Below, in pieces: positions 1 to 64,000 of a stretch of DNA of 64,000 nt. The translations under genes and the position numbers were made by a program. Below the pieces are notes generated by a model. It did not search any database, was not told the DNA's origin, and saw only the letters and a program-made list of their open reading frames with translations. The stretch comes from Chlorokybus atmophyticus (taxonomy: Eukaryota > Plantae > Mesostigma and Chlorokybus algae): NCBI GenBank assembly GCA_009103225.1, contig RHPI01003389.1, positions 496,001 through 560,000 of the forward strand, in the 5' to 3' direction. How positions within the stretch are numbered: position 1 is the stretch's first letter; each line of letters begins with the position of its first letter.

Positions 1-85
1 GTAAGCATTGATTGCATGACCCAATCGCATGCGCCGCGTACCCTGCGTATTGCTTGCCTGAACCCACGCTTGGGCTCCGCATCAG

Positions 86-259
86 GCCGGTAAAGCCAAC
101 TTGCTCAATGAGAACATTATCATCCCGGTCCCGGCCGCCGAGGCGGTTCAGCTGGAGGCCTCTGGTGCAGAGTATGGCCCCAGCTTCAACATCACCAATC
201 TGGGCACAGGGCTCCCCATTGGACCCTACGAGAACGTCATTGTGCCGCAAAGCCCTTAA
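86..259 (+). CDS. Terminal exon of an unknown gene that starts before the window
   Basis: Window opens with donor-like GTAAGC at 1. CAG acceptor at 83-85 is followed by 58 open codons (AGKANLLNENIIIPVPAAEAVQLEASGAEYGPSFNITNLGTGLPIGPYENVIVPQSP*) ending in TAA at 257-259. Family not recognised. Confidence 0.5.
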   Translation, partial: AGKANLLNENIIIPVPAAEAVQLEASGAEYGPSFNITNLGTGLPIGPYENVIVPQSP

Positions 260-1393
260 GAGAACATATGTGGTGGGGCAACAGTGCTGCTGCCCACATT
301 TTTAGCTCTCTTGCGCTTTAAAGCGCATGCTCAGCCATCACGTGATACACTACCAATGGTTGTTTTGTGTTATGTTGTCTAGGGCTGCTTGCCGATTTGG
401 TCGTGGTACGACCTCCACAGTGTGACATGCATGTGATTGTAGTGCGTGCAGCCGTAGCAGTTGAGTGTTGAAACGTTTGTGTACCGTGCTGTGTAACATG
501 ACATCAAAGGTGTTGCAGACTGTGTGCATCATTGCCTTGGTACTGCCAATACACATCTGAACCCTCTGTTTTCCTTTTGCTTTGCATGCCTCCCTCCAAC
601 TAGTTGTGCAGATATGATGCTTCAATACAACGATACCATCCAGACAGGAACCACTACCCCTTGTGCTTGGTCGTGACGGCAGTGCCCGGCTGGGCCCCAT
701 TGCCCATGCCTGCACCGACAACAAAAGAGGACACATTGCTGGCAGCCGTGCAGTGTAGTTGCATGCTGTGCATTGTGGTGTGTGGAGTAGGCAAGGGGTG
801 CGGTAATTAAGCACGAACACACACTTGCTGTACTAGTATTGAGAGGAAGGCTTGTGCTTGTGCCAAGTCATGGCAATATCTGGATGTTAACACTTGCGTC
901 TTTGATGACGAGCATATATTGTCGGGTGGTAAGCAGCAATAGCAACTCCGGTAGCAAAACAAACAGCCAACCTCCTAACCCATCCTGGGCGTTCTGCTCT
1001 TGCACTACCCTGCTTCGCAAGGGGCCATGGCACAGCGTTAACACCAACATGCAAGTATGCGCAGCAGCAGTGCATTATACATGCAGGGAAGGGAGCACCA
1101 AGCTGTTGGTCCTGCACACTTCAGCGCACCTCGATGATCTGAGCATCCTAGTCATACGCACCAACAAAGCTGCAATGTCAGCTGAGGCACATGTGTGGCA
1201 TCATGGAGATGATGATACAACAGTTGGCTGCTTCCCAACGCAGTACTACCCAACACAGTCCAACCCTAGCATTGTTTATCTATGCGCGGCCAATACCATA
1301 CGCGGTCTAGCACCTTCCCTACATACAGCGAGCAACAACCTTGTTAAGCAATGCCTGCAGAGTGTGCAACACTGCAGGCAGGAGCTGGCACAC

Positions 1394-4300
1394 TCATACC
1401 ATGTCATCGCGCTTATCAACATCATCTACGACAGCCTCCTCGATGTCCTCGTGTTCTTCATCATCATCCGTCTGCTGCTTGGCAAACGATATAAAAACCT
1501 GCTCCAGGCTGCTCTGACTAACAGCGTAATCAGATATGCCGAGTGCCACGCGGTTGCTCTCAACAGCCCTAAACACGGCCGCTAAGGAGAGGTTCTTCAT
1601 GGGTAGCTGGTACTTGACGCGCTCCCCGTGATGCTCCACAAGCGTGGCGCTCGGGAAGGTGTCTTTGACAAACGCGCGCACGTCCCCCGCGGCTTTGATC
1701 TCAAGGTGGTAACCCTCGCCAAAGCGCGACTTTAGGTGCTGCGGGGAGCCCACGCACACAAGCCGCCCCGCCACCATAATGCCGAGGCGGCCGCACAGTG
1801 CCTCGCACTCCTCCATCGAGTGCGTGGTGAGAATCACACTGCGGCCGCGCGTGGTAGCCGACACCACCGCCCACATGCTGCGCCGCGCAGCCGGATCCAT
1901 ACCTGCACGGGACGTCCCCACCATTAGTCAACAGCAATGAACACTGCAGGATGTAACACGATCACCCATAATGCATACCTGAGCTTGGTTCGTCCAAGAA
2001 CACCGCTGAGGGATCCCCAACAAGAGCCATAGCTAGTGAGAGCTTGCGCTTGTTGCCCCCAGAGTAAGTGCCTGAGATGTATTGGATGAATGTTTACACA
2101 TATCTCGAAGTCTGTGGTACATGACACAACGATACAACAGCAGACCCGGGTGCCCACTACTATGCTCATCGTACCTGAAAGGCGGTCTGCAAACTCCCAC
2201 AGGCCAACCGCGCGCACGATGCCATCCACAGCAAACGGGACAGCGCTCTCTGGGATTCCCTTGAGTCTGGAGTACATGCGCAGCTGCTCGCGTGCGGTCA
2301 TCAGGTCCAGAATGGGGTCAAACTGGGGACAGTAGCCAATGTGCTGGCGCACGCGGGTGATATCGTGCCGAACAGAGTGACCAGCGATGTATGCGTCGCC
2401 AGATGAAGGCTTGATGTCGCCTGTGAGGATGGACAGCGTGGTGGTCTTGCCCGCGCCGTTCACGCCGAGGAGACCAAAGCACTCGTCGACAGGGATGCCA
2501 AAGGTGAGGTCCACCACGGCCGGCCTCTTGTGCGCCGCATACACCTTGTTCAGGCGTTTGATGACCACGCTGTCGTTGTCGGCGAGCCCCTGATCGACGC
2601 GCTCACGCTCCCGCGCAACGTCCACATCATCAGCTTCACCAACGCTGGCGGCCCAGCCCTTGGCTCCTCCAGCGCGTGTGCTCTTCCAGTGCCCGCGATA
2701 GTGGCAGTACAACGACTTGAGGGCGTCGAGGACGCTTCCCACCACGCCGCTTTCCAACATGACGGTGAGGATGAAAAAGCCCACTGCTTCACAGCCCAAA
2801 TACAACAGCGGCCTCCCGAGTATGTCCATTGATAAGGGAGAGGTGGCGTAGTCCTCGGCGTCTTCACGCAAGTCCAGCGAGGACAGAGCAATGAGACCTT
2901 CACCCAGATTGAAGGGTGGCAGGAGGCGATAGAACCGCACGAGCACGTCATTAAGGCCGCGGGTCTCGGGGATGCCCGCCATGACAACGGAAGCCACGAT
3001 CATGACAAAGCCCGCAATAAAATGCAGGCCCGATATGGCCACCTGCGCCGCGCTGTGGCTCTGAAACGCGAACGAATAGCAGTATGATAAGGGTATCACT
3101 GCCAGGCCGTAGAACACAAGCAAAGCCAGCGCGCCCGCGCCCTTGGCAAAGGAGCCTATGAGACCCTTATCACCGTATAACAGGAACACTATCATGCTCG
3201 CGATAGCGATGACAATGTAGTTCAGGACGTCCCACAAGTATGTCGCGCTCCAGTATGCCAGCGGGCTGCATCCCGACACGAGCTGGAGGTGGAGGGCTTT
3301 GGTGGTGCGCTCACGCACGATGAACACTGCGAACGTCGCTGCCAGGTAGCAGAAGGGTACCAACACGAACAAACCCGCCAGCACGGTCAGATAGGTCTGG
3401 ATCGTAAGAGCTTCGCGCGGGGTGAGAGGCATAGGGTGGCTTCGCACTGTCAACATCGCAGTGGGGTTGCCCGTCACACCTGCGACAAACACGTGTTGCT
3501 TTGCCGTAGGACAAAAACAACACCACATGGCAAGCAATTAAGTTCTTACGTCTGTAATCGGCTTGACGCAGTTCGTTGATGAAAGCCGGGAACGCGTGGT
3601 AGCTGGAGGTGTTGTGCAAGATGGTGAGATCTGTCCGTAGCCCCTGACCAAAGGGACCCGTGCGCCAGGACGATATCTCCGCCGACACATTGTCCAGAGC
3701 CATCTGCTTCTGCGCAGGGTCAATATTCACTTCGGTGCCGTTGATGTCAGTGGGGAGGTCCGCGCTGCGAGCGAGTTCAACGAGCGCCAGCAACGCACTC
3801 TGGTCCTGAGAGATATTGTAGCTCTGCAGGATGGTGTCGTTGTACACGAGGGCGGCGTAGCGCGGGACCGCGCTCACGCCAAGTTGATCAAGGAGGTAGA
3901 GACTCATGCCCAAGCTGTCGGACACACTGTCACCCACGGCCTCAATGTCGACTGCGTGACGCCCGTTCTTCCTCACGCCGATGTCTGCAAGCCTGTCGGT
4001 GCTGATGCCGGCAACGGGCAGCAGCGTGGGTGCCTTCGCGCGCAACGAGTCTGGAGAGTAGATGGCGGAGCTGAGCTCCAGAGACGGCCCCGCGGGGTTG
4101 ATGTCCAGCTTGAGGATGAGCAGCACAAGAGCGATGACAGCAACAGGTAGGGCTATTGCATGCAGAGCACCCTATGCAAAAAACACGAATGTGAGCACGA
4201 CATCACTATACACATGAGCACTTAATACGACGCAAGCTCTCACCTTGATGTCACGCTTTGCGATGATGACACGCTTCCTGAACACCTCCTTGGCTGCCCT

Positions 4301-7300
4301 CCAGAAGCCTCTTGTACTGGAACGTGTGGTGTCGGCCACGGCATACCCAACCACGTGGTCCTCCGTGTCAACCTGTTGGGAAGTTGTGTCGGCGCAAGTG
4401 TCCTCGTCTTTGGTGTGGTAAGCCAGATTATCATTGGATAGGCGCAGGAAGACGTCCTCAAGGGTGGTCATGGACACTCCGTAGCTGCCGACAGATAGCG
4501 CCTCGCGCTTGCCTTCAAGCTCCTCGAACAGAGCCGGGAAGGAAGCCGTGGCTGTGACGGGGATGGAGTAGGTGATCTCGCCGCTGTTGCTCTTCTTGCT
4601 CGTGTTGACGGCGGCGTCCCCAACGTGGCGCTGCACGAGGGCGGCGACGCCACTAACATCGGAGACCCCGGCGTCCCCGCGTGTAAGCGTGAGGGTGTAC
4701 CCAACGCCGTAACGTGACTTGAGGAAAAGGGAGCTCCCGCAGCAGCGCAGCTTGCCCTCACTCACGATGGCGATGCGGTCGCAGAGGATGTCCGCCTCGT
4801 CCATGTAGTGTGTGGTGAGCACGAGCGTGCGCCCGGCCTTGTACTTCTTCAGCAGCTCCCACATGGCGCGGCGCGAGTGCGGGTCCATCCCGCTCGTCGG
4901 CTCGTCCAGCAGGACCACACGGCTGTCGCCAATCAGCGCAATTGCCACCTGCAGCTTGCGCTTCATCCCGCCCGAGAGCGCGGACGCCTTCTCATCGAGT
5001 TTGTCCGTGAGTCCCACGCCCGCAGCGAGCTCATCCACGGCGGCATCCACCTTGCCACTACCCTTCATGCCCTTGATGGCAGCGTACAGCCGCAGGTGCT
5101 CCCTCACTGTAAGGTTGGAGAACAGGACGTTATGTTGCGGGCACACGCCCACATGCGACCGCGCGAGGGCAAGCTGTGCAACGATAGAGTGCCCATGGAT
5201 CAAGCAATCTCCCGCGGTGGGCGGCGTGAGACCCGTCAGGATCGAGATAGCCGTCGTCTTGCCCGCGCCGTTGTGGCCAAGCAGCGCTGTGATGTGGCCC
5301 GAGTATATGTTCAAGTCGAGGTCGTTGACGGCCACCTTTGCGCCGTACACTTTCTTCAATCCTTTCATGGACACGGATGGCGAGCCCCAACCCTCCGGCA
5401 CAGGCTCAAAGTCTGGATTGCTTGAGGCTGTGCCACCTGGGGAGGCCACCTCAACGTCATACCCGTCATCATCACGCACGCGCTCGTAGATGCCGTTATG
5501 GGCCTTCAAGCGGGATGAATTTGGCCACCAATACGACTTCTTGAACAGAAACAGAGGCGGCAGCTGCGCTCCATACTCGCTTGGCAACACCTTGTCCAAA
5601 TACCTGTACATGCACGCAAGCTTCATCAGATTGCAAGCACTCTCCAATGAGTTCTTGCAAGCCAGGACGACACGTGCAAGCCTTACCATGCGAGCGCCGC
5701 GTACAGGAATGTGTCAAACAGCATGAGCGCCATAATCCACGCGAGAGGGAACTCCGTCTCCCCGATATCCCTCCATGTCAGGCCAATGTCTGCACCTTCA
5801 TACTGCATACAAGCAGCTGAGTCAATACCAGCACCGCTCATGAGACCCTTCACAAGCAGTGGGAACCGCCTTACCTGCGCAAAGAGGTCCGCTCCAAATG
5901 TAAATGCTGTTGGGGAGAGCAGAGAAACGAGTGATTTGCCTGCGAGTGCCTGCGTGGATGCGGATCGGAAGAACAGGTAGCGCGGGAGTATGGAGATGAA
6001 GTGTATCATCGGGGCGGCAATGGCGGCCAGCTTGGCCTTGGAGAAGAAGGTGGACACCAGGAAGGCGAAGGGGATCTCGGAGATGGCGTAGAGGAACAAG
6101 AAGGCGAAGATGAGCGTCGGGGAGGAGTTGGGGAGGAAGGAGAACGTGACGAGGAGGGTGATGGCGAGCGTGGCGAGCATGAAGATCGCCACATACGTTG
6201 CCGCCCATGCCGAGTAGAACACCCACGTCTTCAGCCCCATGATCGCCATCGTCTCCTTCGCGCGCGTCTCCTTCTCCTCCACAATGCCCCGCACCAGCAT
6301 GGCCAGCGGGTACAGCGTGGATATGCACACAACAAGTCCAAGCAGCGGCCCAACTGCATGACACATGCAAGAGATGAAAAACAGAGTGCTGTACTGGGTT
6401 CAGAGTAACACACACGTTTACCCAGAGAACAAGTGAAGTCGCCCAACATACCTGCATCGTAGAAGAAGTTGTGTCGGTAGTTGCCGATGGGGAATGGTAC
6501 ACCCCAGACGGTGCGAGGAAGTAGGGCGGGGCCGCTGAGGATGTTGTTGTGCTGGTCCTGCGTAAGGATGGCGTCGTCCACAGCCCGCTGCAGGCTCAAG
6601 AACCCGCTGGTGTAGTACTGGCGGTAGTCGCGCCTGAGATCGTGATGCCAGCGGTCGATGGGTCGCCACGTGCGCGGCACCGTCGTGTAGTTCAACCTCA
6701 GGCTGTAATCCACTACGCCCTCATCCGCGCCGCCCAACTCGTTGAACACGACCACCGCCCATACCACTTCCCCGCCCAACGCGTAAGCCAGAGCCTCCTT
6801 CTCAGTGGCAAACTCCCCAGCGTACACCTCGTCGAAGAACACGCTCTGCTGTTTCATTGTGCCTGCAATGGACTGCACCCTCTCATCGTTCGGTACAAAG
6901 ACCACGCGCCCGAGCTCGAGGAGGTTGCCTGCAATACACGCCATGTGGTTAGCAAAGAGCACCATCAGTGCAGACATGTTAGCACTGACAGTGGTTGACA
7001 AGTATAATTGCAAACCGCTATACACCTGCAGAACTGTGAGTGTTAATTGCACGACAACACGGTTGATGGAAGGGTACTTACCAAAGAGGTTGCCAAAATG
7101 CTGCTGGGACCTGACCGCCTGATCAAACTTGCCCTGCGATCACACGCTCAAAATGGGTCATGCATGTGCATGTCTGTCAAACAACTTGTGCATGACAGCG
7201 TGCTGACCAAACCTGCGCCACGAGGATGGCCTTAAGAGCTTTGTGTAGCAGCACAAACGCATCGAGGGAAGGCACCGGCAGCGGCCCGTTGCTCCTTAAA

Positions 7301-8183
7301 GCCCGCGACAGCGTGTCCATCACGTCCGTTGACGAGTTCAAGCACGCCAGCAATGCGAGAATCGGGTCTGCCCCTGCAGGCCTGAGGCGGAAAGACGATT
7401 TGAGTGTCACAAGTACACTCACAAGTCAATACGACCGTTGAACTCACCCCAACTCTTGCATGTTTTCAGCAAGCAGGTCTTTAAGCATGTCGGGGTTGGC
7501 GAAGGCGGCGGCGGGGTTGGCAGCCACAGCTTGGAACACGCGCATCCACGCCGCCGTGATCGCCACTGTATCTGCCGGTGAGCCTCCTTGCATGGCTGCG
7601 CTCTCGTACGCGCTCAACATGCAACCGTTTACCAACTGCTCCGGATGCTGCAGGACAGCAAAGACGCACCACGTGAGCTCAAGCAGTACACGCCCATGAC
7701 TGCATGCAGGCATGTACACGCATACATACACGTGCGTGCGTGCCTGCGGCGTGTGCCCGCGCATGTGTGTGTGTGCACATGGGGCTTGCCCGCGCGCATA
7801 CGTCTGTATGTCCAAGAGTGCGCTCTTAAGTGCACCTGAACGGCGGTGTGGAGGTTGTCAAAGAAGGGGACGGTGTCGTTGGCATAAACTTGGGCGGGGT
7901 GGTATGTGTAGTGGGACTTGTGGTAGGCGTAAATGAGTAGGAGTATAAGAAGAGCCGGGGAGAGCAGCTCCAGCAGAGTCTGTTGCCAGTTGCGCGTCTT
8001 CAGCAGCCACTGCCGCCTCAACATCGCCGCCAGCTGCCGCCTCCCCCGCCCCCTCTCCTCGCGCACAGCCCGCGCGTCGTCGCCGCTAAAGCTCGCAGCA
8101 ACACTCGTCGTCATGGCAGCGTTGGGTTGCGAGTGCCGGTGTTGCTGCTGCTGACGGAGCTGCTCTGTCATTTCTGTCTCCAT
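1394..8183 (-). CDS. ABCA1: Full-size ABCA-subfamily ABC transporter (TMD-NBD-TMD-NBD), multi-exon
   Basis: NBD1: [40 protein letters not shown] (4172-5689). NBD2: [38 protein letters not shown] (1394-2600). ABCA N-terminal motif [25 protein letters not shown] introns seen. Start ATG at 8183 is a best guess. Confidence 0.95.
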
Positions 8184-9439
8184 ACCACACCACACTGCCC
8201 TTCACACCCGCAATCTGCACGCAACAACAGAAGCCTCATGTGAGGGAGCGCTTCTGCAAGCACGCAAACATACCGCAATTGCATGCAGACATGACTAGCA
8301 AAGGAACGCAGCTGCTGCTACATTGAGAGCAGCTGCTGGGAATGTCTGGTGAGGGCGGGAAGATTTCATCTCAGTAATCCAACAGCGCTTACTAGTGGCA
8401 GCCAAAAGCCAAGATCAGCATGCACAGCAGTGTTGACAGCTCGACCGCTGAGTGCTCATGTGCGTTTCTCCCACGCGATCTGACATCGACATGCCATGAG
8501 ACGCTACCAGAAGTCCAGCCACCCAACTAGCAACCTGGCTTCACAAAAATAGTTGCAAACTGCTGTCTTAACCTGCTATCAGACTCATGCACCTTCCCCC
8601 ATCGTTCAACATGGCACAACAGGATTGCGCTGCTTAAAAAGAGTTCATCAAGGCACTATTCCGTGTCCAAGTCTAACTATACGTATACCAAGAATGCAAA
8701 CAGCAGTTGGGCAGGTATGTACTTGAGGCGGTGTTGACGCTTTGAGACAGGCATCAAGCACTGGGCGATTGGCACAAACGCAGTCGCAGCCAAATCAACA
8801 CTTGCTCTGACAGCTGCTCTATTATCGTTGTTCTCGCTTGAGCAGCCAGCGGGCTTCTCCAACCTAGCATACCTTGACTGGCCAACGACAACGCAAGAGC
8901 AGCCAACAAAAAGCATTCTTCACGAGTTGTGTGATGTTGTTGTGGACGATTATTTTTGTATCAATTGCTCTGACTTGATCAGCACTTCATCTCGCCAATC
9001 ATCATCCACTAGCATCAAACACCTGCTTTCCAGCCGCCCTCTCTCCCGTCAACACTGGCGCTTCTCACGCCTGTTCATGTCCCAGCCCAACACGCGCGCA
9101 TCCTCCCACTCCCCAGCAGCACCAGCGCCCCTTCCCGCCTGCATGACCCACAGCCGCACACAGGCCTGGCTGCCTCCGCCGTCTGGCGCGCGCCTTGGCA
9201 AGGGCGGCGGTGGCAGCGCCGGCAGCGGCGGCGACAACGTCGCCTGCTTTCGCCACGTGTCCAGTGTGGACCAAAAGGTGGCACTTATGACAGCAAACTT
9301 CCGGTACGCACCAGTACCATACGCTGCGTACCGCACGCAAGGGGAAAGATTCTCCTTCCTTCCATTGTCGCGAAAGCAGACTGTTCGATCCGGCGCCGCG
9401 CATACCCCCAGAACCGAGCCGGATCGGCGGAACCAAAAT

Positions 9440-9481
9440 CCTAAGCCTAAGCCTAAGCCTAAGCCTAAGCCTAAGCCCAAG
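9440..9481. repeat. (CCTAAG)6 plus one degenerate CCCAAG unit, telomere-like hexamer array
   Basis: Read directly; lies between the divergent ABCA and myosin genes. Confidence 0.9.
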
Positions 9482-9746
9482 CCCACAATGTGTCATCAGC
9501 CCTAAATTAGGCAGGCCGAAAGGGGCCTTCAGCGAGAGCTGTGTGGGGAGCACGTGATGACGACAACGACGATCCCCTGGGCGGCGGCGGGAGGGAAGTG
9601 GTGAAGGGCTGCCAGGCTTACTAGTGGTGACACGCAGGAAGAGATATGAGGGGAGATAAGAGTGATGGGTAGCAGTGGTTATCAGTAGTGGTACTAGCAG
9701 TGACGACAACGAGCGAGAGGGTGGGTTGTTTGTTGGGTGCGCAAGG

Positions 9747-12700
9747 ATGTCGCGGCCTGCGCCGGGAAGCCCTTCAGGAAGAAGTAAGCGAGCTCTGTGT
9801 GGTGACACTGTGCACCGATTTGTAATGTACACGCACGCAGCACCTTGCAGCTTGCATTGTGCAGAGGACTGAGCCAGTTGCCATGAGGTACAAAACTCAG
9901 CCGCGCATAGCACAGTCTCAGCAACCAGTCCGCACGCAGACAGCTTGATGCTGCCCTGTCAGCAAACTACAAATTCATCCTGCCTCTAGTAGATCAGCAG
10001 ACACATTGCGAATCCGACTGCATCACCATCATTAACACAAGCATCGTCATCGTCACCATCTGATTGTTGTAAAATCATGTTCTGTTCTCCCACCCCTGCA
10101 CCCAGATGGCACTCCCCCTCGCTCTCGCCAGTCTTCAACGACAACCACCACCCCATCGAGCTCCTTTGGCCTCCCCTCTTCCTCCTCCCCCAGCACGAGC
10201 ACGCTCTCCCGTCCCGGCCCCCGCCACCGCCTCTCCTCCTCGTGGGGTTCCGCGCAGGACGGGGCGTGGCTCAAGAAGGACGTGCGCGTGTGGGTGTTGC
10301 TGTTGGGAGTGGGTCAAAGAGGAGGAGGAGGAGAGAGTGGTGATGAGGGTGGAGGAGCAGCGCAGTGGGTTGGCGGGAGCGTGGTTGGGGTCGATGACGC
10401 CAGCGGGGCCGTGGGAGTAATGTTAGATGGTGAGGGTAAGAAGGTTGTGAAGTTGGACAGGAGCGAGGTGATGCCTGCCAACCCCCCCATGCTCGAGGCT
10501 GTCGAGGACCTGACCCAACTCAGCTTCCTCAACGAGCCGTCGGTGCTGCACGCGCTGAGGCTGAGATACGCCGAGGACGAGATATACACGCGCGCGGGAC
10601 CCGTCCTCATCGCGGTCAACCCGTTCAGGAAGCTGGAGCATCTCTATACAAGTGACAAAGCGGAAATGTACAGGGCGCGAGCGGAGGGGTCGGAAGCACC
10701 GCACGTGTTCCATACAGCGGACTCGGCCTTCCAAGCCATGATGAAGAGTAAGAGTGTGGTTGTGGCCTGTGCATGCACGTGTGTGTACGCAGGTGTGCGT
10801 GTCTGCATATGGGCGAACGCGTGTTCGTGAGAACATGCAAGCATGCGTGCATGTGCGCGCGTGTGCGTGTGCGTGCTTTTGTAAGAGAGCATGCGCACAT
10901 GTGTGTGCTGGGTCGTCAGCATTTCCTTTCCATGCAATACAAAGCTGACCTGACAGAGGACTGCACACAAGTGACATCTCTTTCGTGTTGCTTTGTGCAG
11001 ATGGAACCAACCAGTCGCTCATCATCAGCGGTGAATCGGGTGCTGGTAAGACGGAGACGGCCAAGATCGCGATGCGTTACCTTGCTTCTCTTGGTTCGAC
11101 GGACGGTTACAACGGCGGTGCGGCCCTCATCGAGGACGAGATCCTCGGCACCAACCCCATCCTGGAGGCATTTGGCAACGCCAAGACGCTGCGCAACAAC
11201 AACTCCTCGCGCTTTGTGAGTGCAGTGGTCTTTGGGTTGCTTCGCATGCTCTTACTCATTCGTCCGTCTCACACGAGAGTGCATTTGTGACAGGGTAAAC
11301 TCATCGACATACACTTTGACCCCGTCACCGGACGCATGGCTGGCGCCAACATTGAAACATGTGAGTGTGTGGCTCAACTCGCCCTTTCTTGTCAATTCGT
11401 TTTCCACACGAGCGTGAGGCTGTTTACGTGCGTGACGTGGCTCTGAACTCTCGTTCTGTTCCGTGCAGACCTGCTCGAGAAGGTAAGAGCGTCACAGGCG
11501 TTTGCACCGGTGTTGTGCAACAGGTATCAACAGAGGGTTGAAGCCCATTCAATTGCTAACTTTGTTTGCTTCGCTTGTTTTTGCGCAGTCGCGCGTGGTT
11601 CAGCAGGCTCAGGGCGAACGCTCCTACCACGTCTTCTACCAACTCTGCGCCGGCGCCGACACCTCCCTCCGCAGTAAGAAAGAGACTAGTGCTTGTGTGT
11701 GAAGCTTGTATGAGTCATGTACACATATCCATTAACAATCACCCCCAGGTTCGTTGCGTCTGCTCCCCGCCGAGCGCTACCGCTACCTGGACCAGTCCGG
11801 TTGCACCCGCGTGGACGGTACGGACGACGCGGCGGAGTTCGCTCTCCTGAGAGGGGCGCTGACGCTGTGCGGGATCGGGGAGGACGAGCAGAGGGACGCC
11901 TGGAGGCTGTTGGCGGCGATACTGTGGCTCGGGAATGTGGAGTTCGTGCAGAAGGAGGGGGATGAGGAGTCCGTACGCGCGGACAACGACGAGGGTGAGG
12001 GGCTGGATATAGTAGTACAGCGTGGTGGACCAAGTGATGCAGCGCAACACGCACACGAGCACAAAAACAAACACCCACACCCACGTGCATGCACGTATAC
12101 GCATACGCACACGCACACGTACACCGCGTGAGTGCACATGTGCGCACCCACTCTCCCCCTCCCCCTCCCCCTCACCTTTACCCTCACTCACCCTCACACC
12201 CCCGCAGCTCTCTCCACCGCCGCCTCCCTCCTCTCCGTCCCCCCCTCTTCCCTCGGCCTCGCCTTGACCGAGCGTCGCATCCACGTCCACCACGAGGTGG
12301 TCACCCAGCGCCTCCGCCTCGAACAGGCTCAGGAGTCTCGTGATGCTTTGGCGAAGGCCATCTACGCCGCGCTGTTCGGCTGGCTGGTGGATAGAGTGAA
12401 TAGAGCGCTCGCGGAGGGGAATAAGAAGAGGAGGACCGGGAGGACCATCAGTATACTGGATATATACGGGTTTGAGAGCTTTGCCAGGAATAGCTTCGAG
12501 CAGTTCTGTATCAACTATGCGAATGAACGGCTGCAGCAGCACTTCAATGGACACCTGTTCAAGCTTGAGCAGGAGGTGCGTGGGGGTGTGTAAGGGACGG
12601 TTGGCTTGGGGGTGTGGTTGGGTGGTAAATTGACACTGTGCGCGTGCAGGAGTACAGCAGGGAGGGCATTGACTGGACCAACATCGAGTTTGACGACAAC

Positions 12701-15156
12701 CAAGAGTGTCTTGACCTCATTGAAAAGGTGGGGACAAGTTTTGTCGTTGGGCGTGTGCATGTGCGTGCATATGTGAGTTCGCGAGCGTGTGTAGTCACAC
12801 AACCGCCACACGCAGAGGCCGCTGGGAGTCCTTTCTCTTCTTGACGAGGAGTGCGTGTTCCCCAACGGCAGCGACGCCTCCTTCGTCGAGAAGCTGTCTG
12901 CCAACCTTTCCTCCAATTCTCACTTCCGCGCCGACCCGACGGACCCGTGCGGGTTCCGCGTGGCGCACACGGCGGGGGACGTATGCTACGACGCGGAGGG
13001 GTTCCTGGACAAGAACAAGGATTTGTTACATGCGGATTTACTGGGACTCATTGCGGGGAGCGCGATGCCACTACTGCAGAAGATTGCAGCGGCACTCTCT
13101 GCCGCCGACACAATTGTGAGTGTGGGGATGTTGTGTCTCACCATGCTCACCCTCACAAACAACAAACTGAGTTGGGTACTGCAGGGCGCAAAGAGGGGAG
13201 CCAACGGGGCTGCAAACAGGGCCCCGAGCGTCTCGCAGATGCAGTCCGTGGGCTCCCGCTTTAAGGTAAGTTATTTTGATCACAGGATCGACAAACTTGT
13301 AACGATGCATAACGTGTGCCACTGTTTCAAACGCAACATTTCCCCCACCACAGGCTCAGCTTGCGGCTCTGATGGCTCGTCTCGACGCGACGGAGCCTCA
13401 CTACGTTCGTTGCATGAAGCCGAATGCGTTGCAGCGTCCGTCGCGGCTGGACGCGGGACTGCTGCTACACCAGCTCAGATGCTGCGGAGTCCTCGAAGTC
13501 ATTCGCATCTCACAACTGGGATACCCATCAAGACACGCACACACATTCTTCGCAGACAGGTACGGGATCACAACACACACCATGATAATCGTCACTATCA
13601 CCATCACTATCATTGACCCAACTTACTCGTATCACACACAGGTACTCTTTCTTGCTTCCTCGTGAGGTGGGTGGTAGAGACTCTGCGGACGTGTGTCGCG
13701 AGCTCCTTCGTCACTTCCGCATCCCCGCGGGGGCGTACCAGATGGGTCACACCAAGCTGTTCTTCCGGCCGGGACAGATGGGCATCATCGAGGACATGCG
13801 AGCGAGGACGCTCGCGGCCGTTGTCGTCATACAGAAGGAGTGGAGAAGACTGTGCGCGAGACGGGCGTACCTACGACTGCGCGCAGCAACCGTCTACTGC
13901 CAATCACGTACGGGGAGTTGGTGTTGTGTGCATGTGTATGTGCGACACCTGGCAGAGAGCAAGGTCTCACTGTATGATATCTGCGCACAGGTGTGAAGGC
14001 AAGGTTTGCGAGGCGTCGCTACGCGGTGCTTGTGAGGCAGCACCGCGCGAGCCGGGTTATTGGCCGTCACGCACGAGGGCTCGTTGTGCGCAGTCGGTAC
14101 CAACGGCTCCAGACAGGGGCTGTGGTGTTGCAGCGAGGTACGTACGTTGGTGTGTGTATGCGCATGCATGCGTGGGAAGGAGAGACATCGTGAGACACCA
14201 TGTGAACGTGTCTGTCTCTTCGTGCTTCAGCTTGGAGACGGCGGATTGCGAGGGTGAGAGCGAGGGAGGCCATGTTGAAGAGGAGGCAACAACAACAACA
14301 ACAGCGAGAAGCAAAGGACTCCACTCGCACCTCCTCTGTTCGTGCAGACACCCTCTCCGACAAGGAGAACAGCGCCCCGCGCGACGCCAACGTGGTGGCA
14401 ACGGTGCCCAGACCCGCGCAGCCCAAGGTCTTGACCCCCGCCGCCGCCAACGTCGTGGAGAAGGCGCCCGTAATGCATCATCAACACGAGGCGTGGGAGG
14501 CCGAGTCGCGGGCGCGTCTGGTGGCACGCGTGGAGGAGCTGGAGGCCAGCTGGATGGCGGGCACGGGGAGCGTCGGGCGCGCACTCGCCAAGGCCGCAGG
14601 CGCACTGCAGGACAACAACAACAACACCGACAAGACGGGAGCCAACGGACGCAAGGGGGGACACCATCCCAACACACGCACGTATCACCTGCTCCCGCCC
14701 GAGGCCGCCAACGATGCCAATGCAAAGGATCCCAATAACACGCACAAGGACACAAACCAAGAGCCGGGCACACCCGGTAAGACCCGCGACAACGCCATGA
14801 CTCCCATGCAGAAGTTGGCGGAGGAGTACGAGAGCAAGACCCGCATCTTCGACGACGACGCGGACTTCCTGGTGGAGGTGAAGGACGGCCGCTCCGTCGC
14901 CAACCTCGACCCGGACACCGAGTTCAAGAACCTCAAGAAGAGGTTCGACGCGTGGAAGAAGGACTTCAAGGCGAGGCTCAGGGACACGCGGGTCATGCTG
15001 GATAAGCTGGAGAAGAGCGGACACGCAGCACGAGGCAACTTGATGACGCACGCAGGAGGGGAGGCCAAGCTTAGCAACAATGCTCCTGCTGCAATGCTAG
15101 TGCCGGATAGCCCCACCACCGCCAAGAAGAAGAAGAAGTGGTGGGGAAAGTCATGA
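9747..15156 (+). CDS. Class VIII myosin heavy chain, multi-exon
   Basis: N-terminal SH3-like region ([10 protein letters not shown]...[25 protein letters not shown]), P-loop [51 protein letters not shown] repeats, and a tail ending [10 protein letters not shown] (WWG tail motif of plant myosin VIII). First exon 9747-9783 (GTAAGC donor, phase 1, joining the acceptor before 10106) is tentative. Confidence 0.92.
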
Positions 15157-15905
15157 GTGGTACACATGGGTAGTAGTCCAGTGATGTGTAGGTTTCGTAA
15201 CAGTTATGTGATCAGCATGTTGCAGGGGACGCCGCGCCTTAGCTGAATGCAATAGGTTGATGCAACAATTGCACATGCGTGCTGTCCAACTCAAGTGTGA
15301 CGGTGCTAACACTCACGCCTGCCTCATACTGACTCCGCATGTCAAGTCATATTGGTGTGAAGTGGATACACGCATAAATGTGCCATGTGCTCCAAAAGAT
15401 CACCTTGAAGTCATGAAAAGGTGTGAAGCTGTCACAAGTTCAATGCCCGCTTTCTACGAGACCGTTGCATCATGTTGCTAACAAGGGAACCACTCTGGCA
15501 GCTTGTGGGTATTGTAATCAAAACAACGTTTGAGGGAATGCTCCTGCTTTGCAGCAAGTACAAGTGTATGTATAAAGTTGAAAAGCATGCAACCATGGCG
15601 GGTAGTGAAGTTTGAAGTCTGTATTTGAATTATAATAATATACTACTTAAGTGGAGGTAAGCAGCTAATGACATATTGAGTAAATCACTTGCATTTCTTT
15701 GGGCATCGTCTATACATATGACTTGCATATTTGCGTGAACAATTGTATGTTGGTATATTTAATTGTACAGAAACATCATTCAAGCTATGTAATACGGCGC
15801 CTTAATGTATTGTTTATGGCAGCAAAAGTCACTGTTTTGAGTAGCGCCACATGTCCATATATGTTCCATACCATGTATGTTACAAGCTATTAACGAGGTC
15901 ATTAA

Positions 15906-16630
15906 CCGTACTTATCTGTATAAAAGCCCCCTGATTGTAAAAGGGGCTTGTATTCGTCGAATCCGGGNNNNNNNNNNNNNNNNNNNNNNNNNNNNNNNNN
16001 NNNNNNNNNNNNNNNNNNNNNNNNNNNNNNNNNNNNNNNNNNNNNNNNNNNNNNNNNNNNNNNNNNNNNNNNNNNNNNNNNNNNNNNNNNNNNNNNNNNN
16101 NNNNNNNNNNNNNNNNNNNNNNNNNNNNNNNNNNNNNNNNNNNNNNNNNNNNNNNNNNNNNNNNNNNNNNNNNNNNNNNNNNNNNNNNNNNNNNNNNNNN
16201 NNNNNNNNNNNNNNNNNNNNNNNNNNNNNNNNNNNNNNNNNNNNNNNNNNNNNNNNNNNNNNNNNNNNNNNNNNNNNNNNNNNNNCTCAATATGTGTAGA
16301 GGTAATACTATTGGTAAAAAGGCACCTGTGTATTCTTGACTTAATAAAACTCCATAGGGTCTGGATTACGCTAAATCGGCTAGCGTATTAAATTATGTTC
16401 ATTGTTGATTAAAGGTGATAAACACGTAATATAACCATACCTTAAGTGTAAGTCACCATTGGTTAATTACGGTGAGTTACACTCAAACATACATTTCCAC
16501 GTGTTTAATCCTATAGTGGAGAGGCACTATCTACGAGAAGGGGCCATAGTAGCACAGCCTAACAATGTGCCCCCTCGGAAATGAAAAGGGGGGTAATTGT
16601 TGTAGGGGGACTGTGACTAGGTAAATACGG
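15906..16630. mobile_element. Probable non-autonomous Tc1-mariner/pogo-type MITE spanning an assembly gap
   Basis: Imperfect terminal inverted repeats: CCGTACTTATCT...CCCCCT at 15906 versus reverse complement CCGTATTTACCT...CCCCCT ending at 16630, followed by TA. AT-rich interior; N gap at 15968-16285. Confidence 0.5.
15968..16285. other. Assembly gap (N run)
   Basis: N bases. Confidence 1.
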
Positions 16631-17231
16631 TACAGCTGCTGGCTTAGACTGCAAGACCCTAAACTCCAATGGGTAGCAGTAGCAGGCCGGCATGCCACAA
16701 CCATAGGCAGGCATGCACAAATATACTTACGACATGCGCAATTGAGTTTGAAACTGAAAATGACAACATTATCGCTGGTGTATATGTTGATCTTGAACGT
16801 GTGCAGAGCAATTGACACAACAGGCTGTCAACAAGGCATCAGCATGTTGTGTCCATAATGGACCATTATTATTTATTGCATCCGCTACTTACCGATATGG
16901 TATCACCTTGTCGTGTCGTAAACCGGGCTGGGAAGTTGGAACTTCTTGTCATGATGGAAGACATTGCCGGAAGTTCCAAGAAAGGAAAAAAGCGAAAAAA
17001 GCACTGTGCCGAAGCAATGCATGGACCCAGCACTTTGCGGCTCCACGTGAGCAGCGGCGGCGGCGGCGGCGGCGGCAGGGGAGTCCCATGCTCTCCTCGC
17101 CCAGGCCCCATGGCTTGCCGCGCCAGAGCAAAACGCTAGTGCAGTCGTTGCCTGCATGCCGCTGCATTGGTGTAGGCCAGATGACTGCTGCAGCTGCTGC
17201 TGATTGACAGCATTGCGTTGTTGCCGCCTGC

Positions 17232-19166
17232 ATGGCCATGACGATGACGACCACGACCACGACGACCGCATCAGCAACAACAACAGAAGGGGATGTCCCG
17301 AGCATCGTAACTAAAGCGCTCTCGCCGTCGTCGTCTCCAGCGGCGCAGCACCAGCAGCATGCTGCGCTGGACGTGGAACCGGCGGAAGGGGATGTTGATG
17401 CCCGGCAGGAGACGACGCCGCCTACCACAGCCGTCACCGCTTCCAGCAACACCAGCTCCAGAAAGAACGCCGTCAAGTAAGCGAGCTGGTCGATTGCAGC
17501 GAGTACGTCGGTGGTGCACCGCGTGCAGCGGTTATCTTAGGGAGCGAAAACTTGTACACACGCATGCACGCCNNNNNNNNNNNNNNNNNNNNNNNNNNNN
17601 NNNNNNNNNNNNNNNNNNNNNNNNNNNNNNNNNNNNNNNNNNNNNNNNNNNNNNNNNNNNNNNNNNNNNNNNNNNNNNNNNNNNNNNNNNNNNNNNNNNN
17701 NNNNNNNNNNNNNNNNCGCACGCATGCGCGCGCATGCATCTCATCCCCCCCCCCACCCACACACACACCCACCCACACACACACACATGTGCACACGCAT
17801 GCACGCCTCCCCCACCACCACACCACCACCACCGCCACCACACACACACATGAAAGCACACGTGCGCGCATGCAGACGCACCCGCACCCATGCACACAGC
17901 GAGAGAGCAGCCGTGCATTAGCCCAGTCACTAAGCGCTCCGCTCTTGCGCAGGAAGTTCATTGTAGAGAATTTCATCCCGCTTGGTTTTCTGTTTGCGCT
18001 GGTGGTTGCGCTCGCGTTCCCTCAGCCCGGCCGCGAGGTGGGCAGCTGGCAGGTGGGTGGCGTGAAGGTGGTGCAGGCGGTGAACAACTTCCTGGTGTTC
18101 CTGGTGTCGGGGCTGACGCTGCGTTGGTCGGAGTTCCGGGCGCTGCGCGTGCATTGGCTCGGCGCACTCTATGGATCCGTCGCCATTCTCGCCATCACGC
18201 CGTGCCTCGGCTTCGCTACGCGATCGCTACCACTTAAGCCGACCGAGTTCGCCACCGGTGAGTGTGCGTGAGTGTGCTATGGTGTGTTGTGCAAGTGCTG
18301 ACACCCTCATGGATGTTTCTGATCTCAGGCTTGACTATCTTCACCACCGTGCCAACCACGTTGGGCGTTGGCGTGGCCCTTGTTGGTGCCAGCAAAGGCA
18401 ATCAGGTGAGGGCACGTAGTATACGCACGAAATTTATGCGCTCTGTTCTGTGGGTTTGGGGTGTATGTGCAACCCCTTATGGTTGTCATGCAAAGGTGCT
18501 GGCATTGTTCTTCACGATCGCCACCAACCTGCTGGGCATTGTGTCCGTACCTTACGAGCTGCGGCTGCTGCTCAACAACAGCACCGTGAGCGTCAACCCA
18601 GCGGACCTCGTTGTGAAGCTCCTGCTCACCGTCCTCGTGCCCACCGTCATTGGCAAGGTGCGGGTGTGTGTCGCTCACGCTCAAATAGTACTCAATGTTA
18701 TACAACTGATGTTTGTGCGCAGGTAGTGTGCAGCAACAGCGCGCGTGTGCAGTCGTTTGTGAAGCGTCGTCGTGTCGAGCTGAGCCTGTTCAGCAGCGCG
18801 AACCTCGTTTGCATCGTGTGGCAGACGCTGAGCGGTGCGCGTGACGTGCTTGTGCGCCAGGCCTTCACCCACATCCTCGCGGTGATCGGTTGCGCTGCGG
18901 CCGTGCACGTGGGCTACCTCCTCTTCAACGCGGGCGCAGTGAGGCTGCTGCGGCTGCCGCTCGTGGAGGCCATCGCAGTGGTTATCATGGCGTCGCAGAA
19001 ATCAGCACCCGTGGCTGTGACCGTCATATCGTATGTTACGACGGACATCGTGCAGCAGGGATTGCTGGCTGTACCCGCCATCGTTGGACAGCTCACGCAG
19101 ATATTCCTAGGAAGCGCACTCGCCAAAGTTCTCGCAAAACAGGTCGACAAAGAGTCGCGCGATTGA
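17232..19166 (+). CDS. Bile acid:sodium symporter family protein (BASS4/SLC10A7-like), multi-exon
   Basis: Exon 1 17232-17476 (GTAAGC donor) joins 17953 to give KKFIVENFIPLGFLFALVVALAFPQPG; also FLVSGLTL, TTVPTTLGVGVAL, TNLLGIVSVP and C-terminal SQKSAPVAVTVISY...IVGQLTQIFLGS. Intron 1 contains an N gap. Confidence 0.88.
17573..17716. other. Assembly gap (N run) inside BASS intron 1
   Basis: N bases. Confidence 1.
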
Positions 19167-19582
19167 CTGCAAGCATAGGTCAGCAAGTTGTCATTTTTTC
19201 TGCCGGGAGTTGTTGCTGGTGACGGTAGGTACTTTGGGTAACTATTGCTGTTGCATGTGACTGAAGCGTGGTCATGTGTTGGATGTCCAAATACACCTCA
19301 GTGTATATTACTGTGCACACAAGGTCACATGCTCTAACCTGTACAATCTCTTCCCAACCTACCCGTGATTACTCTGTGCTGTACACTAAAAGTTCTTACA
19401 TACTGTTGTGCTCTGGGGAACAAGCGCAGTGTGCGGCCCACCCTCCAGCACAAATCCCAACATGTTGTGCATGTTGTGCATGTTGGGACCCCTGTAGCTC
19501 AGATATTGCAGGCAACATTGAGAACAGCTGGACGATGTAGTCCATAGAGCAGGATGCGCCGCGCATTGCAGTTTCACAACCG

Positions 19583-22151
19583 TCATTGCAGATCAACCTG
19601 GACATTTTCTCCCTCGCCAAAGGCAGACGGCTCTTCCAGCTCCGTTAACCTTGTCTGTGGGGTTTCTAGTAGGCGAGCATCGTCGACTGCCACTGTCTGG
19701 CCGGCCAACCTGAACCGCAATGACTCGCACTCTGCCTCCAGCTCGTGTAACCGCGAACCTCGGTCAGCCGCCTCACCCCGCAGCTGATTCACTTCTTCCT
19801 GCAAACACGCATTTGTAGACTCTTTCTCCAGCAGCGATCGTTGCAATGTGGCCATGGCTTGATCTCGCAATTGGAGCTCGACCCTCAACTCCTCGACTGC
19901 AAAAAGCACTGTGGTTGGTAGATGCAGAAACAACTCAGCATGACAAACCTTTCCAACAAACACTTACTGGCATTGCGGAGGGTGCGAACCTCCCCTTCTC
20001 CCTCTTCCAGCCTCTGCTGCTGTCTGAATAACTGTGACTTGAGCCCTGCCATCATATCAACCTGCACGACAGCCTGTAAGTACACAGGCACAGCATTCTC
20101 GGTTACTCGCAAGCGCTAAGCTGCCAATACAGGGTTTAACTTACCGCCTTAGCGCTCATGCGCTCCTCCACGTCTCGCATCCGCTCCGCCTCCACCGCTT
20201 GTATGCTCGCCTGCCCATCAACCATGGATACATGTCCATGATCTTTATGCTAATGCACTACACACCTGGAGGTCTGAATTGACCGCTGCAAGTCGCTGTA
20301 ACTCAGACTCCCTGCTGGCCAGCTGCGGAGACGGGCCACAATGCTGATCAATCGATTACTCCATTCAGTCAACTATAGGCTTACCACGACACAGCCACAC
20401 ATGACATGCACGCATGCTAACCAAGCCAATAACACCTCTTACCTGCTTGACCAGACTTGTGCTTGCCAGTTGGTCAGCGTCATCCGTTGACGCTCTAGCT
20501 GCTTCCATCCTCTCAATGCGTGCCTGAAAATGCACAGCAAAGTTGTGTACAAGACTCTTGCAAACGTGGTGAACTCACTAGCAAAGCACCTGCAATTGGG
20601 CGCTAACTGCAGTCAGCCGCTGAACCTCCGCGTCCCTTTGCGCAAACTGCAGCTTGCCGTCAGTAAACATCCAGACAAGTTTGAAGCAAGTTACAACAAA
20701 CAAGCTTACCTCCTTCAATGCATCGCTTGCCTCCGCAGCCCTCTGAGCTGATTCCCCCTCCAGGCTAGCGATCCGAGCCTACCCCAATAAGTATGCTAAG
20801 CAATGTATGCACCTCTTCCGGACAGCAGGTGCAACAGAACCTGGCTCACCTGCAGGGAGGCAATATGCTGCTGCGTGCGCTCATCACTAGTTGCTGCCAG
20901 CTGCGGGTGCTGCTGCTGCCGTTGCTCAAGAAGAGCTTCCTCTAAGTCCGCCATACATGACTGACATGCACGCAGCACACAACTTGAGTAACACGCATGC
21001 CCCCACGAATGCAACTGTACACCCATACACACCTTGAGCCCGGCAAATTTGGCCCGCAGCCCCACACTTCCCGCAGCTTCCTCTTCTAGCTCGTCATCCT
21101 TGTTGTCAATGGCAGACTGGATAGGAACATACGCTTGGCTGCGCTTCGCACTGCCCTGCTGCTGCTCATAGCTGTCCACCAGCACAGCCCTTGCACGCTT
21201 GCCGCCACCTCGCTCTCGGGCGTCCCATGGGAGGACATCAGGCCGGGATTGGTCTTGTGCGGTGGGTGAGTCATTGATGGCTGAAGGCCTGTGGTTGCTG
21301 GTGGCGGCATTGTTGTGGATGTGGTGGATGGGTGAGATGTTCTGCTCGGCGGCAGCTGAGGCGGAGGCTAGGGGCGGGCCAGGCTTGTTCTTCTTGTTGA
21401 CAAGACGGGCGCGCTGCTCGGGCGTGATGGCCTTGCATGCAGCAGTGGCAAGGTGGTCGTGGCAGACCTTGGCTGGGTTGGAGACGTTGAGGTGCACCTC
21501 GCCGCAGACGCAGCGCAGGCCCAGGCCGAGCACGGCGGAGGGGCTGCTGCTGCCATTCGGGCCTGTGCTGGCGTTGCCGTCCACCACAAGCACCGGCGTC
21601 AGGTAGCACCAGAAAGACGCTCCGGCGGCGCCTCCAGGCCGGCCCAGGGCCTTGCGGCGCTGCTCCTCCAGGCGCAAGTACTCCGCCCTGGCCTCCCTCC
21701 AACCCCAACCCCGCTGCTTGCTGGCCTGCCTCAGCTTCCTGCTCACCTTGGCGCTGGCGGCGACCGCCCGCAAGCCCTCCACCTCCGCAACGCCGTCGCT
21801 GTCGCCCTCCCCGTCCCCGCCTCCTTCCCCGTCACCCTCAACGCCGCCCTCAACGTCACCGCCCCCGGGCAACCCCGCCCCAGCACTGCTAGGTGTGCCA
21901 GGCCCTACTCCCCCCGCCCCAACCTCCGTGAGGGACGCCAGCGCCGCCGCCGTGGCATGGCCGTGCAGGTGCTGCTGATGCTGATGCTGGAGGTGCTGCT
22001 GGTGCTGAAGCTGATGAACGTCAGCTGCAGCATAGTGCACAGTATGACCATGATGTTGGTGATGAAGATGGTGACCGAACCCTCCTCCTCCCCCGCCCCC
22101 CGGCGACGCCGACGCCGACACCACGGAGGAAGCGGGCGGCACACTGGCCAT
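19583..22151 (-). CDS. Chimeric protein: His/Gln/Gly-rich N-terminus, hAT BED-like zinc finger, and coiled-coil exons paralogous to the gene at 47428-53886
   Basis: Exon 1 is 21033-22151, with FWCYLTPVLV...LRCVCGEVHLNVSNPAKVCHDHLATAAC. Eight further short exons splice in phase (SCMADLEEALLEQRQQQ, GESAQRAAEASDALKE, LQFAQRDAEVQRLTAV, ARIERMEAARA, LASRESELQRLAAV, ASIQAVEAERMRD, VDMMAGLKSQLFRQQQRLEEGE, IEELRVELQLRDQ) and end in TGA at 19583. Confidence 0.75.
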
Positions 22152-22230
22152 TGCCTGGCTGCTCCGCCTCCGCCTGCGTGCGCACCGCCCTGGGAAGGAA
22201 GGTTTTGCGGAGGAAAAAGCAGCGAAAGGA

Positions 22231-22238
22231 AAACCCTA
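22231..22238. promoter_or_regulatory. Telo-box-like motif AAACCCTA in a divergent promoter region
   Basis: Exact octamer 80 bp upstream of the 22151 ATG; function inferred from plant telo-boxes only. Confidence 0.3.
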
Positions 22239-23051
22239 GCCGTTAGTTAGTTACCAGCTGAGGGTAGCTACTAACGCCGCCTTCCTCCGCACAGCTTCCC
22301 TGCCCATCATCATAACGTTAGTTGTTCACGCCCCGCATTGCTCATTGTTCGTGTTCGGTTATCTGACGCACGAAACTGTCCGGCGCAGAGCGGGAATGCG
22401 ATCGCGTTATTTCCGCTCAATTCAGTAACTTACAGACGTCCTGCGACAGTCCGCACTGCTCCAGCCCCGCGGCGGCGGCGGCAACGGTGCTGCTCCAGCC
22501 GCTGTGACTGCATGCACCTCTGCGACTGACGTTCAAGCAAGCTTCGAGAGCTCTACAGAGTGCTGAAAGGTAGCACGCAGGCTGCTGATGTACGTGACAT
22601 GGCACCAGCAGCAGCCTGCATGCTGGTGCTTATGTGCACGCCTTTGCGTCTGTGGCAAACGCCGACTGGTTTTGTTGCTGTGCATAGAGACGTAATGTCT
22701 TCTGCTGGTATCGTTATCTCAGCGGTTTGAGTGGATCATACGTGCCCAGCACTAACTGGTTCAGTGGACAAGCATTTCACAGCATACTGGGTGTGTCCAG
22801 TTGCGTCTGTTGGCTTGCTGCTTGCTCCAGTTGTTTAGAGGATGCAGAATGCAGCCTACTACGCTGCAATGCACGCAGGTGCTTGTTGATCACAGACGAG
22901 CCACATGCAAGCGCACTTGCACACAGATAAACAAAGGCACGCAAGTACTCGCACGACACAAAAGCACCCACACATGCACGCAGGCACGATTGAAGCCATG
23001 CTTACACATCGAAGCCAGACTTCTTTGTTTGTCCACACAGGCGTGACGGCC

Positions 23052-24538
23052 ATGCGCGCGGGGGTGTTCGGGGGCGCGGGTTGCGTTCGCTTTGTGGAGG
23101 ATGCGGAGCGCCCTCAGCTGAGTGACATCAGCGAGGATGACGCAGACTCTGTCATCGTGGCGGTCCGCCTGGCCGGTCTTTGCGGATCTGACTTGCACCC
23201 GTGAGTTTGATTTTGGCTTAGTTGGCTAATGCCACACTCGTGTATCAACCAGAAATCATCACACACGCAGGTATGCTGGGAGGGAACTCGGCCTCGACCT
23301 CGGCACCATCATGGGTCACGAGTTGGTCGGCACGGTGCGTACTTGGGCAACCCATGTGCAATATACGCGCGTATGCGCGTGCATGTGCATGTGCATTGCC
23401 CATAACAGCCAAAGGCACGCCCAACAGGTGCATGAATCTGGCAAGAACGTCACCAACTTTGAAGTCGGCGACTCGGTGTGCTCGCCCTTCACTGTCAACT
23501 GCGGTCATTGTTTCTACTGCGAAAAGGTGAACCAACGGCAATATGCTGTTGTGGTCCCGCAACAATATGTTGGCAACCAGATTACCGCTGACACACACAA
23601 CACAGGGTTTGACAGCGAGGTGCGAAAAGTCGAAGTGTTTCGGTTGGGTGGAGAATGGGGCGGGCTTGCAGGGTGCACAGGCGCAGTATGTGAAGGTTCC
23701 CATGGCCGACGCGACCCTTGTGCACCTCCCCGACGGCGTGACAGACATGGAGGCTCTCCTGCTCGGTGACGTGCTGCCAACCGGTTACTTCTGCGCCGAG
23801 CGCGCGCTGGAAGGCGTGGATTTCCAGCAGGAAGAGGTTGTTGTTGTGATTGGCTGCGGACCCGTCGGCCTCATGGCCATTGCCTCGGCTTTTCACCTCG
23901 GCGCTCCCCGCGTGATTGCTTTTGACTCTGTCCCTGCAAGACTCTCCAAGGCAAGGGAGCTAGGCGCAGAGGCCTTTGACATAACCATCCATGAACCCTG
24001 GCAGGTTGGCAGTGCTTGTACATATCTGTTGGAGGTATTTCGTACACATGGTAAGTAGCATGTGCATTGAAGTGTGTGCGTTGGCTCTGTTGGGTGTGCA
24101 GACTGTGCAGGAGCATTCAATCGGCAGAGGCGTGCCAGCAGTAATGGAGGTACATGTCTGTCTAGTTTGTCTACTGAACTGCTATGCTATGTTGTTGCGA
24201 TGATGAGATGTTTCTCGCAGGTTGTTGGCTTGCCGCAAGCGCTGAAAATGGCTTATGACCTCATTCGCCCGTTTGGCACAATCTCTTCAGTTGGGTGTCA
24301 CACAGCACCCAGCTTTCCATTCTCTCCAGCGGACATGTACAACAAGAATGTTACACTGAAGATGGGACGGTGTCCTGCACGGGCGTACATGCAGAAAGCT
24401 CTCGCGTTGATTCGCACTAGGAGGTTCAATGTGGAGTCGTTGTTTACACATTCTTTTCCACTAGCACAATGCGCTGCTGCATACGACATGTTCAACAAGA
24501 AAACGGATGGCTGCATTAAGGTGGCCTTCACACCTTAA
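23052..24538 (+). CDS. Zinc-dependent medium-chain alcohol dehydrogenase, formaldehyde-dehydrogenase-like (FDH-like) subfamily
   Basis: GLCGSDLHP, MGHELVG, structural-Zn motif CGHCFYCEKGLTARC, GAQAQYVKVPMAD, LLLGDVLPTGYF, GCGPVG, YNKNVTLKMGRCP; multiple GT-AG introns. Confidence 0.92.
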
Positions 24539-25391
24539 AATTACGCAAGAGGTGACCTGCGCGCGCTTCAATCTGTCGCAATTCACCAGCAACAGAGTAT
24601 GCCCAACACTCGCAGTATGTGCGTTTCACTAGAGTGTGCTGATCGCACACACTCTGCCCGAGCCATGGTGGCCATGCTGGTGGCAATTCGCGCAGCTGGT
24701 CACCCTTTGAAGCGGCTACTGCCGACATTGAGGCAGCAGAGGCTACGCACTACCAGCCCTGCGGTACAACTTGGTCATTCAGTCTTGAAGAACCAGCTGT
24801 CACTGCAAAGATTGCGGGGAGCAGGCTGCTGGTAACACGGCATGTGTAGCAGTGCCGTGCTGCACCCTGCGCGAGGGGCACTGCGCACGGTAATGTTGAT
24901 GTTGGTAGTGCATGGCAAGGGTTGTGCTACAAGCGGAGGAGCTGAGTGGCGGGCAGCAGAAGCGGAGGGAGGTGGAGGGGGAAGAGAGGGTGGGGAAGTC
25001 GTTGTTGATGATGTGCATGTTGCTTTGCTTGTCAACAACTGACAGCAACCCCTGCGGGCAGGGGATTGTGTCTGCATATACCGCCTTGCATGACTGACGG
25101 GTGCTGACAGTAGAGTAGTGACGCAGTTGTAGCCCAGTGGTTTACCGGAAATGATGGTTGGCATGTGATGCCGCGCCACTGTTGACTCATATTCTATGCA
25201 TGCGCACTTGTGTTCCGCATTTTGTGTACAAACTATACATGAAGCATCATTGCCGTAAGCTTAGCAACTAGTTCTTGCAAAATCAAACAATGTACAACCA
25301 ATCCAGCCCTAACAAGCTAGCACTAAGAGTGCAATCAGTGCACAATGTAATTTACAAATGCGACCCTAAGTGGTCAAACAATAAGCGTCAA

Positions 25392-27508
<2,117 letters not shown>

Positions 27509-27856
27509 CAACGCACACTCACGCACACAGTGTGCTGCAGGTCCGCCTCCTGATCGGCGTTGTCGGTGTTGTTCTTAGGCGCCAGGCACTTGCCTGATGT
27601 GTGCCTACGTGGCGGTCGAGAGGTCGAGTCGTCGCGGGGCGAATTCAGACAGAGAGAAGTGTGAGTTGGCGCGGGGCGTCAGCAGTGCTGACTGGGACGC
27701 TTTGAGGCGTGCGCGCGCGCGCAGACATTTTAAGAGATTGCGTACTATTGCATCGGCGCGAGTCCGGGCCCTGCAGGCACAGGCCAAAGGGGGTGAAACC
27801 CCGCATAGGGGAGGGGGAAAAACTACAAGCACTTCATAATGCTGTACGCCGACATT

Positions 27857-28273
27857 GATGAGGGTAGACTGTACAGCCTATACAACTTTCTATGGAACCG
27901 ATTTACATGTGGCAAAGTTCGCCCTTTATAGTGACAATCACACTCGCTGTAAGGACCAATCGCGCCACTAGGGAGCGTCATTATGAAGAGGGTATACATG
28001 ATGGAATGCATTGGTTAGAGTTTGCCTGATTGTGATGTAAAAGTTGGTGCAAACATTGCACCAACATTACACACACCACTACCTTAATCGTTGTCTCGTT
28101 GCAATGACCAGTTGTCGTTGCATCGCAAATGTCTCGCTACAATGACATTATGTCACTACAACAAGGTCATGTGCTCTAATGACCATTGTCTCTGTATGAA
28201 GGTTGTGATACCCTGTATGTAGTGACAATTATGCTTAAAACATACGTGGTCACTACATCGAGGGTAGACTGTA
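27857..28273. mobile_element. Tigger/pogo-like MITE remnant(s)
   Basis: GAGGGTAGACTG|TA occurs twice, 400 bp apart (ending 27873 and 28273). The second copy reads GTCACTACATCGAGGGTAGACTG-TA, resembling a Tigger-type terminus; internal GTCACTACA/GTAGTGACA-like motifs recur. Confidence 0.4.
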
Positions 28274-28407
28274 CCGTACATCAACATACTTTTGCTTATG
28301 TAAACTGCGTATTAACTGATACCTGTCGATCGAAATGCAACGTGATTTATGTTCAACACGCAACTCATTATTTAAACTTTAAGCCGAAGAGTCATAAGTT
28401 AAGACAA

Positions 28408-28860
28408 TTATAACATACATATATATATTATTAATATATCGCCAACATGGCGTTGTCGTGCAAGGAAAGCTCTGACTGCGGGGGGTGTCTCGCAATGGGA
28501 ACGTGTACACCAACGCCCGCAATGTGGACAGTGGGTAGTGCTGCGGGGCAGCATAAGGGGTTCGAAGCAGAGTGAAAGGACCATGCAAAGGCCTTGGTGC
28601 AAGCACAATTGTGAAGCAATGTTGTCTTCAAAAGTCTCAGGTGTAACGCCGCCGCTTCCACGCCAGTATTATACATATGTATATACATTGTTAATATATC
28701 GCTAACATGTTGTTGTCGTGCAAGGAAAGCTCGGACGGCGGGGTGTGTCTCGTAGTGGGAACGCGTACACCAAAGAGCGCAAGTGTGGAGAGTGGGTAGT
28801 GCTGCGGGGCAGCATGAGGGGTTCGAAGCAGATTGAAAAGAAGCTACAAGGGTTTTGGTG
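28408..28860. repeat. Diverged tandem duplication with a period of about 260 bp
   Basis: About 28429-28590 aligns with about 28689-28851 (for example GTGGGTAGTGCTGCGGGGCAGCAT in both). A roughly 40 bp motif near 28625 recurs near 29400. Confidence 0.8.
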
Positions 28861-30393
28861 CCTAATGGTGAAGCGCTCATTGCTTAGCAATGGGTGCAAG
28901 AGACAGTGAGAAGGGAAAGTAAATTGTGTGGCCCTCTTATCTTGGTGTGAGGTGATAGTCACACAACAAGCTCTTAAACAAGGATGCATGTGAACAAGCA
29001 CACAACGATTATAGATTGTAGGTTGCATGTGCGTTCCGTTTAGCTAAGTGCCACTGAGCTGTTAATTCAGTGCATCCAATCGAGTGTAATTACACATTGC
29101 ATGCACTGAAACAGCAAGGGCAATTGAATGCGAGAAAGCTAAGAATGCTTCCGTGCAAGGCAAGCAAGGTACCGTATCGTGATAGTGATGCAGTCTGCAG
29201 GCATTGGGGCAATGGCCACGCCACAAAGTTGGCATCAGATCTTGCGCACCTGAGGGCGCAAGAAAGAACAAACACAAGAGAGCGGAGTAAAGACAAAAAA
29301 TAAAAGGGTTTACAACCCAAGGATTTGGGGTAACAGCTCACGCTAACTCAACTCGCTCTCTACGCAGTGTGCATGCACGCGGTTCACCTAGCTGATGGTG
29401 TCTTCATAAGTCTCAGATGCAACACCACCGCTTCCGCACCAATCCGCTCACTTGCGGCTTATTGCCGACCATTGCGCTAAGCCTAAGAGCAGCGGTCTCT
29501 TTGACATAACGGTTTTGTCGAATAGAGCTGACGGTGTCGGTCGCCGCCATAGCTCTCTCTTCTAATTGGTCGGTGCCAGAGGTGGCGTCGATGGGTGTGA
29601 TCACTGCTGCCAATGAGGCAGATGGCGTGAACTGGTTTAGAGGATTTGAATGCTGGAGCGCACAAGGGGTGCGAGGGAGTAATGCGTGTTAGAGGTCTTC
29701 GCCATGACATTGTTAATGTACATGAGATTTGATCAATTCATATTCATATTGCATCATTGCATACGCTATACGTTGTTTTGAGTACTATGTTTAAAATACG
29801 CACTGCGATAGATTGTGCGCGACAAGCGCAAACACATATGCTACAATTTTTATTTATTACAACAACCATATGTATGGTCGTCAATAAAAGTAATAATGCT
29901 GTTCACAAAATTAAAGGTATGTACCTTATAACATAGATGTAATATCCAATGTTATTGTGCAATAACAATGGTGATGTCACCACCGAAATCATTATAACTT
30001 TACGATTGTTTAAAATGAATCATAAGATCTCAGATTTGTACATCACACGTTACGGGTTATACATCACATCTGTTCAATTATAAAAGGGTGCAATTGTTCC
30101 CAACGTATACACTCACTCATCATGTGCCGGATGCGTAGCAGGTATCACAATAACCGCATGTTGTTGCCGGGGTTATGCATGCGGCATGCACAATCGTTGG
30201 TGGGCCCCACAACAACACAAGAAGGGCAGTCAAGCTAGCATAAGCACATATTAGGTAGCTTAGCTGTGTACCGGTAACAACATGTGATGGATTGAAATAT
30301 GTTTTGCATGCATGTATATTATGCAGCTGCAGTGTGCGCATGTTGCAAACGTATCATATGATAATTCTTGTTGTTGATCGTGTGTGCTAAAGC

Positions 30394-30727
30394 TGTGAGG
30401 AGGGGTGCTACCGCCCCCTCTAATCCCCTACCCCAACACCGCCATTAGCCACGACGCCGTCACCGCCGCCGCCAGGGCAACAACCGAAGCAAAAGATCCC
30501 TTGGCTATGGCGGCCGCTGCATTAGTAGCGCCGCCATACAGCTGATATCAGCATGAGACTTATGTGTCATGCGGATATTAGTGTTACAGATAAGTAACAC
30601 TACATTAGCGCCTTAACACTAGGTTAACGGCCTTAATATGGCTTAATTGTCTGTATATACCCGTTGGGAATCTCATTAAATCTGAAACAAGGGCGGGGAA
30701 CCTCTATAAAGGTAGCACTCTGTTACA
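30394..30727 (-). repeat. 3' LTR (334 bp)
   Basis: Direct repeat of 37817-38157; PPT adjacent. Confidence 0.95.
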
Positions 30728-30876
30728 TTCCCCCCCACTTAGGTTTCAATGTCCTCTTTAAAGGGTTAGCAAAGCCCCACTATAAGCATTAAAACCAAAG
30801 CAGTGAGAGAACCAGGGCCGAAGCGGTAAAGATGTTTGCTAGCACCCTTTTATCGTCCGCATGTGGACACAGCACT

Positions 30877-33800
30877 CTAGTACCCCTGAAGAATCTCTTA
30901 GCAATTGGTAAGATTCCTTTCAGGCTCCCACGTGTTGTGCTCAACACCATACCCTTTTCATTTCACCAAGTACGACGGCGCGCGTCCGCGTCGTGGCTTA
31001 CGGTGACTCTGAATTTCCACCTCATACTTTAATCTATTGTCGCCATCCACTGCAACGGGGGGTGGAGGAGGTTGAACCCGACCGTCAAAACGGTACGGTT
31101 TAGGGTATACTCACATGAAACACATTGTGAACGCGTATCGACATCGGCAAGTCCAAACAATACGCGTGAGTGCCGACCCGATCAATCAACCTTTTCAGGC
31201 TGAAAGAGCCTGTACAGCGAAAGAAAAATTAGCGGGTGCCCACTCCCTTAATGGATATGTTTTTGGTACTCATGAGTACTGAACAGCCCACATCGTAGTT
31301 GGCCTCCTTACAATGCGCATCAGCTTGGGCTTTTGTCTGTCTTGTGCTGCGCGCAGACAGACCTTTGCCAACACTAATTAGTTATAACCTATCCTATCTT
31401 GCATGGCCGAAGCCATCTCGCACGCTGCAGGTACGCGAGTTACGTTAGTAGCGGGCAACTTGATGTTCGCAGGACTTAGTGGATGCACTCCGTAATTAAA
31501 AAAAACGGGGTTTCCTTCCTGCACACTCTCTTGCCGTGCATTAATGATCGCGAACTCGGCCATTGGAAGATGGACATCCCAATCACTCTGGTTCGAACTC
31601 ACATAATGCCGGATGGTTTCCTCAATTATTTAATTGGCGCGTTCTGTCTGACCATCTGTCTGCAGATGATAAGCTGTGCTCATGTTCTGTTAAATTTGTA
31701 AGAAGTTGCATAGCAACTTCTGGACCTGAGCCACAAATCGCGGTTCGCGATTATACACAAAGTTGCGAGGCAAGCCATGCAACTTGAACACAGACGCGAC
31801 AAAAACCATTGCTAACTCATGTGAGCCTATCTTCATGCGACAAGGGACAATGTGAACCATGTTGGTTAAGCGGTCCACAAATACTGCAACCGCAGTGTGA
31901 CCTAATGCTGTCTCTGGGAGCTCAGTAATCAAGTCTATACTCACACTTTCCCATTTGCCATTAGGAACAGGCGATGGTCGCAGCAACCCAGCGGGATTCT
32001 GACGTAGCGGTTTGTCACACGTGTCCACATAATGCTTTACGTCAACATGCAACAATGGCCACCAAAATAATTGTTGCGCTGCCTTAATAGTCTTGCAACT
32101 GCCAAAGTGCCCAGCGTATGGTGGATTGTGTCATCAGCTATGCATTTCGCACGCAACCAGGCATGGGTAGGTATCACCAAGCTGGTGCCCACGTAATACA
32201 CGTTGTCTCGTAAGTCAAGCTTTTGCACGTTCTCTTGTGAAAAAAATTATGGGTCTGATTCATACCCTGGCACAACACGCTTGCACAGATTCATCATCCG
32301 GAGATAATGAACCGCGCGTCGCAAGCAATTGCGCACGCATAACTGCCAACATTGACGGACATGGACTTTGAGGATCATCAACATTAATTCAGCCTGGCCG
32401 GTATACTCATTTAAAAGTAAATCGCGACAGAAACTCATTACAGCGAGCTTGTCTACGTGACAAGTTTTGCTATGTCGAGAAGTACACCAACGGGTTATAT
32501 ATTAGTTATAGATCAGTCACCACTGCGAACCCCCTCCAAGTAACATCGCCATGTTTGCAGAGCATATACTATACCAAGCAACTCTTGCTCAGTGGTAGTA
32601 AAGTTCACCTCTGCTGGGATGAACTTCCTACTCTCATAAGCACAGGGTCCGCCATCTTGCAACAGTACTGCACCACACCCAAGGGTGGACGCATCGCTAA
32701 CCACAGTGAAGTGCTTGTCCCAGTTCGGCAATGCTAACACTGGAGCCGAAATAAAAGTCAGCTTCACTTGTTGCATAGCAGCTTTTTGGTCCACTGTCCA
32801 CAAAAATGAAGCATCTTTTCGCAACACTTTTGTTAAGGGCACCACAATTGTAGAGCACCCCATCATAAACTTGCGAAAGTAGTGTGCTAATCCCAAGAAT
32901 GATCGCAGCTAATGTATACTCGTGGGTTGAGGCCAGTCCTTTACAACTTGCACTTTGCAACGGTCAGGTTTGACACCCGCACCATTCGCAATGTGCCCCA
33001 AGAATGGCAACTGCGTTTTGAAAAAGTCATACTGTGCAAAATTGGCAAACAAGCGATGTGTACGCAGTAAGGCAAACACCGCCGAGTGCTGCTTATGCTC
33101 TTCTTTGGTTTCACTAAAGACAATGATGTCATCCAAGTAAACCATAACATACTTGCCAAGTATGCCATCAAAGATCTTATTTATTTCCTTCTGAAACACG
33201 GCGGGCGCATTGGTCAGTCCAAATGGTAACACTTTGTACTAATAATGGTCTGAAGGTGTTTTAAATGCTGTTTTGTAAATATCAGAAGGATGTATCTAGA
33301 TGTAATGATACCCACTTGTCAAGTCCAGCGTACTGAAATACGCATTTCTTGACAGTTTATCAAACACATCATCAATCCGGGGTAACGGGTATCAATCTGT
33401 AACCGTGATCTTGTTTAAAGCACGGTAATTTACACACATGTGCAGCTTTCCATTCTTTTTCATAACAAACAAGTTAGGCGCGCCAAAGGGTGAAAAACTC
33501 GATTCAATCCTTTTTTCAATAACTTTTTGATCTGAGTTTCCATTTCCCCTCTCTTTTGGGGGCTCAGCCTATATATAGGCCGAAACGGAGGCTCACTATC
33601 AGGAATGAGTGGTATTGTGTGTTTAAAACCTCAATCGGGAGGTAAGCCTGGCAACTCATTTGAGAACACATCTTGGTACTTCTCAATGATGTCTGCAACA
33701 CCTTCTGTACTACCTGGCACAAAGTCGTTCGGCGATGTCAAGTGTATCAGAAAAGCCGGTGTGTTTTTGCGCAACGCACGTTTCACTTGTAGTGCAGCCA

Positions 33801-34617
33801 GTAGCGCAGGGTTGGGCTGCTTGAGCTCCAAGTTATGTGACCCCTTCACAAACAATGTTACACGCTTACCGTAAGCGTGACGACCTTTCTTTACTGTGCA
33901 CAGGCATGCGCCAGCATCCAATGTCATTTCGGCATTTTCCTGCCACTCCTGTCCTAATACCACATTAACACCTGATATGTTGATGGACACCACTACGAAA
34001 GTAAGAGTGGCATGATAATTACTACTTATCACCTTCATCTGTATTTCCCCTTTCACTAGCAACGCACCCCCCGCACCGGCAGCTGAAAATGCTGAGGGTT
34101 TACACGCTGTCTTGTTGCGCACAACCCATTGTTCCTCAACAAAGTTGTGTGTTGCACCAGTGTCAATCAAGAAAGAACTTTTTACACCTGGCATTGTGCC
34201 ACTGAATGTCCACAACAGGGGTACCACCCGTCCTTGAAATGCAGCCAAGAGTCCGTAACCAATGCGAGGGTTGATTAATATTGCTGACAATCGCACTGTC
34301 CCTGTCTCACGCTTGCGCAACTGCTTCAGCATAGTACCCCCCCGAGTATGAGTTAAGCTTGGGCCATGATACTTTGGCACCATCACCAACACACTCAAAG
34401 TGTTGTGCATATTTTGCAACTCACACAACGCATGCAACACATCGGTTAGCATGTTGAATTCCACATGTACCAGCACACAAGCGTTCTCTTCCACTTTTTC
34501 AATATAAAAAGGTGGCAACTTGTCATGTGCTTGCCATGCATGTGTCATTACATGCACTTGGGATGGAACATCAAACCAGTTTGCTGCATGCATCTCAAGC
34601 AACTGGCTATCAACCAT
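30877..34617 (-). pseudogene. pol: Disrupted pol: PR (IDTGATHNF), RT (PFGLTNAP, YLDD), RNase H (DASTLGCGAVL), integrase (WESVSIDLITELP), chromodomain
   Basis: Fragments in several frames. The chromodomain at 30877-31026 reads YEVEIQSHRKPRRGRAPSYLVK*KGYGVEHNTWEPERNLTNC*EILQGY*. Confidence 0.93.
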
Positions 34618-34619
34618 CT

Positions 34620-35498
34620 CTAAATCAGTAACGGCGTAATCCTATTTAACCTTCTTTGCCTTGCCCTTCGCCTTTGCAGAGCGTTTTTTTGCAATGTGAC
34701 CCGCCTGATGACGTAACATGTGCGAGCCGCAGCAGGTGTAGCACCATCAAGAGACGTGCCACCAGTGGGAGGCGTGAATGTCTTCGCCTTCTTTGCCGTA
34801 TGCGCACTCGGCTGAGGGTAACGCTTTCCTCCCACCCCCTGCGGTTTGGCCGCAGCTGCCACATGTGACTTGTCCTGCACCGCCGTGTCATCATTGTACA
34901 TATACACACTCAGCTTCTGCAGCTTGGCCAAGTCCTCAGAAACCCAAGAAAGTCCCGTTGACGTGTTGTACTGCAGCTGATTGCGCACACACGCATCCAA
35001 GCCGCGCTTGTACAACTCAAACTGCTCAGCCTTGTCCATGGGCATGAGGCCACTATTTGCGCGACCCATCAATGCTTGGAACTCCTGTAGAGAAACTGAA
35101 GCCACCCGACCATATTGTCGCAACTTGCTGAGTTTGTTGCGAGCCTGAGTAGTAGGGTCCATGCGGTCATAGCGCTCCACAAGGAACTGAAATAATGCCG
35201 CCACTGTCTTGGCCGCACCAACCTCTATTTGCCTCGCCCACTCGGCAAGAGCGTCAGAGGGCATGAGCAACCCAGCAACATGCTCACCAACCGGGCGCTT
35301 CAGTGCCGTAAAGTAGTGCTCAGCGGTGACCACCCAGTCATGGATGCTGACATTGTCATTGGGCTTGAACTTCCCAGGCTTGTTTAATGTAACCGGCAGC
35401 CCCACTGATGCACCAGCTGCTGTAGTAGCACCCGCCACTTGTTGGCGCAGCGCCACAAACTCAGATTGCATAGCATCGAGGCATGCCGCCAACTTCAT
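34620..35498 (-). pseudogene. gag: Retrotransposon gag with a frameshifted zinc knuckle
   Basis: ORF directly upstream of pol; PGKF...W...EHYF and ARNKLSKLRQ motifs; TCY..HQAGHIAKN knuckle split by a frameshift. Confidence 0.8.
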
Positions 35499-37816
35499 TT
35501 AGCCGGTCAGCTTGTGTTCCAAGTCAGGTCCTAAATACTAGAACACATCCTTACAATGTTGTGAGGTTTCCACCACCAAGTTAGGCAAAGCCTCAAACGC
35601 CCTTGGCTTCCCTTGGTAAGGGAGAGGCTTGTCGTATACGGTCATGAGAGCAGCCACTTTGGCATCACCTCGCACGAGTTGCGGGATGTTGTTTGTCAAC
35701 TCGTGCTCAAGCATGCGAATCACCATCTCCTTGCTTGCGCGAGGGAGTGTGGCAAAATTTGTCTCATAGCCATTACGAACCTTCTGCGCCCAGGCATCCC
35801 ACGTTGCCCGACGAAGCTGTGGGTGGTGTTACGAATGGGGATAAATTGTGAGAGATCTCACTCATGGTAGTGTCTTTTACTACCATAGCCTAGTGGTCGG
35901 GCCCCAATTGCATTAAGCAGAGCCTGACGCTCTTGGGCATACGTCTCAATGGCCCCTCCAATAACACTTCAAATGTCGACTGGTCCACCAAGAGAAGGCT
36001 GGTTGAGAGAAGCATCTCTCTTCTACGTGCCTTTTTCTTCCTTGTCACTGCATATAAACTTATAGCTTTCACTCGTGTTTGTCCCTCACTTTGTCATTGT
36101 TCGATGGTTCATATGAGGATGATGAGTCGGGAATGGCATAATAAATTTTGCCTCCCTCTCCTTGGTCAGACATCTGCCCAAGGATAATACTCATTAGCAA
36201 GCCACTTTTGTAGTGCATAAAGACACAAGTTGTGCACTACAAAAGTGGCAAATCCTAGTGATTTTGTCTCGTCAAGTTTTGAGGGGTTGACGTGGAGTAT
36301 ACAGCCTAAACAAGAGCTCTCCACACACCTCCCAACTAGACAATCACTTTGGGCAAATCTGTCGGGTCGAGGGGAGTCGAGGGTCACACTGTCTCGGACA
36401 GCTGCATGGACAGCCATACTGTGCTGGACATGCTGCTGCGCCACCTGTGTAACGCGTAGCAAAAACAGAAAGATGACCTCCCCCCTCATGGTGACAAGTG
36501 CTTCGTGCAGCTGGTGTGCTGCTGCTGGGTAGTACGGGCAGATGGAGTTGGTGTTTTCCCTAAGAACATGCTGTGGCGTAGCATACAGAGTCAACAAGCC
36601 ACTACTATAGGTAGTGCTGTTTACACAGTTCTTTGCGTGAGTGGGAGAGAAATTACAATGTTAAGTGAGGTGAATGAGTAAGCAACACGTGGATGCTATG
36701 CCCTGACTGATGCCAACAAGCACACCGCGACCAAGTACACAAAGCTCACAGCGAGGACAAGCACAGTGCACAAGAACATGCACAGGCTCTCACACGGTGA
36801 GGGGATTCTTGGGAACCAGGACGGTGTGTTCGTAGTTCAAGTCGCTTCACAAGCTCTTAGCTTTCTCACTTACAGTGTCACCAGCTGATCCGGTGAACAC
36901 TGTGCCTACTTATACAAGTCAACTCATGACTGTCCAGAACATAAGCTAACGGTCATATGGAGGCTATTTCCACAGGGAATGCCCACTCGATATAGAACCG
37001 GATTTATAACTGAACTCACAACTGAACAGCTACGCGCGGTGCCTATGCAGGCTATGGTCACGAGCTACTCTAGGGACATGACCTAGCTACTGGTCAGAGG
37101 CGCGCGCGGGTTGCCATGCTGGTAAGCCGGGCGAGGGTCTCGCTGTAGGCATGCCCGATGACGACTGGCATGCTTGGGCAATAGGCATGACAAACCGCAC
37201 GCAAATGCACGCGACGGTTCACGAACTATGGCTGCTTAAAGTTTACACTTTGTACAACCCAGCCAAACTCACAGTTGTAATTGACACGGGGTGCCAAAAT
37301 CTCGTCAAATCGACCTCATAGGCCGATATCAACGAATTGTGAGTTTTTGGTTTGATATCGGCTGTATAAAAACATTCTGGCAGTCTTATTGCACTGACTG
37401 GTGGTATCGGGACAGTAGATGTTGCTACTGAACTGCCCCTAAGGGAATTTATCCAAAAAAAGTCGATAAAAAACCCTTACACCACCACGAATCCACATGG
37501 TGGTAAGCACACACACAGTTGATTGTAATAAGTATGTGTTTACTATGTGATGTGCTTGCATGCAATGCTTCAGGGAGGGACCTAGATGGCCGCCTCTCTT
37601 TACAATAACAAACTAGGCAGGGTTAGGCAACAACTATGCAACCATACAACATTACACAACAACCAACAACAACCACTACCCACCCTAGCTAGGAGCTAGA
37701 TGGCTAGTAGCCGCCGCCGTTGCCGCAGTCGCTGCCGCCTACCGCCACTGCCGCCTGCCCTTCGCCGCCGTCGCCTACCCTCCCACAGGCGCTTGCCGTC
37801 CTTGCTTCAATAACAA

Positions 37817-38157
37817 TGTGAGGAGGGGTGCTACCGCCCCCTCCAATCCCCTACCCCAACACCGCCACCAGCCACAACGCCGTCACCGCCGCCGCCAGGG
37901 TAATTGCCGAAGCAGAAGATCCCCTGGTTATGGCGGCCGCTGAGTTAGTAGCACCGCCATACAGCTGATATCGGCATGGGACTCATATCCCATATCGATA
38001 TCAGTGTTACAGATAAATAACACTACATTAAGGCCTTAACACTAGGTTAACAACCTTAATACGGCTTAATTGACTGCATATACCCGTTGGGACCCTAATT
38101 TTATCCAAAATAAGGGCAGAGAACCTCTTAGAGGTATAGAGGTAGCACTCTGTTACA
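37817..38157 (-). repeat. 5' LTR (341 bp)
   Basis: Direct repeat of 30394-30727, followed by TSD AAAGC. Confidence 0.95.
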
Positions 38158-38791
38158 AAAGCATCCCATACACAAATGCGTGATACGTCTATTATACATT
38201 CAACATGTTATAGGATTGTCCCCCCGAGAGAATGTATTCTCTCGGCCAATGTTGCGAAACGATAACCTTTTTAATGTATATTTTAATGATAAATGTCAAA
38301 ACCGTTTTACGGCGTTGAAGTAAGTAAGATATAGGAAGTATGCATGGCGATAAAGGACATACATGTACATGTCATTCAAAAACCAATATTTCACAAATAT
38401 ACCTTGCAAGTTTGATCAAGAGTGTTGGAAAGGGGCAGCATGACGTGACGGGCATAACGTGACGGGTAGGGCATGTTGAGCGTGACGGGCGTGATGGGTA
38501 TGGGGCATAACCGTGTTACGAGCCTATCTATGCTCTTCACACAATCTGCTCTCAATCGCCAGGAGAACTGCCCCTAATTAAGGGCATAAGCTGCCGGAGG
38601 ATGTTCTTTTGTGCTCCTAGCGAGGATGGCAACTGCGGATGACATTGTTGTGCAACAAACTCGCGCTAGTACGGTCATGATGTCATCACCATCTACTGGT
38701 CGCGCTCTGTTGCCCGGTTTATAACGCGCCGTTGCGAAAAAGCGAGAAACCGGTCACTTGGATGTGAGTAATGCAGAGTACTACTCTAGTA

Positions 38792-41700
38792 GAGGGTCCC
38801 TATTTGGCGCATTTTTTGGGTGTTAAGGGTTTAGCGGGCGCGTTAAATAGTACTTGGCGGCAAAGTTTATATGTTTCTGATTGCTTAGGACCTAGGCTAC
38901 ACGAGGGTATTTTTATTTATTTTTTGGGTTGAGGGTAGCTCATGCTATAGCGCGCCAAAGTTAGGGGTGGCCTTGACACCTAAATTGTGCATACGCTAAT
39001 TTGGCCACTTCACAACGCCTGTCTAGGCGTGACAGGCAGTATTGATGTGTGAGGTTGATGGCGGCTGTCAAAGGCAGGGTTGCAGCCAATTGCTGTGCGT
39101 TGGCAGGCTCTAAGGCAGGCTGTGATGCAGGCGGTTGGCTGTTGATAGCTATCGTGGTTGGCGAGAGCTTTTGCCGCTACAATAGCCCGCCTTGGTTGTT
39201 GTCATGTGCAAGGTTGTGGGCGCTATGAAGGGTTAGCGGGTCAGCGGCGGCGCTTTCGGTGTGTGAGGCCTTAAAGCTCACGGTATGTATGGCATGCCTC
39301 GTGCATGTTCATGAGGTGTGTGTGCACAAGTGCTTTGTGTCTGTGTATGTGTGTGTGGTTTGCTAGTTTCCTTGTTTGCTGGTTGCATGTATGACATGTA
39401 TGCGTGCATGCACAGTGTGTAAGGTGTGCGGCAAGTTGTTGCACACATTGCTGTTGTTAACTCTGTACAAGTAAGAGGTTTTCTCACTATTTGTCTGCCT
39501 GCAGCTGCCTCAGCCAAGCTTGAGATCTTTACGCCTGTTCTCCCTCCACTGTGCTTTTGCTTCTCTTCCCCCTTCCGTCACATACGACAACGGCGTCAGC
39601 ATCCTGCCAGCGAAGTCCTCCTCCCAATCCCATAGGGGTACTCCCCACTGATTGTTGCATTCCATGGCATTCCAAGTGTAGCACATAAGCAGAGCCTCCG
39701 CCTCCTGTATTGTCCTTTCCCGCTGATCTGCTGACATGTGAGCCGCTGCAGCAGCTGCTTCCTGCTCCCTTTGCTTCTCTGCTTTCGCTTCATGCTTTTC
39801 TTCATTCTTTTTCTGAGCTGCTGCACTCTTTTGCATGCGTTTCATGGCTGCCTGTTTCTTCCTCAGATCCTGCGCAGCTGCCTTCTCAACTGCCGCAGCG
39901 GCTTCCTTAGCCTTCTTCCGCTTGGCTTCTTCTTTGCGACCTGCTGCTGCTACCTCTCTATCTGCCCGAGCTTGTGCCTCCTTCTCCAACTTCGCAACAA
40001 TCTCATCATTGGTCAGCACACTGGAAACCACGCACCTTCTTCTTGCCCTTCTTCTTTGCTGCCTCTGCCTGCCCAACTTGTGTATGCGTTTGCCCATCTT
40101 GTTCCTTTGCTGCTTGCTCTGCGGGTGGGGTCTCCTCCTCAAGGTCAATGGCATCCAGCAAGCCCTTCATGGCTGGTGGGATGTTGGTGTCTTCTGGGTG
40201 TAATACTTGTCCAGCACGTTCTTGTTAAGTGGCTATAAACCATAAGCTCTAAAGCCACCCATAATGTTCGCGGGTGCGAGTCCTTGCAGCCAGGGGTTCA
40301 CCAGCAAGGACAAGAACTCGGCTCTAGACGGGTCTGAGTTGTATCTTGTTTCTTGTCTTGCTCTGTACTCTTTGCGATAAAACTTCTTTGAAAGGATGAA
40401 AGCAGCTAACATCCAAGACTTGCAGGCGATGTGTGGTGTGGGGTGGGAGCACAAGGATGTGGAGACCCTGTTGCATTGCGAAGCTGATCATGTCGCTGTT
40501 GTATCTGCTAACATGCCCATCCACCACCAAGAGAGCAGGGTTTATTGTGCTCACACCTTTGGGCACCTACTTCACAAGATGCTTGGTCCACCTGTCAAAG
40601 ATGTCTGTTGTCATCCACGCATTTTGTTGTTGCATAGCAAACACCGAGCCAGGTACTTTCACCCCAAATGCTCCGCGTTGTCTTGTGTCATGCGCTTCCC
40701 CTTCATGATGCTGAGGAGTGGGAAGGTGTAGCCAGCTCCTGATACTGCTGCCATAATGGTAATATGCTCTCTGGTTTCTATTGTGGCTGTTTGAGCGCAA
40801 CGTGCACCACTGCATAAACAGGTGACAGTCAGCATGCCGCACAGTAATTGCTATGCAAGTAATGCATTACCAAACATACTTGCCTCTCACAGATGCCTCG
40901 CTGGTTGTGCATGGTGGTGTCTGGCTCGACTCCCACCTCATCAGCAGAGTAGACGCGTTTTGGACCAACTCAACTCAAGTCTGCCACTACCTTCGCCAAA
41001 AAGTCAAATTAATGATAAACAACATCTCCATTCAAAGCACATCTACTGGCCTTGTCCAACGCCTCAGCCTTGCGGGAGGTGAGGTGCTTTCTTGCCTTGA
41101 AACCACGCTACCACTTCTTCCCAGGTATCCCTCTTACACACAGCTTGGCACGCTCATCTCCTGCTAACCTCTTCCTTGCTTCAATACACATTCCAGTCCA
41201 AGTCACCCCTCTCCCACACTGGTTGATCACAAACTGAGCAAGCGACTCCTCGTCCTCTTCATCAAACAGAGTAGCTGCACCAGCACCCTTACATGCAATT
41301 CACATGCATAAGCACATTCAGCACTTGCACATTGCACAAGCATTTACAAGCATTGCGCTCACTTGTACTTGTCGAGCAGGGCGGGATTGTCACAGTAACG
41401 GCGAAGGTTTGTCCTTGGGATGCCAAGATCAGACAGTGCCTCGCTGATGCTCATGCAGCCTTCGCTAATGCCGTGCACTACCCTCTAGATGTCTGGCATA
41501 TCGAGGACGTAGTTTCTGTAGCCCTGTCGTCCCTTGGCACGAGCAGGGGTCTTGGCTCTCACACGTTTGCCCTGTGTTGCCATGGTCAGCTGGCATGTTA
41601 TGCAAAGGGGTGTCTGAGCGGCCATGTCGCAATTATGCCAAAACGGTGCACACGAGCAAGCCACCCACCCTGCTTGTAGAGGCGACCATAGGTAGCAGCA

Positions 41701-42340
41701 GTCATGGTAAACAACAGCAGCAAACTGTTTATAATGCAATATTAAAACGTGTGCAACTCTGCCTGCCTTACACACGCACTACTTGCATGCCATTTCCCTC
41801 ACCTCACCTATGCTGCATCCTTGACCAACTTGCCTTACCACACAGTTGCAGCAACAAAAACTCTGCCAGACAAACTCACAATGTCTACACAAGCACGCCA
41901 CAGCAACCAACACCCTCCCCCCCGCCCGTATGAGTAATACCCACCACTTAGGCACACTCCAAAAAGCTTATGCATTGCTTGCGAAACGTGTCACATGTAA
42001 CTTTTGCAATTCATATTGTAATTATACAAAATTTGAGAATTAAGCTGTGTATTGCCTCAGTAACACGTCGCAAAAACCCCTTTCCATTTACTCTTCGTAC
42101 GCAACAATAATTAACTACCAACATGCGGCACTAGATCGAGGCAGCCCAACACATGCTGTACCGCTCTTTCAAAGCTCCCGCCACATTTATCCGTTTGCCT
42201 TGAAAGTTGGTTTGAGGGTGTATTACACTTGCTATCTACCTAACCTATAAGTTTGACCGCGATTGCCTAAGGGAATCACAAGATAACCGCCAAAAACCGC
42301 GTTTTGGCCAAATACGGGCGAGTGGCCAACTAGGGACCCC
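38792..42340 (-). mobile_element. Decayed pogo/Fot1-like DNA transposon
   Basis: Imperfect TIRs: TA|GAGGGTCCCTATTTGGC at 38792 and GCCAACTAGGGACCCC|TA ending at 42340. Encloses the transposase below. Boundaries are less certain than the transposase call. Confidence 0.65.
39510..41583 (-). pseudogene. pogo-family DDE transposase pseudogene
   Basis: psq-type HTH (YRNYVLDMPDI*RVVHGISEGCMSISEALSDLGIPRTNLRRY), CENP-B-type HTH (DEEDEESLAQFV...KKW*RGFKARKH), DDE_1 core LLVVDGHVSR...LPPHTTHRLQVLDVSCFHPFK, basic coiled tail; in-frame stops; apparent introns. Confidence 0.88.
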
Positions 42341-42651
42341 CTACCCTAACCTCCTCCAGCTGGTTGGGCCAGTCTCAAGCCACCCCTTCTGCCGTGACAC
42401 TGTGAAGTTCACCGTCATGAGCCAGCAACTATCGCTGTCAGCCTTCCGCGGTCTGTAGCGCCGCAGCCAATTGGAGAGGAGCAGAAGAAGTCCACGCTAT
42501 TGTGCGCGTCACACTGCCTAACTGCATGTGTCACACTCACACGTAAGCACTGTCCTGAGCACGGAGCACGTCGGTTCGTGGTCCGCGGCATTGGCGACGG
42601 CGGCGGCGGCGGTGTCGGCGGCATTGGCGTCCTCCAGGCCCGCGTCTCGTC

Positions 42652-45597
42652 ATGGACGCAATTGCATTCCTCGTGTGGCTGGTGGCTGGGTTCTTCTTGC
42701 TCAGCAGCCTGAGCACAGCATGGCGCTACAGGTCGGCTGCGGGCAGCTGTGCTTGCAGCTCTGCATGTGCGTGTGGGTCAAGTCTTCACGGTCATTGTCC
42801 TCGCCGTCGTCATTGTTTTGATCGTTCTTGTATGCCGTGTCTAGGCCTGGGGTGCACAGGGGCCCCCCCGTGCTGCCCGTCGTCGGTCACGCCCACCTGG
42901 TCGTCTTCCACATGCTGCGCGGCTCCTTACACGACTGGATCGCCGCCGAGTGCGCCGCCGCTCCCGCCGGCGCCTGGACGCTTGTCCTGCCAGGATTGGG
43001 CTCAGGCACTCCTTGGCAGGCATGTGTGCATTGGCAATGCAATATTGTCACAGGCATTTGTAGCTGAGCTGAATGTCACATCTTGTCAGTCACTGGTTAC
43101 ACGCAGCAGGTTAGTTACTACCTGAGTGATGAGTCATAGTACTGACTCAGCTGAACACAATGAACAGCACACGTTTGCGTGACTATGCAGCCAATGCATG
43201 CAGGGTCAGCAATACGTGCATTGCGGGTCACACCACTAAGTACTGACCATAGGCGTTGTTCGAACAAGTGCAAATGCAGCTGTTCATTTTAACACACCCA
43301 GTTTGTCGTTTACTTCACAGAGGCTGAGTCGGCTATTCATTCCTTCACTTCGGTACCACATCATATCGGACGTGCCTTCGGTGGAGCGCGTGCTCAAGAC
43401 CAACTTCGCCAACTATCCTAAGGGCCAACTCTTCCATGACATGCAGGTGTGGCTCGCTGTTCTTGTAATTGTTACGTGTCTGTAACTCATACCTCCCTCG
43501 AAACCCAAAACGCTGCATTGGCTTGCAGAAGGACGTGTTGGGTGACGGTATCTTTGCGGTGGATGGAGAAGCATGGAAGGCGCAGCGCAAGGCGGCCAGC
43601 TACGAGTTCAGTCATGCGAATCTGCGGGAGTTCACCGCCAAGGTGTTTGCGCATCACGCAAAGGTGAGTTGGCAAGCTTGTGCACGTTGTCAAGAATAAC
43701 ATAACACGTGTGAAATCAGATTGTTGCGGACAATGTTGCCATGATGGCCAAGAGTGGCGAAAGTTTCAACCTCCATGACCTGTTTGGCCGGTACACATTT
43801 GACAGGTGAGTGCACACGCATGCATGCGCATGCTCACGCGCGTTCAGTGGATGGCAACACACAACTTTGAGTCAGTGGGGTCATGTCTGCCTCGTGTTCA
43901 ACCAACACTACCCACCAACAGCATACTGAAGATTGGTTTTGGTACGGACGTTAGCACGCTGAGTTCGTTTCCACCAACAACCAAAGCTGGCACCAGCAAC
44001 AATGCCAGTAAGCCCGTGTAAGGCTGTCGTACACATGCTCTGCGCTAACACACTGTTTATCACATGGCGTCCCACCCTTATACTCTCTCCATCACCCCAG
44101 CCTTGTCATTGCTGAGTGCCTTTGACGCCACGCTTCAATGTGGCTACATGAGGTTCTATTACGCGGACTTCTACCCGCTGTTGCGCGCGCTGAGCATCGG
44201 GCCGGAAGGGCGCATGGCCAAGGCGTCTGCGGTTGTCAACGAGTTCTCTTACGGCGTGGTGAGGGCACGCAGGGCTGAGCTGGTGCACGCACCGGATGCC
44301 GTGCATGCGCGACATGACCTGCTTTCCAGGTAGGTAGAGAGAGTGCATGTATGTAACCATGTGCGCATGTGCATGTGCGTGCGCGTGTGCTTAGGTACGA
44401 GTGTGCTTACGCACACATGTGCATTTGTGCATGCGCATACATGTGTGCGTGCATGTGTATGTTTGTGTGCGCGCGCGCTGTGTGTTGTGGTCCTGTAGGG
44501 CACACAGACACATAAAGCTTTACACACAATCAACGCTGTGGCGTCGCAGGTTCATACTCCTTGCCAATGGCAACGGCGATGATCGGTACCTTCGTGATAT
44601 AATCATCAATTTTGTGGTCGCCGGGCGTGATACAACTGCTTCAGCACTGTCATGGATGTTCTACATGATCACGCAGGTACTTCGTGCATATTGGCTCTCA
44701 AAGCCTATAACACTTCCGGTGGTTGACATGTTGTGTGCAGCATCCTCACGTTCAAGAAGAGATAGTCACTGAGCTAGAGCGAGTTGTGGGCACCGACGTG
44801 GGCACGCCGCCAACATATGTACAGCTACATCAATGCCACTACTTGCATGCATGCTTTTCTGAGACACTCCGGCTCTACCCTTCAGTCCCGCTCGACAGCC
44901 ACGTCGCCCTACACGTATGTGCATGCAACCCACGTGTACTCTACACAATTACTTTACGATCACACGCGTGCATATGCACCCTACGCGCGCGCACGCACCC
45001 ACCAGCGCACAAACAAACAAGCATCTGCACACACATACACACGTGTTGCGCTTGCGCAGGATGACGTGCTGCCGAACGGGCTGAAAATGGACGCGGATGA
45101 GCACGCGACATATTCGTCGTACGCAATGGGGCGAGCGCCGTGGGTTTGGGGCAAGGATGCGGCTGAATTCAGACCCGAGCGCTGGCTCGCGAACGATGAA
45201 GCCACCGGCACGCGTGTGTTTCAGAACCAATCGCCCTTCACTTTCACCGCGTTCCATGCGGGCCCGCGGCTGTGCCTTGGCAAAGACATGGCCTACGTTG
45301 AGGTGGGTTTGTGTATACACCGTAACCAGCAACGCTTTTGTGCAATGCATCATGTGCTCATACGCTCACAATATTCCTTGTGCGTGTGTGCCCCTTGTCG
45401 TGTGCTACATAGTTACAGGTAGAGATGATTTCTTATATGTGTGATTGTTGCAGGCCAAAACAGCTGCTGCGCTGCTTTTGCGCAAGTACAACTTCACGCT
45501 CGCAACGGACTACAAGCGGCCGGTGCCCGAGCTTAACTTTGTGCTTGGCATGCGCAACGGCCTGCATGTTGTGGCAACACCGAGGGTGTGTCGCTGA
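42652..45597 (+). CDS. Cytochrome P450, CYP86 clan (CYP704/86/94-like fatty-acid hydroxylase), multi-exon
   Basis: N-terminal TM anchor, GPPVLPVVG, VLKTNFANYPKG, LGDGIFAVDGEAWKAQRK, I-helix FVVAGRDTTASALSW, ETLRLYPSVP, FRPERW, heme motif FHAGPRLCLGKDMAY. The exon 2 donor is uncertain. Confidence 0.92.
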
Positions 45598-46120
45598 GCC
45601 GCGCGTCATCATGTGCCATCTTTCTGTTGCCGCACGCAAGCACAACACAGAGCAACAACAATGGTTGTATATAGGTTGTGTAGAACATACATTAAACCGC
45701 TTCTTTCATTTTCAATAACTAACTATGCTACAATAAGGCAATCAGGGCTTCCAGTATGCATGTCTGTTGTAGTGGGTCGTAGACCATGAGTTTCACTTGT
45801 AGTCCGCACCAGCAAGAGTCTGTGCCCATGAGGTGCTGGTGGTTGCGATTAATACGCAATTAGCAGCAACATGTGCCATTCTGGCCGGACATGTTCAAAG
45901 CTGGTAGCTGGAGTACCAACTCTATAACATGTGAATGGCCTGCTTTTGCTACTGAAGCTTCCAAACAAAATTGGGCCCTTGCACGCATCCTGCCCTACCG
46001 TGTGCTGTACTGTGCTGTGCGGGGTGCGTGCATGTTCACAACACCGTGTTACCATGCGGCTGCTCCAACCTCAGAGAACCCCGTGATACACAGCTCCTCT
46101 TATAACAGAGATGTTGCCAC

Positions 46121-46480
46121 TCAACACTCCTCAGACCCAAACTCCATCCCAGTGCCCACCCGTCCCCTCGCACCCTTCTCGCCCTCTCCCGCGCAAAGCA
46201 CGCACGCCACGCAGCCCTTCCCCCCGCAGGCTTTGCACCTTGCATGCGCAACAACCTCGTTTGCAGTGTTCACATCAACAACCAGCAACCCTCCCCAAGA
46301 AGCAAACCCTCTTACCTGGCGAGCCCGATGATGCCGCCCACCCCCGCACCCCCGGGCCGCGTGAGCGCACGCCCTTCACCCTCGCACGCAGCGCACGCAT
46401 GCCAACCACGTCCCACAGCGCACAACGGACAGAACTCTCTGAAGCTGCTGCTGTGTGTAGTTGGGTGTGTAAGTGTCTGT

Positions 46481-46547
<67 letters not shown>

Positions 46548-46945
46548 GCATGTGTGTGTACAGGATATACAGAATGCTAATGCGGACATCTCGGGGACAT
46601 GCAAAACCGACCCTTACCTATCCGCTGTGGATAGAGTTGATGTCACTGTGGTTGCTTTGCATCGTCGCAAGCCGGGCTCCCTGTATCTTGGGTGGTAGCC
46701 TGGTGGTGAGACGTTTGTTGCAGTGAAACAACTTTGTGCATGCCATGTCCAACAGCCACGTAGAAAAGCGCATATATAACTCTGTCACAGGTTATGCTTA
46801 TACACAAAACCCTTCAAGTCAGCATGTTTTCATGATTGGCTGTTCCGAAAAGCCACATCAATCAAGCTGAATTCAAGCACTCCCCTTTACCATTGCACAT
46901 TGAATCTGTCCAACAAGGGGACAACACGCTGGCGGCCGTCGACAT
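46121..46945 (-). CDS. Small DnaJ-type zinc-finger protein (four CxxC repeats, no J domain), probably plastid-targeted
   Basis: Exons 46891-46945, 46618-46699, 46316-46438 and 46121-46238 join in phase through GT-AG introns: MSTAASVLSP...RRCKATTVTSTLSTADREF-CPLCAVGRGWHACAACEGEG...RCKACGGKGCVACVLCAGEG...EEC*. Confidence 0.8.
46481..46544. repeat. (CA)5(GA)27 compound microsatellite in an intron
   Basis: Read directly. Confidence 0.9.
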
Positions 46946-47427
46946 TGGCCCACTACCGCCGCCGCCGCCGCCGCCGCCGCTGTCACATCAGCAACATGCT
47001 GCGTAATAGCCACTGGGCACTTTTGCTTATAACGAGGGAAACGAGGCAATGTTTCTGTATTTTACCACTATGAGATTGTGATGGTGAAGCACATGACATC
47101 ACGACTTTGCTTTACACACTGTTCCGCCTTCACATTCAATAACCTCGCCACGTGCACGCTCCAAGTTGGTGTTATCCATCAGCATGTGGTCGCTATATAG
47201 TTAGCTGACCAGAAATAGACTGATGAGAAAGGACAGCAGCTTGTGTCAGCTGATGAGTTGATGGCCACATGCAAGCTTGCCACTATGCACAAGTTCCATG
47301 CTTGCAGGTCTCCGCAACCAGCATATATAGCAGCGAATATTCCATAGAGCTGTGTACATTGGAGTTGATAAACAAGCGCGATGCCCACAGCCAGGCACGC
47401 AATAACTGTACAGAATCCATCACCACA

Positions 47428-50400
47428 TTACACATCACTAAGTGTCACTTCACACTGTTTCCGCTTCAACTTATCTTCCCACTCCGCCTCTCTCTCCCTC
47501 CACTTCCTCTCCCACTCCCCATTAACCCTCCTCATCTCCCCTTCCACCTCCCTACTCCTCCTCTCTTCCAGCTCCTCCGCCGCCAGCTTCGCCCGCGCGA
47601 GCTCCCTCTCTATCGACGCCACGTACGTCGCGGTCGCGGTGGATTGCTGCAGCCTCTCGCACTCGGCGGACTTGCGCTTCAGCTCCGCTCTTGTTTCGGC
47701 TGCTGATGCGGCTTCGGTCCGAGCACGCTCGTCTGAATGCTCGCATGAGACCAACAGCTCCGTAACACGCCTCTCCGCTTGCTCCATCGCCTGCAAAGCA
47801 ACAATCCGTTGGAATACGCGTGTACCCAACAACTCACTTCAATCCAGTCTTTAGTGTTGCATTCTCAATTCAACCTGTGCATCGCTCCATGACCACAGCT
47901 TGTCACCTCACTTGGTGTACATCATTGTACGGATGCACGCAAGTATTCAAGTGCCCATTTATTGCGTCATTGACCTCACTGCCCATGCATGTGACCAGTC
48001 ATGCAACCATCAAAGCGTCCTTCCTCACCTCACGTTTGGCCGCCTGCACGCGTTCCATGGTCGCTGCCTCCCATATGGACCTCTCCTCAGCATGCCGCAA
48101 ACACTGCATTGTTCATATCTGGTCACAAACTTTTCACCGCAACCCCAACAAACCAGCAACTCCAGCGAATAACGTGAAATCGCGCTCACCTCTTCCTCCA
48201 GTGCCTTGCATGCAGCCCGCCACTCCTCCTTCGCCTCCCTCACGCGCTCCTCGCTGATCTCCGCCCCACGCGTCACGCCCTCCGCGCGCGCAGCCTCCAG
48301 CTGAGTGCGAGCAGAAGTGTGCGTTGTGTTTCACGCGCGCAGGTACACGCACGAGCTGATGCGTGTGTGTAAGCTGGAATTGGCAAGTATGAATTTTGAG
48401 ATCACTACACAAACAGCCGTTGTATGTATGTGTGCACCACCTGCGCGTCCTTCTCCCGCTCCCACACCGCCAGCTCCTCCCTGATGACGCCCTCGCTGAG
48501 GAGCCGCTCAAGAAGAGCCGTATCACTCTGAACCTACGAGTGATGTATGCATCAATACTTCACGCTGTTGAAGCATAGATCGATAAGACAACCTGTTGCC
48601 ATGCATGTTGTGACTACATAGCCATTTACCAAGAATCAAAATTGCGTATCATATCAGGTCTGGTAACCTATACATGTTGGTGTGTATACTGTTGCATATG
48701 CTGGCGGATACGGCAACGCTCAAGTCACCTGGAGAAGTTCTGTGGCCTTTTGGTGTGTAAGTGTCTCAACCGTCTCGCGCACATGCGCCTCCCACACACC
48801 CCGCGCGGCGGCGATGCCCTCCTCGCGCGCACCCACAATTTCCAGCAGCTTGTCCGTCTCCCACCCTCGCCTCTACACGCCATGTGGGGTGCACTCACGA
48901 AGGTGGATACCACATGTGTGCATGCAACCACACGTTGACACAACATAGTACCTGTGTTTCGGCCTCGGCCTTGAAAGCGCCTTGCGTTGCAGTCAAAGCC
49001 TCGTTGTGGCCTCGCCTCTGTGCGGGTAAGATATTGGTGTGTGTTTAGTTGTTGTACAGGTGGCAATGTTGTGTTTCTTCTCCCTCCTCACCTCTGCTTG
49101 GACAACGCTGTCCATCTCGATCACAGCACGCATGCCCGCAGCGCATAACCGCGCAAGCGTGGCATTGGTTCCCTCATTCCAATGCTGTTGTTGTTGCCTA
49201 CTCGCGTGCTCAGATGCAACATCTACTCTTGCGTCAGACACAACACTCGCCATGCCTTGAACAAAACCCGCAGCCGTTTCCGCACCCACTGCTCGCAGCC
49301 GTTTCAGCAGGCCTTCCGGCAGCTCAGTCAGCATAGCTTCCTCTCTGCAAAAGGCCAAAGCCTCTTCCAGCTCGTTTAACCGCATCTGGGCAGATGCCAA
49401 CCGGCATTGCATTTCACTGACGGCTTCCTCAGTTACTGTCTGACCGGCCAAATGGAACCGCAATAACTGGCATTCTTCCTCTAACTCGGTCAACCGGGAA
49501 CTGCGGTTGTCCACTTCGCCACGTAACTGACCGATCTCTTCCTGCAAAGACATGTTCGCAGTTGCTTTCTCGGCTAGTGTCTGCTCCAAAGCAGTGGAAT
49601 CTTCATCCCGCGACCGAAGCTCGCCCCTAAGCTCCTCAACTGCACATGGTTATCACGGGTTAATGACACAGACACACTCGCATCCACGTACAGATGTCTG
49701 CGCACACACGCATGCGCACGCCCACGCGCACGCATATGCATGCGTGCAGGCACGGGCACAGGCACAGGCACGCACACCACGACCACGACCATGACCACCA
49801 CCACCACCACCACCACCACAACGATGACGACAGCACAGACACACAAGCACGCGGTTATACCTTGACACACAAGCGCACGCATGTGCGGGCATACGACAAC
49901 AACCGTCACACTCACTGGCGTTATGGAGAGTGCGTGCCTCCTCTTCACCCTCTTCAAGCCTCTGCTGCTGTCTGAACAGCTGTCGCTTCAGCCCGGCCAC
50001 CATATTAACCTGCAGGAATGGTGAGCTTACTACGCCACATCACCGCCCCCAACAGCTGGCCCATCGAAATTGGAAACATTCCACTTACTGCCTTTGCGCT
50101 GATGCGCTCCTCTGTCTCGCGCATCCGCTCAGCCTCTGCCACTGCCGCTTGTATGCTCGCCTGCCAACTCAACTGGTCACACATAACTCACACTCACACA
50201 CGTGCTCACAACATTGTTGTTAGCGAGCACTGCCCACCTGAAGTTCTTCGTTCACCGCGGTCAAGCGCTGAACCTCACCATCTTTGCTCGCCAGCTGACA
50301 GGGGCGACAACACGTACACACATACACTTGAGTCAATTGTGATCTGGCTTACAAACAATCAGCTGCTAAGCACGCTCACCTTCTTCACCAACTTGCTGCT

Positions 50401-53400
50401 TGCTAGCTGCTCTGCTTCATCCGACACCGCTCTGGCCATTTCCATCCGTGCAACACGAGCCTGTAAATAGACACACGCACATGACTCATATGGTAATGGT
50501 ACACGCTCGTGTGCAAGCAACGCACCTGTGATTGTGCATTGACTGCAGTCAATCGCTGCACCTCCGCATCACTCTGCTCAAGCTGCCAAGCACAATATAT
50601 AAGCATGCACGCACGCTCTCACATCAATACACTTCAAGTCAACGAAGACTTGCCTCGAAGGCCCTCTGCGCAGACTCGGCCTGCATGTTCACAATCCGGG
50701 CCTAACCCAACGTAAGCATCACATCAAGTTACAACAACCATACTTCACACTCAGCAGCTTCAACAGAGCCTTGCTGCTCACCTGGAGAGAGGCAATATGT
50801 TGCTGCGTGCGCTCACTCTCGCCAGCTGTCACTTGCTGCTGCCTTTGCTCCAACAAAGCCTCCTCCAACTCTGCCATGCGCGCCTGACACACGCAAACAT
50901 GTCCAATACAACCACATGTACACGTGCAGACACACGCTGCGTAAACCCATGTGGTCATTACTCACCTTAAGCCCGGCGACTTTAGCCCGTAGTCCCGCAG
51001 CCGCAGCAACCTCGTCCTCATCCACCTCATCACCACCACCACCATGCTTGCGCCCCCTCTCCACCCGCTCCTCCTCCCGCTCCCTTTCGAGTCGCTGCAC
51101 CTCCCCCCACGCCTCCTCGATCTCCCGCTCGCGCGCACCCAGACGCGCACGCAGACCCTCCACCTCGTCCGCGTCCTCCTCAACACGCTTCGCCAACTGC
51201 GTGTGGATACACAAACACTCTTTGTGTGCCAACATTGAGCCGATGCTGATGCCTATAAACAACAAGTCATGCGCCTGCCTCTGTGCGGGCCTGGCGAAGG
51301 GACTTTCCCAGCGCGGCGGACTTCCTTTCCAGCTCGGCGATGCGGCGAGCGTCTTCGTCGGATGCTTGTTGGGACTCGGATTGGAGCCGCGTCACCTCGC
51401 TCTCCAAGCACCTGGCCTGGAAGCAGTCAAGCAGAGTGATGTGAAACCGTGGTTGTGAATGTGTGAGTGTGTGCGCGTGCACGTGTACATGCATACACGC
51501 ACGCACACACTCACCACCATCATCACTCTCGCTCACCCTATGCAGCGCCTCCTCCTGCGCCACCATAGCTCTTTCCACCGCCTCCTTGGCCTCCTTCACC
51601 TCCTCATGGTGGTGGTGGTTGTGGCTCCCTCCACCCGAGCTTTGCCCAAGCTCCGCCTTGATCGCGGCCACGTCGCGCGCGTGGCCCTCGCGCGCGGCCG
51701 CCAGGTCCGATGCGAGCCGGGACAGCTGAGAGGACTGGGCGGAGGACTGGGCGGTGAGGACGGCGAGGGACTGGTCCTTAGCACTGGGGACGGGAGGAGA
51801 GAGTGAGTGTTGTTTGTACACAATGCTGTGTATCAGTACGGGACGCGTCTTGTACGAAGTGTCATGCCGCGCACACACAATGCACATGTTGATGGCATCA
51901 GGTATTGAGTGCAGCCGTGTACAATGCATGCAATCTAGTAGCTGGAGAGTGCATGTCCTTTGGACGTGGTAAACATCCCGCACGCACCCCATAGCAACAA
52001 ACACGTACTGCATGCCTTTCGATGTATTGTAGTCCATGAGCAAAGGAGCAGTCTTGCCATACTCACCGCAATGCTGTCTTCATGGACGCCAGCTGCGCAT
52101 CCCTCCCCGCTCCCGCCTTCCGCAGCTGCTCTTCGCAGGCTGCCAGCCGCGCACTGAGCTCCAACACAACCACATCCTTCTCCTTGTCCTTGTCCACCTC
52201 CGCCCGCACCTTCGCAGCCTTGGCTCTGCCTGCTCTCGGTACCGCAGGCTTGCGCGAGGGCGGTCTGGCTTCCGAACTGCTGCCGCTGCGCCTGTCGGAC
52301 ACGGCTTCTTCTTCGCCCGCTTCACGCTCTCTGTCACGCTCCCTTTCGCTTTCCCTCTCATGTTGCAAAGCTTCCAGCTCTTCAACTCGCTTGAGAACCT
52401 TCTTCAGGTCCACATCTGCTGTGGGTCCTGGTGCCATGAATGCTGCGTGTTGCGTGCGTGTGGTTGTGATGTCGTTGTGTGAGTGGACCGCAGCATCTGG
52501 CTTGGCAGCGGGCGCAGTTAGAGGCCTCTCAGATGAAATGTCCACCAGGCGCTGCAATGTTGGTATGCAAACGGGCTTGAGTGTTGGAAGGCAAGATCAC
52601 TCATATGTCACACATGCATGCACGCACGGACAAGCATGCCAACATGTAAGCATGAGCGCACACACATGCGCATGTGCATGCGCACGCGCGCACACACAAA
52701 CAAACAAGCACATGCACACAGACAAAAATAGCCAACCCTCACGCACCTGAGGGATGTGGTCTTGCATAGCGGGTGCCATGAAGCTTGACGGCGGTGCTGC
52801 CAGCTGGATGATGACATACACAATACCGCTCAGCATATATGTACTGACAGCAACAGCATTGCTCTCTTCACCTCAGACTGAAGCCGCCTGGCTGCTGGCA
52901 GCGCTGCCGGTTTCACCAACACCTCCTGCCAAGAGTCCATTCCCCATCACAACATCCCCACGCAAAATTTACACATTCACAGATGCACTAGCATACCATA
53001 GTTTGTCCAGCATGAATCACGTGCGTGACATGCTCGCGCCGCCCCACACTGTTCACTTGTGGTGACGCCTCACGGACGACATCCGCACCGTCATCAGCAT
53101 TGTCCGCTGCGACGCGACCCTCCTGCAGCTGGCGGAGCGCCTGAGCCGCGTGGCGCTTGATCGTGAACAGGTGCTCGTCGGCCCAATCGGGAGTTGCCAT
53201 CTGTGCGGCGGGCAACGCATGCGTGGTCGGGTACTCTGCCCTGCACGCCCATATACAGGCATATGTGCACTGATGAAACTTTTGTTGACTTGCTGTAAGG
53301 AGTGTGAAGCAAGTCGTGCTATCATATCATGTGTGTGGTTGGTGATATACCATGCGGTTTACAGAGATATTAGGACTCTAAACACTAGATAGTGTTTAGA

Positions 53401-53886
53401 GTCCTAATATCTCTGTAGAAGGACACGCAAAGTGAGACACTGCCTGCGCGCCTGCAGTTTACAAGTTGTGTTGGCATGTTTAACAAGCATGTGGACATGT
53501 GTGCGTATGTACTCGTGGATGAGTCGGCGCTGGTTTTGCACAATCTGCGACACAATCTTCTGCTTGCGCCGCTGCCGCTCCAAATCCATCACCAAACGCC
53601 TGCCAAGCATGAGTCTTCAACACAAGAACAACAGCAACACGCACATGCACGCACGCGCACGCACATTGACACACACATACACACGTCCACATGCACACAC
53701 GCGCACGCGCACATACCTTCTTTCGCTGCTCTCAATTGCCAGCTGTCCCTGCAGCTCCTCAAGCGTGCCGCTGAGCGCCGCCACAGCCGCCGCGCCCGCC
53801 TCGCAAGACGAGTTGTTTACTGCTGCTGCTGCTGCTGCTGATGGTGATGGCTGCTGCTGGCGAGGATAGCGCTGCTCTCTCGACAT
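47428..53886 (-). CDS. Long multi-exon coiled-coil protein, family not recognised
   Basis: Many short E/R/Q/A-rich heptad exons (MSREQRYPRQQQ...LEELQGQLAIESSERR; LKKVLKRVEELEALQHERE; MEQTLAEKATANMSLQEEIGQLRGE; ...REAEWEDKLKRKQC) with GT-AG introns and one GC-AG intron. The 3' end is uncertain. Confidence 0.75.
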
Positions 53887-54710
53887 CGATGGGAGGCTGT
53901 ACTAGTTTGTTGTTGCTCGTCATCGGCTACCTTTTGCTGTTGCATGCACACGGATGTCTCCTTAATTCTTAAAACCAAGTCAAAGCACGCAACAGGCTAA
54001 GTAGCACATACCAGTGGAAGACCATAACTCAAACAAACAAACATCAAGTAGTAGTTCGTCAGAGCACACAGCGATTCCTTGATGATTGAGCTAACACAAC
54101 TTGACCATCACTGACTCCGCTGCATGGAACAGCTCACCAAGACCACAACCGGGAGAGTGTGACCTACCAACATTGTGTAGTACATATGCAAGATGTGCTG
54201 GAAATTACTATGTGACTTAGCAGTCTGTGACTTACCTGCTCATCACTGCACAAATAAACCATTCATGTACAGATTGGATCTACATACTGGCAATGCAGCA
54301 CAATCAGGTCAAGCTTTGGCAACCCTAAAGCCAAGTGTGGGCAGAACGACGCCAGTGTCTGTGGGGCTCCCTCTGTAGGCCACGGTGCCCTTACCTCCAG
54401 CAGCCGTCCCGCATGCCCGCAATTGATGTAAACTGTATGACATGGTTGTACATGCTGGCAACCATCCCGCCGCCGCCGCCGCCGCCGCTCGAGCAGACAA
54501 TGGGGTTAAGGTGGATTAAGCGACTGACTGTCAATTCAAACAGGCCGCAAACGCCCTGCCGTGCCAGCACCGCTTTGACCGCAGCGTGCATCGCCGTCTT
54601 CAACAGCATGTTAAGGACTCCTTAGATGTATAATAGGACCGTTGAGGTCGTTTTGAAATTTTATAGGCAAGATACATACAGTTGCGCAACACTCTATCAG
54701 TATATGGTCC

Positions 54711-54782
54711 GGGCAACTGGTCTAGTGGTATGATTCTCGCTTTGGGTGCGAGAGGTCCCGTGTTCGATTCACGGGTTGCCCC
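54711..54782 (+). tRNA. tRNA-Pro, anticodon UGG, intronless
   Basis: Cloverleaf: acceptor stem GGGCAAC/GTTGCCC, D-loop AGTGGT, anticodon arm CTCGC-TTTGGGT-GCGAG, T arm CCGTG-TTCGATT-CACGG; T-run terminator at 54806-54810. Confidence 0.97.
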
Positions 54783-54825
54783 CTACGTGACCACGTGACC
54801 ATCGCTTTTTCTTTGTCGCACCTTT

Positions 54826-54969
54826 GTGCGCCGGGACGCACAACTAGTGCGTCTGCGGCACCCGATGCAACCTTCAATGAGCTGCGCATCCTCACGTGTG
54901 CGCCGGGACGCACAACTAGTGCGTCTGCGGCACCCGATGCAACCTTCAATGAGCTGCGCATCCTCACGT
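54826..54969. repeat. Exact 2 x 72 bp tandem repeat, each unit with a GACGCAC-AACTA-GTGCGTC hairpin
   Basis: Units 54826-54897 and 54898-54969 are identical on reading. Confidence 0.92.
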
Positions 54970-55348
54970 GACGCCCTCGTTGCCGTCGCCTGCGACATGC
55001 GTGCATACAGTAAATTGGCCAAAACAATGTCTCTCCAACATGCTTATACTATGGATCCGAGGCGGCTGTCCTAGGCTAACACACAGGCTGTATACAGGCG
55101 CAGAATGGCATGCATGCACATAAACCCATCGAGAGATCAGTTCTACCGGAGCCTGAGGAGTGGTTGTGCTGTGCTGCCGCCTGCCTTGCCCCAATCCCTC
55201 TCTTGTGTGTGTTCAGAGTAGTAGAGTGAGCATGTTGGCAGTGAGCGTGGGGAAGCACAAGCAACATGGGTCACTGTTGACAACCTTGGGATAGTGATCG
55301 TGCTGGGCACAACAGCTATCTGTCTGCGTCCTCCTGTTTTGTGTTGCT

Positions 55349-58300
55349 ATGGACACCGACAACAGCATGCAAGATGCTTCAGGTATGTGCGTGTGCGCTA
55401 CTCTCCCAAGCAAATGGTCTGCAGCAGTTTTACTATGATTTTGCGCGCATATGAGTATCTGTTATTCACTGCATGACAGGCCAAGGGCGTGCGGTGCCTG
55501 TATCCGTGGCCGTGCGCCTTCGCCAGCGCGCCCACAGCAAGAAGAACAAGAAAGAGAAGCCTCCCTGCGTGGAGTGCTCACCGGACGCCGCCACCATCAT
55601 ATCCACGGGAGACGCCATCGCACGCAGCTCGTTCACGTTCGACTACGCGTTCAACCCAGAAACAATCACACAGGACATATTCCAAGTAAGTGGGCTTGCC
55701 ACATGCAACCCTCTATGACTACAGTGCCACAACTTGCAAACCGCCGCCACACGCCACACTGTGGCACGCGCGCACACGCACACGCACACGCACACGCACA
55801 CGCACATCTGTTGATGCCATCAGCCCATTGCTACAAGCCAAACCACTCTTACCATCTGTGCCTGTGGCTATGGCAGGCTTGTGTCCAGCCCCTCGTTGAG
55901 GCTTGCGTCAAGGACAACATTCATTCAGCTCTCCTCCTTCACGGTCCCGGCCGCATCAAGCGCGAGTTGGCTGGCCCCGATGGCCTCGCCGCTCTCGCCA
56001 TTGGCGCCGTGATGCAATCCGTGTCCGTGGGACTGATATCCTCCACCTGGTCCTCCTCTCCGTCCTCCTCGTCCTCCTCTAGATCCGTGCGGGCGAGCGC
56101 GGTGCGCGTGGCAGGACAGGAGATGAGTGATCTTGTATCTGGAGGGGGGCTGGATGGGGATGGGGCGGCGATAGCGCCAAGACCCAACGTGCCGGCTGTG
56201 AACTGGCCTGAGGGTGCGGAGGATGTTGTGGTGAAGGAAGCCAATGAGCTTATGGTGTTGTTTGACCGCGCCCTCGCCCTCCGCAAAGAGGTACAGCAGG
56301 ACCACTTTCACCAGCAGGTTCAGTGCACACAGACACTACCCCAGCAAGTCTGAGATGCATCTGACGTAGTAGTCCTCAAGCGGCGCACACGCACACAAGT
56401 GCATACACTCACGCACATGCACGCGCACACATTTACATAAAGGCGCACGCATGTGTGCGCGCACCGACAGACAGCACGTCACTTACCCTTCTCTCCGTGT
56501 GCACAGAAAGACACAAAAGAAGACAAGTCCTCCTCTGCACTGCTTCTGATAACAGTTCAAGTATGTTGATTGGCAGTACTGTAACTATGGCAAGTCAGCA
56601 GCCGCAACTCTCTGGTGTTGACTTGATGGTGTATAGGTGAGCAATGATGCCGGGACACGTGTTGGCACGCTGCTCATCGCCGACTTGGCAAGAAGGTGCG
56701 GGCATGAGGGTGCGATACAGTTTGCATATAACAGATGCCAATGTGTGCTCTCTGATTCCCTCTTTGCAGCGATTCTGAACCTGACAGCCACGACAACAAC
56801 ATGGCCGCCTTCAAAGACGTCATCAAACACCTGTCTGCCACGCGAAAAGCCACCACTGCCCCACCTTGTAAGCAGTTTATATCAATACTGTTACACGCAC
56901 ACACACACACACTCACCGCACGCTCAAACTCCCTCAGATGCGTCGTCCCCTCTCACTCTTCTTCTTTCCCACGCCCTTGGCGGTCCCTGCCGCACGCTGG
57001 TGCTGCTGCACGCCAACGCAGCGGCCAAGGCGCAGGCGGACACCATGGAACTACTGAGGTGAGGATTGAGAGTGCAGAAGAGTGTGACAGAGATAGAAGT
57101 GTGTGTGGGGGGGGTTGTGTTATTGAGTTCGTCGTGCTGTTTCAGGTTTTGTACCAGAGTCAAGCAGGTGATGAACTATCCGACTGTGAACGAGATCGCA
57201 AAGCAGGTAGGTTTGTGTTGATGTGCTGCAGTGAGCTTTCGTGTTGTTGTGTTTGAGCTGACTGTGCTGCGGCGATTGGTGAAGGTGCCTGCTCCGGGAG
57301 CGCTTGTGCCGTGCCCGATATGCACCGAGCCGCTCGATGAACAGGTGTGCATATGTGTACGTGTGTGTTTTTCTTTCTCTGAATGTGTGCGTGTTCGCGA
57401 GTGTATTATGTGATGGTGACTGACTGTTTTGGCTGTTGACAGGACATGCAGTTGACGCCCTGTGCGTGTGGTTACCGCCCCTGCCTCCTCTGCTTCGACA
57501 AGCTCATGACACAGGTAGCGTACCCAACACAAGCATCCAGGTGCTGCCGATGGCTATGTGTGCTCCTCTGATACCGACAATACTGCCACAGGGTGATGCG
57601 CGCTGCCCGTCCTGCCGCGCACCGTACGGCCTCCAACCCACGTTCAACGTCGACGCCAGCGATGTCGCGGAGAGGGCTAACCTCGTGCCGGAACGCATCC
57701 TGGACTCGCACCACCAGCAGGTGCAGTACAGTAGGGTACTCAGTTGACTACGTGCGTGTGCGCATGTACACATGTGTGTCTCCGTGCATACGTGCATGAC
57801 CCTCCTTGCTGTCCACAGGGCGTGACATACTACTTGCTAAAGTGGCGTGGGCTCAGCGATGCCGCGAGCACGTGGGAGCCCGAGGCTGCCGTGCGCGGCG
57901 GGACAGACGCCAGCACACTCATAGCCCAATACGAAGCCGCAAGAGCCGGTACGTTGTGGTTGGTAAAGTGTGTATGTGTCATGTTATACTGACTCGCACA
58001 CGTGCACACAGCCATGGTGCTTCAGCAGACCGGGAAGAAAGCCCCTCCTTCTCTCTACAACAGCGCCATCAACAACAACAACAATCCACACAACAACCAC
58101 CCGAGTGCAGTCTGGTACCCGCCCGAGCTCGCGGCAGTGAGCGCCATCAACCCGCACACGCTGCCACCGCAAGCATTCCACCATGGACCAATCTGGTAAG
58201 TGGTAGCTGAAGCCAACACAACATGGTATCAAACTGTTACACACATTTGTGTATGTGTGTGCAGGCGGCAGCCGGGTGCTCCCCCGAGCGCGATATCCGT

Positions 58301-61300
58301 ATCCGTGCTTCCACCAGCGCCGAGTGCTTTCATGCCTCCTCGCTCAGGTATCCACAATCAACACTACCCCAACAACACCAACACCCACGCCGCGCACGCT
58401 CTCCGGGTACAAGCCACATCCGGCTGGAGCAACATCGCCCCACCCAACCCCAACATGTATCAGACATCCATCATTGGCGGCACCATTCACAAGGTTGACG
58501 CATACGGTGGTGTTGGCGGAGGAGGAGGTGGGCCAGGTGGTAGCCGTGTGAAGGTGGATGACATCGATGACGGTGATGAAGAGGGTGGGAACGCGCGCAT
58601 ACTCACGGTGAAGAGAGCGATGCCCGCCTCGCTCACGGCGCCGTATAGAATAAGTCTCATGCTGCGGCTGGCGGCACTGATTGGATTTCTGTATTGGAGG
58701 ATTTCGAACCCAAACCCGGCGGCGTACGCGCTGTGGGGCATATCGGTCGCATGCGAGGTACGTGCGTGTGCGTGTGTACGGGCACGGATGTGGCAGTGTA
58801 TGCGTGCGTGCGCGAATGTGTGTGGCTTAGGCATGTATGCGACTGTATTTCCGCACCTTGTGACGCGTGCACTGCACGGGTCTATGAGTATGTGCGTTGC
58901 GCATGCTCACGCATGTGCAACGCACATACACGCACGCGTAAGCAAATTGACAGTGAGACACACTCTTTCTGCGTGACACACACACAGAAAGAGTGCATCT
59001 CTGTGCGTTTGTGTGCGCACATGTATGTCTCCGTCTGAATGTACATGTGGGCTTCAAACAGAGTGCTTGTTCCCAACCACTCCTTCCTTCTGCTCAACTC
59101 ATATCTCCCCTCCCCTGCCAGGTCTGGTTCGGCATGGCTTGGCTCCTCGACCAAGCCCCCAAGCTCTCCCCCGTCTACCGCGTGACCTACACGGACCGTC
59201 TCCCCCGCGACGCCTCCCTCCTCCCCGCCGTCGACATCGTCATCACCACCGCCGACCCGTCCAAAGAACCGCCCATCACGACCGCGAACACGGTGCTGTC
59301 GTGCATGGCGATGAGGTACCCGGCGGGGAAACTGGCGATATACGTCACGGATGACGCGGCGTCCAAGTGGGTGTTTGATACCATCGCGGAGACGGTGAGG
59401 TTTGCGAGGGTGTGGGTGCCGTTCGCGCATAGGTACAATGTGGAGCCGAGGGCGCCGGAGATGTACTTCAGCAACGTCAAAGGCGTACGCAGAGGAGGTG
59501 AGTTGCGTGCAAAAACTAGCATGACTGGCTCATATACTCACTGAGACACTGGCTGAGTCTCTCGCAGCAATACACCAATCCAAGCACGCACACCCACACA
59601 CTCACCCACCACCACACTCTCACCATCTCACACGCTCACTCTCACTCTTACTCTCTCACCCACACTGGACTCACTCGCTCACTCATCCACACGGTGGACC
59701 CACCCACTCACTCACTCTCTCACTCACTATGGTCTCACTCTCTGCATAACACTCCCCCACCCACCCACCCGACCCTCTCTCTCCCCCCCTGGCAGCCCCC
59801 TCTTCCCCCCGCGCCCGCGCCGAGCAGGACTCCGCCCGCCGCCTTGTCCACGCCGCCTACGACAAGTTCAAGTCCCGCGTCGCCGCTCTGGGCGAGCTCG
59901 CCAACGCCGCAGACAACAACGACTCCGACTACTACCAGGGGTGGCCGGGGAGGGACAGGAGGGACCACGACCCCATCGTGCAGGTGTTTCATCACCCGGG
60001 GGAGGATGAAGACAAGGACTGCGTGCTGCCGTATGTCGTGTACATCGCGCGTGAGAAGCGACTGGGATTCATGCACCACAAGAAGGTGCGTGCGTGTGGG
60101 CGTGTTGGTGTGCGCGTGCACGCAAGCTGCAGTTTGTGTGTACGCTTGTGTGTGTGGGTGACTTGCAAGCCCTTTACTCAACACACCCACCCCTACCCAT
60201 GCAGGCCGGTAGTGCCAACGCTGCGGTGCGCGCCTCCGCCCTCATCACCAACGGTCAGTTCCTGATGAACCTGGACTGCGACCACTACGTCCACAACAGC
60301 GACGCCCTCCGCGAGGCCATGTGCATCCTGCTCGACCCCGTCGTCGGAGACTCCATCGGGTACGTGCAGTTCCCGCAACGCTTCGACGCCATCGACAGAT
60401 CCGACAGGTGAGTCGGTGTTACCGTTGTTGTTGTTGTTGTTGTGTTGATGATAACTCTGTGGCACATCCACACTTGCAGATATGCCAACCACAACATTGT
60501 GTTCTACGAAGCCGGCATGAAAGGTCTCGACGGCGTGCAAGGACCGTTCTACATCGGCACAGGCTGCGTCTTCCGCCGAAAGGTGAGACACACACTGTGA
60601 CGCAACTTAACATACTGATCATGTCATCCCCCTACCCACACACACACACCTTGCAACAGGCCTTGTATGGTGCTACTCCCGACCACTTGCCCAAGTCTCG
60701 CGACTGCTTGTGTTGTTGTTGTTTCGGCGGCGGTCGTCGTCGCAAGGAGGAGGAGGAGCGTGCCAAGGCGAGGAAGAACGAGGCCGCCGCGCACGCCGCG
60801 GATGCGCACGTACTCGCTGCGGATCACCTCGCCATCGTACTCGCAAGCCGCACACGCGCAAACAACAACAGCAACTTCAACCAGGCGACACGCGTACCGA
60901 GCACAACGGCCAAAAGACTTGGACTCCTCCCGTCACTGGTCAGAAGGTACACACACACAACGTCACAACATTTGCGTGTCACACGCAATACGTGTGTATG
61001 TGCAAGCGTGCACATGTGTGCGTGTGTGTGCGTGCGCGTGCGCGCGTGTGCAGACGACATTGCATGCAGTCTTTCTGCAATACTGGGCGAGAACGCACGG
61101 CTCGACACGCACACGCACACGCATACGCACTCACACTCGCACTCTCTCCCCTCAGTGTCGCTCAAGTCGAGGGCAGCGCCCTCCCCAAGCCCTCCAAGCG
61201 CCGCTCCACCCTGGCCCCGATCCCCCCCCAGTCCCCTCGGACGGTGCTGACGGACGTCGCGACCGCCATCGCGTGCGACTACGAGGACCAGAGCGAGTGG

Positions 61301-63315
61301 GGGAAGGAGATCGGGTGGCTTTATGGATCAGTCACGGAAGATGTGGTCACCGGGTAGGGAGTGCGGGTGTGGGTGTGGGTGTGTATGTGTGCGTGCATAT
61401 ATGTCCAAGTCAACGTACACAATCATGGGCCAACTCTCATGCTTCTCAACTGTATGCGTGCGGACATGTATGTATATGTGTGTTTGCACGCGCACACATA
61501 CACGTGTTCGCACGCATATGGACCAAAGTACAAGTACATGCATGCGTATGCATGCACAACTGCAGACTCTCTTGCTACTACACACTCACAGGCAAGCTCA
61601 CACTCTCATGTGTACACTGTATCAACACTCCCCCGACGTTGTTCTCTCCACAGTTACCTCCTCCACTCCCGCGGTTGGCGCAGCGCCTACTGCAACCCCT
61701 CTCGTCCCGCCTTCAAGGGCACGGCCCCCATCAACCTGGCGGACCGGCTGCACCAGCTGCTGCGCTGGGCCACGGGCTCCGTCGAGATATTCTTCTCGAG
61801 GAGGAACGCGCTGCTGTGCGGGGGAGGGTCCAGACTCAAGTTGGCACAGGTGGGGGGAGGATGGATTGTTGTTGTGGACGTGCGTGCGTATGAGCGTGAG
61901 TGATTGTGTGTATTCCACTTGTGTTCATCAGCGCAAGCGCGTGTGCGTCTGTGCTCTCGTCAGAGTGTGTGCGCATGCGCGTGCACATGTCTGCGTGTGC
62001 GTATACGTTGGTGTGTGCGTGTGCGTGTGTACGAGCGATCCTGTGATACTCATCACTAACATCACCTCCGCAGCGTTTGGCGTACATCAACGTGTGCGTG
62101 TACCCCTTCACGGGCATCATCCTGCTTCTGTACACGCTGCTGCCTCCCGTCTGTCTCATGGCCAACCGCTTCATCATGCCTGCCGTCAACCTTGAGGCCG
62201 TCATCTTCTACCTCTGCTTCTTCCTCACGGTGTTCGCCTCGGCGCTGCTCGAGCTAAGGTGGTCTGGAGTCTCTATCGACGCATGGTGGCGCACGGAACA
62301 GTTCTGGATCATCGCTGGCATCTCCGCACACGTCGCCGGTAACACACCTTTGCTGATGAGACTCTCAAACATGCTTTTTGCATTCACTCTCACACATGCA
62401 GTGACACGCACACTTGTGCTCACGCTCATGGTGACGGTTGCACTTTGGCACAGATTGAGCGTGTATGAGAGTATGAGTGTGAGAGTAGGTTTCGCACTCG
62501 CACTCACACTTACTCAATGTGAATTTGTGGATTTGTACACTCGCACCGATGTCACGCTTGCACACATGCACAACCTCACGCTCACGGTCTCACGCTACGC
62601 AAAACTTGAGTTGCATCACACTTACGCTCAGCACACTGACACGCTTACGCTCAGCACTATGGTCCCCTCTCCAGGTGTAATCCAGGGTGTTATGAAGGCT
62701 GTTGCTGGTGTCGACATTGAGTTTCGCTTGACTGCCAAAGGAAACGAGCATGACGACGATGACTTTGACTCCACCAATCCGCGCGAGAACAGTGCAGAGC
62801 TCTACAAATTTAGGGTGGGTGTGTCTGTGAGTTGCGCAGTGAGACAGAGTGATGCTGCCATTGTTGACGTGGCGGTTGTGCCGACAGTTCACGTGGCTCA
62901 TTGTCGTGCCCGTCACTGTGATGCTGCTGAACATTCTTGGCATCGTTGCTGGCTTTGCCACGGCTATTACCGGAGGCAACTGGGGTGAGTAGTAGTCTCA
63001 ATCAAGGACCAGCTGGCCATCGGTGAGGTGTCTACAACCCACTCACATGCTGCGCTTACCTTTTCAGCGGAGCTGGCCGGCAAAGTCATCTTCAGCTTGT
63101 GGGTGCTCATCCACATGTACCCATTCGCCAAGGTGAGTCGTGCCTTCTGGCAGCGTGATGTCTCACACGCAAGGCAACATTATCAAAATGATTCCTTGCT
63201 GCAGGGCTTGATGGGCAAACGGAGCCGCCCGCCGACCATTGTCATCATCTGGAGTCTGCTCATCACAGTTGTGTTCGCCGGAGCATGGGTGCTGGTCTTC
63301 CGCAGAAACGATTGA
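55349..63315 (+). CDS. Kinesin-like motor / C4C4 RING / chromodomain / cellulose synthase-like (CSLD/CesA, GT2) fusion protein, about 1480 aa, 26 exons
   Basis: Exons: 55349-55382, 55480-55685, 55877-56290, 56507-56560, 56637-56695, 56770-56867, 56938-57058, 57146-57206 (kinesin); 57285-57344, 57443-57514, 57592-57720 (RING); 57819-57948 (chromodomain, begins in the previous exon); 58012-58195, 58265-58757, 59122-59497, 59796-60085, 60205-60407, 60480-60582, 60660-60946, 61156-61353, 61654-61849, 62074-62338, 62675-62814, 62888-62984, 63068-63132, 63205-63315 (linker and synthase). All introns are GT-AG and the phases match (4446 nt CDS). Synthase motifs: [30 protein letters not shown]. Confidence is very high for the synthase part and somewhat lower for the single-transcript fusion. 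Confidence 0.85.
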
Positions 63316-63492
63316 GCACCAGTGGCCCTTTACCCAAACCGTGTTGACGGGAAGCATGCTAGAGCATGCATTGTGCCTGAGTGTGGTGTTAAACCGTGTG
63401 CTGGACTGCTCACGAGAAGTGCGTCCTGTGATGACTCTCAAAAAACAAGTTGTTTGATATGCGAAATACACAGCTATGTGCGTCATAAGCCC

Positions 63493-63858
63493 NNNNNNNN
63501 NNNNNNNNNNNNNNNNNNNNNNNNNNNNNNNNNNNNNNNNNNNNNNNNNNNNNNNNNNNNNNNNNNNNNNNNNNNNNNNNNNNNNNNNNNNNNNNNNNNN
63601 NNNNNNNNNNNNNNNNNNNNNNNNNNNNNNNNNNNNNNNNNNNNNNNNNNNNNNNNNNNNNNNNNNNNNNNNNNNNNNNNNNNNNNNNNNNNNNNNNNNN
63701 NNNNNNNNNNNNNNNNNNNNNNNNNNNNNNNNNNNNNNNNNNNNNNNNNNNNNNNNNNNNNNNNNNNNNNNNNNNNNNNNNNNNNNNNNNNNNNNNNNNN
63801 NNNNNNNNNNNNNNNNNNNNNNNNNNNNNNNNNNNNNNNNNNNNNNNNNNNNNNNNNN
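63493..63858. other. Assembly gap (N run)
   Basis: N bases. Confidence 1.
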
Positions 63859-64000
63859 AGCCCCCCCCTGCACACATACTACTCACAGTCTAGTACGACC
63901 TCCATAACAAGTCTACCATATCTCCATTGCAGAACCATGAGCTGTGTGACAAGTAGCAATTCACCTAGTTGCATCCTTGCTTTCGAGGCGTGCATGTTGC

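What the first reader, a model, noticed from the sequence alone, without database searches (positions are those of the whole stretch)
55349..63315. Kinesin motor domain fused to a cellulose synthase-like enzyme: a candidate self-tethering wall synthase
Seen: 26 exons splice with GT-AG introns and matching phases into one ORF. Residues about 1-349 follow the kinesin fold in order: [31 protein letters not shown]...[81 protein letters not shown] (neck linker). Next come the [32 protein letters not shown]...RCPSCRAPY, a chromodomain, a low-complexity linker and a complete synthase. Support for one gene: introns in the linking region are only about 63-98 nt, leaving little room for a terminator and promoter, and the RING sits where CesA/CSLD proteins carry their N-terminal RING. 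Known: land plants link cellulose synthase complexes to microtubules through separate proteins (CSI1/POM2, CC1/2), and fungi fuse myosin motor domains to class V/VII chitin synthases. I know of no kinesin-CesA/CSL fusion. Inference: a direct microtubule-anchored glucan synthase, a convergent counterpart of myosin-chitin synthase. Weakest link: intron 8 (57207-57284) has an AAG acceptor, though with a CTGAC branch-like motif at 57258.
Basis: partly seen in the sequence, partly recalled or inferred. Interest (0 to 1): 0.96.

Follow-up and report, generated by a model that had tools for sequence, protein, structure and literature searches.

The report
Cellulose synthase with dead kinesin head
The early-diverging green alga Chlorokybus encodes a cellulose-synthase-type enzyme that carries a degenerate kinesin motor domain, a RING finger and a chromodomain on its cytoplasmic front end; Mesostigma has the same arrangement, I found no description of it, and it may be an independent way of coupling wall-polymer synthesis to the cytoskeleton.

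Summary
Twenty-six GT-AG exons (55349-63315, + strand) splice into one 1481-aa ORF. Its order is kinesin motor homologue (Pfam PF00225, 68.7 bits), CesA-type C4C4 RING, HP1-like chromodomain, low-complexity linker, then a complete CesA-family synthase with all catalytic motifs.

The organism is Chlorokybus atmophyticus. The deposited model Chrsp94S08346 also fuses these parts, though with several splice errors.

The key support is the ortholog in Mesostigma viride, Mv02509. It has the same four domains in the same order, and its synthase, RING and chromodomain are about 62% identical to this one. Exon 9 carries the first RING cysteines and has no start codon in its open frame, so it must be an internal exon.

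The "microtubule-anchored" reading is only partly supported. In Chlorokybus the P-loop, switch I, switch II glycine and loop L11 are lost. Three conserved basic L12/alpha5 residues of the tubulin-facing surface are lost in both algae. Two of the three chromodomain cage aromatics are also gone in Chlorokybus.

The head is therefore a pseudo-motor, most plausibly a passive tether or adaptor like the myosin-like domain of fungal chitin synthases. No RNA evidence could be obtained. I found no published description. Earlier notes of this scan on the same stretch agree.

The parts
55349..63315 (+). Whole coding region: 26 exons, 1481 aa. Corresponds to the deposited model Chrsp94S08346 of Chlorokybus atmophyticus.
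   Evidence: Model rebuilt. Organism and deposited model. End-to-end collinear alignment with Mesostigma Mv02509.
55349..57206 (+). Exons 1-8: kinesin motor homologue (aa 1-349) ending in a neck-linker-like NYPTVNE. There is no coiled-coil neck after it.
   Evidence: Pfam PF00225 at 68.7 bits. phmmer to kinesins. Alignment A1. Fold match.
55940..55963 (+). Degenerate P-loop: HGPGRIKR in place of GQTGSGKT. The Lys is kept, the preceding Gly is Ile, and the Mg-binding Thr is Arg.
   Evidence: Alignment A1. Coordinates. The pairwise alignment with Mesostigma instead reads this as a deletion of the loop.
56522..56557 (+). Switch I remnant: DKSSS followed by a 3-residue gap where kinesins have SSRSH.
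56682..56773 (+). Switch II remnant DLARSD in place of DLAGSE, spanning intron 5. It is followed by a deletion of about 16 residues in L11.
57207..57284 (+). Intron 8, the join between the kinesin and RING parts (78 nt, AAG acceptor). An alternative in-frame GAG acceptor gives an exon start at 57258 and would add 9 residues.
   Evidence: The deposited model uses the GAG site. DNA contigs of run X1 cover 57138-57314 without a break, so there is no misassembly here.
57312..57615 (+). C4C4 RING (C-x2-C-x13-C-x-C-x4-C-x2-C-x11-C-x2-C) spread over exons 9, 10 and 11.
   Evidence: Pfam zf-RING_4 on exon 10. 62.5% identity to the Mesostigma RING. Matches the N-terminal RINGs of CesAs. Cysteine positions.
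57682..57947 (+). HP1-like chromodomain (end of exon 11 plus exon 12). The aromatic cage reads L/W/L.
   Evidence: Pfam Chromo. PDB matches to CBX5/HP1. The Mesostigma counterpart keeps Y/W/F.
58012..58592 (+). Low-complexity Asn/Pro/Gly-rich linker (exon 13 and the first part of exon 14), with the 69-nt intron 13 inside it.
   Evidence: No Pfam match. Poorly conserved with Mesostigma. GC3 of 0.74 and 0.65 in frame. X1 DNA contig covers 58036-58267.
58593..63315 (+). CesA-family GT2 synthase core (exons 14-26): conserved N-terminal membrane region, catalytic domain and C-terminal membrane helices.
   Evidence: PF03552 collinear over the exons and 832 bits on the deposited protein. 62.6% identity to Mesostigma. 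Hydrophobic segments.
59341..59364 (+). YVTDDAAS, the first conserved Asp motif.
60274..60288 (+). DCDHY, the DxD motif.
61331..61345 (+). VTEDV, the TED motif.
61754..61768 (+). QLLRW, the QxxRW motif.

Best explanation
Shown or strongly supported: this is one gene of Chlorokybus atmophyticus encoding a chimeric CesA-family processive glycosyltransferase. An N-type kinesin motor domain has been added in front of the usual CesA RING. An HP1-type chromodomain has been inserted between the RING and the first membrane helices. The same architecture in the Mesostigma viride ortholog places the fusion no later than the common ancestor of these two lineages.

The synthase part keeps every catalytic motif, so it should be an active beta-glycan (probably beta-1,4-glucan) synthase. 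The Chlorokybus kinesin part keeps the fold but has lost the nucleotide-handling motifs, so it cannot be an ATP-driven motor.

Inferred (about 40% of my belief for this specific mechanism): the pseudo-motor acts as a passive cytoplasmic tether or adaptor. It would hold the synthase, or the vesicles that deliver it, at particular cortical sites. Avidity would come from oligomerisation of the synthase, because the head has no dimerising neck of its own. The Mesostigma version keeps the P-loop, switch II and an intact chromodomain cage, and may preserve the more active ancestral state.

The confidence given (0.7) is for the shown part: one chimeric gene with an ATPase-dead kinesin head.
For: - The single ORF and splice model are confirmed.
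- Exon 9 holds the first two RING cysteines but has no Met in its open frame back to the stop at 57219-57221, so it is an internal exon.
- Only 78 nt separate the last kinesin exon from the first RING exon, and only 69 nt separate the linker exons 13 and 14.
- The RING is homologous to the N-terminal RING of canonical CesAs. RING and synthase therefore belong together, and the chromodomain lies between them.
- Mesostigma Mv02509 has Kinesin 126-489 (188.6 bits), zf-RING_4 732-778, Chromo 809-857 and Cellulose_synt 1018-1730. It aligns collinearly with my model and is its sister in the tree with support 100.
- The deposited Chlorokybus model also fuses the parts.
- Read-derived DNA contigs span both critical junctions.
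- The motif losses are seen in alignment A1.
- The fold is retained.
- In fungal myosin-chitin synthases the motor-like domain tethers rather than transports, and P-loop or switch I mutations in CsmA leave its function and localisation unaffected (PMC3252574; PMC4425547).
Against: - No transcript evidence. The only runs holding this DNA are low-coverage DNA runs, and no transcript-derived protein fragment bridges the junctions.
- Both fused models are automated predictions.
- The kinesin part is only 28.7% identical between the two algae, against about 62% for the rest. It is no closer to the Mesostigma motor than to unrelated kinesins, so constraint on it is weak.
- Conserved tubulin-facing basic residues are lost in both species and L11 is deleted in Chlorokybus, which argues against canonical microtubule binding.
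- The structure prediction used an alignment made of kinesins, so it is not fully independent.
Confidence: 0.7

Rival explanations
1. The kinesin-like exons are a decaying relic in Chlorokybus. They are still spliced into the mRNA, or bypassed by an internal start such as Met338 in exon 8, but they no longer do anything. The working protein is in effect a RING-chromo-CesA.
For: All three nucleotide motifs and L11 are lost. Identity to Mesostigma is 28.7%, against about 62% elsewhere. The chromodomain cage is degraded in the same species. Codon bias (GC3 0.64-0.75) is weaker than in the conserved synthase exons (0.84-0.90).
Against: 349 codons over 8 exons stay open with intact GT-AG sites. Pfam still scores 68.7 bits over the whole motor. 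The predicted fold is complete, with pTM 0.79. In-frame GC3 remains above intron GC except in the 54-nt exon 4.
Confidence: 0.15
2. This is a gene-model artefact. A kinesin-like gene and a RING-chromo-CesA gene (or three separate genes) lie head to tail and have been merged by prediction.
For: There is no RNA evidence. Retaining intron 8 or intron 13 gives early stops at 57219 and 58197. The deposited model has clear splice errors, so it was not tightly guided by transcripts. Exon 14 contains in-frame Met codons that could start a RING-less synthase.
Against: Exon 9 has no start codon and carries half of the RING. The gaps are only 78 and 69 nt. The RING is the normal CesA RING, so the chromodomain is internal to the synthase gene. 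The same order is found in Mesostigma, in a model with a different naming style, with 62% identity on both sides of the junctions.
Confidence: 0.07
3. One reading: the head is a working microtubule binder that anchors or moves the synthase directly along cortical microtubules during wall deposition.
For: It has a kinesin fold at the cytoplasmic N-terminus of a plasma-membrane synthase. A basic patch [13 protein letters not shown] lies near the start. Mesostigma keeps GETGAGKT and DLAGSE.
Against: ATP-driven stepping is excluded in Chlorokybus by the loss of the P-loop Thr/Gly, switch I and the switch II Gly. L11 is deleted, and the PYRDSKLTR basic residues are lost in both species. There is no neck coiled coil. 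The net charge of the domain is about zero. Mesostigma has scales, and cellulose has not been found in it.
Confidence: 0.1
4. The locus makes two products. The first is the full synthase. The second is a soluble kinesin-RING-chromo protein of about 541 aa, produced by retaining intron 13, that works elsewhere, for example as a chromatin or ubiquitin-pathway factor.
For: Retaining intron 13 gives a stop right after exon 13. HP1-like chromodomains and RINGs are typical of nuclear proteins. The head carries a basic KKNKKEK patch.
Against: This is pure inference with no transcript data. The RING is of the CesA type. The Chlorokybus chromodomain cage is degraded.
Confidence: 0.05

Closest known systems
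Streptophyte CesA / CslD-type cellulose synthases (GT2, Pfam PF03552)
   Same: N-terminal C4C4 RING. Conserved membrane region before the catalytic domain. DD, DCDHY, TED and QxxRW motifs. A plant-conserved-region-like insert. C-terminal helices. 42-48% identity to land-plant and charophyte CesAs.
   Different: It carries a kinesin domain before the RING and a chromodomain after it. Together with Mesostigma Mv02509 it forms a separate long-branch clade beside the other streptophyte CesAs, including the Chlorokybus paralog Chrsp134S08684. The product and the complex form (rosette or linear) are unknown.
[quoted passage not shown]
   Same: A cytoskeletal motor domain is fused to the N-terminus of a processive GT2 polysaccharide synthase. 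In the fungal proteins the motor part acts as a tether and ATPase motifs are dispensable (PMC3252574, PMC4425547). This parallels the dead nucleotide site here.
   Different: The motor superfamily differs (kinesin rather than myosin), as do the synthase family (CesA rather than chitin synthase) and the kingdom. The algal protein has extra RING and chromodomain parts. Binding to any filament is untested here.
Land-plant linkers between cellulose synthase complexes and microtubules (CSI1/POM2, CC1/2)
   Different: Those are separate proteins unrelated to kinesin. Here the candidate linker is part of the synthase polypeptide, and its microtubule affinity is doubtful.
Catalytically inactive kinesin-like domains (pseudo-motors)
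   Same: The kinesin fold is retained while the P-loop and switch motifs are lost.
   Different: I know of none fused to a membrane glycosyltransferase. This statement rests on my own knowledge and on negative literature searches.
Other lineage-specific domain additions to CesA (oomycete PH-domain CesAs, red-algal CBM48 CesAs, tunicate CesA-GH6)
   Same: They illustrate that the N- or C-terminus of CesA-family enzymes accepts extra domains (my own knowledge, not checked here).
   Different: None of those additions is a cytoskeletal motor domain or a chromodomain.

Membership tests
Kinesin motor domain (PF00225) | Profile match above the curated threshold over the whole motor | tested here: met
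   68.7 bits against a cut-off of 29.3, E 5.6e-19, on residues 1-360. Collinear phmmer alignments to six kinesins over residues 21-349.
Kinesin motor domain (PF00225) | Kinesin fold | tested here: met
   AlphaFold model with pTM 0.79 and mean pLDDT 72.7. Foldseek against PDB gives Eg5, OSM-3, KIF3 and KIF15 at E about 3e-21 and TM 0.7-0.83. Caveat: the input alignment consisted of kinesins.
Kinesin motor domain (PF00225) | Walker A P-loop GxxxxGK[ST] | tested here: not met
   HGPGRIKR in Chlorokybus. GETGAGKT is intact in Mesostigma.
Kinesin motor domain (PF00225) | Switch I (SSRSH) and switch II (DLAGSE) | tested here: not met
   SSS plus a gap, and DLARSD, in Chlorokybus. Mesostigma has PDRAS (partly kept) and an intact DLAGSE.
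Kinesin motor domain (PF00225) | Conserved tubulin-facing elements (L11, and the basic residues of L12/alpha5 in PYRDSKLTR) | tested here: not met
   L11 is shortened by about 16 residues. The segment reads PYASSPLTL in Chlorokybus and PYGESSITE in Mesostigma. Actual binding is not testable with these tools.
CesA/Csl cellulose synthase family (PF03552, GT2) | Profile match across the family domain | tested here: met
   Exons 15-24 match profile positions 1-649 collinearly. 832 bits on the deposited protein.
CesA/Csl cellulose synthase family (PF03552, GT2) | Catalytic motifs D, DxD, TED and QxxRW | tested here: met
   [18 protein letters not shown] and QLLRW are all present and conserved with Mesostigma.
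CesA/Csl cellulose synthase family (PF03552, GT2) | N-terminal RING-type zinc finger of CesA/CslD | tested here: met
   Eight Cys in C4C4 spacing. zf-RING_4 hit. Matches the N-terminal RING of 56 of the 128 fetched proteins, nearly all of them CesA-family.
CesA/Csl cellulose synthase family (PF03552, GT2) | Orthology to embryophyte CesA as opposed to CslD | tested here: inconclusive
   With Mesostigma it forms its own clade beside the other streptophyte CesAs. No labelled CslD sequences were in the tree. Wang et al. call the Chlorokybus genes 'CESA/CSLD-like'.
CesA/Csl cellulose synthase family (PF03552, GT2) | Makes beta-1,4-glucan | not testable with these tools
   Needs an enzyme assay or genetics.
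Chromodomain (PF00385, HP1/CBX type) | Profile match | tested here: met
   E 5.3e-9 on exon 12. 38.8 bits on the deposited protein. CBX5 at E 5.9e-10.
Chromodomain (PF00385, HP1/CBX type) | Three-residue aromatic cage for methyl-lysine | tested here: not met
   L/W/L at the positions of HP1 Y24/W45/Y48 in Chlorokybus. Y/W/F in Mesostigma.
Motor-domain-polysaccharide synthase fusions (fungal myosin-chitin synthases) | Myosin-17-type motor-like domain fused to a chitin synthase | tested here: not met
   The head is a kinesin and the enzyme is a CesA. This is an analogue by architecture, not a member.

The most novel reading that the evidence does not exclude
The common ancestor of Mesostigma and Chlorokybus, near the base of the streptophytes, had a cellulose-synthase-type enzyme with its own kinesin head and its own methyl-lysine-reader-type chromodomain. 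That would be a built-in coupling of glycan synthesis to microtubules or to a modified cytoskeletal partner. It would have evolved independently of the CSI1/CC linker system of land plants and convergently with fungal myosin-chitin synthases. Mesostigma would retain the active form, and Chlorokybus a rigor-like or adaptor form.
Probability: 0.3. Interest if true: 0.9.

Novelty: new variant of a known kind. Interest (0 to 1): 0.8.

Why it matters
How cellulose synthases are positioned by the cytoskeleton is a central question in plant cell biology. In land plants it is answered by separate linker proteins. A CesA-family enzyme that carries a kinesin-derived head in its own polypeptide, conserved in the two earliest-diverging streptophyte lineages, would be a second solution, fused rather than via separate linker proteins. 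It would also be a striking convergence with fungal myosin-chitin synthases.

It offers a simple experimental system: one polypeptide and two natural states, since the nucleotide site is intact in Mesostigma and dead in Chlorokybus. With it one can ask what a motor fold contributes to a wall synthase.

It also bears on a point in the literature. Mesostigma does carry a CesA-family (PF03552) gene, whereas one genome paper reports CESA as absent there.

Tried and rejected
- RNA evidence: two searches of public runs found only low-coverage DNA runs. Laying them gave unspliced contigs and no joints, so the splice junctions remain unverified by transcripts.
- Per-exon Pfam scans almost missed the kinesin. 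Only exon 7 hit, at E 0.007. Per-exon PDB searches were uninformative. The spliced protein could not be passed to tools as letters, so I used the deposited protein P0001, which is identical over residues 1-349.
- Exon 3 searched against 1.84 billion cluster representatives found only the locus's own protein plus spurious repeats.
- A search for transcript-size fragments bridging the junctions (P0001:290-700) found nothing.
- The Mesostigma gene is not on record in the contig index, so intron positions could not be compared.
- A metagenome scan with the RING-chromo alignment returned four contigs with unrelated chromodomains only.
- I tested whether the two fused kinesin domains are each other's closest relatives. 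They are not, by bit score, so a single origin of the fusion rests on architecture and on orthology of the rest of the protein.
- Misassembly at the junctions is rejected, because read-derived contigs cover 57138-57314 and 58036-58267 continuously.
- Supplement and full-text searches for the gene identifiers found nothing.
- CesA versus CslD assignment was not resolved, because the tree contained no labelled CslD sequences.

Full report
**What is in the sequence.** I translated 55300-63400 in three frames and fixed the exon borders by their flanking sequence. It has 26 exons, and all 25 introns begin with GT and end with AG (24 CAG, one AAG). The phases match, and the CDS of 4446 nt encodes 1481 residues from the ATG at 55349 to the TGA at 63313-63315. 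In the chosen frame the third-position GC is 0.55-0.91 in every exon except the 54-nt exon 4 (0.39), while intron GC is 0.42-0.59. Upstream lies about 1.3 kb without long ORFs, then a coiled-coil-rich gene on the minus strand. An assembly gap starts 178 nt after the stop.

**Identity of the parts: synthase, chromodomain, RING.** Scanned exon by exon, the synthase exons hit Pfam Cellulose_synt (PF03552) collinearly. The profile positions are 1-82, 97-184, 185-251, 253-286, 287-341, 388-428, 430-493, 495-581, 584-614 and 622-649. This validates those junctions. Exon 12 is a chromodomain (E 5e-9), and exon 10 matches zf-RING_4 at 28 bits.

**Identity of the parts: the kinesin.** The kinesin claim could not be tested on single exons. 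Only exon 7 hit, weakly, although a language-model search placed exon 3 among kinesin clusters. Searching exon 3 against 1.84 billion representatives returned one real hit, P0001. P0001 is the deposited model jgi/Chlat1/9023/Chrsp94S08346 of Chlorokybus atmophyticus, and it is identical to my model over residues 1-349.
- On P0001:1-360, Pfam Kinesin scores 68.7 bits against a cut-off of 29.3, E 5.6e-19.
- phmmer reaches true kinesins at E 2e-8 in a 5.8-billion-sequence space, with collinear alignments over residues 21-349.
- A structure predicted with a small kinesin alignment (pTM 0.79) matches kinesin motors in the PDB at E about 3e-21 and TM 0.7-0.83.

P0001 (1560 aa) also fuses kinesin, chromodomain and synthase.
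- it uses a GAG acceptor (exon start 57258), adding 9 residues;
- it skips exon 10, which is the core of the RING;
- it removes 24 nt inside exon 14;
- it splices intron 14 differently;
- it keeps parts of introns 22 and 25.

The two exceptions are the intron 8 acceptor and the 24-nt segment in exon 14, which fall in unaligned linker.

**Is it one gene?** I could obtain no RNA. The only public runs holding this DNA are low-coverage DNA runs whose contigs run through introns. No transcript-sized protein fragments bridge the junctions. The case therefore rests on four points.
1. Exon 9 carries the first CxxC of the RING. Its open frame runs back to a stop at 57219-57221 without any Met, so it must be spliced to an upstream coding exon. 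The kinesin neck exon ends 78 nt away in a compatible phase.
2. The spliced RING is homologous to the N-terminal RING of canonical CesAs. It matched 56 of the 128 fetched proteins, nearly all of them CesA-family, at their N-termini. RING and synthase therefore belong to one gene, and the chromodomain between them is internal to it.
3. The closest relative of the synthase part is Mesostigma viride Mv02509-RA.1 (P0012, 1734 aa), at 58-63% identity and sister with support 100. It has Kinesin 126-489 (188.6 bits), zf-RING_4 732-778, Chromo 809-857 and Cellulose_synt 1018-1730 in the same order. It aligns with my model from end to end. Its identifier style differs from that of the Chlorokybus annotation, which suggests a different pipeline.
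4. DNA contigs cover 57138-57314 and 58036-58267 without a break, which argues against a misassembly.

I put the single-gene reading at about 0.85.

**What kind of kinesin head.** I aligned the head with the Mesostigma motor and six ordinary kinesins (alignment A1). The Chlorokybus domain differs from the consensus as follows:
- HGPGRIKR replaces the P-loop GQTGSGKT;
- SSS plus a gap replaces switch I SSRSH;
- DLARSD replaces switch II DLAGSE;
- about 16 residues of L11 are missing.

The pairwise alignment with Mesostigma can even be read as a deletion of the P-loop. Mesostigma keeps GETGAGKT and DLAGSE and is a clear N-type motor, matching kinesin-1 at E 2e-38 in the PDB.

In both algae the three conserved basic residues of the PYRDSKLTR segment (L12/alpha5) are replaced, giving PYASSPLTL and PYGESSITE. 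From established knowledge of kinesin-tubulin contacts, this segment faces the microtubule.

The head has no neck coiled coil: the neck-linker-like NYPTVNE runs straight into the RING in Chlorokybus. Between the two algae the head is 28.7% identical, against about 62% for the RING, chromodomain and synthase. The two heads are no closer to each other than to other kinesins.

The chromodomain shows the same asymmetry. It is HP1/CBX5-like in both species. The aromatic cage reads Y/W/F in Mesostigma and L/W/L in Chlorokybus.

**Mechanism.** What is shown is an intact CesA-type catalytic core (DD, DCDHY, TED, QLLRW), a retained kinesin fold and a dead nucleotide site. What is inferred is the role of the head. 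ATP-driven movement is excluded for Chlorokybus. The most economical role is a passive tether or adaptor on the cytoplasmic face of the synthase or its delivery vesicles.

The fungal myosin-chitin synthases are the best functional parallel. The myosin-like domain of Mcs1 shows no motility and lengthens vesicle residence at the exocytosis site (PMC3252574). P-loop or switch I mutations in CsmA do not affect its function or localisation (PMC4425547).

Whether the partner here is the microtubule is open. The losses in the tubulin-facing segment count against it. So does the biology of Mesostigma, whose motile stage is covered by scales and in which cellulose has not been found (PMC10762512). A basic patch near the N-terminus and avidity through synthase oligomers could compensate. 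I give the tether or adaptor role about 0.4, a functionless relic about 0.15, and a canonical microtubule anchor about 0.1.

**Comparison with what is known, and novelty.**
- The enzyme is a member of the CesA/Csl family by profile, motifs and RING. Its placement as CesA or CslD is unresolved. Wang et al. describe three 'CESA/CSLD-like' genes in Chlorokybus and no CESA in Mesostigma, while Liang et al. report one CesA in Mesostigma. Neither main text mentions kinesin.
- The head is a member of the kinesin superfamily by profile and fold, but it fails the catalytic-motif tests.
- The protein is an analogue of the fungal motor-synthase fusions, not a member of that group.
- Seven full-text searches found no description of a kinesin-CesA architecture. 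The gene identifiers are also absent from the supplements held for Wang et al..

The sequences themselves are public predictions. What appears to be new is recognising and interpreting the architecture. I class it as a new variant of a known kind.

**Limits.**
- There are no transcripts, no Mesostigma DNA and no second Chlorokybus species.
- The large protein searches are capped, and only the top 120 synthase relatives were listed, so other taxa with the same architecture could have been missed.
- A metagenome scan found only unrelated chromodomains.
- Earlier first-stage notes of this scan on the same stretch (pseudo-ATPase head, chromodomain, mosaic synthase) agree with what I found.

Noticed in passing
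window 55349-63315 (deposited protein P0001): The public gene model Chrsp94S08346 differs from the homology-supported model at six places. It uses a GAG acceptor (exon start 57258), skips exon 10 (57443-57514, the RING core), removes 24 nt inside exon 14, mis-splices intron 14, and reads parts of introns 22 and 25 as coding.
   Followed up: yes
P0012 (Mesostigma viride Mv02509-RA.1): Mesostigma carries a full PF03552 synthase (850 bits). One genome paper states that CESA is absent from M. viride (PMC7027972), while the other reports one CesA (PMC6947507). The gene also holds a 240-residue low-complexity linker between the motor and the RING that Chlorokybus lacks.
   Followed up: partly
P0093 (Closterium sp. 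NIES-64, 2266 aa): This is a CesA-family protein annotated with protein kinase domains (PF07714, PF00069) on the same polypeptide. It may be another domain fusion to a CesA, or a merged gene model.
   Followed up: no
window 54825-54970: A perfect tandem duplication of a 72-nt unit (2.0 copies, 100% identity) lies in the intergenic region about 380 nt upstream of the start codon.
   Followed up: partly
window about 47400-53900, minus strand: Several ORF pieces rich in Glu, Arg, Leu and Ala suggest a multi-exon coiled-coil protein gene that diverges from the synthase gene. The region between them (about 54000-55349) would then be a shared promoter region.
   Followed up: no
window 63493-63858: A 366-nt assembly gap lies only 178 nt after the stop codon, so the 3' UTR and polyadenylation site may be incomplete.
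   Followed up: no
window 55521-55559: A basic patch [13 protein letters not shown] sits in the first strands of the kinesin-like domain. It is absent from the other kinesins aligned. It could be a charge-based filament-binding element or a nuclear-localisation-like signal.
   Followed up: no
window 58067 and 58267 (run X1): Two low-coverage DNA contigs follow the window and then continue into unlike sequence at these points, which lie next to AAC and TG low-complexity runs. These are probably assembly-graph joins at repeats, but I did not check.
   Followed up: no

What the first reader, a model, noticed from the sequence alone, without database searches (positions are those of the whole stretch)
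55877..56695. The fused kinesin looks like a pseudo-ATPase
Seen: the P-loop GQTGSGKT is replaced by HGPGRIKRE (55940-55966), switch I SSRSH by KSSSAL (about 56525-56542), and switch II DLAGSE by DLARSD (from 56682). The helix-4/L12/helix-5 microtubule-binding face ([10 protein letters not shown]...[18 protein letters not shown]) is retained. Known: these motifs are required for ATP-driven stepping, and fungal class VII chitin synthases likewise carry a myosin-like domain lacking the nucleotide motifs. Inference: a static microtubule tether or diffusive guide rather than a motor, which suits an enzyme propelled by its own polymerisation.
Basis: partly seen in the sequence, partly recalled or inferred. 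Interest (0 to 1): 0.75.

Follow-up and report, generated by a model that had tools for sequence, protein, structure and literature searches.

The report
Dead kinesin domain on cellulose synthase
In the early-diverging streptophyte alga Chlorokybus, a cellulose-synthase-like enzyme starts with a real kinesin-fold domain that has lost all its ATP-binding motifs, and also most of the classic microtubule-contact residues, so it cannot be a motor and is at best a weak, passive cytoskeleton or partner-binding module.

Summary
The window is Chlorokybus (JGI Chlat1). The stretch lies in exons 2-6 of gene Chrsp94S08346 (P0001, 1560 aa): kinesin-like, RING, chromodomain, CesA/CslD-like synthase.

- **Kinesin homology:** residues 1-360 match Pfam Kinesin (E 5.6e-19), 134 solved kinesin chains, and the kinesin fold (Foldseek E 1e-19).
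- **Dead pocket:** at the stated coordinates there is no Walker A (HGPGRIKRE), switch I is KSSSAL and switch II is DLARSD. No hidden motif exists in any reading frame.
- **Ortholog:** Mesostigma viride Mv02509 has the same four-domain architecture and is sister in a CesA tree (100/100). It keeps GETGAGKT, RFRP and DLAGSE. The fusion is therefore old, and the pocket died on the Chlorokybus branch.
- **Correction:** the microtubule-binding face is recognisable but not preserved. L11/helix-4 is 12 residues shorter and acidic, and the K252, Y274, R278, K281 and R284 equivalents are D, A, A, P and L. Mesostigma also lacks the last four.

"Pseudo-ATPase" is well supported. "Static microtubule tether" is not; weak microtubule contact, another partner, or a vestige all remain open.

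No RNA evidence was available, and no paper found describes this fusion. The scan noted the same stretch before in an overlapping window of the same genome, not on other DNA.

The parts
55349..63315 (+). Whole annotated gene Chrsp94S08346 (P0001, 1560 aa, 25 exons): kinesin-like, RING, chromodomain, CesA/CslD-like synthase
   Evidence: P0001 was found with exon 2 at 100% identity and named by its source. Exons were mapped onto the window.
55482..57207 (+). Kinesin-like domain, seven exons: 55482-55685, 55877-56290, 56507-56560, 56637-56695, 56770-56867, 56938-57058, 57146-57207
   Evidence: GT-AG borders and continuous frame. Pfam Kinesin E 5.6e-19. PDB kinesins. Fold match.
55506..55526 (+). 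Strand 1 and the N4 base-contact motif: VAVRLRQ, where kinesins have RxRP (Mesostigma has RFRP)
55940..55966 (+). P-loop remnant HGPGRIKRE (residues 102-110), with no GxxxxGK[ST]
   Evidence: AF2 pLDDT is below 50 at residues 105-114.
56519..56548 (+). Switch I remnant [10 protein letters not shown] (residues 223-232). The R-S-H of SSRSH is missing.
   Evidence: pLDDT is below 50 at residues 219-227.
56682..56773 (+). Switch II remnant DLARSD (residues 252-257), with Gly changed to Arg and Glu to Asp. It is split by the intron at 56696-56769.
56774..56839 (+). Shortened, acidic L11 and helix-4 start (SEPDSHDNN), followed by the retained C-terminal half of helix 4 ([13 protein letters not shown]). 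This region is 12 residues shorter than in kinesin-1.
   Evidence: Counted against the kinesin-1 numbering anchored.
56840..56984 (+). L12 and helix 5 ([25 protein letters not shown]), spanning the intron at 56868-56937. Equivalents of Y274, R278, K281 and R284 are A, A, P and L.
   Evidence: Ungapped match of exon 6 residues 3-36 to human kinesin 1bg2 residues 280-313. Also.
57309..57630 (+). CNOT4-type RING finger in three exons: 57258-57344, 57443-57514 and 57592 onward. The middle exon is missing from the annotated model.
   Evidence: zf-RING_4 E 1.9e-6 on the middle exon. The Mesostigma RING matches all three parts.
57685..57935 (+). Chromodomain (P0001 residues 410-460), two exons
   Evidence: Pfam Chromo E 8.7e-10. 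56% identical to Mesostigma.
58593..63315 (+). Membrane-spanning and catalytic CesA/CslD-like region with DDA, DCDH, TED and QLLRW present
   Evidence: Pfam Cellulose_synt E 6.4e-250. Motifs listed. Also.

Best explanation
The N-terminal 350 residues of this Chlorokybus CesA/CslD-like synthase form a genuine kinesin-fold domain. It descends from an N-terminal-motor kinesin that was fused to the synthase before Chlorokybus and Mesostigma diverged. On the Chlorokybus branch the nucleotide pocket was destroyed: no Walker A, no switch I Ser-Arg-Ser-His, and Gly to Arg and Glu to Asp in switch II. The domain therefore cannot bind or hydrolyse ATP as kinesins do and cannot step. That much is shown. 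The rest is inferred. The reading frame, all seven exons, the fold core and the helix-5/strand-8/helix-6 block have survived. This suggests the domain is kept as an ATP-independent structural or binding module on the cytosolic face of the synthase, next to the RING and chromodomain. The classical high-affinity microtubule contacts are also gone, and most were already gone in the common ancestor. Any microtubule contact is therefore probably weak or non-canonical, which would allow sliding rather than rigor anchoring. Alternatively the partner is not tubulin.
For: Identity and architecture. Kinesin homology and fold. Motif losses at fixed alignment positions. No cryptic motifs in any frame. The ortholog Mv02509 has the same four domains, with Kinesin E 1.9e-55 and GETGAGKT, RFRP and DLAGSE intact. 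The orthologous pair is supported 100/100 in the CesA tree. There is excess loss on the Chlorokybus branch: at 153 positions where at least 5 of 6 canonical kinesins agree, 36 are lost only in Chlorokybus and 16 only in Mesostigma (p 0.008). Pfam scores are 69 against 189 bits. The kinesin domain is 29% identical between the two algae, against 56% for chromo and 63% for CesA. The exons look coding: GC3 is 0.68 against intron GC of 0.53, with canonical splice sites. Microtubule-contact substitutions: with their importance taken from PMC5718755.
Against: There is no transcript or protein evidence. The only public run holding the stretch is low-coverage DNA. Both gene models are computational, and the Chlorokybus one has at least three local errors. 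With only two orthologs, no dN/dS test of constraint on the dead domain was possible. GC3 is lower than in the CesA exons (0.68 against 0.80), and a Ser-rich stretch sits in the helix-2 region; both could mean relaxed constraint. The AF2 model is of moderate confidence (pLDDT 62) from an 8-sequence alignment. L12 keeps R281/K282, so microtubule binding cannot be excluded. The canonical set used for the rate comparison is small and dominated by four related fungal kinesins.
Confidence: 0.7

Rival explanations
1. One reading: the domain is a rigor-like or diffusive microtubule tether whose helix-4/L12/helix-5 binding face is preserved, and it guides a synthase that is propelled by its own polymerisation.
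For: The domain has kinesin ancestry and sits on an enzyme family that follows cortical microtubules in land plants (own knowledge). The C-terminal half of helix 4, L12, helix 5 and helix 6 are the best-conserved part. L12 keeps R281/K282. Nucleotide-free kinesins bind microtubules tightly (own knowledge).
Against: L11 and the start of helix 4 are 12 residues shorter and acidic. The equivalents of K252, Y274, R278, K281 and R284 are D, A, A, P and L. K252, Y274 and R278 are the strongest alanine-scan positions according to PMC5718755. The L12/helix-5 changes are shared with Mesostigma. Kinesin-like domains without microtubule binding exist in plants, for example KAC1/2 (PMC3402901). A static tether would stall a moving synthase.
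Confidence: 0.2
2. The domain is a functionless relic in slow decay. It is carried along because it is in frame with an essential synthase.
For: Loss is accelerated on the Chlorokybus branch. Both the nucleotide and the microtubule motifs are lost. GC3 is lower than in the CesA exons. There is a Ser-rich stretch, and pLDDT is low in the loops.
Against: Seven exons remain open with canonical splice sites. Pfam significance is still 5.6e-19 and the fold is still recognisable. If the pocket had died long ago, unconstrained sequence would have lost this signal; however, the time of that loss is unknown. GC3 is well above the intron level.
Confidence: 0.2
3. Gene-model artefact: a kinesin pseudogene or a separate gene upstream of a CesA gene was wrongly joined by the annotator.
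For: No RNA evidence was obtained. The annotated model has local errors.
Against: The same kinesin-RING-chromo-CesA order occurs in the independently annotated Mesostigma genome. The synthase parts are sister at 100/100 support. The frame runs on through canonical splice sites, with only about 20 residues between the kinesin end and the RING. The kinesin exons contain no stop or frameshift.
Confidence: 0.05
4. The domain is still an active ATPase that uses non-canonical residues.
For: None beyond the retained fold and the Asp of switch II.
Against: There is no Walker A Lys/Thr and no switch I Ser/Arg, and the switch II Gly is replaced by Arg. All of these are required in P-loop motor ATPases (established knowledge).
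Confidence: 0.02

Closest known systems
Mesostigma viride Mv02509-RA.1 (P0012, 1734 aa), the ortholog
   Same: It has the same order of kinesin, zf-RING_4, chromodomain and Cellulose_synt. The synthase region is 58-63% identical and sister at 100/100 support. It shares the loss of the SSRSH serines and of the R278, K281 and R284 equivalents.
   Different: It keeps GETGAGKT, RFRP, DLAGSE and a full-length L11/helix 4. Its Pfam Kinesin score is 189 bits against 69. It has a linker of about 230 residues between the kinesin domain and the RING.
Fungal class VII chitin synthases (N. crassa CHS-7, A. nidulans CsmB) with a shortened myosin motor-like domain
   Same: A cytoskeletal motor-type P-loop domain is fused to the N-terminus of a processive GT2 polysaccharide synthase. 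[quoted passage not shown]
   Different: The fungal domain derives from myosin (actin system), not kinesin, and the enzyme is a chitin synthase, not a CesA-type synthase. The fusion arose independently in fungi. This is an analogy, not homology.
Plant KAC1/KAC2 kinesin-like proteins
   Same: They are kinesin-derived motor-like domains in the green lineage that have no microtubule-binding activity and were put to another use (PMC3402901).
   Different: KAC proteins are kinesin-14-like and free-standing, and they act on chloroplast actin. They are not fused to an enzyme. The state of their motifs was not compared here.
Conventional N-terminal-motor kinesins (kinesin-1, -2, -4, -5 motor domains; PDB 1goj, 2vvg, 7a40, 3zfc, 5zo8)
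   Same: The match is colinear over the full domain length, and the fold and neck-linker start (TVNE) are shared.
   Different: All nucleotide motifs and the main microtubule contacts are lost, and no coiled-coil stalk follows. The donor family is unresolved: the Mesostigma domain scores highest with kinesin-1, but only slightly (137 bits against 115-119 for kinesin-2 and -5).
Land-plant CesA complexes guided along microtubules by separate linker proteins (CSI1/POM2, CC proteins)
   Same: A CesA-family synthase has a cytosolic N-terminal RING-type zinc finger, and a possible link to the microtubule system.
   Different: In land plants the link is made by separate proteins (own knowledge). Here a kinesin-derived domain is part of the synthase polypeptide, and a link to microtubules has not been demonstrated.

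Membership tests
Kinesin motor domain superfamily (Pfam PF00225) | Significant match to the family profile over the domain | tested here: met
   68.7 bits, E 5.6e-19, cut-off 29.3. 134 PDB kinesin chains at E<=0.01.
Kinesin motor domain superfamily (Pfam PF00225) | Kinesin fold (central sheet flanked by helices, in kinesin order) | tested here: met
   AF2 pTM 0.70, pLDDT 62. The top 50 Foldseek matches are all kinesin motor domains, E 1e-19 to 4e-17, TM 0.60-0.74.
Catalytically active kinesin | N1 P-loop GxxxxGK[ST] | tested here: not met
   HGPGRIKRE occupies that position. The pattern is absent from the protein and from all frames of 55000-57400.
Catalytically active kinesin | N2 switch I NxxSSRSH | tested here: not met
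   The sequence is KSSSAL, with R-S-H missing.
Catalytically active kinesin | N3 switch II DxxGxE | tested here: not met
   The sequence is DLARSD, with Gly changed to Arg and Glu to Asp.
Catalytically active kinesin | N4 RxRP base contact | tested here: not met
   The sequence is RLRQ. Both Arg are kept but Pro is changed to Gln.
Catalytically active kinesin | Microtubule-stimulated ATPase or motility | not testable with these tools
   This needs recombinant protein.
Microtubule-binding kinesin head | Conserved L11/helix-4/L12/helix-5 contact residues (kinesin-1 K252, Y274, R278, K281, R284) | tested here: not met
   The equivalents are D, A, A, P and L, and L11/helix 4 is 12 residues shorter. 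The importance of K252, Y274 and R278 is taken from PMC5718755.
Microtubule-binding kinesin head | Actual binding to microtubules | not testable with these tools
   R281/K282 remain in L12, so weak binding is not excluded.
CesA/CslD-type GT2 synthase (PF03552) | Profile match and catalytic D, DxD, TED and QxxRW motifs | tested here: met
   E 6.4e-250. DDA775, DCDH944, TED1178 and QLLRW1218 are present.
Motor-domain-fused polysaccharide synthases (fungal class V/VII chitin synthases) | Myosin-type motor domain fused to a chitin synthase | tested here: not met
   The domain is kinesin-type and the enzyme is CesA-type. This is functional analogy only.

The most novel reading that the evidence does not exclude
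The earliest-diverging streptophyte algae couple a cellulose-synthase-type enzyme to the cytoskeleton directly, through a built-in kinesin-derived head. This would be an alternative to the separate CSI1-type linkers of land plants. In Chlorokybus the head would have become an ATP-independent, low-affinity slider that lets the polymerisation-driven synthase track cortical microtubules. Mesostigma would keep a nucleotide-binding version.
Probability: 0.25. Interest if true: 0.85.

Novelty: new variant of a known kind. Interest (0 to 1): 0.62.

Why it matters
How wall synthases became coupled to the cytoskeleton is an open question in plant cell-wall evolution. A kinesin-derived domain built into a CesA-type enzyme, conserved in both lineages of the earliest-diverging streptophyte clade, parallels the fungal myosin-chitin synthase fusions but has not been described. 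Neither genome paper mentions it, and no paper carries the gene identifiers.

The natural pair gives a ready-made comparison for asking what such a domain does without ATP turnover: Mesostigma with P-loop and switch II intact, Chlorokybus with the pocket destroyed. The practical correction is that the domain should not be assumed to bind microtubules, because the classical contact residues are missing in both species.

Tried and rejected
1. **RNA support.** The look-up of sequencing runs returned one run, and read laying showed it to be low-coverage genomic DNA. Its contigs lie on introns such as 56280-56504 and show no joints. Splicing therefore rests on sequence and the ortholog.
2. **Single exons against Pfam and PDB.** Exon 2 alone gave no kinesin hit. 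Exon 1 and exon 6 gave weak but colinear kinesin hits. The domain only becomes significant as a spliced whole.
3. **Word search with exon 2.** There were no relatives among proteins of 76-241 aa. The exhaustive search with exon 2 found only the gene's own product plus three low-complexity hits.
4. **Word search with residues 1-360.** It returned only weak ordinary kinesins (23-36% identity) and no other fusion.
5. **Hidden P-loop.** A P-loop in another frame or a missed micro-exon was rejected.
6. **Donor kinesin family.** This is not resolved. PDB scores favour kinesin-1 only slightly for the Mesostigma domain, and no reference set of kinesin families could be obtained for a tree.
7. **Mesostigma locus.** It is not in the contig collection.
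8. **Net charge and pI.** The values for the head (pI 7.8, against 6.8-9.3 for ordinary kinesins) do not discriminate and were not used.

Full report
**What is there.** The window is eukaryotic and intron-rich. The finding lies in a plus-strand gene whose exons I first built by hand. All seven exons of the N-terminal part have GT-AG borders and keep one frame. An exhaustive protein search with exon 2 returned a 1560-aa protein, P0001, that is 100% identical over residues 81-218. Its source names it jgi/Chlat1 Chrsp94S08346, from Chlorokybus atmophyticus. That strain is now called C. melkonianii CCAC 0220 (PMC11096116). Mapping P0001 back onto the window gives 25 exons between 55349 and 63315. 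Pfam finds Kinesin (E 5.6e-19 on residues 1-360), Chromo (residues 410-460, E 8.7e-10) and Cellulose_synt (E 6.4e-250). A CNOT4-type RING lies between the kinesin and chromo domains.

**Check of the observation.**
- HGPGRIKRE is residues 102-110, window 55940-55966.
- KSSSAL is residues 225-230, window 56525-56542.
- DLARSD is residues 252-257, starting at 56682 and split by the intron at 56696-56769.

The kinesin homology that gives these positions meaning is solid:
- 134 solved kinesin chains match at E<=0.01, the best being Giardia kinesin-2 at 1.8e-13, colinear over residues 61-349.
- Exon 1 and exon 6 on their own hit the N- and C-terminal ends of kinesin heads.
- An AlphaFold model (pTM 0.70, pLDDT 62) has kinesin as all of its top 50 Foldseek matches, with E 1e-19 to 4e-17 and TM 0.60-0.74.

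The conserved strands on either side (IHSALLLHG before the P-loop, LLIADLA before switch II) fix the register. No Walker A, SSRSH or DxAGSE is encoded in any frame of 55000-57400, so a missed exon or frameshift is not the cause. The alignments differ on whether the P-loop was substituted or deleted. The result is the same either way. RxRP reads RLRQ.

**The ortholog changes the picture.** A search with the synthase region found Mesostigma viride Mv02509-RA.1 (P0012, 1734 aa). It has Kinesin (E 1.9e-55), zf-RING_4, Chromo and Cellulose_synt in the same order. In a tree of 21 CesA-type sequences the two proteins are sister with 100/100 support, next to a second Chlorokybus paralog. [quoted passage not shown] The fusion therefore predates their split.

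The Mesostigma head keeps GETGAGKT, RFRP, DLAGSE and a full-length L11/helix 4. Its switch I reads HPDRAS instead of HSSRSH. The Chlorokybus pocket was thus destroyed on its own branch. Three measures agree with faster decay there:
- At 153 alignment positions where at least five of six ordinary kinesins agree, 36 are lost only in Chlorokybus and 16 only in Mesostigma (p 0.008).
- The Pfam Kinesin score is 69 against 189 bits.
- The heads are 29% identical, against 56% for the chromodomains and 63% for the synthase parts.

**The microtubule face.** They are recognisable, and the block from helix 5 to helix 6 is the best-conserved part. The residues that matter are not kept, however. Exon 6 aligns without gaps to human kinesin residues 280-313. 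That places P at K281 and L at R284. By direct extension through the conserved Pro-Tyr, it places A at R278 and A at Y274. Between switch II and the end of helix 4 the protein is 12 residues shorter than kinesin-1. What remains is acidic (SEPDSHDNN), with D at the K252 position. PMC5718755, summarising the classical alanine scan, names K252, Y274 and R278 as the positions that most affect microtubule affinity.

Mesostigma has Q, G, S and E at Y274, R278, K281 and R284. The L12/helix-5 contacts were therefore probably already lost in the common ancestor. Two basic residues (R281, K282) remain in L12, so weak electrostatic contact is not excluded. Kinesin-like domains without microtubule binding do exist in plants, as KAC1/2 show (PMC3402901).

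**Mechanism.** It is shown that this is a kinesin-fold domain without a nucleotide pocket, so it is not a motor. The rest is inferred. The frame, the seven exons, coding-type base composition (GC3 0.68 against intron GC 0.53) and the fold have all survived. The domain is therefore probably kept as an ATP-independent structural or binding module, next to the RING and chromodomain on the cytosolic side of the synthase. No coiled coil follows the neck-linker start; only about 20 residues separate it from the RING.

A rigor-type anchor has no support and would stall a synthase that moves by polymerisation (own knowledge). A weak sliding contact, a non-tubulin partner and a vestige all remain possible. 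The vestige reading gains some weight from three points: GC3 is lower than in the CesA exons (0.80), there is a Ser-rich stretch, and confidence is low in the loops. A second model, of the Mesostigma head from the same eight sequences, is somewhat more confident (pLDDT 73, pTM 0.78).

**Comparison with what is known.** The closest analogy is the fungal class VII chitin synthase. [quoted passage not shown] That is analogy, not membership. As a kinesin, the domain meets the profile and fold criteria and fails all four nucleotide motifs and the contact-residue test. The synthase part has all its catalytic motifs.

The Chlorokybus/Mesostigma genome paper reports three CESA/CSLD-like genes in Chlorokybus and none in Mesostigma. 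The other Mesostigma genome paper reports one CesA. Neither mentions a kinesin, and searches for the gene identifiers or for kinesin-CesA found nothing.

**Limits.** There is no RNA evidence: the one public run that holds the stretch is low-coverage DNA. Only two orthologs are known, no selection test was possible, and the donor kinesin family is unresolved. The set of ordinary kinesins used for the rate comparison is small and skewed. The scan had noted the same stretch in an overlapping window of the same genome. That note is not independent support.

Noticed in passing
window 57443-57514 (+): The annotated model P0001 skips a 72-base, phase-0 exon with AG/GT borders. This exon encodes the middle of the RING ([24 protein letters not shown]). 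It matches zf-RING_4 and the Mesostigma RING almost residue for residue, so the true protein is probably 24 residues longer here.
   Followed up: yes
window 58745-59062 and 62341-62660 (+): Compared with the Mesostigma ortholog, P0001 has two extra stretches. One is 16 residues near the second membrane helix. The other is about 62 residues after SAHVAG (residues 1339-1400). Both look like wrongly placed splice sites or a retained intron in the annotation.
   Followed up: partly
P0012 (Mesostigma viride Mv02509-RA.1): One genome paper states that Mesostigma has no CESA (PMC7027972). The other genome's annotation holds this CesA-type protein, 58-63% identical to the Chlorokybus one, and its paper counts one CesA (PMC6947507). 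The published statements disagree.
   Followed up: partly
P0012 residues 360-370: The Mesostigma head has an intact P-loop and switch II, but switch I reads HPDRAS instead of HSSRSH. It may bind nucleotide and yet be a poor ATPase.
   Followed up: partly
window about 10900-14900 (+): A myosin-type head (P-loop GESGAGKTE near 11000) is encoded in several open stretches. It was not examined.
   Followed up: no
window about 1400-7140 (-): Long open stretches look like an ABC transporter (two nucleotide-binding-type regions). They were not examined.
   Followed up: no
window 55740-55805, 56380-56470, 56885-56925: The introns of this gene carry (CACG/CA)n-type simple repeats. Read laying skipped these as repeats.
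   Followed up: no
window about 15930-16290, 17575-17900, 63490-63880: Runs of N (assembly gaps, 829 N in all). The last one lies just downstream of the gene's stop at 63315.
   Followed up: no
P0093 (Closterium sp. NIES-64, 2266 aa): Another CesA-type protein with an unusual added module (protein kinase domains plus zf-RING_4). It could be a real fusion or a merged gene model.
   Followed up: no
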